Source: a virus. From it: DNA of 64,000 bases. Where the stretch lies: the IMG/VR virus record IMGVR_UViG_3300020430_000007; one strand, 5' to 3'. Both the position numbers and the translations under genes were made by a program. The notes below the pieces were generated by a model, which had not been told where the DNA came from, made no database searches, and saw only the letters and a list, made by a program, of their open reading frames with translations. Below are positions 1 to 64,000 of the stretch, in pieces; position 1 is the stretch's first letter, and every line of letters begins with the position of its first letter.

Positions 1-1
1 T

Positions 2-3000
2 AAAGGTATAAGTTATAGTCAAGAAAAAACAAGTGTTAGAGCAAGAACGCCAGGATCTAGTGCAATTTTTTCAGGCAATATTAAAGAGTGGACTGTTAAT
101 CAAGTTGAGAAATTAGCAAAATATGGTGATGTAAAAAATGATGATGGATTTTTTGAAAATATTAAAGTTGCTTCACTAGGCAACCCTTATGTCAATTATT
201 ACGTACCAAGAAACTTAAGATCATATCTAGGAGATGACGGAACAACACACTCTCCAATTATAGGGTGGGCATATGATGGACATCCTATCTACGGTCCTGT
301 TGGAATTGTTAATGGAACTTTAAAAATATTAGATTCTAGTTATTCTAAACTTTCAGGTACAGAGAGACCTAATGGACCTCCACTCAACATTTATCCTGCA
401 GGATTTTTCTGTGAAGATTTTACCTTTATCGAGGGTTATGGTGATTTAGATGAGCATAACGGTAGATTTGCTGTTACTCCAGATTTTCCAAATGGAATTT
501 ATGCTTATTACGCAACGGTAGATAAAATTGCCACTCAAAATCCATTAGATCCCTTTGATGGTATAAGAAGACCAATTTTTCCCTATGTTATTGGTGATTC
601 TTACCATTCATCTCCAATTGAATTTAATCTATCTCTAAACTCTATACAAGACATAGATTTCAATAAAACTAACTTCATAAGAAACACCGACCCTCATAAT
701 ATCAATGAGTACGAGTTTGTCACAAATTCTAATAAAAATACATTTACAAATTCAAAAATACTTTCTATAAAATCAAATTCTTTAGATAACATATCGATAA
801 TTGAATCTGGTAGAGAATACAATGTAGGAGATACTCTTACTTTTGATAATAAGAATACAGAAGGTTTTGGTGCTATCGGAAAAGTTGTTGAGGTTACAGG
901 TCCTACAATATCAACTATTACGTCAACAATAACTGATTTTGAAAATGTTACCTTCTTCACCTCTAGTAATTTTGTTACTGGTGTCACAACATTACCTCAC
1001 AATTTATCAAACAATACTTTTGGAGAGGTATTAGGCACACCAACAGCATTGTTGTCAACACCAAAAATAAAAGTAGAATCTATTCGTTCTATACTTACAG
1101 ATCCAATGTTGTCTGTTGGTCTGACAACAGACGTTTCGTTTAGTGATAGATTTTCGACTAAAAAATTTGGTATCAATGATATTATTAAAATTGATGATGA
1201 ACAACTTAAGGTTTTTGGATTTAATTCTTTATCAAACAAATACAAATTATTGAGAGCACAAAATGGCACTGTATCTGCTGCACATACTTTTGGATCAATC
1301 ATAGAAAGACAAGAGAGAAAATTTACATTTCCCCTCCCAAATAATTTTAAGGATGTTGTAAAAGAAAATTTCACCAGATTTTTTGATGCGACTAGTGTTG
1401 TAGGTGTTGGATTGACATTTGGTGTGGGTGTGGGTGTAACTATATCAATCGATAATGTAGATAGATTTATTCCAACAAGAAGTATTTTTATAGAAAATAA
1501 TGATTTTTCACACGGTGAGAAATTGCTTTATAGTGCTGGTGCAGGAACATCATTAACGTATCAAACTGATGCGATGAAGCGTGTCAATACCAACTTTAAA
1601 AGTCCTCTGCCACCAGAGGTGTTTGTTCAAAAAATAGACAATAATCTTATTGGAATAGTCACCACAAGAACTGGTATTGGATCTGATTTAGATAGAGTTA
1701 TGTTTGATACCACTACAGGTATAGGAAACACACATAATTTTACAACTACAAGAGGAGAAGTAAAAGGAACATTTAGAGTTGTTGATGTACAAGCAACCAC
1801 TGTAGGGGTACATAGCATGAGACCAAACGACAAAATTAATTTGTCTATTGTCTCTTCAGGAACTAGTGTCGTTACTGCAACATATGATTCTGGAACAAGG
1901 TTTGTAAGTATAGGATCTACAAATAACCCACCTTTATCAGTGACTATTGGTGACACCTTAATTATCAATACTGATGATGGATCTATGTTAGATACAAAAT
2001 TGAAGTTCTTTTTAGATCAAGAATATAAAAAACCATTTGTAGGATCAGGTGTTTCTGCTGTTGAGATAAGAGAAAATTCAATACCTGGCAACTTAGCAGG
2101 ATTGACATCTATCACATTTACACCTCAAGTTCCAGATATATTATACTATAAGTTTGTCCCTGTTGGAACTGGCATAAACTCAAAAGTAATAGAGGTAGAT
2201 GAAGACGTTGTTGATTACTCTAAAATTGTTGTAAACACAAGTAAATTTGCTGGTAAACATTCTATTACAACCACTGGTAGTAATACATTCAATTATAATA
2301 TCGCAAGCGTACCAGAAAAAGTAGGATATTCATCTTCATCTGAACTAAAATACACCATAGATTCAAAAACTCAACGAGGTGGAGTAGGAAGAATTTTACT
2401 ATCATCTGGTGGCACAGGTTATAAAGATATACCAGAGGTTTCTGTCGCATCAACCACAGGTAGATCTGCCTCTGTAAAAGCGATTGGAGAAAAAATTGGT
2501 GAAATTAATAATGTTCAAATAGTTGATTTTGGATTTGACTATCCGTCAGACAATACATTGAGACCTGAGGCAGAGGTCGCTCAAATTATATCATTGAAAG
2601 ATAATTTTAGTGTAACAAGTGTTGGTATCACATCTGTTGGATCAAAGTACTTAACTCCTCCTAATTTTGTTGTATATAATAGAAAAACAAATACTATATC
2701 TGAAGAGTCTCAATTTTTTGCAGAATTAGACGGTGGTGGTGTTGGTAAAGTTACCATAGTCAATGGTGGTAATAACTTGAGTAGTTCCGATAATGAATTG
2801 ATCGCTGTTGACAATACCAATGGGGTAGGAATTATCTCTGCATCTTACTCAAATCCTAATGTAACACTTAGATTACAAACTCCTATTGGTGGTTTTACAA
2901 CATCATTACCCATGCCCTTCAACGTAGGTGATAGAGTTTTTGTTGAAAATGTAGGGGTAAGCTCAGGACAAGGTTATAATTCTGAAGATCATAATTTTGA

Positions 3001-4945
3001 ATTTTTTACCCTTACTGGAGTGACCACTGCGTTTGGTTTGGTAGATCAAGCAACAATTACATATTCAATAGACAAAGATCCTGGTTTTCATGATTTTGAA
3101 AAATTTGGAACAGTATCTAATGAAAAAAATATTGCTAAATTTACATTAAACTTATCAGAAGGTATTTTTAATAATAATGAAAAAGTTTTTACCTCCTCAG
3201 GTGCAAAAGCGAGAATTATTTCTGGCGACGGAAAAACTAGAAATGTTTTACGAGTTGACAATATTGTAGGACTCAATACTGGTGATAAACTTACAGGTGA
3301 GTTGTCACGTGCTAGTGGAACAATAGAATCTTTGGCATCGTATACTGGACATTTTAAGTTAGATAGTTCTGTCAATAAGAGTTTTGGTTGGGAAAATGAT
3401 ACAGGAAAACTAAGTGATTTTTATCAGAGAGTGCAAGATAATGACTACTATCAAAATTTTTCATACTCCTTAAAAAGTAAAGTTGGAGTTTCTAGTTGGA
3501 GTGAACCAGTTGACTCGCTATCTCATATCGCTGGATTTAAGAAACACTCTGATTTACTTATTCCTTCCATTGCTGGAGTCGGTGCAAGTGTGGTTGGTAT
3601 TAGTTCTCAAGCAGGTGGTGTAATCCTATTGGATTCTGTTATTGATATGGAAAAAAGAGATCAGTTTGATCTTGTCTCAGAAAATACTGATATCAAGGCA
3701 AAAAGCAGTAGTGAAATTAATTTCAATTCTAAGAGATTTGGACAAGCAATACAATGTAAAGGTAATAGGGTGTTAGATTTAGATGATATCTCAGAGCAAT
3801 TTTATTCTGATCCTGATATATTCAGGTCTCTTGAATTAGACGTATTTGACATGACTGAAGTGTCAGCAGTAAAATATTATGCACAGGTTGTTCTTGACAC
3901 ATCTTTAGAAATTACTTTCAACGCAACACAATACACTGAGTTTGTGGTAAGTCATGACGGAAACATAGCATTTTTAAACACGTACTCTGAGTTATCTGAT
4001 GCATTTGATCTAGGTGAGTTTACTGCCACTGCATCTGGAAGTATTTGCAGCGTGTCATTTTCTCCATTCAATACTACGTTTGAATATGACATAACATTCC
4101 ACAAAGAAGTTCTTGGTTCTGCTGTAGGGGTAGGAACAACTGCTTTTGGAATGGTGCAAAAGGTTGGTATGACATCAGCAATTGCTGCATCAGGTTCACC
4201 TGTTGTACAAGTTATAGCAGAGATGGACGGAAGTAAATTCAGATCTGGTAGTGTGATAGTTTCTGCTGGCACAAAGACAGAAAAAGAAATAGATGAGTTT
4301 GCTTTTGTGCTTGCAGGTACAAATAGTATGAATTTTACTAATTTTGGTAAAATGGATGCTGGAACTGATATGGGAACTTTTGTTCTAAATCAGGCAAGTG
4401 GTGTAATTAGATTAGAGTTTACCCCTGCAGCAAATCAAGATGTAACTGTTTCTACATTGTCAACTGTAGTTGGTGTTGCCACCACCGTTGCTGCAAGTGG
4501 ATTCACAACAACCAGATATAGAATTGGTGATACTGAATTAAACTCTCGTAGGACCGAGATATCTGCTGCAGCATCTCCTTCTGCAACAATAATTTCTAAT
4601 CAATCATCTAACAATTATACCTCTATAAGATATACAATCGAGGTTGAAAACACCACTGATAATGCTTATTCATATTATAATGTGGTTGCTAATACATATG
4701 AGGGAAGCATCAATTTTGTAAAATTTAATAATGTGTCCACTGCATCAGGTATATCAACTATTGGTGCTGATACTAGTGTGCCTAATGATATAAGAGATAT
4801 TCGTGCTACAGAGGTTGTCTCTTCTGGTAATGATACTCAATTGAGATTTACTCCTGCACCAAACAAAGCATATAATGTAAGAGTTGCCGAACTGAGAATC
4901 GACAAACCTGATGCTCTATCAAGTGACCTAACAGTTGGATTCTAA
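2..4945 (+). CDS. Large virion/baseplate structural protein, 5'-truncated by the window edge, with a YHYH-like domain
   Basis: Frame 2 read by hand is open from base 2 to the track ORF 1049..4945. Contains HSPIIGWAYDGHPIYGP...GDLDEHNGRF...YAYY and G/S/T/V-rich beta repeats; lies two genes before gp8. Confidence 0.8.
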   Translation, partial: KGISYSQEKTSVRARTPGSSAIFSGNIKEWTVNQVEKLAKYGDVKNDDGFFENIKVASLGNPYVNYYVPRNLRSYLGDDGTTHSPIIGWAYDGHPIYGPVGIVNGTLKILDSSYSKLSGTERPNGPPLNIYPAGFFCEDFTFIEGYGDLDEHNGRFAVTPDFPNGIYAYYATVDKIATQNPLDPFDGIRRPIFPYVIGDSYHSSPIEFNLSLNSIQDIDFNKTNFIRNTDPHNINEYEFVTNSNKNTFTNSKILSIKSNSLDNISIIESGREYNVGDTLTFDNKNTEGFGAIGKVVEVTGPTISTITSTITDFENVTFFTSSNFVTGVTTLPHNLSNNTFGEVLGTPTALLSTPKIKVESIRSILTDPMLSVGLTTDVSFSDRFSTKKFGINDIIKIDDEQLKVFGFNSLSNKYKLLRAQNGTVSAAHTFGSIIERQERKFTFPLPNNFKDVVKENFTRFFDATSVVGVGLTFGVGVGVTISIDNVDRFIPTRSIFIENNDFSHGEKLLYSAGAGTSLTYQTDAMKRVNTNFKSPLPPEVFVQKIDNNLIGIVTTRTGIGSDLDRVMFDTTTGIGNTHNFTTTRGEVKGTFRVVDVQATTVGVHSMRPNDKINLSIVSSGTSVVTATYDSGTRFVSIGSTNNPPLSVTIGDTLIINTDDGSMLDTKLKFFLDQEYKKPFVGSGVSAVEIRENSIPGNLAGLTSITFTPQVPDILYYKFVPVGTGINSKVIEVDEDVVDYSKIVVNTSKFAGKHSITTTGSNTFNYNIASVPEKVGYSSSSELKYTIDSKTQRGGVGRILLSSGGTGYKDIPEVSVASTTGRSASVKAIGEKIGEINNVQIVDFGFDYPSDNTLRPEAEVAQIISLKDNFSVTSVGITSVGSKYLTPPNFVVYNRKTNTISEESQFFAELDGGGVGKVTIVNGGNNLSSSDNELIAVDNTNGVGIISASYSNPNVTLRLQTPIGGFTTSLPMPFNVGDRVFVENVGVSSGQGYNSEDHNFEFFTLTGVTTAFGLVDQATITYSIDKDPGFHDFEKFGTVSNEKNIAKFTLNLSEGIFNNNEKVFTSSGAKARIISGDGKTRNVLRVDNIVGLNTGDKLTGELSRASGTIESLASYTGHFKLDSSVNKSFGWENDTGKLSDFYQRVQDNDYYQNFSYSLKSKVGVSSWSEPVDSLSHIAGFKKHSDLLIPSIAGVGASVVGISSQAGGVILLDSVIDMEKRDQFDLVSENTDIKAKSSSEINFNSKRFGQAIQCKGNRVLDLDDISEQFYSDPDIFRSLELDVFDMTEVSAVKYYAQVVLDTSLEITFNATQYTEFVVSHDGNIAFLNTYSELSDAFDLGEFTATASGSICSVSFSPFNTTFEYDITFHKEVLGSAVGVGTTAFGMVQKVGMTSAIAASGSPVVQVIAEMDGSKFRSGSVIVSAGTKTEKEIDEFAFVLAGTNSMNFTNFGKMDAGTDMGTFVLNQASGVIRLEFTPAANQDVTVSTLSTVVGVATTVAASGFTTTRYRIGDTELNSRRTEISAAASPSATIISNQSSNNYTSIRYTIEVENTTDNAYSYYNVVANTYEGSINFVKFNNVSTASGISTIGADTSVPNDIRDIRATEVVSSGNDTQLRFTPAPNKAYNVRVAELRIDKPDALSSDLTVGF

Positions 4946-4948
4946 ATA
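4942..4948 (+). promoter_or_regulatory. T4-like late promoter (CTAAATA)
   Basis: Matches the gp55-type late motif, overlapping the stop codon just before the next ATG. Confidence 0.55.
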
Positions 4949-4962
4949 CCTAAAAAACAATA

Positions 4963-7900
4963 ATGTTTCAGTTAGCATCTGTAAATAAACAATTTAACAA
5001 GGCAACAGAAACCTTTAGAAAGTCATTTAATTTGACTCATAGGGGTGAACCTCTTTTTGTTAAAACATTTGATGCTAGTTCTAGTGCCATTGTAGATACA
5101 GATGATAATACCTTTATAATTAATAATCATTTTTTTAGAACAGGAGAACCACTAATATATGATGCCACCAATGGATCTGCGGTTGGTATCCAACATAGTT
5201 TAAATGGTGTGGGTGCAGCAACGACCTTACCAATAAAAGTGTTTGCAATTGAGGTTGGAGAAAATAAATTTAAGGTTGCATCAAGTGCTGCTAACGCTGC
5301 CTCTAATTTACCAATAGGGTTGACAACAGTTGGCATAGGCACAACTCATAGATTTATAGCAGAAAAACAATTATCAAAATGCATTATTTCTCTTGATAAT
5401 GTTATACAAGCACCACTGTATGAAACAGATGGATTCCAAACAGAGTGTATGAACAATGTGATTGGTAGAGAAATTGTATTTAAGAATGTCGGTGGATTCA
5501 AAAAATTTGACTTAATAAGGATAAATGATGAAATAATGAGAATTCAAATAATCGGATTCGGAAATAGTGCAACTAATGTATTAGTAGATCGTGAATGGTT
5601 TGGAACATCACAGTTTGCTCACAATATAGGAGACAGTATTAAGTTGATACGTGGTGACTACAATATTATACAAGATAAAATTCATTTTGCGGATGTTCCT
5701 TTTGGTGGTAGAAGAGATGAGGTGGGTGTATCTTCAGAGACTATAAGTGTGGATACTAATTCATTTACTGTTCTTACTGATTTATTTGAGTCTGGAACAA
5801 AAGTAAAATTAAGAACTTTAGATCCACCTACACCACTAGAAGAAAACAGAGAATACTTCATAATAAAAAATTCTGCAAATAACTTTTCATTCGCAAACGA
5901 TAGAGGTGATGCTTTACTAGGTAATAAAATAAATCTTACAACATCTGGTATTGGCACACACAAATTATTGGTATCAGGAACTGTTGAGGGTAGTTCTTTC
6001 CAAGGGAGGGTATTTACAAGATCAGATTATAATGATAATGTTGTTTTAGATGACATCTCAGAATCATTTACAGGTATAGCAAAAACATTTACTGCAAAAA
6101 GTTCTGGAGTAAACACTACTGGAATATCTACTGATTTTGGTGTCATATTAGTAAACAACATTTTCCAAAGACCGACAATTGACTACAGATTAGATGGCAC
6201 TCCTGCAACAGGTATTACAACTATAACATTTACTGGTAACGAGTCAACCATTCAAACAGAATCATATAGTACATCTGATGTAAACTCAAACAATCTACCA
6301 AGAAAGGGAATTATTACACGTATTGATGAGTGGGAAAAAGGTTATGGATATCAACCTAGAATTGTTGGTGTTGGTTCTGCGATAGTTTCTGCAGCAGGAA
6401 CTGTATCTAACATTGGTCTTGGTTTTACTGGTAGTGGATATAGAAACAACAATGAAACAACCTATAGATTTAAAGTTTTAGGAGGGGGTGCTACCACAAG
6501 TGCTGCTGGAACATTTACAACTGATGTTGGACATATAAAATCTATTGATATAGTTGATTCTGGTTCTGGATACTATCATAAAACAGTATCAAATGCAATT
6601 CATGATATAAATTCAGGTATCATGACAGTTACAACATCTGCCAATCATAATTTAGCAGTAGGTGACAGGGTTGTATTAAGTGGTATTAATATGACTGATG
6701 GATCATCAACATATTCATTCCCATTTCCAGATGAGATTGGTTATCAAGGAGCAAGGGTTGTTGAGATTGTTCCAAGTGTAAGGAAATTTTCTGTAAATGT
6801 TGGTGTTCATACTGTTGCTACAACATACAGCAGTGGTGGTGTTATTAATAAACCAACAGATGTTGTTTTCGACTCACCTATTGGATATGATGATGTTGCA
6901 CTTATTAGTTCTCTGACAGGAATTGGAGCGTCGGTGTCAATAGACGCAAACACGCTCACTCAAATGAAGGGATGGGAACTAACAAATGTTGGTTACGGAT
7001 ATAGTGAGGGTGAGATACTTACGATTAGCAGTGGCATTAATACAGACCCGACTTTACATGAAAAAGGTTTTATAGATGTTGCTAGTGGTGATGAATATAA
7101 AATAGAGCATGCAGATTATAACTCAAATGTAGGTATACTCACTGTTGCCATAGGTATTCATACGTTGACAGTGGGTATGGGAGTTAGTTTGAAAGACAAA
7201 GCTATTGGTTTTACTTGTGCTAAAGACAATTACAGCACTTTACATAAGTATCCAAGATCAACTGATCCTGTGTCAGGAATAAGCACAGAAATTGTAGGTG
7301 TTGCTGGAACAACTATATCTATAAATGTTGGATTACCTCCTGCAAATGAGAGATATGAATATAAATTTGCAGGAGCAGCATTCAAGGAGTCTACATTTAC
7401 AGTCAAGTTCACGATGGATGATGAGTTTGCTGGATGGGTGTTTGGTAAATTGCAAATACTTGATGATTTTTCAAATGAATTTAATGGTAGTAAAACTGTT
7501 TTCACATTGAGAGAAAATTCTGCTGCAATCAGTTTTGAAAAAGATATTGGTAGTCCAGTTATAATTCAAAATAGTCTTCTTATATTCATTGATGATGTGT
7601 TACAAGAACCTGGCAAGTCATACGTATATAATGGTGGTACACAATTAGAGTTTTTAGAGGCACCTAAGGCAGGATCTTCTCTTCAAATTTTATTCTATAA
7701 AGGGACAGACTCTGATGTAGGAACCTTAAGTGCAACACCATCACTCAAGACTGGTGATAAAGTAAATATTGAGAATCAAGATATAAGAGTTGTAAGAGAT
7801 CTTATTACAAGAGACACAATTCAGTCAACACTTTACAAAGGTCCTGGCATAAGTTCTGCTAGAGTTCCACTAAGACCATTGTCATGGAGTAAACAAAGAG

Positions 7901-8667
7901 ATGACTCTTTTGTTGATGGTGTAAAAGTAAGTAAAGCAAGAGAAGACTTACTTTCGTTTATATTTCCTGCTGGACGCATAATCAAAGATATCGCCACCAC
8001 AGATACTGTTCTTTATATTGATACAGGTGTAGCAAGTTTCTTATATTCTGAGGAACCTGATGCATCTAATAGTAGTTGTAGGATTATTGATACTGATAAG
8101 AATAACAGTGGATATGGATCAACAGGATTCCATTTTCCATTAAAAGACATAAGTGGTGTAAGTTTTGTAGGAGATGATGGTATCATCACTGGTGTAGGAA
8201 CTCAAAACAATAAAATAACCTTTGAGTTTACACTCCCTCTAAATTCTCCCTATAGAGAGAATCAATATGGTGGTAAAACATCAACAGCAATTGCAAGTGG
8301 TGATTATTTTATTGTAACTAATTCAAGTGTTGGTTCTGGGGTAACTGCAAAAGATTCTACTGCCTCTACTGTTGTGGGTGTTGCAACAGAATTTTTAGAT
8401 GGTGTATATCAAGTAGCATCTACACCAGTTGCTGTTGGATCAGGTCAAACAATGAGAGTTACTTGTAACATTGAATCTAATCATGGACTTGATTTTACAG
8501 GTCTTAGTTCAGGATCAGGACAATTTTATGGTAATTACAGTTTTTGTAAAATAACCAGTGCTGCTGTTGGTGCTGCTTTCACTTGCAACACTCTTAATGG
8601 TCTTACAGGTATAGCGACTGCACCTCAGGTCATAAGGTCTGAAAGATTGTCGTTAGACTACACATAA
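4963..8667 (+). CDS. Baseplate wedge-associated large structural protein (gp7-like position)
   Basis: 1234 aa with GIGTT/GSGY repeats typical of cyanomyovirus virion proteins; directly upstream of gp8. Confidence 0.7.
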   Translation: MFQLASVNKQFNKATETFRKSFNLTHRGEPLFVKTFDASSSAIVDTDDNTFIINNHFFRTGEPLIYDATNGSAVGIQHSLNGVGAATTLPIKVFAIEVGENKFKVASSAANAASNLPIGLTTVGIGTTHRFIAEKQLSKCIISLDNVIQAPLYETDGFQTECMNNVIGREIVFKNVGGFKKFDLIRINDEIMRIQIIGFGNSATNVLVDREWFGTSQFAHNIGDSIKLIRGDYNIIQDKIHFADVPFGGRRDEVGVSSETISVDTNSFTVLTDLFESGTKVKLRTLDPPTPLEENREYFIIKNSANNFSFANDRGDALLGNKINLTTSGIGTHKLLVSGTVEGSSFQGRVFTRSDYNDNVVLDDISESFTGIAKTFTAKSSGVNTTGISTDFGVILVNNIFQRPTIDYRLDGTPATGITTITFTGNESTIQTESYSTSDVNSNNLPRKGIITRIDEWEKGYGYQPRIVGVGSAIVSAAGTVSNIGLGFTGSGYRNNNETTYRFKVLGGGATTSAAGTFTTDVGHIKSIDIVDSGSGYYHKTVSNAIHDINSGIMTVTTSANHNLAVGDRVVLSGINMTDGSSTYSFPFPDEIGYQGARVVEIVPSVRKFSVNVGVHTVATTYSSGGVINKPTDVVFDSPIGYDDVALISSLTGIGASVSIDANTLTQMKGWELTNVGYGYSEGEILTISSGINTDPTLHEKGFIDVASGDEYKIEHADYNSNVGILTVAIGIHTLTVGMGVSLKDKAIGFTCAKDNYSTLHKYPRSTDPVSGISTEIVGVAGTTISINVGLPPANERYEYKFAGAAFKESTFTVKFTMDDEFAGWVFGKLQILDDFSNEFNGSKTVFTLRENSAAISFEKDIGSPVIIQNSLLIFIDDVLQEPGKSYVYNGGTQLEFLEAPKAGSSLQILFYKGTDSDVGTLSATPSLKTGDKVNIENQDIRVVRDLITRDTIQSTLYKGPGISSARVPLRPLSWSKQRDDSFVDGVKVSKAREDLLSFIFPAGRIIKDIATTDTVLYIDTGVASFLYSEEPDASNSSCRIIDTDKNNSGYGSTGFHFPLKDISGVSFVGDDGIITGVGTQNNKITFEFTLPLNSPYRENQYGGKTSTAIASGDYFIVTNSSVGSGVTAKDSTASTVVGVATEFLDGVYQVASTPVAVGSGQTMRVTCNIESNHGLDFTGLSSGSGQFYGNYSFCKITSAAVGAAFTCNTLNGLTGIATAPQVIRSERLSLDYT

Positions 8668-8670
8668 ATA
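8664..8670 (+). promoter_or_regulatory. Late promoter (ATAAATA)
   Basis: Motif at the gene junction before gp8. Confidence 0.55.
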
Positions 8671-8688
8671 AACAAAAAGTTTTAAATA

Positions 8689-10227
8689 ATGCCAGCCGTC
8701 ATCACGAATCAGATCAGGGTATTGAATGCGTCTAATTTTGTTAGCGGAATTTCGACGACAAACAATAGTTACTATATTTTTATTGGATTACCAAATGCAA
8801 CTGAAGTTGCGTCTGATTGGAATACAAATACTCCATCACCCATAGACAATTTTGATGAGCATGATAATGTCTACGATACGATGATATCTGCAAAAAAAAT
8901 TACATCAAATGATGTTCTTAGAGTTGTCAATAAAGTAAATTGGACAAGTGGAACAATATTTGAGATGTATCGTCATGATTATAGCGTCAATAACTTAAGT
9001 CCACAAACAAGTTCTACAAGTCTTTACAGTGCAAACTATTATGTTATGAATAAAGACTTTAGGGTTTATGTTTGCATATACAATGGATCTGCTCCATCAA
9101 ATAGTGGGCAAGGTATAGTATCACTTGTTGAACCACTACACACTGACTTACAACCCAGATTAGAAAGTGACGGTTATATATGGAAGTATCTTTATACCAT
9201 AAAACCAAGTGAAATCTTAAAATTTGATAGTGCTAACTTTATGCCTACACCAGCAGATTATGCAAATAATCCTGACTGTGCTGATGTAAGAAATGCTGCT
9301 ATAAATGGAAAAATTGAGGTAATAACTATTGAGGACACGACTAATGCTGCCTATCAATTTAACGGCACAAAAAACAATGTTCCAATAAGAGGTGATGGTG
9401 ATGGTGGATTAGCTTCAGTAACATTTTTGAATGGTAAACCATCTTCTGTTCAAGTGACAAATGGTGGTTCTGATTATTCTTTTGCAACTTTAGATTTAGA
9501 CTCAGTTGTTACAGGTGCTGGTGCATCATTCTCTGTTATCATACCACCGCCAGGCGGTCATGGTGCTGACGTATACACAGAGTTAGGGTCAAATAAAGTA
9601 TTGGTTTATTCGAGAATTGAAAATACTGATGTAACTAATCCTGATTTTCCTTCAGGAAATCAATTTGCCAGAATAGGAATTCTTAAAAATCCTATAGAAA
9701 ATGGCAGCACTAATTTATTAACAGCAGCAAGTGTTACAAACACAAAAGCATTACGTGTAACAGGTGCTACTGCAGATAGTTTGTCAGCATCCATAGATGG
9801 TTTAATCACTCAAACTGTGGGAGTTGGATCAACTGCTGTAGGTAAAATTATATCCTATGATAACTCTACTCAAGTATTGAGATATTGGCAAGATAGATCT
9901 CTTGCAACAAATGATTCCAATGGAACACCACCTACCTTTGGATACAAGCTAAATAAATTCAGCAATACACCTGGCACTGGCGGTAGCACTAACGTTGTTG
10001 TAACAACTTCCTCAGGGACAGAAACCGTTGGTATTGACACTGGTTTTGTTGGAGTCTCAACAACAATAAATGCTAAAACTTTTTACTTCGGTCAATCGTT
10101 TACAAACGGAATAGCAGAACCAGAGATAAAAAAACATTCTGGTGATATCATATACATTGATAACAGACCAGAAGTGACAAGAGCCTCAAACCAAAGGGAA
10201 GATATTAAGATCATCTTAGAATTCTGA
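8689..10227 (+). CDS. gp8: Baseplate wedge subunit gp8
   Basis: YYVMNKDFRVYVCIYN, DGYIWKYLYTI and C-terminal GDIIYIDNR...QREDIKIILEF are characteristic of gp8. Confidence 0.9.
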   Translation: MPAVITNQIRVLNASNFVSGISTTNNSYYIFIGLPNATEVASDWNTNTPSPIDNFDEHDNVYDTMISAKKITSNDVLRVVNKVNWTSGTIFEMYRHDYSVNNLSPQTSSTSLYSANYYVMNKDFRVYVCIYNGSAPSNSGQGIVSLVEPLHTDLQPRLESDGYIWKYLYTIKPSEILKFDSANFMPTPADYANNPDCADVRNAAINGKIEVITIEDTTNAAYQFNGTKNNVPIRGDGDGGLASVTFLNGKPSSVQVTNGGSDYSFATLDLDSVVTGAGASFSVIIPPPGGHGADVYTELGSNKVLVYSRIENTDVTNPDFPSGNQFARIGILKNPIENGSTNLLTAASVTNTKALRVTGATADSLSASIDGLITQTVGVGSTAVGKIISYDNSTQVLRYWQDRSLATNDSNGTPPTFGYKLNKFSNTPGTGGSTNVVVTTSSGTETVGIDTGFVGVSTTINAKTFYFGQSFTNGIAEPEIKKHSGDIIYIDNRPEVTRASNQREDIKIILEF

Positions 10228-10231
10228 TACA

Positions 10232-13200
10232 ATGCCACAGAACACCAATTTAAATGCTAGTCCATATTTTGATGATTTTGAGTCGTCGAAAAACTTCAAT
10301 CGAGTTTTATTCAAACCTGGCACTCCTGTTCAAGCAAGAGAATTAACGACTTTACAATCTATCTTACAGGGACAGATTGAAAAATTTGGTAAACATATTT
10401 TTAAGGAAGGATCTGTTGTCATACCTGGTTCTCTTGGATTTGATCAAGAATATACTGCTGTAAAAGTTGAGTCTACATTTTCTGGTGTTCCTGTTGAACT
10501 TTATTTTGATAGATTTATAGGTGTAAAAATAAAGGGTAAAATTTCTGGAGTTACCGCAAAAGTTGTTAAAGTTCTATCTGCATCTCAATCGGAGACAGGA
10601 CATACTACTCTTTATATAAAATACTTATCTTCTGGTAAAAACAAATCTCAAGAATTGTTCTCAAGTGGAGAGAATTTATTTACAACAGTTCCTGTTACTT
10701 ATGGGACAACAACTATTGGTGGAGGTTCAGATTTTGCCACATGCATACAATCGAATGCTACAGCACAAGGTTCTGCTTTTACAGTAACAAAGGGTATATT
10801 TTTTGCTCGTGGTGCTTTTGTAGAGGTTCCAACAAAAACTATTTTATTAGATCAATACAATCCAAATCCATCATGTAGAGTTGGTTTTCTTGTAAAAGAA
10901 GAGATAGTGACTGCTGTAGATGATGAGAGTTTATATGATAATGCTGCAGGATTCTCAAACTTTACTGCACCAGGTGCAGACAGACTTAAAATAAGTTTAG
11001 AACTTACTAAAAAACCATTAGATAATCTAAGTGATGAAAATTTTATTGAGTTGTTTAGGAGTGACAAAGGAACAGGTGAGAAAATTGTCAACAATACACA
11101 GTACAACGAACTTGGAAAGGAACTTGCAAGAAGAACACATGACGAGAGTGGAGATTATTTTGTAGACAGATTTAGTTTACAAGCAAAAGAGTGTCTTAAT
11201 GATAGACACTCTGTTTTTGGAACATATTTTCCTGAGCAAAAAACTAGAAGAGGTAATGTACCATCAAAAGATTTACTCAATATAAAAATAGGACCAGGTA
11301 AAGCGTATGTAAAAGGTTTTGAGATAAAGGTATGTGGTTTTAGAATTTTAGATATAGAAAAACCTAGAACTACAAAAAAAATAACAAGCAGTGCCATACC
11401 ATTTCAAGCAGGAAATAAACTTTCAGTAAACAATACTTTAAACGGTGCTCAAATTAAATTAAACGCCACTAACTCTGATTTTATTGATTTACGTGATACA
11501 AGATTAGGTGCTACAAAATCGACTGCTGCTGGAAATAGCATAGGAAGAGCAAGGGTGTATGATTATAAAACAACTAATGCAAATTATACTGGCAATGAAA
11601 CTCAATTTGATTTATTTCTTTGGGATATACAAACTGATACCACAGTCACGATAAGTACAACTACCACTCTTTCTGTGCCTGCTTTTATAGAGGGTTCAAG
11701 ATCAGGTGCTAGAGGTTATCTAAAATCTTCCATATCAAATTCAGCAGATCTGGTGCTTACACAAACATCAGGTAAATTTATTGTTGATGAACCCATTATT
11801 ATTAATGGTATACAAGATGGAAAGGTCGTTAGATCCATAAGCGAAAAAGATTTAGCAGATGTGAAATCAGTAAGATCAACTGGTGGATCAAGAACCTTTG
11901 CTGCAGATGTAGTATTAGAACCAAAACAAGATTTTGGTGGAAGATCTTTTACCATAACAACTGGTGGTGTGATAACTAGTGGAACGGTTGGTTGGGTTAA
12001 GAACTTTAAGGTAGGTGATATTATATCATATAAGTTAGCGGGGGTAACAGACAATACATTCAATCAAGTAAGTTCTATAAATCTAACAAATAGAACGGTA
12101 ACTGTGGTTGCAGCACCTAATGATGTTAGTGGTATTTGTAGTAAGGATTTACCAACCTCAAACGTTACTGTAAGTGGATTGCAAATAGTTGCATCCAACT
12201 TAAGAGCATCTCAAAGTGGATTTTTATATTCAGAATTACCAAACACCAACATAGAATCTATTGACCTTACAGATTCTTCCTTGCAATTTAGAGAGGAGAT
12301 AACTGGTGAGAACACAGATGGTTCTGGACAATTAGACTTACCTTCATTGACAGGAACTGATAAAGTATACGCAGCTTTTGACGAGGAGAGGTATGGTATA
12401 TTTTATTCTGACGGCACTATAGAACCTCTAACATCTGATCAGTTTGTCTTGACAAATGGTAGTAAAGGTGCAACAATATCAGGTTTATCTGCTTCTCAAA
12501 GCAATGTTGTCGTTCACGTTACAACACAAAAATCAAAGGTAAAAGCAAAACAAAAAAATCTTGTAAGAGGTAAGTCTATTACGGTTACAGGATCTGAAAG
12601 ATCTTTTTCAGGTGTAAGCACATCAATCGCTGATGGTCTTACCTTTAGTAATGTATATGGTAAACGTGTACAAGATAGAGAGATATCACTTGACGTTGCT
12701 GATGTTGTTGATGTTCATGCCGTATTTGAATCTTCAGGAAATGGTGTGCCAACTATTCCATCATTAGTATTGAATTCATTTACAGGACCTAATGGAGACA
12801 ACTCAGATATTATATTAGGAGAGGTAGGCGTAGGAAAAAGTTCTGGTGCGTCTGCTATGGTCTTATCTAGAAGTGGCACTAACAAAGTAGAGGTTTGCTT
12901 CAAAAACAACTTTTCATTCAAAGAATCTGAGGATGTTGTATTCCAAGAAAGTGGTATAACAGCAAATCTGTCTCAATTATCACCTGGCGATCCAAACATT
13001 AGAAATAATTTTATTGTAGATTCAGGGCAAAGATCTGAGTATTATGATTTTGGTCGAATAGTAAGAAAACAAAATTCTCCAAAACCACAGGGTCAACTTA
13101 AGATATTCTATGATCATTACACCATTAATGCTTTAGATTCTGGTGATGTTGTATGTGTAAACAGTTATAGTGCAGATAGATATGACACTGTGCCTACATT

Positions 13201-16200
13201 TGGTGGTGCAAGAAACACTGATGTCATTGACTTGAGACCAAGAGTCGCTGATTACTCAGGAAGTAGATCTCCTTTTGAGTTTGACTCAAGAGATTTTACA
13301 ACAACTGGATCAGCATCAAATGTCCTTGTGTCAGATGAGAATATAATTTTTGATTACAACTTTTACTTAGGAAGAATTGATAGATTATACCTTTCTTACA
13401 AAAATAATAGTGCAAATGGACTTGGTAGATACGATCACTCGTTTACTGTAAAAAAAGGTATTCCTGCTGTAAATCCCACAGAACCAGAACCACTCACTGA
13501 CGCTTTTGAACTAGCAAGGATAGATTATAAACCATACGTATATGATGCTACACAAGACGTTACTATAACTTCTCGTGGAAACAAAAGATATACAATGAAG
13601 GATATAGGTAAATTAGAGGATCGTATTGAAACTTTAGAGGAAGTAACTTCTCTAAGTTTATTGGAAACTGCAACAGAAAATTTAGTTATAAGTGATCCTG
13701 ACACAGGTTTAGATAGATTTAAGAATGGGTTTGTTGTGGATACATTTAATAATTTTGACGTTGCTGATTTAGGTCAATCATCTCTTAAGTATGATATTCA
13801 AAATGGAAACTTAGTAGCAAGAAAAAATAATGACTCTATAGATCTTCTTATTGGGTCAGAACAAATTGTAGGGTTGAATGGAATACCTGATGTTACAGTC
13901 GATCCAAGATTTGCTAATGACCTTACCTCACCAAACATACAAAGAACAGGTGATCTCATAACTCTTAGTTATACTAATATAATTGATTTTCAACAACCAT
14001 TTGCAAGTCGAGTTGAGAATGTAAACCCTTATATGACTCGTAAGTATAAAGGTAGTCTTACATTAAATCCACAGAGTGATGTATTTGTAGATAGAAGAGT
14101 TATTACAAGAGATGGTGGCATAGGTTATGGTAATGATTTTATCTCACAAACCGAACCTGTTCCCACAATTAGAGAGCAAAATATTCAATTTGTTGCAACA
14201 AGACTAAAACCAAACACGCTTCACTTTTGCTCTTTTGATGCTGAAGATATGATTGAAAGTAGGAGTCGTGTTATACCAAAACTTTTAGAAGTAGCTCCAA
14301 TTCAAGGTTCTTTCCAAATAGGTGAGACTGTTCGTGGTGCAACTGTTGATACTCAAAACGTAAGTCAAGGGACAGGACTTAGATTTAGATTATGTGTTCC
14401 TGATCATAAAGACGGTCCTTTTAATGATCCTACAGTTGTTTACGCCATCAATCCTTACAGCGACGAAGTGGTCGGATTACCATCTGAGTATTCAGAAACA
14501 TCAACAGTGTTAAATGTTGATACTGCCTCTCTAAACCAAAAATCTGATGGAAATTTCTTTGGTCAAGCATTAATAGGAATGAGACTGGTTGGTGAGACTA
14601 GTGGTGCTGAAGCACAAATAACCAATCTAAGATTGGTATCTGACGATCTTGGAGCAATCATAGGAAGTTTGTACATTAGAGGTCAAACTTTTGACGCAGG
14701 TACAAGCACACTTATTCTCTCAAGTCTAAGACCTCAAGATCAAATATCAGGTTTAAACTTTAGTTCTGCTGGAGCTGATTTTTTCTCTGAGGGATTTGAA
14801 ATAACAGAAACCACAATAACAAGAAGAGAACCTGCTCCCCCTGTCATTCCACCTCCAGTTATAATCAACAATACCGTTATACAAGAAGTTGAGGTTCCTG
14901 TTGTACAAACAGTTGTTCAAGAAGTTCAGGTAGAAGTTCCTGTTGAGGTTGTGGTAGAGAGGGAAGTTCCTGTTGAGGTATTTGTTGAAGTCCCATCCCC
15001 TCCTCCAGAACCTGAAATTGTAACAGTTTTTGTAGATAGAATTGTAGAGGTTCCAGTTGTTGAAGTTAGAGAAGTTGTAAGAGAGGTAGAAGTTGTAAGA
15101 ATTGTAGAGGTTCCAGTTGACCCTTGGGATGAAGATGATGACCCATTAGCACAAAGTTTCATTGTCAGTGATGAACCAGGTTGTTTTATGACTGCTGTTG
15201 ATTTATTTTTCCAAAGTAGATCTGAAACAATACCTCTAGAGGTTCGTATTGCTCCTGTAGTTAATGGTTATCCAACTAGAGATATAGTGCCAAATTCTAT
15301 TTGTATATTGAATCCTAGAGACGTTAATATATCCGATGATGCTACGATACCTACACGATGTACGTTCCCGTCTCCAGTATATTGTCCTTCTGGTGAGTAT
15401 GCATTTGTTGTCCTTACAATGACAGATGAGTATAATCAGTGGATATCACAAGTTGGAGAAGTTGAGATAAGCAGTGCCAATGCATCAGAGTTACAAAAAG
15501 TTGTCATAAGTAAACAACCTACATTAGGATCCTTGTTTAAGGGTCAGAATGCTGGAACGTGGACTGCCTCTCAACTTGAAGACATGAAGTATACTGCTTA
15601 TAAGGCACAGTTTACTGATCAGACTGGCACATTTAGAATGTACAATCCACAATTAGGAGATTTTGCTGAAAGAAATCAACTTCCAGAAAACCCCATTGAA
15701 ACATTTTCTAGAAGAGTTGTTGTTGGGTTAGGATCTGCTATTGATTCAGGTATAATTGATATTGGTACTCAAATAAAACAAAACAATAGAACTGCAAATG
15801 GTTTTGTAACTGAAAAACTCTCTCATTTAGATGAGGGTGGATCAGCACTTACAATACTCAATGCAGGAACTGGATATGAGGATGGTCAATATAATGATGT
15901 ATCATTGATAACAGTGACAGGATCTGGATCGAATGCCACAGCAAATATAAGTGTTGACGGTAACGTAGCGACTGCTGTTACAGTCACTTCTTCAACTGGC
16001 ACAGGATATGTTGTAGGTGACACTTTGACTGCACTAATAGGAACAAAAGGATTAGGTCAAAACTTGACATTCAATGTTGGTGTAACAACAGGTGTAAACT
16101 CACTTGTACTTACAAATGTAAGTGGTAATGATTTCAACACTACAGATCTAATTCAATATCATGATTCAAGTTTAGGTTACGGTGTTACTGTCAATGATAT

Positions 16201-17539
16201 TGTGCCATCCACTGTGACTGTAAACTCTGATCAATTTGATGGAAAAATATTTAAGGTAAGTCATCCTAATCACGGTATGCATGACGTAAATAATGTAGTC
16301 AAAATTTCTGGTGTAACTGGTGATCTTCTGCCTACAAGACTCACTGTTGGATATGCGGTTAGTCAAACAAGTGCTGTTAGTGTTGCTAGTAGCATAGGTT
16401 TCAATTTCTTTGAGGGAACTCAAGTATCTGCAAGTAATCCTGGCGTTGCCCTTATAGGTGATGAAGTAATTACTTATACTTCAGTTGGAGTAAATCAATT
16501 GACAGGAACAATTACCAGAGGTCTTGATAACACTTTTGCAAGAACTTATGAGATAGATGCTCCAGTTCAAAAATACGAATTATCAGGTGTTTCCTTACGC
16601 AAAATTAATAAAACTCATAATATGGTAGATGTCACCAATACAATTGAAGGCAAGACTACTTTAGATGCTTATCATATTAAGATATCTGGAGACGTATTTT
16701 TCAACAAAGATAAGTTTGGCGGTGGCACAAGAGCAAGAGCATCTTCAAATATTCTTTTTGACACTATTGAACCTAGTATTGCATCAAGTGTTCCAGAAGG
16801 ATCATCTTTATTAGCATCAGTAAGAACAACCTCTGCAACAAGTGTTGATGGTTCTCAAACATCCTTTGAAGATCAAGGGTTTGAGGACATATCACTTGCA
16901 GGTGAAACTAAGTTCACAAGTCCAAGAATGGTTGCCTCAGGTGAAAATGAGCAAACTAAAGCAACTTTGGTTGCATTACCTGGCAATAAGTCATTTACAG
17001 TAGAGATGAATTTGAGTACAAGTAATAGACTTGTATCTCCTGTTATTGACGCTTTTGGTAGTTCTATACTAACTAAATCAACAAGGGTTAACTCTCCCAT
17101 ATCAAATTATACAACTGACAATAGAGTTAATAAACTAGAGGATCCCCATGAATTATTATATCAAACAAAGGTCATAAAACTTGACAATCCATCATCTGCT
17201 ATAAAGGTTTTATTTGCTGCTAATAGACCAGCAGCATCCGATATAAGAGTTTTATATCGTTTAGAAAGAGTAGATGGAAATGAGTTGGATCAAATTTTTG
17301 AACTATTTCCTGGTTTTGACAATCTTGACGCATCAGGTAATATTATCTCTGATAAAAATAATAGTGGTAGACCAGATGTAAATATATCACCTAGTATTCA
17401 AGATCAATTCAATGAGTATGAATTTACAATTTCTAATTTACCACAGTTTACAGGATTCCAAATAAAAATAGTTATGTCCACAACAGATCAATCACAAACT
17501 CCAAAATTAAAAGATTTTAGAGCAATAGCAACAGCATAA
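10232..17539 (+). CDS. Very large virion structural protein (VrlC/DUF4815-like)
   Basis: 2435 aa; N-terminal PYFDDF...VLFKPG..VQARELTTLQSILQ, APGADRLKI, DRFKNGFVVD, DPLAQSF; standard position after gp8. Confidence 0.85.
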   Translation: MPQNTNLNASPYFDDFESSKNFNRVLFKPGTPVQARELTTLQSILQGQIEKFGKHIFKEGSVVIPGSLGFDQEYTAVKVESTFSGVPVELYFDRFIGVKIKGKISGVTAKVVKVLSASQSETGHTTLYIKYLSSGKNKSQELFSSGENLFTTVPVTYGTTTIGGGSDFATCIQSNATAQGSAFTVTKGIFFARGAFVEVPTKTILLDQYNPNPSCRVGFLVKEEIVTAVDDESLYDNAAGFSNFTAPGADRLKISLELTKKPLDNLSDENFIELFRSDKGTGEKIVNNTQYNELGKELARRTHDESGDYFVDRFSLQAKECLNDRHSVFGTYFPEQKTRRGNVPSKDLLNIKIGPGKAYVKGFEIKVCGFRILDIEKPRTTKKITSSAIPFQAGNKLSVNNTLNGAQIKLNATNSDFIDLRDTRLGATKSTAAGNSIGRARVYDYKTTNANYTGNETQFDLFLWDIQTDTTVTISTTTTLSVPAFIEGSRSGARGYLKSSISNSADLVLTQTSGKFIVDEPIIINGIQDGKVVRSISEKDLADVKSVRSTGGSRTFAADVVLEPKQDFGGRSFTITTGGVITSGTVGWVKNFKVGDIISYKLAGVTDNTFNQVSSINLTNRTVTVVAAPNDVSGICSKDLPTSNVTVSGLQIVASNLRASQSGFLYSELPNTNIESIDLTDSSLQFREEITGENTDGSGQLDLPSLTGTDKVYAAFDEERYGIFYSDGTIEPLTSDQFVLTNGSKGATISGLSASQSNVVVHVTTQKSKVKAKQKNLVRGKSITVTGSERSFSGVSTSIADGLTFSNVYGKRVQDREISLDVADVVDVHAVFESSGNGVPTIPSLVLNSFTGPNGDNSDIILGEVGVGKSSGASAMVLSRSGTNKVEVCFKNNFSFKESEDVVFQESGITANLSQLSPGDPNIRNNFIVDSGQRSEYYDFGRIVRKQNSPKPQGQLKIFYDHYTINALDSGDVVCVNSYSADRYDTVPTFGGARNTDVIDLRPRVADYSGSRSPFEFDSRDFTTTGSASNVLVSDENIIFDYNFYLGRIDRLYLSYKNNSANGLGRYDHSFTVKKGIPAVNPTEPEPLTDAFELARIDYKPYVYDATQDVTITSRGNKRYTMKDIGKLEDRIETLEEVTSLSLLETATENLVISDPDTGLDRFKNGFVVDTFNNFDVADLGQSSLKYDIQNGNLVARKNNDSIDLLIGSEQIVGLNGIPDVTVDPRFANDLTSPNIQRTGDLITLSYTNIIDFQQPFASRVENVNPYMTRKYKGSLTLNPQSDVFVDRRVITRDGGIGYGNDFISQTEPVPTIREQNIQFVATRLKPNTLHFCSFDAEDMIESRSRVIPKLLEVAPIQGSFQIGETVRGATVDTQNVSQGTGLRFRLCVPDHKDGPFNDPTVVYAINPYSDEVVGLPSEYSETSTVLNVDTASLNQKSDGNFFGQALIGMRLVGETSGAEAQITNLRLVSDDLGAIIGSLYIRGQTFDAGTSTLILSSLRPQDQISGLNFSSAGADFFSEGFEITETTITRREPAPPVIPPPVIINNTVIQEVEVPVVQTVVQEVQVEVPVEVVVEREVPVEVFVEVPSPPPEPEIVTVFVDRIVEVPVVEVREVVREVEVVRIVEVPVDPWDEDDDPLAQSFIVSDEPGCFMTAVDLFFQSRSETIPLEVRIAPVVNGYPTRDIVPNSICILNPRDVNISDDATIPTRCTFPSPVYCPSGEYAFVVLTMTDEYNQWISQVGEVEISSANASELQKVVISKQPTLGSLFKGQNAGTWTASQLEDMKYTAYKAQFTDQTGTFRMYNPQLGDFAERNQLPENPIETFSRRVVVGLGSAIDSGIIDIGTQIKQNNRTANGFVTEKLSHLDEGGSALTILNAGTGYEDGQYNDVSLITVTGSGSNATANISVDGNVATAVTVTSSTGTGYVVGDTLTALIGTKGLGQNLTFNVGVTTGVNSLVLTNVSGNDFNTTDLIQYHDSSLGYGVTVNDIVPSTVTVNSDQFDGKIFKVSHPNHGMHDVNNVVKISGVTGDLLPTRLTVGYAVSQTSAVSVASSIGFNFFEGTQVSASNPGVALIGDEVITYTSVGVNQLTGTITRGLDNTFARTYEIDAPVQKYELSGVSLRKINKTHNMVDVTNTIEGKTTLDAYHIKISGDVFFNKDKFGGGTRARASSNILFDTIEPSIASSVPEGSSLLASVRTTSATSVDGSQTSFEDQGFEDISLAGETKFTSPRMVASGENEQTKATLVALPGNKSFTVEMNLSTSNRLVSPVIDAFGSSILTKSTRVNSPISNYTTDNRVNKLEDPHELLYQTKVIKLDNPSSAIKVLFAANRPAASDIRVLYRLERVDGNELDQIFELFPGFDNLDASGNIISDKNNSGRPDVNISPSIQDQFNEYEFTISNLPQFTGFQIKIVMSTTDQSQTPKLKDFRAIATA
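14827..15125 (+). repeat. Low-complexity Pro/Val/Glu (VEVPV) coding repeat
   Basis: Repeated gaggttcc(t/a)gttg units; 22-bp exact repeat agaattgtagaggttccagttg at 15038 and 15098. Confidence 0.85.
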
Positions 17540-17596
17540 AAAAAAGTATGATAAACGCATGGTCATTAGCAGCAGAAATTTTAGAGGGCACATTAG

Positions 17597-17806
17597 ATGA
17601 AACATTTCCAATCAAAAAGAACACAAGTCGAAAATCATCCCTCCCTACAGAGAGACACAAGAACAAATGCAATAGTCAACAACGACCAGACTGCTTACAA
17701 TCGTTACATGAATAGAAAACAAGCAGGCATGAAACAAAAAGCAGAGATTGATGAATTAAGAAACGAAATTGAGATTTTAAAGTCTTTGTTATTAAATAAT
17801 AAATAG
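17597..17806 (+). CDS. Small conserved phage protein with C-terminal coiled coil
   Basis: VENHPSLQRD...NAIVN motif and EIDELRNEIEILKSLL; usual position after the VrlC-like gene. Confidence 0.7.
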   Translation: MKHFQSKRTQVENHPSLQRDTRTNAIVNNDQTAYNRYMNRKQAGMKQKAEIDELRNEIEILKSLLLNNK

Positions 17807-17826
17807 AAATACTGTAATAGGTTTAT

Positions 17827-18165
17827 ATGGCAGTCCCCTCAGTAAATATTCAAATTGAGAAAGGAACTGACTTTTCTTCAACTTTTGACTTGAAGAAAAG
17901 AGACAATGATCCATTGGACCTTACACCATATGATTTTTCTGTAAAGATGAGGAAACATTCAGAAGCATCTGGATCTGTTTCTTTTGCTACCACTTATGGT
18001 GGACAACCCGCAAAGGGTAATCTAACAATATCTCTGACTGATACTCAGACTGGTATTATCACAGCAGGAAGATATGAATATGATGTGGTTATAACTAACC
18101 GCAACAGTAACATAAAGACCAAGGTTATAACTGGTCAAGCACTTGTAAACCCAACAGCATCGTGA
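17827..18165 (+). CDS. Virion structural protein (Ig/BppU-N-like fold)
   Basis: NIQIEKGTDF...DLT.Y...ISLTDTQT..ITAGRYEYDVVI pattern; ATAAATA upstream. Confidence 0.7.
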   Translation: MAVPSVNIQIEKGTDFSSTFDLKKRDNDPLDLTPYDFSVKMRKHSEASGSVSFATTYGGQPAKGNLTISLTDTQTGIITAGRYEYDVVITNRNSNIKTKVITGQALVNPTAS

Positions 18166-18166
18166 T

Positions 18167-18511
18167 ATGTCAGTACAAGTTGTTGCAGTTGGAATTGTAT
18201 CAAGTCATGCCGACACTAATCTAGATGGTCAACCATCAGTCAAATTTACAATTGAGCAGGAAGACACAGTGGCAAACATTCGAGACATCTCTGACATCGT
18301 ATCTACATCAATTGGTGTTGGGGTAGGGACGAATTTTGTTTTATCCTATGATCCATCTGCTGATAACTTTGTTTTTATAAGTCCAGATGCAGTAGTAAAT
18401 TCTGCTGCTGGAAATTTATCTGGTCCTGAGGGATTTGATGCTTCTGTTGTTACTGCTCTTGCTGAAGATCTAGACAATCAAATTGATCTTGATGCTGGAA
18501 CTTGGTCATAA
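18167..18511 (+). CDS. Hypothetical structural protein
   Basis: 114-aa ORF ending IDLDAGTW, a tail motif shared with neighbouring fibre-associated genes. Confidence 0.6.
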   Translation: MSVQVVAVGIVSSHADTNLDGQPSVKFTIEQEDTVANIRDISDIVSTSIGVGVGTNFVLSYDPSADNFVFISPDAVVNSAAGNLSGPEGFDASVVTALAEDLDNQIDLDAGTWS

Positions 18512-18541
18512 AATCTAAATACACAAAGGTAATAGGAACAA

Positions 18542-19528
18542 ATGAGTAATCCAGTACTTCAGTTTAAGAGGGGTAATCTTGCTAGTCTACCTGGTCTAAG
18601 AGCAGGTGAACCAGGTTTTACAATTGACAAGTACGATTTGTACGTTGGTATTGACTCAACAACAACCAATAACCAATTTATAGGATCCTCTCGATTCTGG
18701 ACAAAAGAAACAACAACCACAGGATCTGGTGTAAATTTAGTTGAAGGAACGAATAACGGTGTACATAAGGTTGTTCTAAAAGCACCCTCTACCATAGGTT
18801 CAGATCAAGAATATACTTTTCCTGCTGCAGCAGTCAATACAGGATACTTAAAGTCTGATGGAAGCGGTAATCTAACATGGGACACAGCTCCTAATGCACC
18901 TGCAGCAGGTGGGTCGGGTGCTGCTGAAGTTAATGTGTCTGGTGTAGGTACAGTAACAAATTTAAAATCAAGTGACATTGTTGTGTCTGCTGGTGCCACT
19001 TTTGCTTCTGCTCAAGTGAGTGATCTTACCTCAGGTAGAGTCGTTCTCGCTGGCACAAACGGTGAGTTAGAAGATAGTGGAAATTTAGCATTTACTGGCA
19101 CACAATTGAATGTAACTGGAAATGCAAACGTTACAAGCGATTTGTCTGTTGGAGGTAATCTAACAATAAGTGGTTCTGTAACACAGATTAACACTGTTAA
19201 CACAACTGTAGAAGATGTTCTGTTAGAATTACAGGTTGTAGATGGTTCTGTTTTAACTGGAGATACTAACAAAGACGTTGGTATTATTATGAATTACTAC
19301 AGTGGTTCTGCCAAAAAAGCTGCTGTATTTTGGGATGACTCTGCAGGTAGAATAGTTCTTGCTGAGGAGGCATCTGAGTCATCAAGTGTATTAACGGTTA
19401 GCACGACTGCATCATTAGAGATTGGTGGTTTGTTTGTAAATGATTGTGCAGGTCAAACACAAGTTATTTCTTGCTCAGGAACCACTCGCTCACTAGAAAA
19501 TATAACCATAGACGGTGGTTCATTCTAG
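18542..19528 (+). CDS. Short tail-fibre-like protein
   Basis: N-terminal LQFKRG...GEPGFT.D fibre anchor, GNLTISGSVTQINT beta repeats, C-terminal IDGGSF; CTAAATA upstream. Confidence 0.75.
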   Translation: MSNPVLQFKRGNLASLPGLRAGEPGFTIDKYDLYVGIDSTTTNNQFIGSSRFWTKETTTTGSGVNLVEGTNNGVHKVVLKAPSTIGSDQEYTFPAAAVNTGYLKSDGSGNLTWDTAPNAPAAGGSGAAEVNVSGVGTVTNLKSSDIVVSAGATFASAQVSDLTSGRVVLAGTNGELEDSGNLAFTGTQLNVTGNANVTSDLSVGGNLTISGSVTQINTVNTTVEDVLLELQVVDGSVLTGDTNKDVGIIMNYYSGSAKKAAVFWDDSAGRIVLAEEASESSSVLTVSTTASLEIGGLFVNDCAGQTQVISCSGTTRSLENITIDGGSF

Positions 19529-19547
19529 ACTATATACTATAGTTTAA

Positions 19548-19730
19548 TTGATTAACATGAATGAAGAAGTGAACGCTGTATTGCAAGTTTATCAAGCAAA
19601 AGTAAATAACTTACTCGCACAAAACATAGCGTTAGAAGCAAAAATTATAACCTTAACAAAAACCATAGAAAGTTTACAGAAGTCATCAGAACAGGATTCT
19701 AATTCAGTTGTGGATGGCGGAGAAGTGTGA
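19548..19730 (+). CDS. Small coiled-coil protein (fibre-associated hypothetical)
   Basis: QNIALEAKI heptads; ends VDGGEV. Confidence 0.6.
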   Translation: MINMNEEVNAVLQVYQAKVNNLLAQNIALEAKIITLTKTIESLQKSSEQDSNSVVDGGEV

Positions 19731-20104
19731 TTGTTTATCTAGCAGGTCCTATAGAATTATGTTCTGAGGATGAAATTCATTTATGGAGAAATTATGTTTC
19801 TGAACATATTCCCTTGAATATAGCAGTATTAGAACCTCGTTATGACTTAAGTTCTGCTGGAGAGATATATCAAGACACAAGAAAAAATGTGCAAGAATGT
19901 GATATGATTTTTGCCTATTTACCAAAAAGTGTAAACGTAAGAAGACCTTCATACGGCACAATATTTGAAATTGCTTATGGTCATGCACTCCATAAGGATA
20001 TTGTTATCGTTTCTGATGATGAGTATGTTCACAATCACCCTATTATGAAGGGAATTGGAATGCATTTTAAATCTTTAGACAATGCAATTAAGTACTTATT
20101 TTAA
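19727..20104 (+). CDS. Nucleoside 2-deoxyribosyltransferase-like / nucleotide N-glycosidase
   Basis: IVYLAGPI N-terminus, CDMIFAYL and SYGTIFEIAYG (catalytic Glu) fit the NDT/RCL/MilB fold. Confidence 0.75.
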   Translation: MIVYLAGPIELCSEDEIHLWRNYVSEHIPLNIAVLEPRYDLSSAGEIYQDTRKNVQECDMIFAYLPKSVNVRRPSYGTIFEIAYGHALHKDIVIVSDDEYVHNHPIMKGIGMHFKSLDNAIKYLF

Positions 20105-20609
20105 TGGTGTTTGGCAAGATAATAACTTTGAGTCTTTACGTTACTCTGGTTACCAACTTGTAGATTACGTTAATTCTCAAAACCCTACCAGTGTTTTAGA
20201 TGTGGGTTGTGGTTACAATAGGTTTAAGGGAAAAATAAAAAATCTTACTGGAATTGATCCATATAACGACGCTGCAGATATAAAAGTAAAAATAGAAAAT
20301 TTTTATCCACTTACCATTCACGATAATTACGATATTGTCTTATGCTTAGGTTCTATAAATTTTGGAGATGAAGAAACAATTGATAATCAATTGTCAATTA
20401 TAAACGAGTTGTTTACAAAAGAGGCAATATTTAGAGTGAATCCTGGCATACCTCATGATTGGACAGATTACGGAGATATAGTTTGGTATAAGTGGACATT
20501 AGATAAAATACACCATGTTGCAATGAAATATAACTATGATATAAAAAAACTTAAATGCGAGTATACTGCAGAGGGTCACAGAAGATTATTTTTTATTTTT
20601 GCTAAATAA
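20082..20609 (+). CDS. Class I SAM-dependent methyltransferase
   Basis: Motif I VLDVGCG, GIDP, YDIVLCLGSINF. Confidence 0.8.
   Translation: MQLSTYFNGVWQDNNFESLRYSGYQLVDYVNSQNPTSVLDVGCGYNRFKGKIKNLTGIDPYNDAADIKVKIENFYPLTIHDNYDIVLCLGSINFGDEETIDNQLSIINELFTKEAIFRVNPGIPHDWTDYGDIVWYKWTLDKIHHVAMKYNYDIKKLKCEYTAEGHRRLFFIFAK
20602..20608 (+). promoter_or_regulatory. Late promoter (CTAAATA) before the ferritin-like gene
   Basis: Motif followed by an AGGA RBS and ATG at 20632. Confidence 0.5.
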
Positions 20610-20631
20610 ACATGTAGATAGGAAAATTAAA

Positions 20632-21306
20632 ATGCTTTCTGGAACAGATTTCGTTAAGAAGATCAAAGAAGGAAACAAGGCACTGTTTGACGCATCTCGC
20701 TCAAACGTCCGTCGTTTTTTCGCTTCCAACCCAAGTGATGAGTATCTAGTCGAGCACTTCCGTGGACGTATGGTCAACGAAGCTCAGAACATGTACGCTA
20801 TCGCTGGTCAGGTTGCCTCCTCTGATCCCTCTACCGACGTAAAAGACTTAGAACTTCTAAGCCGTCAAGCTATGGACGAAGCAAAGCACTTCCGTATGGT
20901 AAAGGAAGTAATCGAGCACATCACTGGTGAAGAACTAGATGTTGCTGCTGCATTTGCTGCTGAAGCAGAGAAACCTCAAGCAAAAGGTGCTGAACTTTTA
21001 GATAAGTACGAAGCATCAGAGGATGAAGCTGCACTTGCTGCATACCAACTGGTAGCAGAAGGAAGAGCAGAAGCAGTATGGAATGAAATGGGAGAATGTG
21101 TAAACGACAAGTTTATATCTTCACGTTACAAGACTATTGCAAAGGATGAAGGATTCCACTCAAACTTAGGTGGACGTGCACTTTCTAGATTAGTAGAGGG
21201 AGATGCGGAAGCACAAACTCGCATTCTAGATATGGTAGAGAAAATGAGAGTAGATCTCCTTGAGATCTCCAACAAGAACACTGCTACTCCTTTAGCCGTG
21301 ATTTAA
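20632..21306 (+). CDS. Ferritin-like diiron-carboxylate protein
   Basis: Ligand pattern E (MVNE) ... DEAKH ... E (VAEG) ... DEGFH in an all-helical sequence; start moved to the ATG after the AGGA RBS. Confidence 0.8.
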   Translation: MLSGTDFVKKIKEGNKALFDASRSNVRRFFASNPSDEYLVEHFRGRMVNEAQNMYAIAGQVASSDPSTDVKDLELLSRQAMDEAKHFRMVKEVIEHITGEELDVAAAFAAEAEKPQAKGAELLDKYEASEDEAALAAYQLVAEGRAEAVWNEMGECVNDKFISSRYKTIAKDEGFHSNLGGRALSRLVEGDAEAQTRILDMVEKMRVDLLEISNKNTATPLAVI

Positions 21307-21910
21307 AAGGTTTACGACCTTTACGAATTTCTTTATCTAACCAGTGCTCCTCGCACGGATAAACATACTTATGATTGGCATCGACAGTTATAAAATTGTC
21401 GATGCCTTCTTTTGTGATTGGAAACTCTAAAATGCGTCCAAGATATTCTAAATATTTTTCTTTGTATAAGAAAAATGCCTCGTGGTCTATGAAGTGAACT
21501 GCTAGATCTTTATAATAGTCAAGTGCAATATCCATAGTCACTTCACCACCCACACGTTTTTGTTGTAGTTCGTTTATATTTCTATCTCTTACTATCACTG
21601 CTATGATTGGCATCACACCAAGTGATATTGCTTTACGAGCAACCTCACATATTTTTGGTGTCTGTCTTACACCGTCATAAAAAAATGGGACAGACACATT
21701 TGCACAAAAATAATCTCCATTTGCAAATGTCCCCTTGTTTATTTTTTCTGGGTGCACCCAGTATTGTGCAAACGGTTCCTCATCACTAGGAACCCAATAC
21801 TTTTCATGCAATTTTTCCCATCCAATAACGTTGGGGTGTGCTGACAATAATCTAGCAAATAAATGATTTCCAGAACCTTGTGGACCTGTAACAATAAGTA
21901 ATTTTTTCAT
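21284..21910 (-). CDS. P-loop sulfotransferase-fold protein (paralogue 2)
   Basis: LLIVTGPQGSGNHLFARLLSAHPNV resembles the 5'-PSB loop of sulfotransferases; IAVIVRD resembles the 3'-PB motif. Confidence 0.65.
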   Translation of the reverse strand: MKKLLIVTGPQGSGNHLFARLLSAHPNVIGWEKLHEKYWVPSDEEPFAQYWVHPEKINKGTFANGDYFCANVSVPFFYDGVRQTPKICEVARKAISLGVMPIIAVIVRDRNINELQQKRVGGEVTMDIALDYYKDLAVHFIDHEAFFLYKEKYLEYLGRILEFPITKEGIDNFITVDANHKYVYPCEEHWLDKEIRKGRKPFKSRLKE

Positions 21911-21927
21911 AGGGAGAATAACCTTCA

Positions 21928-22716
21928 TTAACAACAATCACATTCATTAAGTTTTTTTCCTGTTATTATTTCGTGTCTAAAATTTCTTTTATCATTTTTG
22001 TCTGCCCAATCACCCCATGCATCTGTTCCCTCCTCATCATAAGAATGATCTCTTTCTTTTGGTATTTGTTTTTCTGATATATTAGGATTCCATGGTGATG
22101 ATATGCCAGTTTTATTACAATCATCTAAGGGACTGTCTTTGATGTATGAGACATACTTTGCGTTTGAGTCAAGTTCCAATATATCATTTATTCTGTTATC
22201 ATACCATGCTATAGGAATTCCTAAATTTAATGATTTTAGATATTCTTGTTTATAAAGATATAACAATTCATAACTCAAAAAAATTGGTTTTTCAAATTGA
22301 TGCAATTGATCTAGAAAATGTCTGGTTGTTGATTCTTCTCTTATCCTTTTTTGTTGATTTTCCAGTATGTTTTGATCCCTACCTATGACTAAGATCTTGG
22401 TTTTTATTCCCAAGTCCTGAGCATTTGTGCAAAACTGCACCACGTTTGGACACCATTTCGTCCCTTTACTTTCTATGCCAAGTGGGATACTAATAGATGT
22501 AAAGTAATATTGACTTTGCGACCAGTCAAATTTATGCAACGTGGATGGATCCCTCCAATATGCTGCAAAGGGTTCTGAAAAACGGTGAGCTTCCCAATAA
22601 TTATCAAGAAGACTCTTCCAACCAAAAACGTCATCGTGTAATGAGAATATTTTAGACCAGAGGTGGTTGCCCGAACCTTGCGGTCCCGTTAACACAGCGA
22701 GAGTTTTGTTCATCAT
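21928..22716 (-). CDS. P-loop sulfotransferase-fold protein (paralogue 1)
   Basis: LAVLTGPQGSGNHLWSKIFSLH, ILVIGRD, FLSYELL; clear paralogue of 21284..21910. Confidence 0.65.
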   Translation of the reverse strand: MMNKTLAVLTGPQGSGNHLWSKIFSLHDDVFGWKSLLDNYWEAHRFSEPFAAYWRDPSTLHKFDWSQSQYYFTSISIPLGIESKGTKWCPNVVQFCTNAQDLGIKTKILVIGRDQNILENQQKRIREESTTRHFLDQLHQFEKPIFLSYELLYLYKQEYLKSLNLGIPIAWYDNRINDILELDSNAKYVSYIKDSPLDDCNKTGISSPWNPNISEKQIPKERDHSYDEEGTDAWGDWADKNDKRNFRHEIITGKKLNECDCC

Positions 22717-22736
22717 AATCAGCACCTTATAATCTA

Positions 22737-22745
22737 ATTATAACA
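22737..22745 (-). promoter_or_regulatory. Extended -10 promoter (TGtTATAAT) for the minus-strand gene pair
   Basis: Reverse complement of attataaca, followed by an AAGGTG RBS and ATG; back-to-back with a + strand late motif ATAAATA at 22745-22751. Confidence 0.55.
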
Positions 22746-22790
22746 TAAATATCTTGGACTGTAGATACAGTTTGTTTAGGTACATACCAT

Positions 22791-25538
22791 ATGGCAAATC
22801 CAAAAATAAAAATTAAACGATCTAGTGTCGTTGGCAAAGTTCCACATTATCCCACCACACTCGATTTAGGTGAATTTGCAATCAATACCGCAGACGGTAA
22901 AGTATTCATTGCAGCAGGTCAAGCAGGTGTTGGAGTCGGTACAACAGTAAGAGAAGTTGGTCTATCTACTGAAAATGTACTATCACAAAGTTTACAAGTA
23001 GACGGTAATACAGACTTAAATGGAAACTTAGATTTATCTGGATATTTTGATGTTGACGGACATGCAAATTTAGATAATGTAAGTGTAGCAGGTATAACAA
23101 CTTTTAGTGGAGCAGTAACTGGTAGTGGTGGATTTATTGGTGATCTTACAGGTAACGCTGACTCTGCAACAATAGCAACAAATGCTCAGGGGTTATCTGG
23201 AACTCCTGACATAAACGTAAGAAACATAACTGGCGTTGCTGCCACTTTTACTGGTGGTGTAACAGGTAATGTTATAGGTAATCTTACAGGTAATGTTACT
23301 GGTAATATATCTGGTGAAATAACTGCCGACACCATACTATCGACAGGAATTATAACTGCAACATCCTTCTTCACTGGTGCAGAGGGATCAGCAATAAGAG
23401 TAACAAACAATACAATATCAGGACCAGCAACCATAACTCTTGATCCTGCTGCTGTAGGTGACAATACTGGCACTGTTGTTGTTGCGGGTGATTTACAAGT
23501 TGATGGCACGACTACCACCATTAATTCAACAACTGTCAATATTGACGATAAAAACATACAAGTTGCTACGGGTGCTATAAATGACGCAGCTGCTGATGGT
23601 GCTGGAATCACCATTGACTCTGGAGATGGAGATAAATCTTGGCAATTTGAGGCAACAGGAGATAATTTTGGTTCTTCTGAAAATATTAATATAGCGTCAG
23701 GTAAATCTTATAAGATAAACAATACCACAGTTCTCGATGCTAACACTCTTGGATCTGGTATTGTCAATTCGTCTCTAACAAGTTTAGGTACAATTGGGTC
23801 TTTAGTTGCTACCTCTGCGGATATAAACGGTGGTACAATTGACAATTCTGTCATAGGTGGATCTACACCTGCTGCTGCAACATTTACCAACACCACCGTT
23901 AATGGTGTTCTAGACGTAGATGGACATACCAATTTAGACAACGTAAGTATATCTGGTTTAACCACAGTTACAGGTGCTATTACTGCCTCAGGAGGAGTGA
24001 TAGGTAATATCACAGGTACAGTTTCTGATATAAGCAATCACAATACTGGTGACCTTTCAGAGGGATCAAATCTTTACTACACAAATGCTCGTGCTGATGC
24101 TAGAGTTGACGCAGGTTTTTCTGCTAAGTCCACTAGTGATTTATCAGAGGGTACAAATCTTTATTACACCAATGCTCGTGCTGATGCAAGAATTGTTTCC
24201 GCAGGACTTGATAGTGGCACTCTTACTGGTAATGTAACAGGTAACGTAACTGGTAACGTAACTGGTAACGCTGATACTGCTACACTCGCAACCAACTCGC
24301 AAGGATTAACTGGAACCCCTGATATCACTGTTAGAAATATAACAGGAGTTGCTGCTACATTCACTGGCAACCTTACTGTTGGAGGTGTATTAACCTATGA
24401 GGATGTAACAAATATTGATTCAATTGGTATTGTTACAGCAAGAACAGATATTGTTGTTGATAGAAATCTAAGTGTTGCTGGCATCGCCACTGTCACAGGT
24501 GATCTTTACGTAGGTGGTAAACTTTTTGACGGTGATGATGCGTTTGGCACATCAGGTCAAGTTCTTTCGTCCGATGGAACAGACACAAGATGGGTAAACA
24601 GTGGAAGTCTTACTGCTGGTGCTGCATCATTAGTAGGTGTTACTGCTGTATCTGATAACTCAACACACTTCCTTACCTTTGTTGATACCTCATCTGGTAA
24701 TGAATCAATCAAGGTTGATACAGGACTCACATACAACCCTAGCACCAATCAATTAGTTCTTGCTGGTCTTAGTTTCCCTGTGTCCGACGGGTCTGCAGAT
24801 CAAGTTTTGACCACGGATGGTGCGGGGACACTTAGTTTTCAAACAGTGTCTGGTGGTGGTGCTGGTGCTGCTACAAGTATATCTGAGAGTAGTTCAACTG
24901 CAACTGCTGGTCAAACTGCATTCACAGCACCAAATGTTTTTGACGATGGGGCACAGGCAAAACCATTTCCAGTGTCAGTTTTTGTTAATGGTGTAAGACA
25001 GAGAGTCGGAGCTGCATCATCTAACGATTTCCAATTATCTGCACCACAAACAATTAATTTCAATGCACAGTCTGCTGCTAATGCAGGTGACAGAGTAACT
25101 ATACAAGTTGGTTTTGGACACACTATTACCGAGGAGTATTTTACTGCAACACAAAATCAAACTGAGTTTCAAACTACCTCAGCAACGCCAGGTGCAATCA
25201 AAGAAAAAATTCATGTTTATTTGAATGGTGTTTTATTGAGAAATGGAACTGATTATACTGCTGGATCACCTGTCACTTTAGTTGAAGGTGCAACTCTTGG
25301 TGACGAGATAAGTCTTGTTGGTCCTGCAGGTGAGGATGTGTTTACTGCTACCGCAGGTCAAACTTTGTTTACACCCACTGACAATGACACAACACCTGAA
25401 AATGTGGAGGTTTATCTAAATGGTGTAAGACTTGAACTGACACAAGATTATACAAAGGGAAGTCCACAAGTTACAATCATCAACCCTGCCACAGGACTAG
25501 ACGCTGGTGATGAACTTGATGTTGTTATCACAAGATAA
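22791..25538 (+). CDS. Tail fibre protein
   Basis: IKIKRSSV..KVP...LDLGEFAINTADGKVF anchor, GNVTGN repeats, and three C-terminal TATAGQT.F...VYLNGV modules. Confidence 0.85.
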   Translation: MANPKIKIKRSSVVGKVPHYPTTLDLGEFAINTADGKVFIAAGQAGVGVGTTVREVGLSTENVLSQSLQVDGNTDLNGNLDLSGYFDVDGHANLDNVSVAGITTFSGAVTGSGGFIGDLTGNADSATIATNAQGLSGTPDINVRNITGVAATFTGGVTGNVIGNLTGNVTGNISGEITADTILSTGIITATSFFTGAEGSAIRVTNNTISGPATITLDPAAVGDNTGTVVVAGDLQVDGTTTTINSTTVNIDDKNIQVATGAINDAAADGAGITIDSGDGDKSWQFEATGDNFGSSENINIASGKSYKINNTTVLDANTLGSGIVNSSLTSLGTIGSLVATSADINGGTIDNSVIGGSTPAAATFTNTTVNGVLDVDGHTNLDNVSISGLTTVTGAITASGGVIGNITGTVSDISNHNTGDLSEGSNLYYTNARADARVDAGFSAKSTSDLSEGTNLYYTNARADARIVSAGLDSGTLTGNVTGNVTGNVTGNADTATLATNSQGLTGTPDITVRNITGVAATFTGNLTVGGVLTYEDVTNIDSIGIVTARTDIVVDRNLSVAGIATVTGDLYVGGKLFDGDDAFGTSGQVLSSDGTDTRWVNSGSLTAGAASLVGVTAVSDNSTHFLTFVDTSSGNESIKVDTGLTYNPSTNQLVLAGLSFPVSDGSADQVLTTDGAGTLSFQTVSGGGAGAATSISESSSTATAGQTAFTAPNVFDDGAQAKPFPVSVFVNGVRQRVGAASSNDFQLSAPQTINFNAQSAANAGDRVTIQVGFGHTITEEYFTATQNQTEFQTTSATPGAIKEKIHVYLNGVLLRNGTDYTAGSPVTLVEGATLGDEISLVGPAGEDVFTATAGQTLFTPTDNDTTPENVEVYLNGVRLELTQDYTKGSPQVTIINPATGLDAGDELDVVITR
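24049..24190 (+). repeat. Tandem coding repeat DLSEG(S/T)NLYYTNARADAR x2
   Basis: Two near-identical copies 87 bp apart within the fibre gene. Confidence 0.85.
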
Positions 25539-25546
25539 ATAGTCAT

Positions 25547-26401
25547 ATGGCACAACCAAACACTAGACAAGGACTCATAGAATACGGTAAGAGGCAACTA
25601 GGTGCTCCCGTGTTGGAGATAAATGTTGCTGATGAGCAATATGATGATCTAATAGATGATGCTATTCAGATGTTTCACAACCGTCACATGGATGGTGTGG
25701 AAAAAATGTATTTGAAACATAAAATAACGGAAAATTTTACTAACACAGTGCAAGCAAGTGGGACTGATGGTGCAGCATCATCCTTAGGAATAACAACCAC
25801 AACTGCTAGTGCGACAATTACTGGTATAGGTGCTACCACATTTTCTTTTGAAGAGACTCAAAACTTTATCCAAATTCCAGACGCTGTTATTGGTGTTGAG
25901 AAAGTATGGAAGGTAGATAGTCGTGCAATAGCATCTAACATGTTCAATATAACTTATCAATTATTTTTGAATGAAATATATTATTTTAGTTCAATGGAAT
26001 TGTTGAGTTACACACAAACAAAAAGATATCTAGAAGATATTGATTTTATATTACATCCTGACAAACAAATAAGATTTAACAGAAGACAAAATAGATTGTA
26101 TATTGATAGTGATTATTCTAGTATGAAAGAAGATGATTATTTAATAATTGAATGTTACAGAACACTTGATCCTAATGAGTATACCAAGGTTTATAATGAC
26201 CCATTCTTAAAAAGGTACTTTACTGCTTTGCTCAAAAGGCAGTGGGGTATGAACTTGATTAAATATCAGGGTGTAAAATTGCCTGGCGGTGTTGAACTCA
26301 ATGGTAGGCAAATTTATGACGATGGTGTAGCAGAGATTACATCACTTGAAGAAAAAATGAGTTCTACTTACGAACTACCAGTAATGGACATGATAGGGTA
26401 A
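25547..26401 (+). CDS. gp13: Neck protein gp13
   Basis: RQLGAPVLEINV, KRQWGMNLIKY.GVKLPGGVELNG. Confidence 0.95.
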   Translation: MAQPNTRQGLIEYGKRQLGAPVLEINVADEQYDDLIDDAIQMFHNRHMDGVEKMYLKHKITENFTNTVQASGTDGAASSLGITTTTASATITGIGATTFSFEETQNFIQIPDAVIGVEKVWKVDSRAIASNMFNITYQLFLNEIYYFSSMELLSYTQTKRYLEDIDFILHPDKQIRFNRRQNRLYIDSDYSSMKEDDYLIIECYRTLDPNEYTKVYNDPFLKRYFTALLKRQWGMNLIKYQGVKLPGGVELNGRQIYDDGVAEITSLEEKMSSTYELPVMDMIG

Positions 26402-26580
26402 TGAAAACATTTAAGCAATTTATGAAAGAGGGAGGGTTTGTCAAGAGTGTTGGCGAACCAATTGGCGTGGGAGACATGATAAAAGGTCTAAAAATTATTG
26501 ATGACACTGAAACCAACCCTCTCAAAAAACAATTAAGACAAATTCGTTTCGGTAAAAGTAATCCACTGAAAGGTGTATAA
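26401..26580 (+). CDS. 59-aa protein with T4-type capsid-targeting N-terminus (candidate internal head protein)
   Basis: Read by hand: MKTFKQFMKEGGFVKSVGEPIG...LKGV*; overlaps the gp13 stop and the gp14 start by 1 nt each. Confidence 0.75.
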   Translation: MKTFKQFMKEGGFVKSVGEPIGVGDMIKGLKIIDDTETNPLKKQLRQIRFGKSNPLKGV

Positions 26581-28004
26581 TGGCACTCAATCCGTTCTTC
26601 TTACAAGGTAGTAAGGGTGAGCAGAACCTTGTTCAAGATCTTGTAAATGAACACATAAAAATGCATGGCATCGAGTTTATTTACATGCCAAGAGTATACG
26701 TTACATCTAAAGATGTAATGCGTGAAGTTGTTGATTCCAAATTTGATAGATCATTTCCTATAGAAGGTTATATAGAATCATTTGAAGGATTTGATTCAGG
26801 GTACAATTTACTTACAAAATTTGGTGTAAGATCAACTGCCCAAATGGATGTTATCATATCTCAAGAAGCATATATTAATGGCATAGCACCATTGTTATGG
26901 AAATTTCCTGGCAAAACACTCGGTCCTACAGGAAGACCTGAAAATCAAGAAAGACCATATGAGGGAGACCTTATATACTTCCCATTGAGAGATATAATAT
27001 TTGAAATTAAGTATGTAAATGATCTTGTAGAATTTTATCAGTTACAAAAAAATTATACTTACAGATTAACTCTTGAACCATTCGAGTATTCAGACGAAAC
27101 AATTGATACTGGTATTGATGCCATTGATGATGATTTTGAGACTGCTGGTTATAATGTTACCATGAAATTAGGTGATGAGGGTGATAGAGCAACAGCGTTT
27201 ACAACACTTACAACTGGTGGTATATTTAAGATTGATGTTTTGAATGGTGGATCTGGATATACAAACGCTCCTACAGTTTTAATTGAACCTCCTGAGGGAG
27301 AGTTTGGATCTGCTGCAAAAGCTGTTGCTATAACCACTCACACAGGAACAAGAAACTTTAGGTCATTAGCGATACTACGTTTTGAAATTACAGATCCTGG
27401 CTCTGGGTATGTTGCAGGTAGAGATAATCCAACCATACAATTTATTACAGAAGATGGAAAAGGATCTGGTGCAACAGCAAAAGCAGGTATAGGAACCGCA
27501 GGAGTGGTTGGTATTGTCACCATGTCATTTACTGGTAATAATTATGCTGTGCCACCTACAATCACATTTGATGAACCTGACACAGGAGGAACTAGAGCAA
27601 CCGCAACCACTAAACTTAGTGCTACTGGTCAGGTAGAAAGCGTTCAAGTTACAAATGCTGGTTTTGGATATACTGTTGTGCCTGCCATAACAATAGGTGC
27701 AGCATCAAGTGTAGGAAGTGGAACATTCTTGTACGGAGAGATGATAACTGGTCAATCAAGTCTCACAACTGCTTTTGTTACTAAATGGGATACAAGCACT
27801 AACACATTACTTGCAAAACATCTTTCTGGTGAGTTCTCTGTTGGTGAGGTTATATCTAATGTTGGGTTTGGAAGTGCACTGTACGTTCTAAATAGCATCG
27901 ATTATGATGATGACGATTCTTACAATACTGGAGACACTATTGAGGTTCGTTCTGATACATCAATTCTAGACTTTACAGAAAGAAATCCATTTGGTGAAGT
28001 ATAA
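26580..28004 (+). CDS. gp14: Neck/head-closure protein gp14
   Basis: MALNPFFLQG, RPYEGDLIYFPL, C-terminal DFTERNPFGE. Confidence 0.95.
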   Translation: MALNPFFLQGSKGEQNLVQDLVNEHIKMHGIEFIYMPRVYVTSKDVMREVVDSKFDRSFPIEGYIESFEGFDSGYNLLTKFGVRSTAQMDVIISQEAYINGIAPLLWKFPGKTLGPTGRPENQERPYEGDLIYFPLRDIIFEIKYVNDLVEFYQLQKNYTYRLTLEPFEYSDETIDTGIDAIDDDFETAGYNVTMKLGDEGDRATAFTTLTTGGIFKIDVLNGGSGYTNAPTVLIEPPEGEFGSAAKAVAITTHTGTRNFRSLAILRFEITDPGSGYVAGRDNPTIQFITEDGKGSGATAKAGIGTAGVVGIVTMSFTGNNYAVPPTITFDEPDTGGTRATATTKLSATGQVESVQVTNAGFGYTVVPAITIGAASSVGSGTFLYGEMITGQSSLTTAFVTKWDTSTNTLLAKHLSGEFSVGEVISNVGFGSALYVLNSIDYDDDDSYNTGDTIEVRSDTSILDFTERNPFGEV

Positions 28005-29050
28005 TGGTAGGTAACTATTTTTATAATGAAACTATAAGAAAAACAGTCATAGCGTTTGGTACACTGTTTAATAATATAAGCATCAAAAAATTTGCTGGTG
28101 ATGGCAAAGCTGTTAGTATGGTAAAGGTTCCAATTGCTTATGGACCTATGCAAAGGTTTTTAGCAAGGATTGAGCAACAACAAAATTTTGATGATAATAT
28201 TGCAATTACTCTTCCTAGGATATCGTTTGAATTAACATCTTACACGTACGACGTTGCACGAAAAGCATCACCGATAACTAAATTTTTTGCAAAATCTCCA
28301 ACATCAAAAACTAAACACAAAAAAATGTTTTTGCCTGTTCCATACGATGTGGGATTTAGATTGAGTTTTGCTACAAAACTTCAAGATGATGCTCTACAAA
28401 TTGTGGAGCAAATACTTCCATTTTTCCAACCATCTTACAATGTTACCGTCAATATGTTGGAGGGTATTGAGGAGAAAAGAGATATTCCATTTACATTACG
28501 TAACATTTCTTTTTCAGACGAGTATGAAGGAGATTTTTCAACTAGGAGATTTATACAATACGATTTAGATTTTGTTGCTAAAACATATTTTTATCAAGAA
28601 ATTCCTACGGACGAGGGTGGAATTATCAAGAAAGTTCAAATAGATTACTCCACAAATATCAGAGCACCAAGGGAGCAGAGATATACTGTTACACCTCAGG
28701 CAGTCAAAGATTATAATGATGATGAGACTACAAAATTATCGACTGATTTAGATGATAAGAAAACACTTGTCAAGGTTAATAATGCTGCAGGGATATCCAC
28801 TAAAAATTTTATACAAATCAATAACGAAACAATGTACGTGAAGGAGGTTGATGGAACAAATTTAATTGTCAACAGAGGTCAGTTTGGAACTAAGATTGTA
28901 GAGCACTATAAAGATAACGTTGTAAATTTGGTAAATATAACTGACAACAGTCTTATTGAGGTTGGTGATGACTTTGGATTTAGTGAGTCAAGATCATTCT
29001 TCGGTAACGATGGATTACAACGCAGTAGTTCCACTGGAACAGACATCTAA
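28004..29050 (+). CDS. gp15: Tail sheath stabiliser/terminator gp15
   Basis: YFYNETIRKTVIAFGTLFN, VPIAYGP, QIVEQILPFFQP. Confidence 0.95.
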   Translation: MVGNYFYNETIRKTVIAFGTLFNNISIKKFAGDGKAVSMVKVPIAYGPMQRFLARIEQQQNFDDNIAITLPRISFELTSYTYDVARKASPITKFFAKSPTSKTKHKKMFLPVPYDVGFRLSFATKLQDDALQIVEQILPFFQPSYNVTVNMLEGIEEKRDIPFTLRNISFSDEYEGDFSTRRFIQYDLDFVAKTYFYQEIPTDEGGIIKKVQIDYSTNIRAPREQRYTVTPQAVKDYNDDETTKLSTDLDDKKTLVKVNNAAGISTKNFIQINNETMYVKEVDGTNLIVNRGQFGTKIVEHYKDNVVNLVNITDNSLIEVGDDFGFSESRSFFGNDGLQRSSSTGTDI

Positions 29051-29457
29051 TGGATAAAGGATTTGAAGCAATTGATAAAGCATTATCTGTAAAAGCAGAA
29101 ATTGTTGACTCAACTAAACCCAAACAATCTAAAAAAAATCATGATGATCCTACTAAGGATTATGAATATAGCAGAACACAGTTTTACAATTTGATTGAGA
29201 AGGGGCAGGAAGCAGTTGAGGGTATATTGGATGTCGCAAATGACTCTCAACACCCTAGAGCATACGAGGTTGCTGGTCAATTAATAAAACACATTGCAGA
29301 CACCACTGATAAATTGGTTGATTTGCAGAAAAAAATGAAGGACTTAGACGAAGATAAGTCAGTAAAGAAGATTACTAATAACTCATTATTTGTAGGTAGC
29401 ACTGCTGATCTTCAAAAGATGTTGAAGGCAAATGGACTTATTGATAAAAATAAATAG
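29050..29457 (+). CDS. gp16: Terminase small subunit gp16
   Basis: DYEYSR...HPRAYEVAGQLIK...NNSLFVGSTADLQK. Confidence 0.95.
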   Translation: MDKGFEAIDKALSVKAEIVDSTKPKQSKKNHDDPTKDYEYSRTQFYNLIEKGQEAVEGILDVANDSQHPRAYEVAGQLIKHIADTTDKLVDLQKKMKDLDEDKSVKKITNNSLFVGSTADLQKMLKANGLIDKNK

Positions 29458-29476
29458 ATCGTAGGCAATAAAAAAA

Positions 29477-29890
29477 ATGAAGAATAAAAGAAAATTAGAT
29501 GTTGCTCTCAAAAAATTAAAAGCAAGAAAAGAAAAACATAAATGCACCTGTAATGAGATGGTTAGTAAACTAAGTTCTTCTGATAGAAGAACGCCTGGTA
29601 GAACCATTGATATGAAGCAAGGTAGAGATTACTCTGTGGTAAAAGATAACCAATTAGCAAAAAGAGAACCTAATAAAGGCTCTGCACTTGCTAACAGAGG
29701 CACAAAAAATACAGACGTAAAACCACCAAGGCAATCGAATCCATATAGAAGTGGAGAAAAAGATAATAAAAATACGATTAATATGCCATCCAAGAAAAAA
29801 ATTAATAGAGCAGCAAAAGCAACAGGAAAAGTTGTAAAATCAGCATTAGGCAATTTATCGCAAGGGTATGGGCAATCTAGTTTCAAATAA
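29477..29890 (+). CDS. Lys/Arg-rich, probably disordered hypothetical protein
   Basis: 137-aa ORF filling the gp16-gp17 gap; ATAAATA upstream. Confidence 0.6.
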   Translation: MKNKRKLDVALKKLKARKEKHKCTCNEMVSKLSSSDRRTPGRTIDMKQGRDYSVVKDNQLAKREPNKGSALANRGTKNTDVKPPRQSNPYRSGEKDNKNTINMPSKKKINRAAKATGKVVKSALGNLSQGYGQSSFK

Positions 29891-29893
29891 ATT

Positions 29894-31549
29894 ATGGCAA
29901 AAAGTGACATCTATCTTGGTAATCCAAATCTAAAAAAAGCAAATACACAAACAGAGTTCACACAAGAACATATTTTAGAGTTTGTGAAATGTAAAAAAGA
30001 TCCAGTATATTTTACAGAAAAACATATAAAGATTGTAAACGTAGATGAGGGTCTTGTTAATTTTAATATGTATAAATTTCAAAAAAAATTAATAAGAAAT
30101 TTTCATAAGCATAGATTCAATATTTGTAAGATGCCACGACAAACTGGAAAGTCTACAACAGTGGTCTCATATTTACTTCATTACGCAATATTTAATGATA
30201 ATGTCAACATCGGAATACTCGCAAACAAAGCAGCAACTGCTAGAGATCTACTTGGAAGATTACAATTGGCGTATGAAAACCTGCCGACTTGGATGCAGCA
30301 AGGTATCATTGCTTGGAATAAGGGATCAATGGAATTGGAAAATGGGTCAAAAATAATAGCAGCATCTACTTCTGCATCAGCAGTTCGAGGTATGTCATTC
30401 AATATTATTTTTCTTGATGAGTTTGCATTTGTTCAAAATCATCTTGCAGATGACTTTTTTGCATCTGTTTATCCTACCATATCATCTGGTAAATCTACAA
30501 AGGTTATTATAGTATCCACTCCACATGGTATGAATCATTTTTATCGTATGTGGCATGATGCTGAACGTGGACAAAATGAGTATATTGCGACTGAAGTGCA
30601 CTGGTCTGAGGTGCCAGGTCGAGATGCAAAATGGAAGAAGCAAACAATAGCAAACACAAGCAAAGAACAATTTTCTATCGAGTTTGAATGTGAGTTTCTA
30701 GGTTCTGTTGACACTTTGATAAATGCAGCAAAATTAAAATCATTGGTGTATGAACAACCAATAGAACAAAATGGTAAACTGTCTGTTTATGAAAAACCAT
30801 TTGATAAAAGAGATTATATTGTAACGGTTGATGTGGCGAGGGGTATATCAAAGGATTATAGTGCTTTTATTGTTGCTGATATTACAGAATTTCCTTACAA
30901 AGTTGTGGCAACTTATAGGGATAATGAGATAAAACCAATGGTGTTTCCAAGTATTATTGAAGAGGTTGCAACAGCGTATAATAATGCATATGTTTTATGC
31001 GAGGTGAACGATATAGGTGATCAAGTTGCATCAATATTGTTTTATGATCTAGAGTATGAAAATTTACTTATGGTTGCCATGCGTGGAAGAGCAGGTCAAA
31101 TAGTTGGGTCGGGTTTCTCTGGTGTAAAAACACAATTGGGTGTTAAAATGAGCACAACCACAAAAAAAGTTGGGTGTTCTAACTTAAAAACATTAGTGGA
31201 AGAGGATAAATTAATTTTTTGTGATTATAATATTATAGCTGAACTTACAACATTTATACAAAAGAAACAATCTTTTGAGGCAGAGGAAGGATGTAACGAT
31301 GACCTTGCTATGTGTCTTGTAATATTTTCTTGGTTGGTAGCACAAGACTATTTCAAAGAGATGACAGATCAAGATGTTAGAAAACGTATCTATGAAGAAC
31401 AAAAAAATGCTATTGAACAAGATATGGCACCATTTGGTTTTGTATGTGATGGATTAGATGATGAGATAGAACAGGTAGACTCAAATGGAGATAATTGGAA
31501 AGTAGATGAATACGGAGATCGCTCATATATGTGGGACTATACCCTATGA
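29894..31549 (+). CDS. gp17: Terminase large subunit gp17
   Basis: Walker A PRQTGKST, Walker B IIFLDEFAF, nuclease VDVARG...DYSAF, NDDLAM. Confidence 0.97.
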   Translation: MAKSDIYLGNPNLKKANTQTEFTQEHILEFVKCKKDPVYFTEKHIKIVNVDEGLVNFNMYKFQKKLIRNFHKHRFNICKMPRQTGKSTTVVSYLLHYAIFNDNVNIGILANKAATARDLLGRLQLAYENLPTWMQQGIIAWNKGSMELENGSKIIAASTSASAVRGMSFNIIFLDEFAFVQNHLADDFFASVYPTISSGKSTKVIIVSTPHGMNHFYRMWHDAERGQNEYIATEVHWSEVPGRDAKWKKQTIANTSKEQFSIEFECEFLGSVDTLINAAKLKSLVYEQPIEQNGKLSVYEKPFDKRDYIVTVDVARGISKDYSAFIVADITEFPYKVVATYRDNEIKPMVFPSIIEEVATAYNNAYVLCEVNDIGDQVASILFYDLEYENLLMVAMRGRAGQIVGSGFSGVKTQLGVKMSTTTKKVGCSNLKTLVEEDKLIFCDYNIIAELTTFIQKKQSFEAEEGCNDDLAMCLVIFSWLVAQDYFKEMTDQDVRKRIYEEQKNAIEQDMAPFGFVCDGLDDEIEQVDSNGDNWKVDEYGDRSYMWDYTL

Positions 31550-31815
31550 TCAAACCAAAGTGCCTCGATAGATGGGGATTCTTTGGTTGGAGTGCTACTG
31601 GATACCTTTTGCCATGTTGTTGGATGGATCATGAGAACATGAAGTTAATTCCTGAACTTGTGCAAGAAAAATTTAAGGTAGAGAATGTGGACAAGATAAG
31701 TGATATAATTAAATCAGATGAATGGCAGTCTTTTTTTGATACTATAAAAAATGATCAAAAAAATGCTCCTCATGTTTGTCATCATTATTGTGGATCATGT
31801 ACGGGATCAACTTAG
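31546..31815 (+). CDS. Stand-alone SPASM/twitch-like Fe-S binding protein
   Basis: C...GYLLPCCW...CHHYC; ATG overlaps the gp17 stop (ATGA). Confidence 0.65.
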   Translation: MIKPKCLDRWGFFGWSATGYLLPCCWMDHENMKLIPELVQEKFKVENVDKISDIIKSDEWQSFFDTIKNDQKNAPHVCHHYCGSCTGST

Positions 31816-32408
31816 ATCTATCAAATAGATGTACGAATAGATGTCCTGGTTGTGCACGAGATAAATTCAAACATGTGCCTGGTTCTGACCTTACAGAGTC
31901 AGACATGGAAAAGATATCTAATTTTTTTCAAGCAATTACATTTTGTGGTCAGGTTTCTGACCCTGTGCTACATCCAAACTTTCATAAACTCCTTGCTATA
32001 TGCTTGAGAAAAAATAGAAAAGTTGTGGTTCATACTGCTGTAGCAGCAAGACCAAAAATGTGGTGGTCTAGATCTTTTGTCATGTCAAGAGGTAAAAATA
32101 TTGAGTGGGTGTTTGCTATAGATGGTCTACCGAAAGATAGCAATAAGTATAGAGTAAATCAGGATGGAGAAAAATTATTTGATATCATGTTGAAGTGTGC
32201 ATCATTTGGTGTGCCTACCACATGGCAGTACATAGTTTTCAACTACAATCAAAAAGATGTTGAGCACTGCAAGCAGATAGCAAAGGAACACAATATAAAA
32301 TTCATGCAAATTGATTCTGGAAGATGGGGGACTGATGCTTTGAAATCTTTGCAACCTGACGATAATTATTCTAATATAGATGGTGTGTCTATAAGGAAAT
32401 ATGTATGA
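31797..32408 (+). CDS. Radical SAM protein
   Basis: CTNRCPGC (CxxxCxxC), FCGQVSDP, FAIDG...YRVN, WQYIVFNYN. Confidence 0.85.
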   Translation: MYGINLDLSNRCTNRCPGCARDKFKHVPGSDLTESDMEKISNFFQAITFCGQVSDPVLHPNFHKLLAICLRKNRKVVVHTAVAARPKMWWSRSFVMSRGKNIEWVFAIDGLPKDSNKYRVNQDGEKLFDIMLKCASFGVPTTWQYIVFNYNQKDVEHCKQIAKEHNIKFMQIDSGRWGTDALKSLQPDDNYSNIDGVSIRKYV

Positions 32409-33238
32409 GACCTAAACTTCTATTGAATGCAGGATACCCTTCATCTGGAACATCGTCATTATACTATACATTATGGAATAATAAGTATGGACATGGTGGT
32501 GGTGTGAAAGAAAGTAGTTATCTTCTTCACACACAATCACCACAGGTAATGAAAGATAGAGAGAAACTACATCAAAGAAAAAAAAGGTATGGTAAAGGTA
32601 TACACAGACCATGGACATTACCCGATAGTATGTTCATGCCTGAACATACGTTTGATAAAAAACCAAGCATTGACAACTACATTAATTACTACATCAAATT
32701 ATGGAAAGTTATAGGTGATGAGTATCAATCTCTTCTTGACTTCTCTAATCCAGAACAACAACTGACAGAAAAATTTATGATGTCAATCAGAGATGAGTTA
32801 CTCAAATATTTTGACATCAAGGTAGTAATGATGCTTAGAGACCCTATAAAAAGGTTGTGGTCAGTTTGTAATAGAAAATCATTGACAGAGGGAGGAACAC
32901 CACACTCACATATGAAATTTGATAATCCTTATCTAAGTTACATTGAAAAATATGAGAGGTATGTAAGAGTATGGGGAAAGGAAAGAGTAAAATTTATTAT
33001 AAATGAAGATTTTTATAAAGGAGATATGCAACCTTTATCAAAGTTTTTAGAATTTTCTATATCACCAACTTATAAAAATGTAATTCATCTCACTTCACTA
33101 AAGAATAAAATGTATTCACAATGGTGTGATCTTGAATATAAAACATGGAGATATGCTTATGAAAACATGAAATGGGTCTATGATGAGTTTGAAAATAAGT
33201 TTGGTTATATACCGAATGATTGGGCAAGTTGTATATAG
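32405..33238 (+). CDS. Sulfotransferase-family protein
   Basis: LNAGYPSSGTSSLY (5'-PSB), KE motif, MLRDPIKRLWS (3'-PB). Confidence 0.75.
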   Translation: MRPKLLLNAGYPSSGTSSLYYTLWNNKYGHGGGVKESSYLLHTQSPQVMKDREKLHQRKKRYGKGIHRPWTLPDSMFMPEHTFDKKPSIDNYINYYIKLWKVIGDEYQSLLDFSNPEQQLTEKFMMSIRDELLKYFDIKVVMMLRDPIKRLWSVCNRKSLTEGGTPHSHMKFDNPYLSYIEKYERYVRVWGKERVKFIINEDFYKGDMQPLSKFLEFSISPTYKNVIHLTSLKNKMYSQWCDLEYKTWRYAYENMKWVYDEFENKFGYIPNDWASCI

Positions 33239-33250
33239 CAGACGAAAAAC

Positions 33251-33257
33251 CTAAATA
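33251..33257 (+). promoter_or_regulatory. Late promoter (CTAAATA) for gp18
   Basis: Intergenic motif upstream of the GGAG RBS. Confidence 0.6.
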
Positions 33258-33293
33258 ATTTTAGTCAAAATTCGGGTACTGCAGGGAGTTAGA

Positions 33294-35474
33294 ATGGCAC
33301 TTCGATTAGCATCTCCAGGTATTTCAGTAAGAGAGGTTGACCTTACTAGGGGTGGCGTAGATTTTACACTCAACGTTGTTGGTGGTATTGCTGCTCCTTT
33401 CCGTAAAGGACCTGTCAATGAAATAACTAGAATCAACAATGAAAAAGAATTAGTTGACACATTTGGTGAACCAGGTGTGGGTACAACTGATTTCCACTAC
33501 GAGTGTTGGTATGGGGCAGCAAACTTCTTATCATATGGTGGTAAGTTGGATGTTGTACGTGTTGGTGGTGGAGACTTAAACACAGCAAACGCTGCATCAG
33601 GTCAAGCATCTTTAGGAAATCTTCGAGTAGATGGATACGAAGATTATATCAATAATCAAGCAGATGATACCACTTGGTATTTTTCCGCAAAAAATCCTGG
33701 TGCATGGGCAGAAAATATTAAGGTTGCAGTCATAGACAATGCTGCAGATCAAGTATTTACTGGCGTTACCACCACAAACATATTTGTAGGATATGGTGTT
33801 ACACAATCTCTCACTGGTGTAACAGTGGGTGTTGGTACTACTGCTGCTGCAAGTGGTATGTTGAAGGGTATTATTTCAAAAATTGGAAGTGGTACAATAG
33901 ATGTTCGAGTGGTAAGTAAAGTAGTTGATGGTGTAGAAACACTAGTAAACTATCAAGAGGGTTCTCAACTTGAGTTCAAAACAGGAACAGGTAATCTGGT
34001 TGGTATCAACTCTTCAAGCACTGCTAACATAAACAGTAGGTTTACACCTGCCTCTGGCACCATAAGTGATTGGTATACAGCACAGAATATTATGACGAGT
34101 GTGGCAGATGGTGGATCTGACATTGTGACTATCCCTTGGAAGTCAGTGCTCAATAAACCAAAAACAAACGACTATGTTACAAAGAGAGATGGAGCAAATG
34201 ATGCTCTTCACGTTGTAGTCATAGATGCAGGTGGTGGTGTTACTGGTGATGTGGGATCAGTTCTTGAAAAATTCCCCAACCTTTCTAAAGGAAAAGATAC
34301 CACACAATCTGGTGGTAGATCAATTTACTATAAAGATTTTCTAGCAGATAACTCCGAATTCATTTTTGCTGGTGTATCACCCGTAAATGGAACAGATACT
34401 CATCATGGCACAGAACCATTAGCATCTGGATTCAGTAGTGGATTTGTTCCTGTGACTGACAATGCTGGAGCGTGGGGTCAAAACGTAAAGAATATTAAAT
34501 TTGCTTCTTTAGGAAATGTAGGATATCCTCTTGTAGGTGGTAAAGATTACACAGGTGTAGGATTGTTTGATGCACCTTTAGGTGACATACTATCAGGATA
34601 TGATAAATTTGCTGACCCCGTAGATAGTGACATTAGATTCTTATTACAAGGATCTGCTCATAAAACAAAAGAAGAGGAACAAGCAAAAGCAAATAAAATG
34701 ATCCAGATTGCCGAGGGCAGAAAGGATACGGTTGCTGTTATATCACCTAATAGAACTGCAACAGTAAATGTAGCAAGTGCTACAGATCAATTAGATAATG
34801 TTTTATCATTCTTCTCACCAATAACCTCATCATCTTATGTTGTGTTTGATTCAAGTTATCAATACGTTTATGATAGGTTCAATAAAAAGTTTGTTTATAT
34901 ACCTTCATCTAGTGATATTGCTGGATTGATGGTAAGAACAGATAGAGATTCTTTCCCATGGTTCTCACCTGCTGGTACAGCAAGAGGTGGTTTGAACTTC
35001 CCCGTGAAACTTGCGTTCAATCCTGGTCAAGACGCTAGAGATAGACTCTATGCAAATAGAATCAACCCTATCATATCACAACCTGGTTCTGGTATAATTC
35101 TTTTTGGAGATAAAACAGGATTAGCATTTGAAAGTGCATTCGATAGAATCAACGTAAGAAGACTCTTTATCACTGTAGAGAAAGCGATTGAAAACGCTGC
35201 TAAATCAGCACTCTTTGAACTCAATGATGCTGGCACGAGATCTAATTTCGTCAACGTTGTTGAACCATTCCTAAGGGATGTTCAAGCAAAGAGAGGAATT
35301 CAAGATTTTCTTCTTATATGTGATGAATCAAATAACACTGCTGATGTTATTGACCGTAATGAGTTTATTGCGGATATATTCATCAAACCAGCACGTTCGA
35401 TTAACTTTATCGGACTAACATTCGTAGCTACACGCACTGGAGTATCCTTCAGTGAAGTTGTAGGAACTGTGTAA
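33294..35474 (+). CDS. gp18: Tail sheath protein gp18
   Basis: SPGISVREVDLT, PWFSPAG..RG, FDRINVRRLF, IKPARSINFI. Confidence 0.97.
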   Translation: MALRLASPGISVREVDLTRGGVDFTLNVVGGIAAPFRKGPVNEITRINNEKELVDTFGEPGVGTTDFHYECWYGAANFLSYGGKLDVVRVGGGDLNTANAASGQASLGNLRVDGYEDYINNQADDTTWYFSAKNPGAWAENIKVAVIDNAADQVFTGVTTTNIFVGYGVTQSLTGVTVGVGTTAAASGMLKGIISKIGSGTIDVRVVSKVVDGVETLVNYQEGSQLEFKTGTGNLVGINSSSTANINSRFTPASGTISDWYTAQNIMTSVADGGSDIVTIPWKSVLNKPKTNDYVTKRDGANDALHVVVIDAGGGVTGDVGSVLEKFPNLSKGKDTTQSGGRSIYYKDFLADNSEFIFAGVSPVNGTDTHHGTEPLASGFSSGFVPVTDNAGAWGQNVKNIKFASLGNVGYPLVGGKDYTGVGLFDAPLGDILSGYDKFADPVDSDIRFLLQGSAHKTKEEEQAKANKMIQIAEGRKDTVAVISPNRTATVNVASATDQLDNVLSFFSPITSSSYVVFDSSYQYVYDRFNKKFVYIPSSSDIAGLMVRTDRDSFPWFSPAGTARGGLNFPVKLAFNPGQDARDRLYANRINPIISQPGSGIILFGDKTGLAFESAFDRINVRRLFITVEKAIENAAKSALFELNDAGTRSNFVNVVEPFLRDVQAKRGIQDFLLICDESNNTADVIDRNEFIADIFIKPARSINFIGLTFVATRTGVSFSEVVGTV

Positions 35475-35492
35475 TCGGAGACCCCCACAATT

Positions 35493-36128
35493 ATGGCATT
35501 AGACAAAAACATTTTTGATATCAGAAATAACACAAGGACCATTGATTCCTTCAAGACTAGACTGGCTCAGGGTGGTGCTCGTCCCAACCTTTTTGAGGTT
35601 GAATTAAAGTTTCCAAGCGGAGTAGGAATCTTTGATGACGAAATCGGAGATCTCTCTCATAGAATGATGATCAAAGGTGCTCAATTACCTGCATCAAATA
35701 TTGCTGAGGTTGTTGTTCCTTTTAGAGGAAGACAACTTAAGGTAGCAGGTGACAGAAGGTTTGATCCTTGGACAATAACAGTGATCAACGATCAAGACTT
35801 CAAATTAAGAGAAGCATTTGAACGTTGGGCAAACTTTATAATAAAGGTATCTGATGGATCTGGTACTAAAGAACCCACAAATTACTTTACAGATTGGACT
35901 GTCAACCAATTAGGTCGTGCAGCCACAGACCTTAAAACTCGTGGTGAAAACAGTGATGCCAAACTTCCTGTGCTAAGGAGATACAGCATGAAAGGTTGCT
36001 GGCCTAGTTCAGTGAGTGCTATTGAGTTGAGTTATGATACTCAAGACACAATTGAAGAATTCCAAGTTACACTTCAGGTGCAATGGTGGGAGGCATACGA
36101 TGATAATTCTAACGATTCTGTGGTATAA
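35493..36128 (+). CDS. gp19: Tail tube protein gp19
   Basis: GGARPNLFEV, VPFRGRQLKVAGDRRFDPWTITVIND, IEEFQVT. Confidence 0.97.
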   Translation: MALDKNIFDIRNNTRTIDSFKTRLAQGGARPNLFEVELKFPSGVGIFDDEIGDLSHRMMIKGAQLPASNIAEVVVPFRGRQLKVAGDRRFDPWTITVINDQDFKLREAFERWANFIIKVSDGSGTKEPTNYFTDWTVNQLGRAATDLKTRGENSDAKLPVLRRYSMKGCWPSSVSAIELSYDTQDTIEEFQVTLQVQWWEAYDDNSNDSVV

Positions 36129-36158
36129 TAAATACGGTATATAAAGTAAACTGATATT

Positions 36159-37880
36159 ATGGCAAAACTCTTTGGATTCTCTATAGAAGATGAATCTAAG
36201 AAATCTAAAGGCGTAGTCAGTCCTGTACCTCAAAACAATGAGGATGGGGCTGACTATTATCTGTCTACAGGTTTTTACGGTCAATATGTAGATATTGAGG
36301 GTGTATTTCGTACAGAGTTTGACATAATAAAAAGATATCGTGATATGGCATTACATCCTGAGTGTGATACTGCCATTGAGCATGTTGTAAACGAAGCAAT
36401 AGTTTCTGATCAAAATGATTCTCCAGTCGAGATTAATTTAGATAACTTAAGTGTAAGTGAGAATCTCAAAAAAATAGTCAGAGAAGAATTTAAGGGTGTA
36501 AAAGATTTGCTTGATTTTGACAGCAAATCTCATGAGATATTTCGTAACTGGTATGTAGATGGTAGATTATATTATCATAAGGTTATTGATACACAAAAAC
36601 CTGATGAAGGCATTCAAGAATTAAGGTTTATAGATGCTCTCAAAATTAAATTAATGAGAGTTCAACCAAAGAATGAAAAAGGTGCTAAGGGTGCTGAAGG
36701 TATTCCTGTATTACCGTACGCAGGCGAGACAACTATAAACAAAGATGCTAAGGTAATAGAATTTTATACGTATTACCCGCAAGGAATGGCACAGAGATAT
36801 GGATCTGTTGCTGGTAAAGGCATAAGGATTGCTAAGGACTCAATTTGTCATGTGCACTCTGGTCTCGTTGATAGAAATAAAAAACTAACATTATCATACT
36901 TACACAAAGCAATCAAGGGTCTCAATCAATTGCGTATGATCGAGGACTCTTTGGTGATCTACAGACTATCAAGAGCACCAGAACGTAGAATATTCTACAT
37001 TGACGTTGGTAATCTACCTAAAGTAAAGGCAGAACAATACCTACGTGACGTGATGAGTCGTTACAGAAACAAACTCGTCTATGATGCAAACACAGGAGAA
37101 ATAAAAGATGACAAAAAATTTATGTCAATGCTCGAAGACTTCTGGTTACCCAGAAGAGAAGGAGGACGAGGTACTGAAATCTCTACGTTGCCAGGTGGAC
37201 AAAATCTTGGAGAACTTACGGACATCGAGTACTTCCAGAAAAAATTATACCGAGCATTAAATGTACCTGAGTCACGTATTGGTGATACTGGTGGATTCAA
37301 CTTAGGTAGATCATCTGAGATTTTACGTGATGAACTTATGTTTAGTAAGTTTGTTGGTAGGTTGAGAAAAAGATTTAGTGGTCTTTTCTTAGATCTATTG
37401 AAAACACAATTAGTTCTAAAAAATATTGTAACTCCAGAAGATTGGTCTAAAATGCGTGAGCATATACAGTTTGACTATGTGTATGATAATCATTTTGCAG
37501 AACTTAAGGATCATGAATTAATGACTGAGCGTTTGAATATCATGGTTGCCATTGAACCTTACATCGGCACATACTATTCAAGAGATTATGTCAAACGTAA
37601 AGTGTTGCGTCAGACTGATGAGGAGATAGAAGAAATGACACAAGAGATGGAAGAGGAGAATGCGATGGGTGTTGGTCTTCCATTAGAACAACAAAATATG
37701 ATGTTACAAGCGGGAATAGATGCGGAGATGCCTCCTACAAATGGCAATGGTAATGGTAGTAAAACTAAAAGTAGTAAAAACAATTTAGGTAAATCACCTA
37801 AAGATGGTAGTTTAGATGATGCAAAAAATGGCGGACGCACTGAGGCACCTGAAATAAACATCAAGAAAGCCAAGATATAA
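36159..37880 (+). CDS. gp20: Portal protein gp20
   Basis: IYRLSRAPERRIFYIDVGNLPK, EDFWLPRREGGRGTEISTLPGG. Confidence 0.98.
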   Translation: MAKLFGFSIEDESKKSKGVVSPVPQNNEDGADYYLSTGFYGQYVDIEGVFRTEFDIIKRYRDMALHPECDTAIEHVVNEAIVSDQNDSPVEINLDNLSVSENLKKIVREEFKGVKDLLDFDSKSHEIFRNWYVDGRLYYHKVIDTQKPDEGIQELRFIDALKIKLMRVQPKNEKGAKGAEGIPVLPYAGETTINKDAKVIEFYTYYPQGMAQRYGSVAGKGIRIAKDSICHVHSGLVDRNKKLTLSYLHKAIKGLNQLRMIEDSLVIYRLSRAPERRIFYIDVGNLPKVKAEQYLRDVMSRYRNKLVYDANTGEIKDDKKFMSMLEDFWLPRREGGRGTEISTLPGGQNLGELTDIEYFQKKLYRALNVPESRIGDTGGFNLGRSSEILRDELMFSKFVGRLRKRFSGLFLDLLKTQLVLKNIVTPEDWSKMREHIQFDYVYDNHFAELKDHELMTERLNIMVAIEPYIGTYYSRDYVKRKVLRQTDEEIEEMTQEMEEENAMGVGLPLEQQNMMLQAGIDAEMPPTNGNGNGSKTKSSKNNLGKSPKDGSLDDAKNGGRTEAPEINIKKAKI

Positions 37881-37883
37881 ATA
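37876..37883 (+). promoter_or_regulatory. Late promoter (TATAAATA)
   Basis: Exact T4 late consensus at the end of gp20. Confidence 0.7.
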
Positions 37884-37899
37884 AATACAAGCGTTTTTA

Positions 37900-38154
37900 A
37901 TGATTATGGATTCAGCAGAATTAGTCGATATGATTATAGCGGATGCTCCTGCATCGGAGATACAAGATGCTATTAAATCTTTAGCGTATGCCAAATCTGC
38001 AGATTTAGTTGATAGAGTTACTCCTGATGTTGCTGCCTCAATTTTTGGTGATGAACCAGAAGAGGGCGATCCCTTACCTGAGGTAGGTGATGGCGAACAA
38101 CCAGAAGTAGACGCTGAACTTGAACAAGAACCTACAACGGAAACGGAAGAATGA
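37900..38154 (+). CDS. Small acidic prohead-region protein
   Basis: Very acidic C-terminus; position after the portal gene as for T4 core proteins. Confidence 0.65.
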   Translation: MIMDSAELVDMIIADAPASEIQDAIKSLAYAKSADLVDRVTPDVAASIFGDEPEEGDPLPEVGDGEQPEVDAELEQEPTTETEE

Positions 38155-38717
38155 GTGCATCACAACCATTATCATTAGTTACAGACTATGGTGAATTGTC
38201 AAGTGCAAATGCCACATCTGCTGTTACCAGTTCTCAAATAATAAAAACTGGTATATTGTATGTTGTTTGTTCAGACGATAAGGCAGCAGGACACATCGCA
38301 GTTTGCAATACAGCAAATCAAGCGGGTGTTGGATCGTTCCATGTAGCGAAGGGTGATGATTTTCTTTATAGATATGGACATCCTGCTAATGCACCAGTGT
38401 CGGCAATAAGTAAGGCAGCGTCTGCTGTTATTACCATAGATCACACTGATAGTAAAATTCAAGTGGGTGATTTTGTTACGCTGACTGGTTCATCAGTTAG
38501 TGCTTACAATAGCACCATTGCACATGTAGAGGTAACTGCTAAATCAAATCCACAACAATGGAATGATTTTAAACAAACTATAACAGTTGACGCAAATACT
38601 TCTGCACTAGCAGATTTTACAGGAACAGCAACTTTATCTAAGTCGGTGATTTTTAGACTAGCACCTGAGACATCCTCAGGATGCACATTACACTTAAACG
38701 AGGTAGGAGTAGGATGA
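38151..38717 (+). CDS. Hypothetical virion-associated protein
   Basis: 188-aa beta-rich ORF with ATGA overlaps on both sides. Confidence 0.65.
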   Translation: MSASQPLSLVTDYGELSSANATSAVTSSQIIKTGILYVVCSDDKAAGHIAVCNTANQAGVGSFHVAKGDDFLYRYGHPANAPVSAISKAASAVITIDHTDSKIQVGDFVTLTGSSVSAYNSTIAHVEVTAKSNPQQWNDFKQTITVDANTSALADFTGTATLSKSVIFRLAPETSSGCTLHLNEVGVG

Positions 38718-39361
38718 AATTAATTTCAGAAGAAATTGAATCAGTTGATATTCTTACTGAGGAAAAAAACGGCAAGAAGACTCTCTATATTACAGGACCT
38801 TTTTTACAAGCAGAGGTGGTAAATCGCAACAAACGTTGCTATCCCATCAATACCATGATGAAGGAGGTTACAAGATATACAGATGAATTTATATCTAAGG
38901 GACGTGCACTAGGAGAACTAGGTCATCCTGATGGACCTCAAATAAATCTTGACCGTGTGTCACATAAGATTGTATCTCTTACACAAGAGGGTAACAATTT
39001 TATGGGTAAGGCACAAATCCTATCGACTCCAATGGGAAAAATTGCACAATCACTTTTAGGTGAGGGTGTAAAATTAGGTGTGTCTTCTAGAGGCATGGGA
39101 TCTATCAGACAACATGAGGGTGTATCTTATGTTGGAGAAGATTTTATGTTAGCGACTGCTGCTGATATAGTGGCGGATCCCTCTGCACCAGATGCTTTTG
39201 TAGATGGTGTCATGGAAGGTAAAGAGTGGGTATGGGAGGGTTCTATTTTGCGTGAAAAGCATGTAGAGCAAGTCAAAAAGACGATAAATACGATGGTAGA
39301 TCAGAGAAAATTAGAGGAACGTAAGCTTGCTTTATTCTCTAAGTTCTTGCAGGATCTATAA
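38714..39361 (+). CDS. gp21: Prohead protease gp21
   Basis: MKLISEEI, ALGELGHP, LGVSSRGMGS, DIVADPSAPDAFV. Confidence 0.96.
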   Translation: MKLISEEIESVDILTEEKNGKKTLYITGPFLQAEVVNRNKRCYPINTMMKEVTRYTDEFISKGRALGELGHPDGPQINLDRVSHKIVSLTQEGNNFMGKAQILSTPMGKIAQSLLGEGVKLGVSSRGMGSIRQHEGVSYVGEDFMLATAADIVADPSAPDAFVDGVMEGKEWVWEGSILREKHVEQVKKTINTMVDQRKLEERKLALFSKFLQDL

Positions 39362-39364
39362 TTC

Positions 39365-39372
39365 TATAAATA
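39365..39372 (+). promoter_or_regulatory. Late promoter (TATAAATA) for gp22-gp23
   Basis: Exact consensus in the intergenic gap. Confidence 0.75.
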
Positions 39373-39408
39373 ATAAAAGAAATTCTAAGGAATAACGGAC
39401 TGGTAAAA

Positions 39409-40482
39409 ATGACCGCACAAAATAGCGAACTACATGAGATGGAGAACCAGGTTACTAAGGGTGCTGCTAAAGCAGACTCCATGCCAACCACTCCAAATTA
39501 TGTACCCGATGCAGGGGGAACGGGAGTAGAAGACTTAGGAGGTCCTACACCGCAAAATAGTAAACCTGACGATAACAGTAACAAACTGAAAACGCCAGCT
39601 GCAAAGTTTGCCCAAACGGGTGATGTTCAGACTAAAGGCACTGCGGGCACAGTTCAACAAGACGGTCCTCTCGGACCAGTTGGCATGAAGTCAACTGGAT
39701 ATGGTAGAGGTGCTAATGAAGAAGTCGAAGCATCTACCGAAGACGAGACAGTATCAGAGGTTCAAGAAATTGACATTGACCTTTCTGATGATGTGAAAGC
39801 ATTATTTGAAGGCGAGGAACTATCTGAGACATTCCAAGAAAAAGCACGTACAATCTTTGAAGCGACTGTAAAGTCGAAGATTGTGAGCGTAAAAGAATCC
39901 CTTGAGGAGGAGTACTCAAAGAGACTTGACGAAGAAGTCTCTGAGTTTAGAACTTATCTTCAAGAGCGAGTAGACGACTACCTCTACTATGTTGCAACAG
40001 AGTGGTTAGAAGAGAATGCTCTTCAGGTAGAGTCGGGAATCAGAGGGGAACTCTCTGAATCCTTCATGACTGGCCTAAAAGGTCTCTTTGAAGAACATTA
40101 TGTACAAATCCCTGAAGAAAAATATGATGTTTTAGAGGCGATGGTCACTAAACTAGATGAAATGGAGAATAAACTAAATGAGCAGATTGATAGCAATGTC
40201 GCATTGACTAAGAGACTATCAGTATCTGTATCAGACAACATCCTTGATGAAGCGAGTGCAGGTCTAGCATTATCTCAAAAAGAAAAGCTTGCCGAACTTG
40301 CTAAAGGTGTTGAGTTTGAGAGTGAAGAACAATACAGGGAAAAACTCAATACTCTCAGGGAGTCTTACTTCGCTAAGAAACCTGTATCTGAGTCCCAAGA
40401 AGTCACTGAGGAGACTTCTATAAACGAGGAAGTCAGTCCAGCAATGGATCGATATCTTCAGGCACTTCATAAGTTCCAATAA
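39409..40482 (+). CDS. gp22: Prohead core scaffolding protein gp22
   Basis: EDLGGPTP.N, KARTIFEA, YVATEWLEEN, LRESYF; acidic coiled coil. Confidence 0.93.
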   Translation: MTAQNSELHEMENQVTKGAAKADSMPTTPNYVPDAGGTGVEDLGGPTPQNSKPDDNSNKLKTPAAKFAQTGDVQTKGTAGTVQQDGPLGPVGMKSTGYGRGANEEVEASTEDETVSEVQEIDIDLSDDVKALFEGEELSETFQEKARTIFEATVKSKIVSVKESLEEEYSKRLDEEVSEFRTYLQERVDDYLYYVATEWLEENALQVESGIRGELSESFMTGLKGLFEEHYVQIPEEKYDVLEAMVTKLDEMENKLNEQIDSNVALTKRLSVSVSDNILDEASAGLALSQKEKLAELAKGVEFESEEQYREKLNTLRESYFAKKPVSESQEVTEETSINEEVSPAMDRYLQALHKFQ

Positions 40483-40520
40483 ATTAAATTCAACCTTACA
40501 CCCTATAAAGGAAACGCCAA

Positions 40521-41930
40521 ATGTTTAACTCTGGACAACTCCAGAAGAAGTGGCAACCCCTCCTAGAGGCAGAAGGACTTGACAATATCAAGGACAACCA
40601 TAGGAAAGCGGTTACCGCACAACTTCTAGAAAACCAAGAAAGATTTTTAAGAGAGGAGAGAGCATTCTTATCAGAAGCACCTCCTACAGTAAACACAGAC
40701 CCATCAGGCACAGGTAATCCAGGTTTCTCTGGTTCTGCTGCAGTTGGTGGTCCTGTTGCTGGTTTCGACCCAGTTCTAATCTCATTGATTAGAAGAGCAA
40801 TGCCTAACTTGGTGGCATACGATCTTGCAGGTGTTCAACCAATGAACGGACCTACAGGATTGATCTTCGCAATGAGATCACGCTTCGACAATCAGAACGG
40901 AACAGAAGCATTATTCAACGAACCAAATTCAGCGTTCTCTGCTCAGAACTCTGCTGCATCACTTGATCAGGGTGATTACACAGGAGCTACTGACGGTGGC
41001 ACAGACGTTGGTTTTGGTACAACTGCTCAGAGTGGTACTAACCCATCAATCTTGAACGGTGGTTCTGACAACGCATTCTCACTAGGACAAGGTTTCAAGA
41101 CACAAGATCTTGAAAAGTTAGGAGATAATACTACTACTAACGACTTCCGTGAGATGGCATTCAGTATCGAGAAGGTCTCGGTTACTGCCAAATCTCGTGC
41201 GTTGAAAGCAGAGTACTCACTAGAACTTGCTCAAGACTTGAAAGCAATTCATGGTCTAGACGCAGAAGCTGAGTTAGCAAACATTCTTTCTACTGAAATC
41301 CTTGCTGAGATCAATAGAGAAATTGTTAGAACAATCTACAAAGTTGCTGAACCAGGTGCTCAAACAAACACTGCTACAACAGGTGCGTTTGACTTAGACA
41401 CTGACAGTAATGGTCGTTGGATGGTTGAGAAGTTCAAAGGTATGATCTTCCAGCTAGAGAGAGATGCTAACGCTATCGCACAAAGAACTCGTCGAGGAAA
41501 GGGCAACATTATCCTTTGCTCTGCTGACGTTGCTTCCGCACTTACTGCTGCTGGACAACTAGACTACACACCTGCACTCAACAGCAACTTGAATGTTGAT
41601 GACACAGGTAATACATTCGCTGGTACACTCAACGGACGTTACAAGGTATACATCGATCCATTCGCTGCTAACCTAGACGCTAACCAGTACTACGTTATGG
41701 GTTATAAGGGTTCATCTCCTTATGACGCAGGTATCTTCTACTGCCCATATGTACCACTACAGATGGTAAGAGCAGTGGGACAAGACACCTTCCAGCCAAA
41801 AATTGGATTCAAGACCAGATATGGTATGGTTTCCAACCCATTTGCTGAGGGTACAACACAAGGTCTTGGTAGAATTACTGCTAACAGTAACAGATACTAC
41901 AGAAGAGTTAAGGTTCAAAACCTAATGTAA
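40521..41930 (+). CDS. gp23: Major capsid protein gp23
   Basis: GVQPMNGPTGLIFAMR, KSRALKAEYSLELAQDLKAIHG, FQPKIGFKTRYG. Confidence 0.99.
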   Translation: MFNSGQLQKKWQPLLEAEGLDNIKDNHRKAVTAQLLENQERFLREERAFLSEAPPTVNTDPSGTGNPGFSGSAAVGGPVAGFDPVLISLIRRAMPNLVAYDLAGVQPMNGPTGLIFAMRSRFDNQNGTEALFNEPNSAFSAQNSAASLDQGDYTGATDGGTDVGFGTTAQSGTNPSILNGGSDNAFSLGQGFKTQDLEKLGDNTTTNDFREMAFSIEKVSVTAKSRALKAEYSLELAQDLKAIHGLDAEAELANILSTEILAEINREIVRTIYKVAEPGAQTNTATTGAFDLDTDSNGRWMVEKFKGMIFQLERDANAIAQRTRRGKGNIILCSADVASALTAAGQLDYTPALNSNLNVDDTGNTFAGTLNGRYKVYIDPFAANLDANQYYVMGYKGSSPYDAGIFYCPYVPLQMVRAVGQDTFQPKIGFKTRYGMVSNPFAEGTTQGLGRITANSNRYYRRVKVQNLM

Positions 41931-41952
41931 GCGAGACGCTTATATTTCTCAA

Positions 41953-41980
41953 AGACCCCTGCTTGACAGGGGTTTTTTTT
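41953..41980 (+). terminator. Rho-independent terminator after gp23
   Basis: Stem acccctg/caggggt followed by a T run. Confidence 0.85.
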
Positions 41981-41990
41981 ATGCTACTAT
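41963..41990 (+). promoter_or_regulatory. sigma70-type promoter embedded in the gp23 terminator
   Basis: TTGACA (41963-68), 16 nt, TACTAT with an extended TG. Confidence 0.55.
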
Positions 41991-42045
41991 ATAAGTATGT
42001 TCTTAAAAGCTTAGGCGACTTAGAACACCCAAATGTACTTTACGA

Positions 42046-43128
42046 ATGTTAGTTATGTCAACTAAGAAAGGTTTTAATGGCAAAGGTATTATCGACCTTG
42101 CAGATTATGAGGGTATGGAACCTCGTGAACAAAACGATGCAGTATTTCAGAATATTGATTGGTTAGATTTAGATACAGTAGATTTAGAAGACCCAGACTA
42201 TTGGAATCTAGCAATCAGGACAGAAACTCCAGAAGAAAGAAATAGAAGAGTATCTGCCCTTCAAGTAAGTTATAATAATGAAGGATTTTTAACTAATTTT
42301 TGGCCAGTATGTTTTGGTACTGACGGTAAACCTAGAGATGGTAGAGGCAGAATAGAATCTGCGATAATAAATGGTGAACGGTGGATGCCCAAGGCAAACT
42401 ACCATTATGAAAAAGCATCTGAGGATGTAGGATTTTCTAGAAATTATATAACTAATGGATTAGTTGCAAACTATCATCTTCCTTCCGAAGCACCTAAAAT
42501 GGAAGATTTTATTCAAGCAGGTGTTTCAATAATTGAAAAAGATGAACTTATTTGCACTAGGGCAGAAGTTAATACTTGGTTATATGGAGAAGCAAAGGTT
42601 GAAAAATTCTTTAGTGATGGTGGTGGTGTTATTACAAAAATCATTGATGCTATTCTTAAAAGAGGTCCAGCAGGATCTAGTGCAATTAAAAAAAGAACTC
42701 CAGGTGGGTGGATTGAGTGGATTAAAGATAATGTTGGACATGTTGTCAGTAATAAAAAAGGTCTTTATTTGTTATGTGTAGATAGTGAAACTTATCCAAT
42801 GAGGGCATGGTGTCAATATGTATTAGCTTCTGTTGCTAAACAGAAAGTACCACCATCTTTTATTCTTTATACTAATGCTAATACACCAGAGGAAGCAAGG
42901 AAAAATATGCATAACTTTGTAAATAAATTAAAATATTATAATGATGTAACCTTTAGATTAGTCAATCAATCTCCACATGTGAGTGAAATAGGAGCAGTAT
43001 TTCAAACTCCAAAGTTTGAGATTAGACAACCAGAAACACTTCCTTATTCTATATTTGGAGCAGTTCCTCAGATAGATGGAGAACATGATCTAACTGGTAA
43101 GAATTTGGTTCCTATTGAGGAATATTGA
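42046..43128 (+). CDS. Hypothetical protein with ParB/Srx-like N-terminal motif
   Basis: 360 aa; LQVSYNNEGF....WP......PRDGRGRIESA resembles the ParB-N GxxRxxA signature. Confidence 0.55.
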   Translation: MLVMSTKKGFNGKGIIDLADYEGMEPREQNDAVFQNIDWLDLDTVDLEDPDYWNLAIRTETPEERNRRVSALQVSYNNEGFLTNFWPVCFGTDGKPRDGRGRIESAIINGERWMPKANYHYEKASEDVGFSRNYITNGLVANYHLPSEAPKMEDFIQAGVSIIEKDELICTRAEVNTWLYGEAKVEKFFSDGGGVITKIIDAILKRGPAGSSAIKKRTPGGWIEWIKDNVGHVVSNKKGLYLLCVDSETYPMRAWCQYVLASVAKQKVPPSFILYTNANTPEEARKNMHNFVNKLKYYNDVTFRLVNQSPHVSEIGAVFQTPKFEIRQPETLPYSIFGAVPQIDGEHDLTGKNLVPIEEY

Positions 43129-43172
43129 TTTCCAAGGAAACTCCTATATAAGGGGGTCTCTTTTTTTATGCG

Positions 43173-43337
43173 ATGGACAAAGATCAAAAGTGGAATGATG
43201 CTCTTACTATTTTTACTGAGAGCGTTCACAAACCAGATACTAAACTTAGAAGTTGTGCTCATAATCAAGAATGTTATGATGAGCTGATGGAAATACGAAA
43301 GCAGGTGCTTTCTTACCTAACTACTATACGAAGGTAA
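43173..43337 (+). CDS. Small conserved cyanophage protein (54 aa)
   Basis: Read by hand: MDKDQKWNDALTIFTESVHKPDTKLRSCAHNQECYDELMEIRKQVLSYLTTIRR*. Confidence 0.7.
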   Translation: MDKDQKWNDALTIFTESVHKPDTKLRSCAHNQECYDELMEIRKQVLSYLTTIRR

Positions 43338-43347
43338 CCTTGGAGCG

Positions 43348-43512
43348 ATGAACGGCAGACTTTCTAAAGTTGACATGATAAACAAACTCTTTCAATTAAA
43401 AAGAGAACTTGATTACAAATGCGAAATTGGAGAAATGGGAGAGTGGGAGTGTGTTGGTGCTAAAAAATATTTGAACAAAGCATTTGATACTCTCGATGAG
43501 TTTTGGCAATAA
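43348..43512 (+). CDS. Small conserved cyanophage protein (54 aa)
   Basis: Read by hand: MNGRLSKVDMINKLFQLKRELD...LNKAFDTLDEFWQ*; GGAG RBS. Confidence 0.7.
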   Translation: MNGRLSKVDMINKLFQLKRELDYKCEIGEMGEWECVGAKKYLNKAFDTLDEFWQ

Positions 43513-43533
43513 ATAACTAAAAAAGTCCATGTA

Positions 43534-44115
43534 ATGCCAACTAGAAAAAGTATCCATCCAAGTGTATGGAAACAGGTTACTGATAGAAATTTTCTTTCTA
43601 CTATTGGATTTAAGTTTCTTTTGGAACGTTGTCCAAAGGTAGATTTTTATTGTAATACAGCAAACATACCCACTATAACATTAGGTGTAGCAGAACAACC
43701 CTCTTACCTTAGAAATATACCTGTACCTGGCGATAAAATACAATTTCAAGATCTTCAAATATCTTTTATGGTGGATGAAAATATGGAAAATTATCTTGAA
43801 TTGTATAAATGGATTACAAATCTTGGGTTTCCAGAATCTCTAGATCAGTATAAAGGATTGCAAGATCAAAATTCTTTATTACCAGAGAAAGATCCTGGCG
43901 ATATTTTTAATGAGAGATCTGATGCTACTCTCATGATACTGAATAGTAATCTTAATCCCTCTGTAAAAGTAAAGTTTAGAGATTTATTCCCAATTGAATT
44001 GAGTGGTATTCCATTCAACGCTAAAGCAGAAGAGCAAGAATATTTTACAGCAACCGCTATTTTCAAGTATACTATGTTTGATGTGATTGATGTCAATGGA
44101 AAAAAAGTCGTCTAA
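43534..44115 (+). CDS. gp3: Tail completion / tube terminator gp3
   Basis: RNFLSTIGFKF, ANIPTITLG, PGDKI, FMVDENMENY, FRDLFPIELSG. Confidence 0.88.
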   Translation: MPTRKSIHPSVWKQVTDRNFLSTIGFKFLLERCPKVDFYCNTANIPTITLGVAEQPSYLRNIPVPGDKIQFQDLQISFMVDENMENYLELYKWITNLGFPESLDQYKGLQDQNSLLPEKDPGDIFNERSDATLMILNSNLNPSVKVKFRDLFPIELSGIPFNAKAEEQEYFTATAIFKYTMFDVIDVNGKKVV

Positions 44116-44551
44116 TCCCTGTAGTGTAGAAGCAATACAGGAGATGTGGAGTAAAGATTCAGTGATGAATCAAGATGAACTTGATAATGAATCTTTACGT
44201 ATACCACAATTACACGCCAAATATTACGACCTATATAATACGATACTGCTTATGCGGAAACGTGATGAGCAACAGTATTCTTCTATTCTATTAGATCGTA
44301 GAAAGTATTATACTGGAAAGGCAACTGCAGACATATATGCAGAGGAACCATTTCCATATAAAATTAGAGACAAGGATGATTTGAAATTATATCTTGACTC
44401 TGATGAAAAATTGAGTAAGACTAAACTCAAATTAGAATACTACGATGCTATGCTCAAGTATCTTGAAGAGATACTAAGACAAGTTTCTAATAGAACCTAT
44501 CAGATAAAGAATGCTATTGAATGGCGTAGGTTCTCTTCAGGATATGGCTGA
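44096..44551 (+). CDS. uvsY: Recombination mediator UvsY
   Basis: ESLRIPQLHAKY, YYTGKA, RTYQIKNAIEWRRF. Confidence 0.92.
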   Translation: MEKKSSNPCSVEAIQEMWSKDSVMNQDELDNESLRIPQLHAKYYDLYNTILLMRKRDEQQYSSILLDRRKYYTGKATADIYAEEPFPYKIRDKDDLKLYLDSDEKLSKTKLKLEYYDAMLKYLEEILRQVSNRTYQIKNAIEWRRFSSGYG

Positions 44552-45992
44552 TCTTATTATCAAAAAGAAGAACGAAGTATATCTTCAAATAGAATGTGAT
44601 CCACATATCAGACACGAATTACAGGATGAGTTTACTTTTGATGTGCCTGATGCAAAATTTATGCCACAGTATAGAAATAAATATTGGGACGGTAAGATAA
44701 GATTATATAATTTACAAAAAAATGAGATATATGTTGGGTTGCTTGATAAAATTACTTCCTTCTGCAAAACTTATAATTATAAATTTGAATTTTTAGATAC
44801 AAAATATTTCGGATTACCCTATGAGGAAAATGAAAGGGTGTCTGAGGAGGGTGTAAAAGATTATGTAACATCAATTTCTAAGTATAAACCTAGATCATAT
44901 CAGATAGAAGGCATCTACGATGCTCTAAGACGCAACAGGAGACTCATAATATCTCCTACTGGGAGTGGTAAATCGTTAATGATATATGCCATTACAAGAT
45001 ATCATCAAGAACAAGGAAGAAAAATATTAATAGTTGTCCCAACTACTTCGTTAGTTGAACAAATGTATAAAGATTTTGTGGAATATGGATGGGATGTCAG
45101 TGAGATTGCTCATAGAATATACGCAGGAAAAGATATGTTGAGTGATTGTCCTGTCGTTATATCAACTTGGCAATCAATTTACAAACAAGATAGGAAGTGG
45201 TTTAGACAATTCAGTGTAGTGATAGGTGACGAAGCACATCAATTTAAATCCAAATCACTAGTTAGTATTATGACTAAACTAGATGATGCTAAGTTTAGAT
45301 ATGGTTTTACAGGAACACTTGATGGCACTCAAACACACAAATGGGTATTGGAAGGTTTATTCGGTCCTTCATATAAAATTGTCAATACAAAAGATCTTCA
45401 AGATGCAGGGTATCTAGCAAGGTTGAACATAAAAATACTTTTATTGAAACACGAACCTACAAAATTTGAGACATATGAAGAAGAGGTTCAATATATTATA
45501 ACTCATAATAAAAGAAATAATTTCATAAAAAACCTTGCACTAGACCTAAAAGGTAACACATTAATACTATACAGTAGGGTGGAAACCCATGGTCAGATAT
45601 TATTTGATATAATAAATATAAATGAACGTAAAGTTTTTTTCATTCACGGTGGCGTGGATGTTGAAGAGCGTGAACAAGTGCGTACGATTACTGAGAGGGA
45701 AAACAATGCAATCATTGTTGCGTCTTACGGCACTTTCAGCACTGGCATTAACATTAAACGATTACACAACATTATTTTTGCCAGTCCCAGTAAATCTAGA
45801 ATTAGAAACCTTCAATCAATTGGTAGAGTTCTAAGAAAAGGTGAAGGAAAATCTAAAGCAACTCTCTATGACATAGCTGATGACACTAAGAAAGGTTCAA
45901 AACAAAATTATACTTTGAATCATCTTATTGAACGCATCAAATACTACAACGAGGAGAAATTTAATTATGACATCATCCAAATCAAAATCTGA
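44544..45992 (+). CDS. uvsW: UvsW DNA/RNA helicase
   Basis: SPTGSGKS, GDEAH, GFTGT, LQSIGRVLR. Confidence 0.96.
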   Translation: MADLIIKKKNEVYLQIECDPHIRHELQDEFTFDVPDAKFMPQYRNKYWDGKIRLYNLQKNEIYVGLLDKITSFCKTYNYKFEFLDTKYFGLPYEENERVSEEGVKDYVTSISKYKPRSYQIEGIYDALRRNRRLIISPTGSGKSLMIYAITRYHQEQGRKILIVVPTTSLVEQMYKDFVEYGWDVSEIAHRIYAGKDMLSDCPVVISTWQSIYKQDRKWFRQFSVVIGDEAHQFKSKSLVSIMTKLDDAKFRYGFTGTLDGTQTHKWVLEGLFGPSYKIVNTKDLQDAGYLARLNIKILLLKHEPTKFETYEEEVQYIITHNKRNNFIKNLALDLKGNTLILYSRVETHGQILFDIININERKVFFIHGGVDVEEREQVRTITERENNAIIVASYGTFSTGINIKRLHNIIFASPSKSRIRNLQSIGRVLRKGEGKSKATLYDIADDTKKGSKQNYTLNHLIERIKYYNEEKFNYDIIQIKI

Positions 45993-46410
45993 GCCGTATG
46001 ATGAATTTCTTGCGTGTATTAAATTGGTAAGCGGAGAGGAAATTCTATCAAAAGTTGTAATAGATTCATCAGATAATCAAAAGATAATAATTGATAATCC
46101 TGTTGTGTGCCATGAAGTTCGCTCGCCTGGTGCTCAAATACCAATGGGATATAAATTTGAACCATGGATGAAGCTAAGCGATGAAGAATGTTTTATACTC
46201 AATCTTGATAAAGTTATTACATTATCAGAAATAAAAGATAAATTAGTTCTTGATACCTATCAACAAATAATATCAGGTGGATTCAAAAGAACTCATCCAG
46301 ATCTAAATCGTGATATGGGTTATATAAATTCTGTAGAAAAATCTAGAAATATTATAGAAAAATTATATAAAGGTGATGATGCCTCTAAAGAACCTAAGAA
46401 AGACCTATAG
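45967..46410 (+). CDS. Conserved Sm-like-fold hypothetical protein
   Basis: IKLVSGEEI...EPWM motif; usual position between uvsW and gp55. Confidence 0.7.
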   Translation: MTSSKSKSEPYDEFLACIKLVSGEEILSKVVIDSSDNQKIIIDNPVVCHEVRSPGAQIPMGYKFEPWMKLSDEECFILNLDKVITLSEIKDKLVLDTYQQIISGGFKRTHPDLNRDMGYINSVEKSRNIIEKLYKGDDASKEPKKDL

Positions 46411-46437
46411 CTAGTCCCGTTGAACGGCAACATAGTG

Positions 46438-46466
46438 ATTCTACACATATTTGCAGTGATTGTCAA
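46438..46466 (-). promoter_or_regulatory. Antisense sigma70-type promoter (TTGACA-17-TAGAAT)
   Basis: Reverse complement of attcta...tgtcaa with 17-nt spacing. Confidence 0.6.
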
Positions 46467-46479
46467 GTTGTGCTATAAT
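46451..46479 (+). promoter_or_regulatory. sigma70-type promoter for gp55 (TTGCAG-17-TATAAT, extended TG)
   Basis: Direct motif match upstream of the gp55 ATG. Confidence 0.65.
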
Positions 46480-46502
46480 AAATTTAATGAATTGAAGACA
46501 TA

Positions 46503-46973
46503 ATGGTACGTAAAAGATCCGAACACTATGTGAATAATAAGGAGTTTCTTGCTGCTATTGTTGCTTATAAACAATCTATCGCACAAGCAGAGCAAGCAGG
46601 AGATCCTAAACCTAGGATAACAAACTACCTAGGAGAATGTTTTTTGAAGATCGCTACACATTTATCATACAAACCAAATTTTGTAAATTACATGTTTAAG
46701 GATGATATGATATGTGATGGTATAGAAAATTGTGTACAGTACATAAACAATTTCAATCCTGAGAAATCAAAAAATCCTTTTGCATATTTTACACAAATTA
46801 TACATTACGCTTTCTTACGAAGAATACAGAAGGAGAAAAAACAATTAGAAATAAGACAAAAAATTATAGAAAGATCTGGATATGAAGAGGTTTTTACTGC
46901 AGACGAAGCAGGAAAATCATCTGAATTTAACTCTATTAAAGATGCAATACAATACAGATCCAATAACAGATGA
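46503..46973 (+). CDS. gp55: Late-transcription sigma factor gp55
   Basis: HYVNNKEFL, NPFAYFTQIIHYAFLRRIQKEKKQ. Confidence 0.96.
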   Translation: MVRKRSEHYVNNKEFLAAIVAYKQSIAQAEQAGDPKPRITNYLGECFLKIATHLSYKPNFVNYMFKDDMICDGIENCVQYINNFNPEKSKNPFAYFTQIIHYAFLRRIQKEKKQLEIRQKIIERSGYEEVFTADEAGKSSEFNSIKDAIQYRSNNR

Positions 46974-48007
46974 AAGTTGCTATCATAACTGATCAACATT
47001 TTGGTTTCAAAAAAGGATCTAAATTATACCTTGATTATTTTCAAAAATTTTACGATGAAATTTTTTTTCCAAAGATTGAGGAGTTGGGGATCAAAATTGT
47101 ACTCGACCTTGGAGACACTTTTGATAACCGCAAGGGAGTTGATCTCTTTTCTCTGGACTGGGCGAAGAGAAATTATTTTGATAGGTTATCGAGTCTTGGT
47201 ATTCGTCTTATCAGTATTGTGGGAAACCATACTGCCTACTACAAAAATACAAATGAGATTAATACCAATGACTTATTATTACGAGAGTATAATAATATTC
47301 TCTTGTTTTCTGAGACTACGGAATTAGATGTAGGTGGACAACCTATTCTATTCATACCATGGATTAATCAGGAAAACTCGGATGAGACTTATAAGAAAAT
47401 AAAAAATTCTAAATGTAAGGTAGCAATGGGTCACTTAGAATTGAATGGTTTTATTGCTACCCACGGTCACACTATGGAACATGGTGCTGATTTGGATAGT
47501 TATGATAAATTTACACAAGTATTTTCTGGACACTATCACACTAGATCTAGTAATGGAAAAATTTATTATTTGGGAAATCCATATGAGATGTTTTGGAGTG
47601 ACGTAAATGATAAGAGAGGGTTTCATATATGGGATACTCAAACATTAAAACTCAAAACTATAAACAACCCCAATCAATTATACACAGTAATAAATTATGA
47701 TGATACACCTAGACAGTTAACCAAATTCTCAGACTACACTAATAAGATAGTAAAGGTTGTAGTTAGACAAAAAAGTGATGAAAAGGAATACGACAGGTTT
47801 ATGGATTCTCTAGTCAAAGCAAATCCGCATGATATAAAAATTATAGAAAGAACTGATCATTTAGTTTTTGATGGAGAAATATATAATCAAACGGAGGACA
47901 CAATAACTTTATTAGATAGTTATATTGATGACCTTGAAACTAATTTGGATAAAAACAAAATCAAAGGTTTGATGAAAGAAATTTACCAAACTGCTTGTCA
48001 ATTATGA
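46970..48007 (+). CDS. gp47: Recombination endonuclease subunit gp47 (Mre11-like)
   Basis: TDQHFG, LGDTFD, VGNH, GHLE, SGHYH. Confidence 0.96.
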   Translation: MKVAIITDQHFGFKKGSKLYLDYFQKFYDEIFFPKIEELGIKIVLDLGDTFDNRKGVDLFSLDWAKRNYFDRLSSLGIRLISIVGNHTAYYKNTNEINTNDLLLREYNNILLFSETTELDVGGQPILFIPWINQENSDETYKKIKNSKCKVAMGHLELNGFIATHGHTMEHGADLDSYDKFTQVFSGHYHTRSSNGKIYYLGNPYEMFWSDVNDKRGFHIWDTQTLKLKTINNPNQLYTVINYDDTPRQLTKFSDYTNKIVKVVVRQKSDEKEYDRFMDSLVKANPHDIKIIERTDHLVFDGEIYNQTEDTITLLDSYIDDLETNLDKNKIKGLMKEIYQTACQL

Positions 48008-48273
48008 TGTACATTATTACAATAAAAGGAATGAGGGATGATGGTGCTTACGCAGTGATGAATGAGTTTGGTGAAAAGGTTGTCTTTTTATTTGAACAAA
48101 AAGATGATGCCACTAGATATGCAATGCTACTGGAGGAACAAGGTGATCCTCCCATGGAGGTAATTCATGTAAAAGATAGATTAGCGATTGGAGCTTGCGA
48201 AAAAACAGGAACTAAGTATACTATTATTAGAACCGATGACATTGTAATACCTCCTCTACCAAAAGATGATTAA
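48004..48273 (+). CDS. Conserved hypothetical protein
   Basis: GAYAV...LFEQKDDATRYAMLL...DDIVIPP; between gp47 and gp46. Confidence 0.75.
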   Translation: MMYIITIKGMRDDGAYAVMNEFGEKVVFLFEQKDDATRYAMLLEEQGDPPMEVIHVKDRLAIGACEKTGTKYTIIRTDDIVIPPLPKDD

Positions 48274-49993
48274 TTTTCACAAAATAAAGTATAAAAATTT
48301 TCTATCATCTGGAAATTATTATACAGAGATACAACTTGATAGAGATAATGATACACTCATAGTAGGTCAAAATGGTGCTGGTAAAAGCACTATATTAGAT
48401 GCACTAACGTTTTCTTTATTTGGTAAACCTTTCAGAAAAATCAATAAAGGTCAACTAGTAAACTCTATCAATGAAAGAGACTGTGAGGTAGAGATAGAAT
48501 TTTCAATAAACAAAACAGAATATAAAGTATCACGTGGAATCAAACCAAATTTTTTTGAAATATATAAAGACGGAAAAAAACTTAATGAGGATTGCTCTGC
48601 AAATGATCAACAAAGAACTTTGGAATCTCAAATACTCAAACTCAACTATAAGTCCTTTACGCAAATTGTTATTTTGGGGTCTGCCTCTTTTGTTCCTTTC
48701 ATGCAATTATCTGCTCCACATCGTAGGGAAGTTATAGAAGATCTTTTAGACATCAAAGTTTTTTCAACGATGTCTGATATCCTTAAGGAGAAAATAAAGT
48801 TGTCCAAGGACAATTTGAGGGTGTTAGAGTTGAAGAAAGAATCTATCAGTGATAAAATTGTAATGCAAAAAAGATTTATCAAACAGATAGAAGAAGATGG
48901 TGAGGATGATATTAGAGACAAGCAACATAAGATAGTTGTATGTGATGAAGAAACTGATGAGTATCAAAAGAAGATTGAAAAATTATTGTTACAAACTAAT
49001 AACAAATCAGAAGAAATAAAAACTTATACTGCATCAACCGCTACCATTAAACAACTTAATACATTTAGAACTAAACTCCAAACTAAGTATCAAACTTCAG
49101 TCACAGAGTCAAACTTCTTTGATAAGAATACGGTTTGTCCTACCTGCACTCAAAATATAGAAGAGACATTTCGTGTAAATAAAATTGACCACCTCCAAGA
49201 AGTTATTTCCAAGTACGAAACTAATTTGTCTGAGATAGAGCAGGCAATTACTAAGGAAGAGGAAAGAGAACGTAAGTTTTTCAAACTTCAAAAGGAGATT
49301 ACCACCCTGCAGAATGAAATTTCTCAACTTAATGTTCGTATCTCTAACTCAAATAAACTCCGAAAGGATTTGGAATCAGAAATTCAGGACATTACCGATA
49401 AGCTTGAGAACAGAACTATTGAAAATGTAAAACTAACTGAATACAAAGACAACCTTAAGAAGATCCTAGAGGATCTTGAAAAACTAAAAGATGAGTTTGA
49501 GTACTTCCAACAATCCAATATCCTCCTAAAAGACGATGGAGTCAAGTCTGGTATTATAAGGAAGTACTTACCTCTAATAAATCAACAAGTAAATAATTAC
49601 TTGCAACGTATGGATTTTTTTATCAATTTTACATTAGATGAGGAGTTCAACGAAAATATTCAAACTCCAGTGCATGAAAAATTTTCTTACGCATCTTTCT
49701 CAGAAGGAGAGAAAATGAGAATAGATTTATCATTACTATTTACTTGGAGAGAAGTTGCTAGACTCAAAAACAGCGTTGCTACTAATTTATTAATTATGGA
49801 TGAAGTGTTTGATTCCTCACTTGACGGGTTTGGCACGGATGAGTTTTTAAAAATTGTAAGGTTTGTTATAAAAGATGCTAACGTCTTTATTATTAGTCAT
49901 AAGAACGAATTGTATGATAAATTTAATAATTGTTTAGAGTTTGAAAAGGTCAAAGGATTCTCACGTATAAAAAAAAGTTTGACAAACACATAA
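48266..49993 (+). CDS. gp46: Recombination ATPase gp46 (Rad50-like)
   Basis: GQNGAGKST, CPTC zinc hook, FSEGEKMRIDL, LIMDEVFD. Confidence 0.97.
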   Translation: MINFHKIKYKNFLSSGNYYTEIQLDRDNDTLIVGQNGAGKSTILDALTFSLFGKPFRKINKGQLVNSINERDCEVEIEFSINKTEYKVSRGIKPNFFEIYKDGKKLNEDCSANDQQRTLESQILKLNYKSFTQIVILGSASFVPFMQLSAPHRREVIEDLLDIKVFSTMSDILKEKIKLSKDNLRVLELKKESISDKIVMQKRFIKQIEEDGEDDIRDKQHKIVVCDEETDEYQKKIEKLLLQTNNKSEEIKTYTASTATIKQLNTFRTKLQTKYQTSVTESNFFDKNTVCPTCTQNIEETFRVNKIDHLQEVISKYETNLSEIEQAITKEEERERKFFKLQKEITTLQNEISQLNVRISNSNKLRKDLESEIQDITDKLENRTIENVKLTEYKDNLKKILEDLEKLKDEFEYFQQSNILLKDDGVKSGIIRKYLPLINQQVNNYLQRMDFFINFTLDEEFNENIQTPVHEKFSYASFSEGEKMRIDLSLLFTWREVARLKNSVATNLLIMDEVFDSSLDGFGTDEFLKIVRFVIKDANVFIISHKNELYDKFNNCLEFEKVKGFSRIKKSLTNT

Positions 49994-50007
49994 TTTTGTT
50001 GTATAAT
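49979..50007 (+). promoter_or_regulatory. Perfect sigma70 consensus promoter (TTGACA-17-TATAAT)
   Basis: TTGACA at 49979-84 and TATAAT at 50002-07; overlapping late motif ATAAATA at 50006-12. Confidence 0.8.
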
Positions 50008-50013
50008 AAATAC

Positions 50014-50125
50014 TGATACAAAGGAATCGAAAGATCGTACCCCTGCGTAATGCAAAGAACTTCATGTCGGAAGTTCTATCATCCGCAAGGGTTTTATTAT
50101 GCCCATGCGAGATAAAATTAAAAAC
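50014..50125 (+). ncRNA. Structured 5' leader RNA (candidate cis-regulatory element)
   Basis: GAAA-capped mini-hairpin (atc-gaaa-gat); outer stem acccctgcg/cgcaagggt enclosing an inner perfect stem agaacttc/gaagttct. Confidence 0.5.
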
Positions 50126-50512
50126 ATGTCAATTAAATCAACAATCGCTGCAGTAGCAGCATCTCCATTCTTATTCGCTGGTGCAGCTTTTGCTGGTCCG
50201 TACGTGAATATTGAGTCTAATCTTTCATATCCTGACGGAGATTATACAGGTGCCACAACAGATGTTCATTTTGGATACGAAGGTGTTTATAATGAAAAGT
50301 TAGGTTATTACATACAAGGCGGTCCTTCAATCAATCATAGTGAAGCAAGTGATACGACAGAGACAGAACTTTCTGGTAAGATCGGTGGTTCATATGCACT
50401 CTCTGAAGACACTGCACTTTATGCTGAGGTCTCAGGTCAAACTAATGAAGACGCAACTGGTGACGATGTTGTCAACTGGGGTGGAAAATTAGGAGTCAAG
50501 TTCCTATTCTAA
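50126..50512 (+). CDS. Exported, host-like small outer-membrane beta-barrel-type protein
   Basis: Signal peptide ending AFA-G, GPYVNIE, alternating beta strands, C-terminal KLGVKFLF with terminal Phe. Confidence 0.7.
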   Translation: MSIKSTIAAVAASPFLFAGAAFAGPYVNIESNLSYPDGDYTGATTDVHFGYEGVYNEKLGYYIQGGPSINHSEASDTTETELSGKIGGSYALSEDTALYAEVSGQTNEDATGDDVVNWGGKLGVKFLF

Positions 50513-50536
50513 ATACATCTGAGTTCGAGATGGATC

Positions 50537-50564
50537 AACCCCTTACATTGTAAGGGGTTTTTTT
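50537..50564 (+). terminator. Rho-independent terminator
   Basis: aaccccttac-att-gtaaggggtt followed by a T run. Confidence 0.85.
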
Positions 50565-50661
50565 ATGAAAGATAATTTATACTTATACACCTTATTAGTA
50601 TTTTTATTGTTTGTACGGTTATCTAGGTATTTTTACTACCACATAGTCTTTATATTTCCTA

Positions 50662-50698
50662 TATAATATTGTTACATAAATTTACAAAGTATTACATG
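50662..50698 (+). promoter_or_regulatory. -10 box plus HLR1 (RpaB-type) direct repeats at the hli promoter
   Basis: TATAAT (50662-67), then GTTACATA-aa-TTTACAAA-gt-ATTACATG. Confidence 0.65.
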
Positions 50699-50914
50699 AC
50701 TTCCTCAAAAACTCAAAAGTACACAACCACTGAGTCTGGTGGAAGACAAAACATGTTTCCAACAGATACTCGTCCTTATATTGACGAGTCAGTTTCATAT
50801 GCAGGATACCCTCAAAACGCTGAGAAGGTGAACGGACGTTGGGCAATGATAGGTTTTGTTGCACTACTAGGTGCATATGTAACAACTGGTCAAATTATAC
50901 CAGGTATCCTCTAA
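50696..50914 (+). CDS. hli: High-light-inducible protein
   Basis: TTESGGRQNMF N-terminus; AEKVNGRWAMIGF; TGQIIPG. Confidence 0.95.
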   Translation: MTSSKTQKYTTTESGGRQNMFPTDTRPYIDESVSYAGYPQNAEKVNGRWAMIGFVALLGAYVTTGQIIPGIL

Positions 50915-50959
50915 GACCAAGGTCTCTTACAATTCTACTCCTATTACAAATCTAAGAAC

Positions 50960-51067
50960 ATGACTCCAGAAGCAGAAAAATTTAATGGTTGGATGGCAAT
51001 GCTAGGCGTTGTAGCAGCAATCGGTGCATACGCAACAACAGGGCAAATCATACCAGGCATTTTCTAA
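50960..51067 (+). CDS. hli: High-light-inducible protein (35 aa)
   Basis: Read by hand: MTPEAEKFNGWMAMLGVVAAIGAYATTGQIIPGIF*. Confidence 0.93.
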   Translation: MTPEAEKFNGWMAMLGVVAAIGAYATTGQIIPGIF

Positions 51068-51180
51068 TGAACAACAACGATATTTTAGAAAAAGCAATCG
51101 GTAGACCAGCAATGTTAGGATTTATTATCCTATGTGGAACCTACCTCACAACAGGTCAACTCATTCCAGGCATAGTTTAA
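51067..51180 (+). CDS. hli: Divergent HLIP-like protein (37 aa)
   Basis: MNNNDILEKAIGRPAMLGFIILCGTYLTTGQLIPGIV*. Confidence 0.8.
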   Translation: MNNNDILEKAIGRPAMLGFIILCGTYLTTGQLIPGIV

Positions 51181-51181
51181 A

Positions 51182-51322
51182 ATGTATCCATCAAACGCAA
51201 AAGAAGTCGAAAGACAAAAAGTAGTTGCTGAGAAATTAAATGGCAGATTCGCCATGCTCGGCATCATTGCAGCACTAGGTGCTTACTTTACTACAGGACA
51301 AATCATACCTGGTTTCGTATGA
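51182..51322 (+). CDS. hli: High-light-inducible protein (46 aa)
   Basis: Read by hand: ...AEKLNGRFAMLGIIAALGAYFTTGQIIPGFV*. Confidence 0.93.
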   Translation: MYPSNAKEVERQKVVAEKLNGRFAMLGIIAALGAYFTTGQIIPGFV

Positions 51323-51474
51323 ACGGGTATGAAATAACTCCATCACTAGCAATCCTATGGTGTTTTTTCCCCATAGGATTGTTCGTTTTCATCGAATTAT
51401 TCTTAGATAAATCTGATGATGACGATGATGATGAGGGTGGAGGAGTAATGTCACCAGTTTACCAAGGAATTTAA
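51319..51474 (+). CDS. Small single-TM protein with acidic tail (51 aa)
   Basis: MNGYEITPSLAILWCFFPIGLFVFIELFLDKSDDDDDDEGGGVMSPVYQGI*; ATGA overlap with hli. Confidence 0.75.
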   Translation: MNGYEITPSLAILWCFFPIGLFVFIELFLDKSDDDDDDEGGGVMSPVYQGI

Positions 51475-51476
51475 AA

Positions 51477-51551
51477 ATGCAACATCTAGTATTTACAACA
51501 CTTATCGCAGCGTACATCTTCACCAACATTGGTTCGATAGCATACGCATAA
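51477..51551 (+). CDS. Hydrophobic micropeptide (24 aa)
   Basis: MQHLVFTTLIAAYIFTNIGSIAYA*; starts 2 nt after the previous stop. Confidence 0.5.
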   Translation: MQHLVFTTLIAAYIFTNIGSIAYA

Positions 51552-51592
51552 CATTTTAGGTCTTTATACTTTTATCCCTCAATCTAAAAAGC

Positions 51593-51688
51593 ATGAAAAA
51601 ATTATTTTATAGTCCATACTACCCATTGATGGAGTTTGGATTTTTTGTTGTTATAGGAACAGCAGCAGGCATGGCAGGTTTGATATGA
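51593..51688 (+). CDS. Hydrophobic micropeptide (31 aa)
   Basis: MKKLFYSPYYPLMEFGFFVVIGTAAGMAGLI*. Confidence 0.55.
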   Translation: MKKLFYSPYYPLMEFGFFVVIGTAAGMAGLI

Positions 51689-51765
51689 AACCTTTTCCAT
51701 TTAAATATGTTCCATATTGGTTCATCACATCTATGATTCTTGCAACATTGCAAAGCATTGGTTAG
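51685..51765 (+). CDS. Hydrophobic micropeptide (26 aa)
   Basis: MKPFPFKYVPYWFITSMILATLQSIG*; ATGA overlap. Confidence 0.45.
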   Translation: MKPFPFKYVPYWFITSMILATLQSIG

Positions 51766-51776
51766 TATGCTATACT
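51748..51776 (+). promoter_or_regulatory. sigma70-type promoter (TTGCAA-17-TATACT, extended TG) for the replication operon
   Basis: Direct motif match upstream of 51799. Confidence 0.6.
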
Positions 51777-51798
51777 AATATTGATCTAACCTACATGT

Positions 51799-52110
51799 AT
51801 GAAGTACCGTGAAAAAGAGATTTTAGATGAAATCTCTGAATATATAAGCAATACTTACAGAGGGCATTACAGCAGTGGAGGAGTTCAAACTCTAGATCTC
51901 ATAGACTCTGTTGGAGATGCCGAAGCATTCTGTAGAAGTAACATACTGAAGTATGCCTCAAGATATGACAGAAAGGGCACAGCACGAAAGGATATCATCA
52001 AGATAATCCATTATGCTGTGCTCTTGCTTCATTTTAATGATAAACAAGAAAAAGCATCTACCATCTATAACAATCAACCATCTGCATTTACTGTAGATTA
52101 TGACAAGTAA
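51799..52110 (+). CDS. Conserved hypothetical protein (DUF3310-like)
   Basis: TYRGHY, FCRSNILKYASRYDRKG...DIIKIIHYA. Confidence 0.75.
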   Translation: MKYREKEILDEISEYISNTYRGHYSSGGVQTLDLIDSVGDAEAFCRSNILKYASRYDRKGTARKDIIKIIHYAVLLLHFNDKQEKASTIYNNQPSAFTVDYDK

Positions 52111-52807
52111 CTTTACAATGAAACTGCGACCTGCTATGAAATTATCTGATAAAACTTTAGAAATTCTCAAGAACTTTACGACCATCAATCAATCACTGTC
52201 TTTTAGAGAAGGCAGAAAGTTACGTACAATTTCTGTTATGAAAAATGTATTAGCAGAAACAGAAATTGAAGAGTTCATTCCTAAAGATTTTGCAATATAT
52301 GATTTACCGCAATTCTTAAATACATTATCTTTGTACAAAGACGCTGACATAGATGTATCATCTAATCCTAATTTTGCACATATAAAATCAGGGACACATC
52401 AAATGTCTAAGTACTTCTTTTCTGATCCTAGTGTAATCATTGCACCACCAGAAAAAGAAATGACTCTTCCTAGTGAAGAGGTTACATTCAATTTGAATGA
52501 AGAACAATTGACAAAAATTATGAAGTCCGCCTCGGTTCTTGGTTTACCTGATTTATCAGTTGTTGGATCAGAGGGTGTTACTAAGTTAGTTGTCAATGAT
52601 CGTAAGAATGATACTTCTAATGAATTTGCTATTGTTGTCAGTCAAACTGATAAAAATTTCTCATTCAATTTCAAAATTGAAAATATAAAATTAGTTTCTG
52701 GTAGTTATAAGGTTTCTATTAGTAAGAAAAATTTAGCAAAGTTTTATAATCCAGATTATAAACTTACATACTTTATTGCATTAGAACCCGACTCAACATA
52801 TGGATGA
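52100..52807 (+). CDS. gp45: Sliding clamp gp45 (true start may be 52118 or 52136)
   Basis: MKLSDKTLEILKNFTTINQS, FAIYDLPQFL, YFIALEPDS. Confidence 0.95.
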   Translation: MTSNFTMKLRPAMKLSDKTLEILKNFTTINQSLSFREGRKLRTISVMKNVLAETEIEEFIPKDFAIYDLPQFLNTLSLYKDADIDVSSNPNFAHIKSGTHQMSKYFFSDPSVIIAPPEKEMTLPSEEVTFNLNEEQLTKIMKSASVLGLPDLSVVGSEGVTKLVVNDRKNDTSNEFAIVVSQTDKNFSFNFKIENIKLVSGSYKVSISKKNLAKFYNPDYKLTYFIALEPDSTYG

Positions 52808-52931
52808 AGAAAAGAAACCTAAAGTACGTATCAATAAGGATGTGCTTGCAGATGTGATGAAAAAATATAAGAAGATAAAAAAATACCAAAAATCAAATCT
52901 TTTCCAGATAAAAAAACTAGATCATGAGTGA
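52800..52931 (+). CDS. Small basic hypothetical protein (43 aa)
   Basis: Read by hand: MDEEKKPKVRINKDVLADVMKKYKKIKKYQKSNLFQIKKLDHE*; fills the gp45-gp44 gap. Confidence 0.6.
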   Translation: MDEEKKPKVRINKDVLADVMKKYKKIKKYQKSNLFQIKKLDHE

Positions 52932-53865
52932 TTTTATATGGGTTGAAAAATATAGACCCAAAATTATTGACGATTGTATTCTTCCTGATCGTATCAAAAA
53001 TACGTTTAAAAATTTTCTAAATACTGGCGAGATTCCTAATCTTTTATTGTCAGGTCCACCTGGCATTGGTAAGACTACAGTTGCAAAGGCACTGTGCACA
53101 CAATTAAAAACTGATTTTTATGTTATCAATGGTTCTGATGAGGGTAGGTTCTTGGATACGGTTCGTAACCAAGCAAAAAACTTCGCATCAACAGTCTCTC
53201 TCACGAGCGAATCAAAACATAAAGTCATCATTATTGACGAAGCGGACAACACAACCTCTGACGTACAGCTCCTTCTTAGAGCAAACATTGAAGCGTTCTA
53301 TAAAAACTGTAGATTTATCTTCACCTGCAACTATAAGAACAAAATCATCGAACCTCTCCATAGCAGGTGTTCTGTTATTGACTTTAGTATTGGTAGACAT
53401 GATAAACCATCAATCGCAGCACAATTTTTTAAAAGAATAAATGATATCCTTTTAGCAGAGAATGTAAAAGGTGATAAAAAGGTTATAGCAGAACTTATAA
53501 GTAAATATTTTCCTGATTGGAGAAGAGTTTTGAATGAGTGTCAAAGATATTCTGTGGGAGGAGAAATAGATGTTGGTATACTTGCTAATTTAGACAATGT
53601 AAATATAAAAGAACTTACAGATTATCTAAAAGCAAAAGAGTTTCCAAATGTCAGGAAATGGATAGTTCAAAACCTAGATAACGATACTAATGTTATACTA
53701 AGAAAGATTTACGATTCAGTATATGAATACATGAAACCTAAATCTATACCAGAGGCAGTATTGATTATTGCAAAATATCAATATCAATCTGCTTTTGCTG
53801 CTGATCAAGAAATAAATTTATTGGCAGCTCTTACAGAAATTATGTGCAATTGCGAATTCAAATGA
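52924..53865 (+). CDS. gp44: Clamp loader large subunit gp44
   Basis: WVEKYRP, GPPGIGKTT, IIDEAD, LHSRC. Confidence 0.96.
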   Translation: MSDFIWVEKYRPKIIDDCILPDRIKNTFKNFLNTGEIPNLLLSGPPGIGKTTVAKALCTQLKTDFYVINGSDEGRFLDTVRNQAKNFASTVSLTSESKHKVIIIDEADNTTSDVQLLLRANIEAFYKNCRFIFTCNYKNKIIEPLHSRCSVIDFSIGRHDKPSIAAQFFKRINDILLAENVKGDKKVIAELISKYFPDWRRVLNECQRYSVGGEIDVGILANLDNVNIKELTDYLKAKEFPNVRKWIVQNLDNDTNVILRKIYDSVYEYMKPKSIPEAVLIIAKYQYQSAFAADQEINLLAALTEIMCNCEFK

Positions 53866-54758
53866 AATGTTTAGTAACAGGTGGAGCAGGATTTATTGGT
53901 TCCCACATAGTAGGCAAATTATTACAGAACAACCATGAGGTTGTTGTTATAGATAATGAGTCTGCTGAATCAAACGATTCTTTTAATTGGTACGATGATC
54001 ACGCTCAAAATCATATTGTCGATATACGAGACTTCGATTCTTGCCGTCCTTTGTTTGACGGTGTTGAGTATGTTTTTCACTTAGCAGCACATAGTAGAAT
54101 ACAAGTTGCTATGGAGAATCCTAGGGAATGTTTGGAAACAAACTACCTAGGCACATACAACATGTTAGAATGTGCAAGGCAAGTAGGTGCTCGTAGATTT
54201 ATAAATTCTTCCACATCATCTTCTTATGGTTTGACAAACAAACCACCCTTACAAGAAGATATGGCACCTGATTGCCTAAACCCTTACTCCGCAAGTAAAG
54301 TAGGAGCTGAATCTTTATGTCAGATGTATTTCAAATTGCATGGACTGAGAACTATAACACTGAGATACTTCAATGTTTACGGTCCTCGTCAACCACTAAA
54401 AGGACAGTATGCACCAGTAATAGGACTGTTCGAGGAGCAAGCAAAACGTGGAGAACCATTGACCATAGTTGGTGATGGTGAACAGCGTAGAGATTTTACA
54501 CACGTAAATGATGTGGTAGAAGCAAACATAAATGCTATGATGACAAACTATTCTGGAATAGTTGTAAATATTGGCACTGGTGTAAATTATTCTGTCAATG
54601 AAGTTGCGTCGTTTATATCTAACAATACTGTAAACATTCCTGAACGATTAGGTGAAGCAAGAGAAACTCTTGCTAATATAGACAGAGCAAATACTTTGTT
54701 ATCATGGCAACCTCAAATTACATTGGAGGATTATTTTGATACCAATACCCTTATTTGA
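53862..54758 (+). CDS. NAD-dependent nucleotide-sugar epimerase/dehydratase
   Basis: VTGGAGFIG, YSASK (YxxxK), RYFNVYGP, RDFTHV. Confidence 0.93.
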   Translation: MKCLVTGGAGFIGSHIVGKLLQNNHEVVVIDNESAESNDSFNWYDDHAQNHIVDIRDFDSCRPLFDGVEYVFHLAAHSRIQVAMENPRECLETNYLGTYNMLECARQVGARRFINSSTSSSYGLTNKPPLQEDMAPDCLNPYSASKVGAESLCQMYFKLHGLRTITLRYFNVYGPRQPLKGQYAPVIGLFEEQAKRGEPLTIVGDGEQRRDFTHVNDVVEANINAMMTNYSGIVVNIGTGVNYSVNEVASFISNNTVNIPERLGEARETLANIDRANTLLSWQPQITLEDYFDTNTLI

Positions 54759-54820
54759 ATCACTTGTATTGATTATTGCGATAGTGTGGTTAAACCTTTT
54801 ATTATCACAACTTGGTTATT

Positions 54821-55657
54821 ATGATTTCTCAGAAAATTCTAAAAACTCCACTAAGATATCCAGGCGGAAAAAGCAGGGCAATCACAAAGATTAGTCAATT
54901 CTTTCCCGATTTGACTAATTTTGAAGATTATAGAGAACCATTTCTAGGAGGTGGTTCTGTTGCATTGTGGGTAACTAAACAATTTCCTCATTTAAATATT
55001 TGGGTCAATGATTTATACGAACCATTGTATAATTTTTGGTCAATGTTGCAGACAAATAGTGATGAAATGACCGATAGTCTGAAAAATTATAAAACTACAC
55101 ATCCAAATCCAGACACAGCAAAAGAATTATTTGAAGAGTGTAAGTTTAAAGTTGCAGATAAGAACACAGATAACTTGAATAGAGCAATTGCTTTCTATAT
55201 TATCAATAAATGTAGTTTTTCTGGTCTATCAGAGGCATCATCCTTCTCAAAACAGGCAAGTGACTCTAATTTTTCGATGAGAGGTATCGAAAGATTGCCA
55301 GAATACTCAGAAATTATAAGAAATTGGAGAATAACTAACGTATCATATGAGTTTTTGTTAGGTGGTCAAGACACATTCATCTATCTTGACCCTCCATATG
55401 AGATAGGATCAAATTTATATGGTAAGAAGGGAGGTATGCATAAGTATTTTCACCATACAAACTTCTCAAGAACATGTTGTGAAGCAAAACATCACATGTG
55501 TGTCAGTTATAATTCTTCAAACCTAAACAAACTTAGATTTCATGATTGGAAGGCAGTAGAATATAATCATACATATACCATGAGATCTACTGCCACATAT
55601 ACTAAGGCACAAAAAAACAGAAAAGAATTGGTTTTATTGAATTATACAATTGAATAA
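54821..55657 (+). CDS. dam: DNA adenine methyltransferase (Dam/D12 class)
   Basis: TPLRYPGGKS, EPFLGGGSV, YLDPPY. Confidence 0.9.
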   Translation: MISQKILKTPLRYPGGKSRAITKISQFFPDLTNFEDYREPFLGGGSVALWVTKQFPHLNIWVNDLYEPLYNFWSMLQTNSDEMTDSLKNYKTTHPNPDTAKELFEECKFKVADKNTDNLNRAIAFYIINKCSFSGLSEASSFSKQASDSNFSMRGIERLPEYSEIIRNWRITNVSYEFLLGGQDTFIYLDPPYEIGSNLYGKKGGMHKYFHHTNFSRTCCEAKHHMCVSYNSSNLNKLRFHDWKAVEYNHTYTMRSTATYTKAQKNRKELVLLNYTIE

Positions 55658-55659
55658 CT

Positions 55660-55812
55660 ATGGATGAACCACCTGATTTATATGATGACATGCGTCAACT
55701 CAACACTCTTTATGAGGAGTTATGTTGGCCTCACGATGTTCCTTTAGAATTTTTACCTGATTATGAAAACAACAGAATCATCATCCGACCAATTAAAAAA
55801 ATGGATACTTGA
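55660..55812 (+). CDS. Small conserved cyanophage protein (50 aa)
   Basis: Read by hand: MDEPPDLYDDMRQLNTLYEELCWPHDVPLEF...*. Confidence 0.65.
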   Translation: MDEPPDLYDDMRQLNTLYEELCWPHDVPLEFLPDYENNRIIIRPIKKMDT

Positions 55813-56242
55813 TTTTTTAAGCAAACCAAATCCTGCGTTTGACAATTTACCACCATGTCCCTACGCAAAAAAAGCATGGGTAGATGGTCACGTTAAGATT
55901 AAACAATTTGAGAATTTTGATAAGTTAGATCAAGATCTAATTAGTTTTCCATATAACACAGATGAAGTCATAATATATTACTTCAATGGCACTGCTTTAC
56001 CAACAAGTGATGATTTAGAAAAAATTGCGGAAAAATATAATAAGAGGTATCGACATTTATTGTTTTATGATGAGCATCCTGACTCAATTGAAAATGTTGA
56101 TGGTGTTCAATTAAATAGTGGTGTTTGTGCACTTATCGTTCAAGACAGAAAAGATTTATTAGAGAAAAGAAAAGAACTAATGAAGACAAATTACTATGAC
56201 AATTGGACAACGGAGATGAAGAATCGTATAATAGAAAGATAA
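55763..56242 (+). CDS. Hypothetical protein
   Basis: 159 aa; PPCPYAKKAW...DEHP...YYDNW. Confidence 0.65.
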   Translation: MKTTESSSDQLKKWILDFLSKPNPAFDNLPPCPYAKKAWVDGHVKIKQFENFDKLDQDLISFPYNTDEVIIYYFNGTALPTSDDLEKIAEKYNKRYRHLLFYDEHPDSIENVDGVQLNSGVCALIVQDRKDLLEKRKELMKTNYYDNWTTEMKNRIIER

Positions 56243-56243
56243 T

Positions 56244-56444
56244 ATGAGAAAAATTTGGAGAATATGGGCAAAAGCACTTGGAGATAAATCTGGTAATAAT
56301 GATAGAGAAGCAGATTTTGTTGCTCTTATCAGAACTTTTATTTTTCTTCAACTTATAATTACAAATTGTTTTATTGTTGGTGGTAACATCCGACATTGGA
56401 ATGATCATCATATTCCACCCTCCTATACTATTGCCAATGACTGA
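56244..56444 (+). CDS. Conserved small phage protein
   Basis: WRIWAKALG.K...READ.VALIRT...GNIRHW. Confidence 0.7.
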   Translation: MRKIWRIWAKALGDKSGNNDREADFVALIRTFIFLQLIITNCFIVGGNIRHWNDHHIPPSYTIAND

Positions 56445-56820
56445 ACTTAAGGATTGGTTGAACTCCATAAACCAAACTAAAAAAAATTTGATTGATGAAG
56501 ATCATCTTTTAGAATCAAAATATTTACCTTACATTATTAATAGATGTATGTCTGGTCATTTTGATTGTGTCATGTATGCTAATGAGATGAACATAAATCC
56601 TAACCTAGATAAGAAGTTACAATATGATTTTTATCTAAATACTCTCAGGTCTAAGAAAAGATTCTCTCCTTGGTTGAAAAAAGAAGAATTAAAGAATCTT
56701 GAGATAATTAAATCATACTATGGATATAGTAATGAGAAAGCAAAACAAGTTCTTTCACTTCTAACCGAAGAACAGATTACATTTATTAGAAGAAAACTTG
56801 AAACTGGAGGATTGAGATGA
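56437..56820 (+). CDS. gp62: Clamp loader small subunit gp62
   Basis: ELKDWLNSIN, YLPYIINRC, RSKKRFSPWLKK, YYGYSNEKA. Confidence 0.93.
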   Translation: MTELKDWLNSINQTKKNLIDEDHLLESKYLPYIINRCMSGHFDCVMYANEMNINPNLDKKLQYDFYLNTLRSKKRFSPWLKKEELKNLEIIKSYYGYSNEKAKQVLSLLTEEQITFIRRKLETGGLR

Positions 56821-57245
56821 ATGGGATTGAACCTGAATACTTGTGGTCACCTGAGAGAATGGTGGAGATATCACTAGGTGAACCAGACGACTTCTTAAAA
56901 GTTAGAGAAACTTTAACAAGAATTGGTGTAGCATCTAGAAAAGAAAAAAAGTTATATCAATCATGCCACATATTGCATAAACAAGGAAAATATTTTATTG
57001 TTCATTTCAAGGAATTATTTGCACTTGATGGTAAGAAAGCAAACCTGAGTATCAATGATGTTCAAAGAAGAAATAGAATTATTCAATTACTTTCTGATTG
57101 GGGATTAGTTTCCTTAAAAGATGTAAATCTAATAAGTGAAATAGCACCACTAAATCAAATAAAAGTAATAAGTTATAAAGAAAAAGGAAGTTGGATTTTG
57201 GAAACAAAATATAACATTGGTAAGAAGAAAGCACCTGAGGATTGA
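56817..57245 (+). CDS. regA: Translational repressor RegA
   Basis: DDFLKVRETLTRIGVAS, LYQSCHILHKQG.YFIVHFKELF. Confidence 0.97.
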   Translation: MNGIEPEYLWSPERMVEISLGEPDDFLKVRETLTRIGVASRKEKKLYQSCHILHKQGKYFIVHFKELFALDGKKANLSINDVQRRNRIIQLLSDWGLVSLKDVNLISEIAPLNQIKVISYKEKGSWILETKYNIGKKKAPED

Positions 57246-57991
57246 CATACTCTCGTAAAATTATTGATGGAAAGGGTGACAATGTTGTGTATACTCTAAC
57301 TCTGCGAAAAGAAATTCTTTTTGCTGATGGATTGGATCAGCATGATAAGTATGAAGATCTAAAACGTTTGCAACAAGAAAATTTTAATAGAGTAAAGATC
57401 CCCAAGTTTACTTTGAAGTGGGATGGTAACTCATTGATATATGAATCAGAATTTATCAACGGTGATTTTGTTACAAGCATCCAAGATTATAATATTCTAT
57501 ACGAAGATATAGTTCTAAGAGATTCTGATTATTCTTTTATAGGTTCTAATCGTAAGAATTTTATAAAAGATTATCGTGGTGACATATACGCTGTTGATTT
57601 GGATGAGTATGGTTTATATCCATATGAGGTTAGGAAAAAGAAGTGGGATAATGCATTGAAATATTATGCATGTATACTAGAACACTATAGAGGTGCTAAT
57701 CAATTACAGGTGGAGATATATGGTGATGGTCAATGTCAAACTAAACTAAAACAAGTTATTGAAACTATGTTTAGTGCAGATATAAAAGAACTACCTGGTG
57801 ATTTTGCATGTGTGATTGATGGTAAGCGTCTTAGTACATTGCAAGAAGCATTAGATTATTTGAGAGATTTATATTCTGAGATTAGGATTCAAATGAAGTT
57901 AGATGCTGGTAAGTCTGACCACCATCACTACAATGCTGGTAAGGAATCCTCCTTATTTGATAGAAACAACCGAACCCTATCTATAGGATAA
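57242..57991 (+). CDS. Hypothetical protein, possibly degenerate kinase-like fold
   Basis: TTG start overlapping the regA stop; YESEFING, NFI and IYAVDLD motifs. Confidence 0.5.
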   Translation: MTYSRKIIDGKGDNVVYTLTLRKEILFADGLDQHDKYEDLKRLQQENFNRVKIPKFTLKWDGNSLIYESEFINGDFVTSIQDYNILYEDIVLRDSDYSFIGSNRKNFIKDYRGDIYAVDLDEYGLYPYEVRKKKWDNALKYYACILEHYRGANQLQVEIYGDGQCQTKLKQVIETMFSADIKELPGDFACVIDGKRLSTLQEALDYLRDLYSEIRIQMKLDAGKSDHHHYNAGKESSLFDRNNRTLSIG

Positions 57992-58053
57992 TATTGTATA
58001 ATTAGTAGTGTCGCCTACGGGGACATTACAAATAGACGCTCAAGGAGGTCACT

Positions 58054-58494
58054 ATGTTTAACGATGCAAACGCTATTACTTTGACTGTGCCTGATACTCA
58101 GGATTATTTGTCAAAGATAAGAAGAAATATGATCGGGTTTGATGATTGGTTCACAACCTTTGATCAGCATTTTGCAAGCACAAATAACTACCCACCCTAT
58201 AATACAATAAAGGTTTCTAATCATGAGTACAGGGTTGAGGTTGCACTTGCAGGATTTAAGAAAGAAGATTTAAAAGTATACACTCAAGAGGGAAGACTTG
58301 TTATTGAAGGCAAGAAAGGTAATGGTGTAGAAAAAGATTACGTTCATAAGGGACTGGCACAACGTGCATTCACACGTCAGTGGTCATTACCAGATGAACT
58401 TGAAGTAAAGAATGTAAAATTTGAAGATGGACTCTTATTGATTGATATTGAAAAAATTATTCCTGATGCACAACAACGAAAAGATTGGATCTAA
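58054..58494 (+). CDS. hsp20: Small heat-shock protein Hsp20
   Basis: NYPPYN, EVALAGF, HKGLAQRAFTR, FEDGLLLI; strong AAGGAGG RBS. Confidence 0.95.
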   Translation: MFNDANAITLTVPDTQDYLSKIRRNMIGFDDWFTTFDQHFASTNNYPPYNTIKVSNHEYRVEVALAGFKKEDLKVYTQEGRLVIEGKKGNGVEKDYVHKGLAQRAFTRQWSLPDELEVKNVKFEDGLLLIDIEKIIPDAQQRKDWI

Positions 58495-58521
58495 ATATAA
58501 TGTAGACTTGGTGATAGTTCG

Positions 58522-59253
58522 TTGTATTCAAGAGTTCTTAGACACATAAAACCTAAAGATCTAAGAGAGAGTATTACTCTTAGATTTACTGAAATCCTCA
58601 ATCCAGTCTTCTGGATTGGGGATTCTCTCAAGCCTGAGGTTAGACAGGCATTGATGAATTTTGCAAGAGCATTTGCTGCTTATGTTGATTTAGATGAAAA
58701 AGCAATAACAGATATATTGTTATTGGGTGGTAATGCGGGGTATAATTATACGTCATACTCAGATTTGGATGTGCATTTGGTGGTCAATCCAAAATATATT
58801 CCAGATTGCAATCCTGATTTGCTTGACCAATTTTTCATGGACAAAAAAACATTATGGGAATTAACACATAATGTTACAATTTATGGTGTAAAAGCAGAAC
58901 CATACATTGAAAAACCAGGCATCACAAGAAAGAAAAGTCAAGGTGTATACAGTATTATGAAAGGGTCATGGGTTCAAGAACCTGAGATGGTAGATGGAGA
59001 TGTGGACGAAAAAGAGATAGAAAAAAAAGTAAATGCTTTTAAGAATCAAATAGATAATCTCATCAAAAATGAAGATGCCAATGGTCTCAAGGAACTCATA
59101 AAAAAATTGAGGAGTTCTAGAGGAACATCATTACAGAAGTATGGAGAGTATGGATTTGAAAATATGGTATTCAAAGAATTGAGAAATCAAGGTTATATTG
59201 ACAAAGTACGGACAGTTGTGGTAAACTTAAAATCAAGAAGTCTTTCCTTATGA
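58522..59253 (+). CDS. Nucleotidyltransferase-fold protein
   Basis: LLGGNAGYNYTSYSDLDVHL (G-x-...-DxD) and GEYGFENMVFKELRNQG; CTAAATA upstream. Confidence 0.7.
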   Translation: MYSRVLRHIKPKDLRESITLRFTEILNPVFWIGDSLKPEVRQALMNFARAFAAYVDLDEKAITDILLLGGNAGYNYTSYSDLDVHLVVNPKYIPDCNPDLLDQFFMDKKTLWELTHNVTIYGVKAEPYIEKPGITRKKSQGVYSIMKGSWVQEPEMVDGDVDEKEIEKKVNAFKNQIDNLIKNEDANGLKELIKKLRSSRGTSLQKYGEYGFENMVFKELRNQGYIDKVRTVVVNLKSRSLSL

Positions 59254-59513
59254 TAAAAATTATATTATTTAAGAACAATCTTGTTCTGGTGTCAAGGATA
59301 GAAGAAGTAAGCACAGATTTAGGAGAACCAGATTGTAAACTCATTGATCCTTTTGAATTGAAAGGAGAATTCTTAGAATCATGGCCGTCGTTTACAACAC
59401 AACGTGAAATGATGGTGCATTCTGATAGTTTTCTTACCATAATTGAACCAGATAAAACACAGTTAGATAAGTATCAGGCATTAACTGCAAAAAATGTCAC
59501 AGAAAAATCTTAA
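59250..59513 (+). CDS. Conserved small hypothetical protein
   Basis: EPDCKLIDP...SDSFLTIIEP; typical position near hsp20 and gp43. Confidence 0.7.
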   Translation: MIKIILFKNNLVLVSRIEEVSTDLGEPDCKLIDPFELKGEFLESWPSFTTQREMMVHSDSFLTIIEPDKTQLDKYQALTAKNVTEKS

Positions 59514-60951
59514 GATATTATGGTTATATCCTAACCAACACATGAGAGTGACACCGCCTGGCGGTGTTGCAATAATATCAGCATGCTTGAAAAGGGCAGG
59601 TTATCATAACATGGAGTTGTTTGATGCTACATGGTATCCTGTAGATAAAAATGAGAGTTTTGCAAGACCTGATAGAGATGTAGAAAGATCTAAAAGACAA
59701 ATGTTTCCTGAGTATAAGTGGGAGAGAAGTGATTTAGATCCTAAAATGTTTATGCTAGAGGATGTTGACATGTACACTGCATGGAGGCAGAAGGTCATAG
59801 ATTATAAACCAGATGTTATTATATCATCAGTTGTAGAAGATACTTATTATCTGTGGAGAAAATTCATGGATCAAGTAACTGATAGAAAATTTATAAGTGT
59901 TGCAGGTGGAGTTTTTTGTACATATTTTCCGCAAGCATTTGAAGGACACGTTGATTATATCCTAAGAGGAGAGGGTGATGAGGTCGTTCCAGAGTTAATG
60001 GATCTTATAAGTGAAGGAAAAGATGGTCATCACTTGATGAATGTTCATCCCAATCCTATGAGACCTGCGATGAATGTCAATAATTTACCACCTACAGACC
60101 ACACAATATTTGATGAAAGGTCTTTGTACAGACCATTTCAAGGTAAAATAATTAAAATTGCAACTGTGGAAACACAACGTGGTTGTCCTTTCAAGTGTAA
60201 GTTTTGTAACTCACCCTCAAATGCAGGGTTGTATAAGGAAGAAACTGACAGTTTATTTTTTAGAAAGAGAACAGTACAACATCAAGAGGAAGAGATTATA
60301 GATTTACTTGAAAAACATCAAATAGAGGTCCTATGGATTGTCACTGATACATTTCTTACCATGTCTAAAAAAGGTTTTGATGAGTGGGCAGAGATGTATT
60401 CAAAATATAAACTCCCTTTCTTTACTCAAACAAGACCTGAATTGCTGACACCTTATCAAGCAAAAACATTAAAGGAACTAGGATGTATAAAAATGAATAT
60501 GGGTGTAGAACATGGTGATCCTCAGTTTCGTAGAGATGTGATAGGGAGAATATATGAAAATGAAAGAGCAATAGAAGCTTTCCGCATAGCTCGAGAGGCA
60601 GGTTTATCAACCACATGTAATTTTATTATAGGATATCCATACGAAACTATGGAACATTGTATGAAATCAGTTGATCTAGCAGCTAGGTTAGGTTGTAATG
60701 ATACCAATGCTTTTATTTACACACCTTATCATGGAACACCCATGAGAGATATGTGTGTAAAAGGTGGGTTTATTGAAGATGACTTAATTGTTGAGATGAG
60801 AAGTGATGATCAGGGAACATATTTAAACATGCCTAAACCATATATGAGTCGTGAGGAAATACAATACATGTTTAATAATTTTGTGAGATTATTTCGTGAA
60901 CGAGAACGAGAGTTGAAAGGAGAGACAATCTCTGCTACAGTGTCAGTATGA
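59494..60951 (+). CDS. Cobalamin-binding-domain (class B-like) radical SAM protein
   Basis: N-terminal PPGGVAIISACLK...VAGG...RGEGDE; RGCPFKCKFC; GVEHG; FIIGYPYET; YTPYHGT. Confidence 0.85.
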   Translation: MSQKNLKILWLYPNQHMRVTPPGGVAIISACLKRAGYHNMELFDATWYPVDKNESFARPDRDVERSKRQMFPEYKWERSDLDPKMFMLEDVDMYTAWRQKVIDYKPDVIISSVVEDTYYLWRKFMDQVTDRKFISVAGGVFCTYFPQAFEGHVDYILRGEGDEVVPELMDLISEGKDGHHLMNVHPNPMRPAMNVNNLPPTDHTIFDERSLYRPFQGKIIKIATVETQRGCPFKCKFCNSPSNAGLYKEETDSLFFRKRTVQHQEEEIIDLLEKHQIEVLWIVTDTFLTMSKKGFDEWAEMYSKYKLPFFTQTRPELLTPYQAKTLKELGCIKMNMGVEHGDPQFRRDVIGRIYENERAIEAFRIAREAGLSTTCNFIIGYPYETMEHCMKSVDLAARLGCNDTNAFIYTPYHGTPMRDMCVKGGFIEDDLIVEMRSDDQGTYLNMPKPYMSREEIQYMFNNFVRLFRERERELKGETISATVSV

Positions 60952-63443
60952 GATACTATACAAACGTGCAGATGGTCGGGAATGATTTTCTCGTCCGAGG
61001 ATATGAGAGTGGCAAGAGTTTTACATCAAGAGAAAAATTTTTCCCTACGATGTATGTGCCTAGTAAGAAAAAAACAAAATATAAAACGTTAGATGGAAAA
61101 TATGTGCAGAGCATAAAACCTGGCACAGTCAAAGAAACTAGAGAATTTATAAAGAATCATGATAATGTGCAGGGTTTTGATATCTATGGCAACAATAGAT
61201 ATATCTATCAATACATCTCAGAAAAATATCCAGAGAATGAAATAAAATTTGATATCAAAAAGATGAACCTAGTTACGATTGACATCGAGGTTCAATCTGA
61301 AAATGGATTTCCTACTGTAGAGAAGTGTGATGAAGAGATGTTACTCATATCACTACAGGATTACAGCACAAAACGTATCCTTACATTTGGTATAGGTCCT
61401 TACAGGACACAGGACAAGATGGTCAAGTATGTGCAGTGTAACGATGAGTATGATTTACTAACACACTTTGTAAACTATTGGTCTGCTGCACCACCCGATG
61501 TCGTTACAGGTTGGAATTGTCAACTGTATGACATACCATACCTTGCAAAACGTATCACTAAAGTTCTAGGTGACAAGGCATGTAAAAAACTATCACCATG
61601 GGGTCTTGTTACACATGAAGAAATATACATGGCAGGTAGACCACACCTTGTGTATGACATTGCAGGTGTAACTGTGCTTGATTATCTAGATTTGTATAAG
61701 AAATTTACGTATAAAGCACAAGAATCGTATAGACTTGATTATATTGGCGAGGTAGAACTAGGTAAAAAAAAGTTAGACCACTCTGAATATGATACATTCA
61801 AGGATTTTTATCGTAAAGCATGGAATAAATTTGTTGATTACAATATTCAAGACGTTAGAATTGTTGACGGTCTTGAAGAGAAAATGAGATTGATTGAACT
61901 TGCTATTACCATGGCATATGATGCCAAAGTAAACTTTACAGATGTGTTCTATCAAGTTAGAATGTGGGATATGATTATATACAATGACCTTAAGAGAAAG
62001 GGCATTGTAATTCCACCTAAAAAGGAGCAAGATAAAAGTGAAAAGTATGCAGGAGCGTATGTTAAAGAACCTATACCTGGTATGTACGATTGGGTTGTTT
62101 CTTTTGACCTCAATAGTCTTTATCCTCATCTTATTATGCAGTACAATATATCTCCAGAAACTGTTTTAGATGAACGTTTTCCATCTGTATCTGTAGATAA
62201 ATTACTAAATGAAGAGATAGACCTTTCAAGTTTACAAGATGTAACTGTTTGTCCTAATGGTGCCATGTTTACCACAAAAAAACGTGGATTCTTACCTAAA
62301 ATCATGGAGAAAATCTATGCAGAACGTGTTATCTTCAAGAAAAAAATGCTTGAGGCAAAAAAGGAGTACGAAAAAACACCTACAAAGCATCTCGAAAAGG
62401 AAATCGCAAGGTGTAACAACATCCAAATGGCGAAAAAAATTCAACTTAATAGTGCCTATGGTGCTATCGGCAATAACTATTTTCGTTATTATATGTTGGC
62501 AAACGCTGAGGCGATTACTCTCGGAGGTCAGTTCTCTATAAGATGGATAGAGAAAAAAATGAATCTTTACATGAACAAAATATTAAAAACGGAGAAAAAA
62601 GATTATGTTATTGCTTCAGATACTGATTCCATTTATCTTCATATGGGTCCTTTGGTCGAAGTTGTATACAAAGGGAGAGAAAAGAATGCTGAAAGCGTCG
62701 TTACGTTCCTTGATAAGGTCTGTGAGGTGGAACTTGAGAAATATATTTCTAATTCTTACGAAGCGTTGGCGACGTATGTAAATGCATATGAGCAAAAGAT
62801 GTTCATGAAACGAGAAACAATCGCTGAACGTGGTATATGGACAGCAAAAAAAAGATATATGCTTAATGCATGGGACATAGAGGGAGTTAGATTTGCTGAA
62901 CCCAAACTTAAGATGATGGGTATTGAAGCAGTTAAATCTTCTACACCTGCACCATGTAGAAAAATGATTAAGGATGCTATTAGTATTATAATGAACGAAT
63001 CAGAAAAGAATGTACAGGAATATATCAAACAAATGAGAATAGATTTTCGTAACATGGATCCCGTTGACATTGCATTTCCTAGAACATGCAATAATATTAG
63101 AAAATACAAAAACAATCTAACAATTTATTCTAAAGGAACTCCCATGCATGTGAGGGGATCATTATTATTCAATCATTATTTGAAGGAAAAAAATTTAGAA
63201 GGTAAATATAATGTAATCAATAATGGTGAAAAAATAAAATTCTGTTATCTAAAAAATCCAAATCCTATTCGTGAAAATGTAATTTCTTTTATAAATGAAT
63301 TTCCAAAGGAGTTTGGTTTATCACCATACATTGATTATGATTTACAATTTGAAAAATCTTTTATTGAACCTTTGAAGGCAATATTAGATTCAATCGGTTG
63401 GTCTGTAGAAAAAACAGCAACTCTAGAATCTTTTTTTATTTAA
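60948..63443 (+). CDS. gp43: Family B DNA polymerase gp43
   Basis: Exonuclease DIE, SFDLNSLYP, KIQLNSAYG, SDTDS. Confidence 0.98.
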   Translation: MRYYTNVQMVGNDFLVRGYESGKSFTSREKFFPTMYVPSKKKTKYKTLDGKYVQSIKPGTVKETREFIKNHDNVQGFDIYGNNRYIYQYISEKYPENEIKFDIKKMNLVTIDIEVQSENGFPTVEKCDEEMLLISLQDYSTKRILTFGIGPYRTQDKMVKYVQCNDEYDLLTHFVNYWSAAPPDVVTGWNCQLYDIPYLAKRITKVLGDKACKKLSPWGLVTHEEIYMAGRPHLVYDIAGVTVLDYLDLYKKFTYKAQESYRLDYIGEVELGKKKLDHSEYDTFKDFYRKAWNKFVDYNIQDVRIVDGLEEKMRLIELAITMAYDAKVNFTDVFYQVRMWDMIIYNDLKRKGIVIPPKKEQDKSEKYAGAYVKEPIPGMYDWVVSFDLNSLYPHLIMQYNISPETVLDERFPSVSVDKLLNEEIDLSSLQDVTVCPNGAMFTTKKRGFLPKIMEKIYAERVIFKKKMLEAKKEYEKTPTKHLEKEIARCNNIQMAKKIQLNSAYGAIGNNYFRYYMLANAEAITLGGQFSIRWIEKKMNLYMNKILKTEKKDYVIASDTDSIYLHMGPLVEVVYKGREKNAESVVTFLDKVCEVELEKYISNSYEALATYVNAYEQKMFMKRETIAERGIWTAKKRYMLNAWDIEGVRFAEPKLKMMGIEAVKSSTPAPCRKMIKDAISIIMNESEKNVQEYIKQMRIDFRNMDPVDIAFPRTCNNIRKYKNNLTIYSKGTPMHVRGSLLFNHYLKEKNLEGKYNVINNGEKIKFCYLKNPNPIRENVISFINEFPKEFGLSPYIDYDLQFEKSFIEPLKAILDSIGWSVEKTATLESFFI

Positions 63444-63474
63444 TGCTATAATGTAAACGTTATCTATCACAAAA

Positions 63475-63804
63475 ATGATTTTATTATCCTGCCCACCAGT
63501 TTATACTTTGCCAGGCACATGGCAAAAATTTGACCCAGAAACTTGTAAGTCATATATTATTCCTCATGCACACCTGCAAGGTGGTGCTGCTTTTGCAGTA
63601 TTCATTGCTTTTATAGTTTTAGTATTTTTATTTTATGGTATTTACATGACTTTTGGAAGTGGTGGTAAAGACCTCAAAGATGAAATTAAGGAACATGCTA
63701 GAATGCATGAGCTGGGTATCGCTCATGGTCATGAGGGAGGACATCCAGTAATGACACAAAAGGCACAAGAGCAAGACTATCCACAACATCACCATACAAA
63801 ATGA
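63475..63804 (+). CDS. PsbN-like membrane protein with N- and C-terminal extensions
   Basis: TM helix followed by YGIYMTFGSGGKDLKDEIKEH, similar to PsbN Y..YTAFG..S..LRDPFEEH; His-rich tail; TGcTATAAT upstream. Confidence 0.55.
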   Translation: MILLSCPPVYTLPGTWQKFDPETCKSYIIPHAHLQGGAAFAVFIAFIVLVFLFYGIYMTFGSGGKDLKDEIKEHARMHELGIAHGHEGGHPVMTQKAQEQDYPQHHHTK

Positions 63805-64000
63805 TTTTTGAAAAATTGAGTCTTGTTACTGGAGGTTTTGACCCCTTACACAGTGGACACATACAATATTTTGCTAGGGCAAAAGATTTGTCTAACTACC
63901 TTATTGTAGGATTGAATGGTGATCCATGGTTGACACGTAAGAAAGGACAATACTTTCAATCTTGGACAGAACGTGCAGATATTATACGTCATCTTGACAT
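63801..64000 (+). CDS. Cytidylyltransferase-family protein, 3'-truncated by the window edge
   Basis: Read by hand: VTGGFDPLHSGH (HxGH), LIVGLNGD.WLTRKKG. Confidence 0.85.
   Translation, partial: MIFEKLSLVTGGFDPLHSGHIQYFARAKDLSNYLIVGLNGDPWLTRKKGQYFQSWTERADIIRHLD

What the first reader, a model, noticed from the sequence alone, without database searches (positions are those of the whole stretch)
20602..21306. Ferritin-like protein with capsid-gene-like codon bias and its own late promoter
Seen: a complete E / DExxH / E / DExxH ligand set. Codons are visibly shifted to CGT, TTC, AAC, TAC and ATC (e.g. aac gtc cgt cgt...cac ttc cgt gga cgt), like gp23 and unlike its AGA/TTT/AAT-rich neighbours. 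It is preceded by CTAAATA and an RBS. Inference: an abundant late protein, possibly virion-associated or an iron sink / oxidative-stress enzyme, which matters for iron-limited picocyanobacteria. It does not look like classical ferritin, Dps, NrdB or aldehyde-deformylating oxygenase at sequence level.
Basis: partly seen in the sequence, partly recalled or inferred. Interest (0 to 1): 0.7.

Follow-up and report, generated by a model that had tools for sequence, protein, structure and literature searches.

The report
Phage di-iron enzyme, late, codon-optimised
An uncultured marine T4-like phage carries a 224-residue iron-binding (ferritin-fold) protein of an unnamed family, with its own late promoter and terminator and capsid-like codon choice; it is most likely the oxidising enzyme of a widespread gene cassette whose product is unknown, not an iron store.

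Summary
Window 20632-21306 (+) encodes a 224-aa protein whose E50 / D82-E83-H86 / E143 / D172-E173-H176 set is invariant or over 90% conserved in 26 relatives and lies on four long helices (AF2 pLDDT 93). No Pfam, NCBIfam, PHROG or PADLOC model reaches threshold. Sub-threshold hits all fall in the ferritin-like clan.

C-ending two-fold codons are 63%, against 26% in the rest of the window and 72% in gp23. Arg CGT is not gp23-like, and CAI against gp23 is only rank 4 of 51. The bias is family-wide (top of its locus in 67 of 89 loci) although synonymous sites are saturated, so it reflects selection, not recent transfer.

An NTAAATA box sits about 24 nt upstream in 62 of 69 distinct upstream sequences. 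A conserved hairpin terminator follows the gene.

The gene is almost always linked to sulfotransferase-fold paralogues (88 of 91 loci) and a small methyltransferase (73). In relatives it is also linked to a C26 amidotransferase (sometimes fused), a cupin and solute-binding proteins.

The best reading is a highly expressed late oxidase or oxygenase of an undescribed tailoring cassette. Iron-sink and virion roles are unsupported. Earlier agents of this scan found the same cassette on other DNA. No isolate phage carries it.

The parts
20602..20608 (+). T4-late-type promoter box CTAAATA, ending 23 nt before the ATG; overlaps the stop codon (20607-20609) of the upstream methyltransferase gene
   Evidence: An NTAAATA box ends 10-40 nt (mode 23-27) upstream of the homologous ATG in 62 of 69 unique upstream sequences.
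20613..20623 (+). TGTAGATA motif followed by AGGA Shine-Dalgarno (20620-20623, 8-nt spacer)
   Evidence: TAAATA-N(2-14)-GTAGA occurs 5 times against 1.15 expected, also before the fibre gene at 22791 and the gene at 58522. GTAGATAGG is conserved in cyanophage-group upstream regions.
20632..21306 (+). Coding sequence of the 224-aa ferritin-like di-iron-carboxylate protein (FER, P0001)
21377..21416 (+). 13-bp hairpin plus T-rich tail, 70 nt after the FER stop and inside the convergent PL-A coding sequence: probable intrinsic terminator of the FER transcript
   Evidence: scan; dG -21.3 kcal/mol, z -6.2, 0 of 200 shuffles as stable. Conserved at the same offset in the cyanophage group. 4 of 10 pairs show double changes that keep pairing.
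20082..20609 (+). 175-aa SAM-methyltransferase-like gene (VLDVGCG motif), cassette partner immediately upstream
   Evidence: Family present in 73 of 91 loci, usually directly upstream of FER. No Pfam hit.
21284..21910 (-). PL-A: sulfotransferase-fold protein with the invariant TGPQGSGNH loop; convergent with FER and overlapping it by 23 nt
   Evidence: AF2 pLDDT 90. VIA top hits are sulfotransferases: 4gox Z 10.8, TPST1/2 Z 10.2-10.5. Foldseek. Atlas places it near Sulfotransfer_3 clusters. 59% identical to the Janthinobacterium copy.
21928..22713 (-). PL-B: second sulfotransferase-fold paralogue, with a C-terminal Cys-rich tail ending CDCC
   Evidence: The PL family is present in 88 of 91 loci, 164 copies.
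19727..20104 (+). Nucleoside 2-deoxyribosyltransferase-like gene (PF05014, 35.9 bits); variable upstream member of the cassette
   Evidence: Present in only a subset of loci.

Best explanation
FER is a soluble four-helix-bundle di-metal (most likely di-iron) carboxylate protein. It founds an unnamed family of the ferritin-like superfamily.

It is transcribed late as its own short unit, consisting of an NTAAATA box, an SD, the ORF and a hairpin terminator. It is under selection for efficient translation, which implies a high protein level.

It most likely works as an O2-activating oxidase or oxygenase, the oxidative step of a conserved and mobile cassette. The other constant members are two sulfotransferase-fold paralogues and a small SAM methyltransferase. 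In relatives the cassette also has a C26 glutamine amidotransferase/gamma-glutamyl hydrolase, a cupin, APS kinase and TctC/DctP solute-binding proteins.

The inferred sequence of events is as follows. FER, reduced by a host electron donor such as ferredoxin, hydroxylates or otherwise oxidises a small molecule or glycan. The sulfotransferase-fold proteins then transfer a sulfuryl-type group. The methyltransferase caps the product.

Shown here: the fold class, ligand conservation, gene linkage, promoter and terminator conservation, and the selected codon bias. Inferred: metal identity, catalysis, order of steps, substrate, and the actual expression level.
For: Ligands are conserved on four helices.

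All sub-threshold Pfam hits of 26 members fall in the ferritin-like clan: PaaA_PaaC 13, DUF455 8, R2 6, Rubrerythrin 5, AurF 5, MiaE 2. None falls in a haem-oxygenase-like family.

Structural neighbours are enzymes: ADO-activity proteins 8fhc Z 16.5, 5ux2 14.9 and 6d9f 14.3 (22% id), PaaC 14.5, R2lox 13.8, CADD 16.7, UndA 15.6. The Asp preceding each ExxH (DExxH twice) is the pattern I know from PaaA and multicomponent mono-oxygenases (own knowledge).

Linkage: FER is in 89 loci, PL in 88 and the methyltransferase in 73 of 91 loci. The same FER + PL-A pair, with a methyltransferase-like and/or a cupin gene, occurs in Massilia, Janthinobacterium and a Nitrosopumilaceae MAG at 56-63% identity. 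FER-GATase fusions exist. Adjacency to GATase or TctC is seen in divergent members at 35-40% identity. APS kinase lies in the cassette in L001/L002.

Expression signals: the late box is conserved and so is the terminator. The NNC fraction is top of the locus in 67 of 89 loci, mean 0.56 against 0.30. Third positions are statistically independent between homologues of 86% identity or less. Partner genes are not biased: 0.23-0.32.
Against: No family model reaches threshold, so the superfamily assignment rests on motifs, a predicted structure and sub-threshold hits.

Fold search cannot separate ferritin-like from haem-oxygenase-like helical bundles (Z 13.5-17 for both).

There is no reductase gene and no recognisable substrate-defining gene in this window. 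An enzyme would not obviously need far stronger codon optimisation than its partner enzymes. CAI against gp23 is only modestly raised.

The PL proteins lack the Lys/Arg of the usual PAPS-binding loop, so 'sulfation' itself is uncertain. There are no expression, metal or activity data, and no cultured phage carries the gene.
Confidence: 0.5

Rival explanations
1. Iron-handling or peroxide-detoxifying protein (ferritin, bacterioferritin, Dps or rubrerythrin-like). It would be made in bulk late in infection to sequester iron or remove H2O2 in the illuminated host.
For: The best sequence-level PDB hits are symerythrin (E 0.006), with bacterioferritin and rubrerythrin weaker. Rubrerythrin and Ferritin_2 give sub-threshold hits in 5 and 4 of 26 members. 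The E/ExxH/E/ExxH site is also a ferroxidase-centre pattern. Strong codon optimisation fits a stoichiometric protein. AhpC/AhpF lie about 2 kb away in Massilia.
Against: The protein has 224 aa and three extra helices beyond the four-helix core. It has no rubredoxin domain. No hit to PF00210 Ferritin appears among the 25 families that one search lists, out of 37 matched. The near-obligate linkage to sulfotransferase-fold and methyltransferase genes across phages, bacteria and an archaeon has no rationale for an iron store. Fusion to a glutamine amidotransferase also has none. Cage-forming ferritins and Dps rank below enzyme folds (Z 11.4-12.8, covering only the core).
Confidence: 0.12
2. Single-turnover or very slow 'reagent' protein. 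The di-metal site would oxidise one of the protein's own residues, or a tightly bound precursor, to release a metabolite, as CADD does for p-aminobenzoate. An amidotransferase would supply nitrogen in some relatives. High expression would then be needed because each molecule works once or rarely.
For: FER alone in the cassette is codon-optimised. CADD is among the top structural matches (8va9 Z 16.7, 200 residues). Y166 is nearly invariant and lies two helical turns before ligand E173. GATase fusion and adjacency are observed.
Against: The ligand set has 2 His and 4 carboxylates on four helices. It is not the 3-His/3-carboxylate set of haem-oxygenase-like di-iron enzymes, since only H86 and H176 are conserved. 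Sequence affinities are all ferritin-like. This window has no amidotransferase. No direct test was possible.
Confidence: 0.1
3. Virion-associated or capsid-packaged protein. This would be a structural or injected component encoded among the tail-fibre genes.
For: The gene lies between fibre-like genes and gp13. It has a late box and strong codon bias. An I-K-E tripeptide at residues 11-13 resembles a T4 prohead-protease site (own knowledge of T4).
Against: The IKE tripeptide is not conserved in relatives. The N-terminal helix 4-31 is an integral, confidently modelled part of the fold (pLDDT 95-98). The same protein, with the same partner, occurs in non-viral contexts in bacteria and an archaeon. 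There is no similarity to any PHROG or BFVD structural protein.
Confidence: 0.05
4. The codon and GC shift is a relic of recent horizontal transfer from a GC-richer genome and says nothing about expression.
For: The gene's GC is 0.443 against 0.355 for the window. The family is mobile between phages and cells.
Against: There is no near-identical cellular copy. A scan of 185,579 species representatives gave only three relatives, at 56-59% identity. The excess is seen in 67 of 89 loci, across phages with locus GC of 0.30-0.49. Synonymous sites are saturated between homologues. Phage copies form one clade, with cellular copies outside it. In the GC-rich bacteria the gene is GC-poorer than its neighbours (0.54-0.57 against 0.62).
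Confidence: 0.04

Closest known systems
PaaA/PaaC and bacterial multicomponent mono-oxygenase hydroxylases (ferritin-like di-iron oxygenases with paired DExRH motifs)
   Same: Two E...DExxH motifs on a four-helix core. PaaA_PaaC is the most frequent sub-threshold Pfam hit (13 of 26 members, best E 2.8e-4). PaaC 3pvr_B gives Z 14.5, and ToMO and MMO subunits Z 12.5-13.4.
   Different: No score reaches the curated cut-off (16.6 against 28.5 bits). The protein is much smaller than hydroxylase alpha subunits. The locus has no PaaB/C/D/E-type partners or reductase. The gene context is entirely different.
Cyanobacterial aldehyde-deformylating oxygenase and 'ADO-activity' structural-genomics proteins (8fhc, 5ux2, 5uwz, 6d9f)
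   Same: Similar size (about 215-230 aa), a single-domain ferritin-like fold and the same ligand pattern. Z is 13.7-16.5 over 169-194 residues, with up to 22% identity to 6d9f. ADO is known to depend on ferredoxin and to be slow (own knowledge), which would fit high expression.
   Different: There is no significant sequence match (5uwz E 0.1; Foldseek TM 0.40-0.47 with rmsd 9-12 A to ADO entries). No acyl-ACP reductase partner is present. Linkage is to sulfotransferase-fold genes instead.
MiaE / DUF455 / AurF-type small ferritin-like oxygenases
   Same: Sub-threshold Pfam hits: MiaE best E 2.4e-5 (2 members), DUF455 9.4e-5 (8 members), AurF 5.4e-3 (5 members). The Atlas lists neighbour clusters in which 10% of members carry AurF and 14% carry DUF455.
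   Different: None reaches a gathering score. AurF has an extra His ligand (own knowledge). No tRNA-modification or arylamine context is present.
Haem-oxygenase-like di-iron oxidases and TenA (CADD, UndA, BesC, HrmI, FlcD)
   Same: Highest full-length structural scores: TenA 2rd3 Z 17.1, CADD 16.7, HrmI 16.3, UndA 15.6. These are also the Foldseek top hits.
   Different: The ligand arrangement is E/ExxH/E/ExxH on four helices, with only two conserved His. There is no sequence-level hit to any HO-like family. Helical bundles give high Z easily, as the tool's own note says.
Symerythrin / rubrerythrin / bacterioferritin
   Same: Best PDB sequence hits. The second DExxH aligns with symerythrin's metal-binding ExxH (E 0.006).
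   Different: The hits are weak and local. There is no rubredoxin domain, the protein is longer, and the gene context is enzymatic.
Campylobacter jejuni O-methyl-phosphoramidate pathway (Cj1415-Cj1422). This is a lead taken from earlier finding e1-5706934, for the cassette and not for FER itself.
   Same: The enzyme types combine in the wider cassette: a C26 gamma-glutamyl hydrolase, an APS-kinase-like kinase, a group transferase using a PAPS-like donor, and SAM methyltransferases (plus own knowledge of the pathway).
   Different: No glutamine kinase or cytidylyltransferase was seen. That pathway has no di-iron protein. The window's cassette lacks the amidotransferase and the kinase. The analogy was not tested here.

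Membership tests
Ferritin-like superfamily, di-iron-carboxylate proteins | Two E...ExxH ligand motifs, about 30 residues apart within each pair, on four different helices | tested here: met
   E50, E83/H86, E143 and E173/H176. Spacings are 33 and 30 residues. The helices are 36-62, 70-98, 132-156 and 160-188.
Ferritin-like superfamily, di-iron-carboxylate proteins | Significant profile match to a member family | tested here: inconclusive
   No Pfam or NCBIfam score is above the cut-off. The sub-threshold hits of 26 members fall consistently in this clan. PDB profile hits have E of 0.006 or worse.
Ferritin-like superfamily, di-iron-carboxylate proteins | Binds two Fe (or Mn/Fe) ions | not testable with these tools
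   Needs metal analysis of purified protein.
Classical ferritin / bacterioferritin / Dps (iron-storage cages) | Match to PF00210; about 150-180 aa four-helix subunit that forms a 12- or 24-mer cage | tested here: not met
   PF00210 is not among the 25 families listed (37 matched in all). The protein is 224 aa with extra helices 4-31, 104-125 and 192-216. The oligomeric state itself is not testable here.
Rubrerythrin | Rubrerythrin di-iron domain plus a rubredoxin-type Cys4 domain | tested here: not met
   PF02915 is sub-threshold only, in 5 of 26 members. There is no CxxC pair and no extra domain in the 224 residues.
Ribonucleotide reductase R2 (NrdB) | PF00268 match, and a radical Tyr four residues after the first His ligand | tested here: not met
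   14.6 bits against a 33.6 cut-off. H86 is followed by F-R-M-V, with no Tyr. The position of the radical Tyr is from own knowledge of E. coli R2.
Cyanobacterial aldehyde-deformylating oxygenase | Sequence-family membership and pairing with acyl-ACP reductase | tested here: not met
   There is no significant sequence hit. No reductase gene was found in 91 loci. The similarity is at fold level only.
Haem-oxygenase-like di-iron oxidases (CADD, UndA, SznF type) | 3-His/3-carboxylate site supplied by three core helices | tested here: not met
   Only H86 and H176 are conserved His. The ligands lie on four helices. The fold similarity is high but not discriminating. The definition is from own knowledge.
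T4-type late transcription unit | TATAAATA-like -10 box shortly upstream, no -35 element, conserved position | tested here: met
   CTAAATA ends 23 nt before the ATG. NTAAATA is found in 62 of 69 distinct homologous upstream regions, with a mode of 23-27 nt. This includes 14 instances of exact TATAAATA among all the box octamers counted. Actual late transcription is untested.
PAPS-dependent sulfotransferases (for partners PL-A and PL-B) | Sulfotransferase fold with a 5'-phosphosulfate-binding loop that carries Lys/Arg | tested here: inconclusive
   Sulfotransferases give the best fold matches (Z 8.9-10.8, against 8.9 or less for kinases). The invariant loop is GPQGSGNH, without Lys or Arg. There is no Pfam hit.

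The most novel reading that the evidence does not exclude
FER is the abundant, slow or single-turnover oxidant of an undescribed viral pathway found across oceans and lakes. That pathway would import a small acid (via TctC/DctP receptors in relatives) and convert it, through oxidation, sulfuryl- or phosphoramidate-type group transfer and methylation, into a compound not yet known from phage infection. In this reading FER is a new functional class of ferritin-like enzyme whose expression rivals that of structural proteins.
Probability: 0.3. Interest if true: 0.8.

Novelty: new variant of a known kind. Interest (0 to 1): 0.55.

Why it matters
The family is abundant: 2190 proteins at E <= 0.001 in public metagenomes and 350 IMG/VR contigs. 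Yet it has no family model, no name, no solved relative and no member in 50,697 deposited phage genomes.

It carries the strongest translational-selection signature in its neighbourhood, comparable with the major capsid protein at two-fold codons. So the phage apparently invests heavily in it late in infection.

If it is the oxidase of a sulfation/methylation cassette, it marks a widespread and unstudied piece of virus-driven chemistry in marine and freshwater plankton. That chemistry may touch sulfur or iron budgets of infected picocyanobacteria.

It is also a clean experimental target. It is a small soluble protein with clear ligand mutants, and the cassette has only four genes.

Tried and rejected
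Searches that gave nothing:
- PHROGs, NCBIfam and PADLOC gave no usable hit.
- tblastn of FER, of a 64%-identical relative (P0121) and of PL-A against INPHARED phages found no match. The methyltransferase gave one weak hit.
- Megablast of 18-24 kb of the window found nothing.
- The BFVD fold search had no hit at E <= 0.001.
- Foldseek against the PDB had no hit at E <= 0.001.
- The nearest held virus record (G001) is a 22-kb fragment without the gene.
- The first genome contigs attempt with the wide alignment failed for lack of a conserved stretch.

Tests that weakened a claim:
- CTAAATA is not enriched window-wide. Only its position and strand are informative.

Ideas dropped:
- A capsid-targeting/prohead-protease idea (IKE at residues 11-13) was dropped because the tripeptide is not conserved.
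- NrdB-like radical-subunit idea: there is no Tyr at the R2 position.

Other dead ends:
- Literature searches (cyanophage with ferritin-like, rubrerythrin, sulfotransferase or CTAAATA; diiron with sulfotransferase) found no description of this family.
- Contexts of the most distant relatives (P0189, P0190, P0127) were on contigs too short to help.
Full report
**What is there.** The window is the structural and replication region of a T4-like myovirus. The major head protein is at 40521-41930, the tail sheath at 33294-35474, a gp13-like adaptor at 25547-26401, and the clamp and clamp loader at about 52-54 kb. Its gp23 is 74% identical to the closest cultured phages (Synechococcus phages Sf-CH5 and S-T4). 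It is 88% identical to an uncultured 'Marine virus AG-345-D19'. So it belongs to an uncultured cyanomyovirus-like lineage, and the host is not shown. The finding's ORF runs from ATG 20632 to the stop at 21306 and gives 224 aa, P0001. The TTG at 20599 is not the start, for two reasons. Hundreds of relatives begin at the same ML(S/T)G and are 221-224 aa long. The putative promoter box also lies inside the TTG extension.

**Ligands and fold.** I aligned 26 relatives, down to 22% identity. E50, Q79, D82, E83, H86, D131 and E143 are invariant. D172, E173, H176, R46 and Y166 are at least 90% conserved. AlphaFold2 on this alignment gives pLDDT 93.2 and pTM 0.88. The model has eight helices, and the four ligand positions sit on the long helices 36-62, 70-98, 132-156 and 160-188. 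The spacings of 33 and 30 residues match the classical E/ExxH/E/ExxH arrangement of ferritin-like di-iron proteins.

No Pfam, NCBIfam or PHROG model reaches threshold. The best is PaaA_PaaC at 16.6 bits against a cut-off of 28.5. When all 26 members are scanned, the recurrent sub-threshold hits are PaaA_PaaC (13), DUF455 (8), RNR small chain (6), Rubrerythrin (5), AurF (5), Ferritin_2 (4), acyl-ACP desaturase (3) and MiaE (2, best E 2.4e-5). All are ferritin-like families and none is haem-oxygenase-like. A profile search of PDB sequences gives only weak hits, with symerythrin at E 0.006 and its second ExxH aligned to the family's DExxH.

Fold searches give a tie. TenA, CADD, HrmI and UndA (haem-oxygenase-like) score Z 15.6-17.1 over the full length. 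ADO-activity proteins, PaaC, R2lox and RNR R2 (ferritin-like) score Z 13.5-16.5 over residues about 31-220. The ligand pattern and the sequence affinities therefore decide for ferritin-like, not the Z-scores. The protein is not a member of classical ferritin/Dps, rubrerythrin, NrdB or ADO (see the membership table).

**Codon bias.** At the six two-fold or ATY families (F, N, Y, I, H, D) the gene uses C in 32 of 51 cases (0.63). gp23 has 0.72, and every other ORF of at least 100 aa in the window lies between 0.08 and 0.43. The immediate neighbours are at 0.20-0.32. The difference from the pooled window is significant (odds ratio 4.7, p = 6e-8), and the difference from gp23 is not (p = 0.28). 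GC is 0.443, against 0.442 for gp23 and 0.355 for the window.

The resemblance to gp23 is not general. FER uses CGT/CGC for 10 of 13 Arg, whereas gp23 uses AGA for 16 of 24 (p = 0.005). Gly, Val and Asp choices also differ. That is rank 4 of 51 and z = 2.1, and only about one SD above the 0.584 +/- 0.028 expected from the amino-acid sequence with average window codon usage. So the accurate statement is a strong and unusual preference for C-ending and CGY codons, shared with gp23 only for the NNC part.

**Is the bias a transfer relic?** No. In 89 homologous loci (IMG/VR, ENA and three cellular genomes) the FER gene has the highest NNC fraction of its locus in 67. The mean is 0.56, against a mean of 0.30 for the locus medians. 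GC is 0.45 against 0.37, across phage loci whose own GC ranges from 0.30 to 0.49. Between the window's gene and homologues of 86% amino-acid identity or less, the third positions of conserved two-fold codons agree no more often than expected for independent draws (for example 0.54 against 0.50, and 0.41 against 0.44). Synonymous sites are therefore saturated, and the bias must be maintained by selection against AT mutation pressure.

A pattern scan of 185,579 species-representative genomes found only three cellular relatives, at 56-59% identity: Massilia atriviolacea, Janthinobacterium sp. and a Nitrosopumilaceae MAG. Profile searches found the gene in 1 of 201 genomes of the Massilia family and 2 of 201 Nitrososphaeria. 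In a FastTree phylogeny the phage copies form one clade (support 100). The window is nested in a cyanophage-type subclade (support 99), and the cellular copies branch outside (midpoint root, quick method). In the GC-rich bacteria the gene is GC-poorer than its neighbours.

**Promoter and terminator.** CTAAATA at 20602-20608 ends 23 nt before the ATG and overlaps the stop codon of the upstream gene. AGGA lies 8 nt before the ATG. Window-wide the heptamer is not enriched (12 found, 17 expected). However, 11 of 12 copies are on the coding strand, and five end 15-37 nt before start codons. These include the sheath gene (33294) and the fibre-like gene at 18542.

The stronger evidence is comparative. 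In 62 of 69 distinct upstream sequences of FER homologues a TAAATA hexamer ends 10-40 nt before the ATG, with a sharp mode at 23-27 nt. It occurs as ACTAAATA, TATAAATA (the T4 consensus, 14 times), GCTAAATA or CATAAATA. This holds whichever gene lies upstream. By composition a hexamer would be expected in about 3% of such intervals (my estimate).

Seventy nucleotides after the stop, inside the convergent PL-A coding sequence, a 13-bp hairpin with a T-rich tail is predicted at 21377-21416. Its dG is -21.3 kcal/mol, z = -6.2, and 0 of 200 shuffles fold as well. It is conserved at the same offset throughout the cyanophage group, with some compensatory pair changes. Together these define a monocistronic late unit. 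Other genes with a proximal box are not codon-biased (0.23-0.36), so the bias is specific to FER. The two PL genes on the other strand have no late box. A sigma-70-like site (10 of 12 matches) lies upstream of PL-B (this is a consensus match only).

**The cassette.** I clustered all ORFs of 91 loci. FER is present in 89. A family with the invariant N-terminal loop TGPQGSGNH (PL) is present in 88, with 164 copies, usually as two paralogues A and B. A 175-aa protein with a VLDVGCG SAM-binding motif is present in 73, usually directly upstream of FER.

In the window these are the methyltransferase-like gene at 20082-20609, PL-A at 21284-21910 (-) and PL-B at 21928-22713 (-). In the cyanophage group the block sits at a fixed place between fibre-like genes and gp13. 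PL has no Pfam or PDB sequence hit. Its model (pLDDT 90) matches sulfotransferases best. The olefin-synthase ST domain 4gox gives Z 10.8, TPST1/2 give 10.2-10.5, and NDST and Stf9 about 9. P-loop kinases score 8.9 or less over fewer residues. The protein-language-model atlas places it next to Sulfotransfer_3 clusters. The usual Lys/Arg of the PAPS loop is missing, so the donor is uncertain.

The FER + PL-A pair is also adjacent in the three cellular genomes, at 59-63% identity for PL-A. There it occurs with a cupin in Janthinobacterium and the archaeon (no cupin ORF was called in Massilia), and in the two bacteria also with a methyltransferase-like gene.

More distant FER members (35-40% identity) lie next to a C26-type class-I glutamine amidotransferase (L096, L097, L098, L102, and L090). 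Two metagenomic clusters are FER-amidotransferase fusions of 416-419 aa. TctC, TctA or DctP solute-binding and transport genes, APS kinase, a carbamoyltransferase, SPASM radical-SAM genes and further sulfotransferase-like families occur in variants. None of FER and PL-A has a match in 50,697 deposited phage genomes, and the methyltransferase-like gene has only one weak partial match there. In three loci a ferredoxin-dependent bilin reductase gene, typical of cyanophages, is inserted between PL-A and PL-B. This supports a cyanobacterial host for that group.

**Interpretation.** The linkage is tight and cross-domain, the structural neighbours are enzymes, and the paired DExxH motif and amidotransferase fusions are present. 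This makes an oxidase or oxygenase role in a multi-step tailoring pathway the best-supported reading. A plausible order is oxidation by FER, then group transfer by the sulfotransferase-fold proteins, then methylation. This order, the substrate and the electron donor (host ferredoxin) are inferences.

Why FER alone is codon-optimised is unexplained. A slow enzyme (as ADO is known to be), a single-turnover protein (CADD-like logic) or a stoichiometric role are all possible. The iron-sink or peroxidase reading rests on weak local hits to erythrins and on abundance, and it does not explain the linkage. The virion reading has no support.

Earlier follow-up agents of this scan reached the same cassette-level conclusion on other genomes. 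One offered the C. jejuni O-methyl-phosphoramidate pathway as an analogy, which I did not test.

**Verdict.** This is a real and well-defined gene of an undescribed ferritin-like family. Function remains unproven. Interest is moderate to high as an experimentally tractable and very widespread viral unknown.

Noticed in passing
window 21377-21416 (+), inside PL-A CDS 21284-21910 (-): A strong conserved hairpin (13 bp, dG -21.3) is encoded within the coding sequence of the convergent sulfotransferase-fold gene, over the peptide G-I-D-N-F-I-T-V-D-A. It looks like a terminator for the FER transcript superimposed on a protein-coding region. Variants such as L004 change both arms and the encoded residues together.
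   Followed up: partly
window 20603-20618, 22746-22765, 58492-58506 (+): The late-type TAAATA box is followed within 2-14 nt by GTAGA(TA). This occurs 5 times against 1.15 expected, three of them just upstream of genes (FER, the 915-aa fibre gene, and the gene at 58522). TGTAGATA alone occurs 11 times against 3.8 expected. It may be a conserved initiation or leader element.
   Followed up: partly
window 21928-22713 (-), C-terminus: PL-B carries a long, poorly conserved C-terminal extension that ends in a Cys cluster (…ECDCC). Relatives end in KKCC or CHC. PL-A has no such tail. Metal binding or lipidation is conceivable.
   Followed up: no
window 22737-22765 (-): A sigma-70-like promoter match (TCTACA-17-TATAAT with TG, 10 of 12) lies upstream of PL-B, in the 65-nt divergent spacer shared with the fibre gene. 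The fibre gene has a CATAAATA box at 22743-22750. This hints that the PL genes and FER are transcribed at different times.
   Followed up: no
P0326, P0327; L090:1484-2729; L096, L097, L098, L102: FER relatives are fused to, or directly followed by, a C26 class-I glutamine amidotransferase/gamma-glutamyl hydrolase. TctC-type solute-binding genes flank others.
   Followed up: partly
L035:9288-9914 (-), also L034 and L061: A ferredoxin-dependent bilin reductase gene (PF05996, E 7e-26) is inserted between PL-A and PL-B in some cyanophage-group loci.
   Followed up: no
L057:5510-8066 and similar loci L058-L085: In a second, AT-richer phage group the cassette is extended by tandem genes with an N-terminal SPASM domain followed by a radical-SAM domain. 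It also gains DUF2061 and several further sulfotransferase-like families (motifs GVPGSRWS and GTGWSGTS).
   Followed up: partly
window 19727-20104 (+): A nucleoside 2-deoxyribosyltransferase-like gene (PF05014) overlaps the start of the methyltransferase-like gene by 23 nt. It is present in only some cassette-bearing loci.
   Followed up: no
window 53844-54758 and 54812-55657 (+): An NAD-dependent sugar epimerase/dehydratase (GDP-mannose-4,6-dehydratase-like) and a Dam-type N6-adenine methyltransferase sit directly after the clamp-loader gene.
   Followed up: no
L001 (ENA contig of 471,898 bp): A 62-64% identical FER lies on a 472-kb contig next to TctA, two signal-peptide proteins, APS kinase, a carbamoyltransferase and methyltransferases. 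I did not determine whether this is a jumbo phage or a cell.
   Followed up: no
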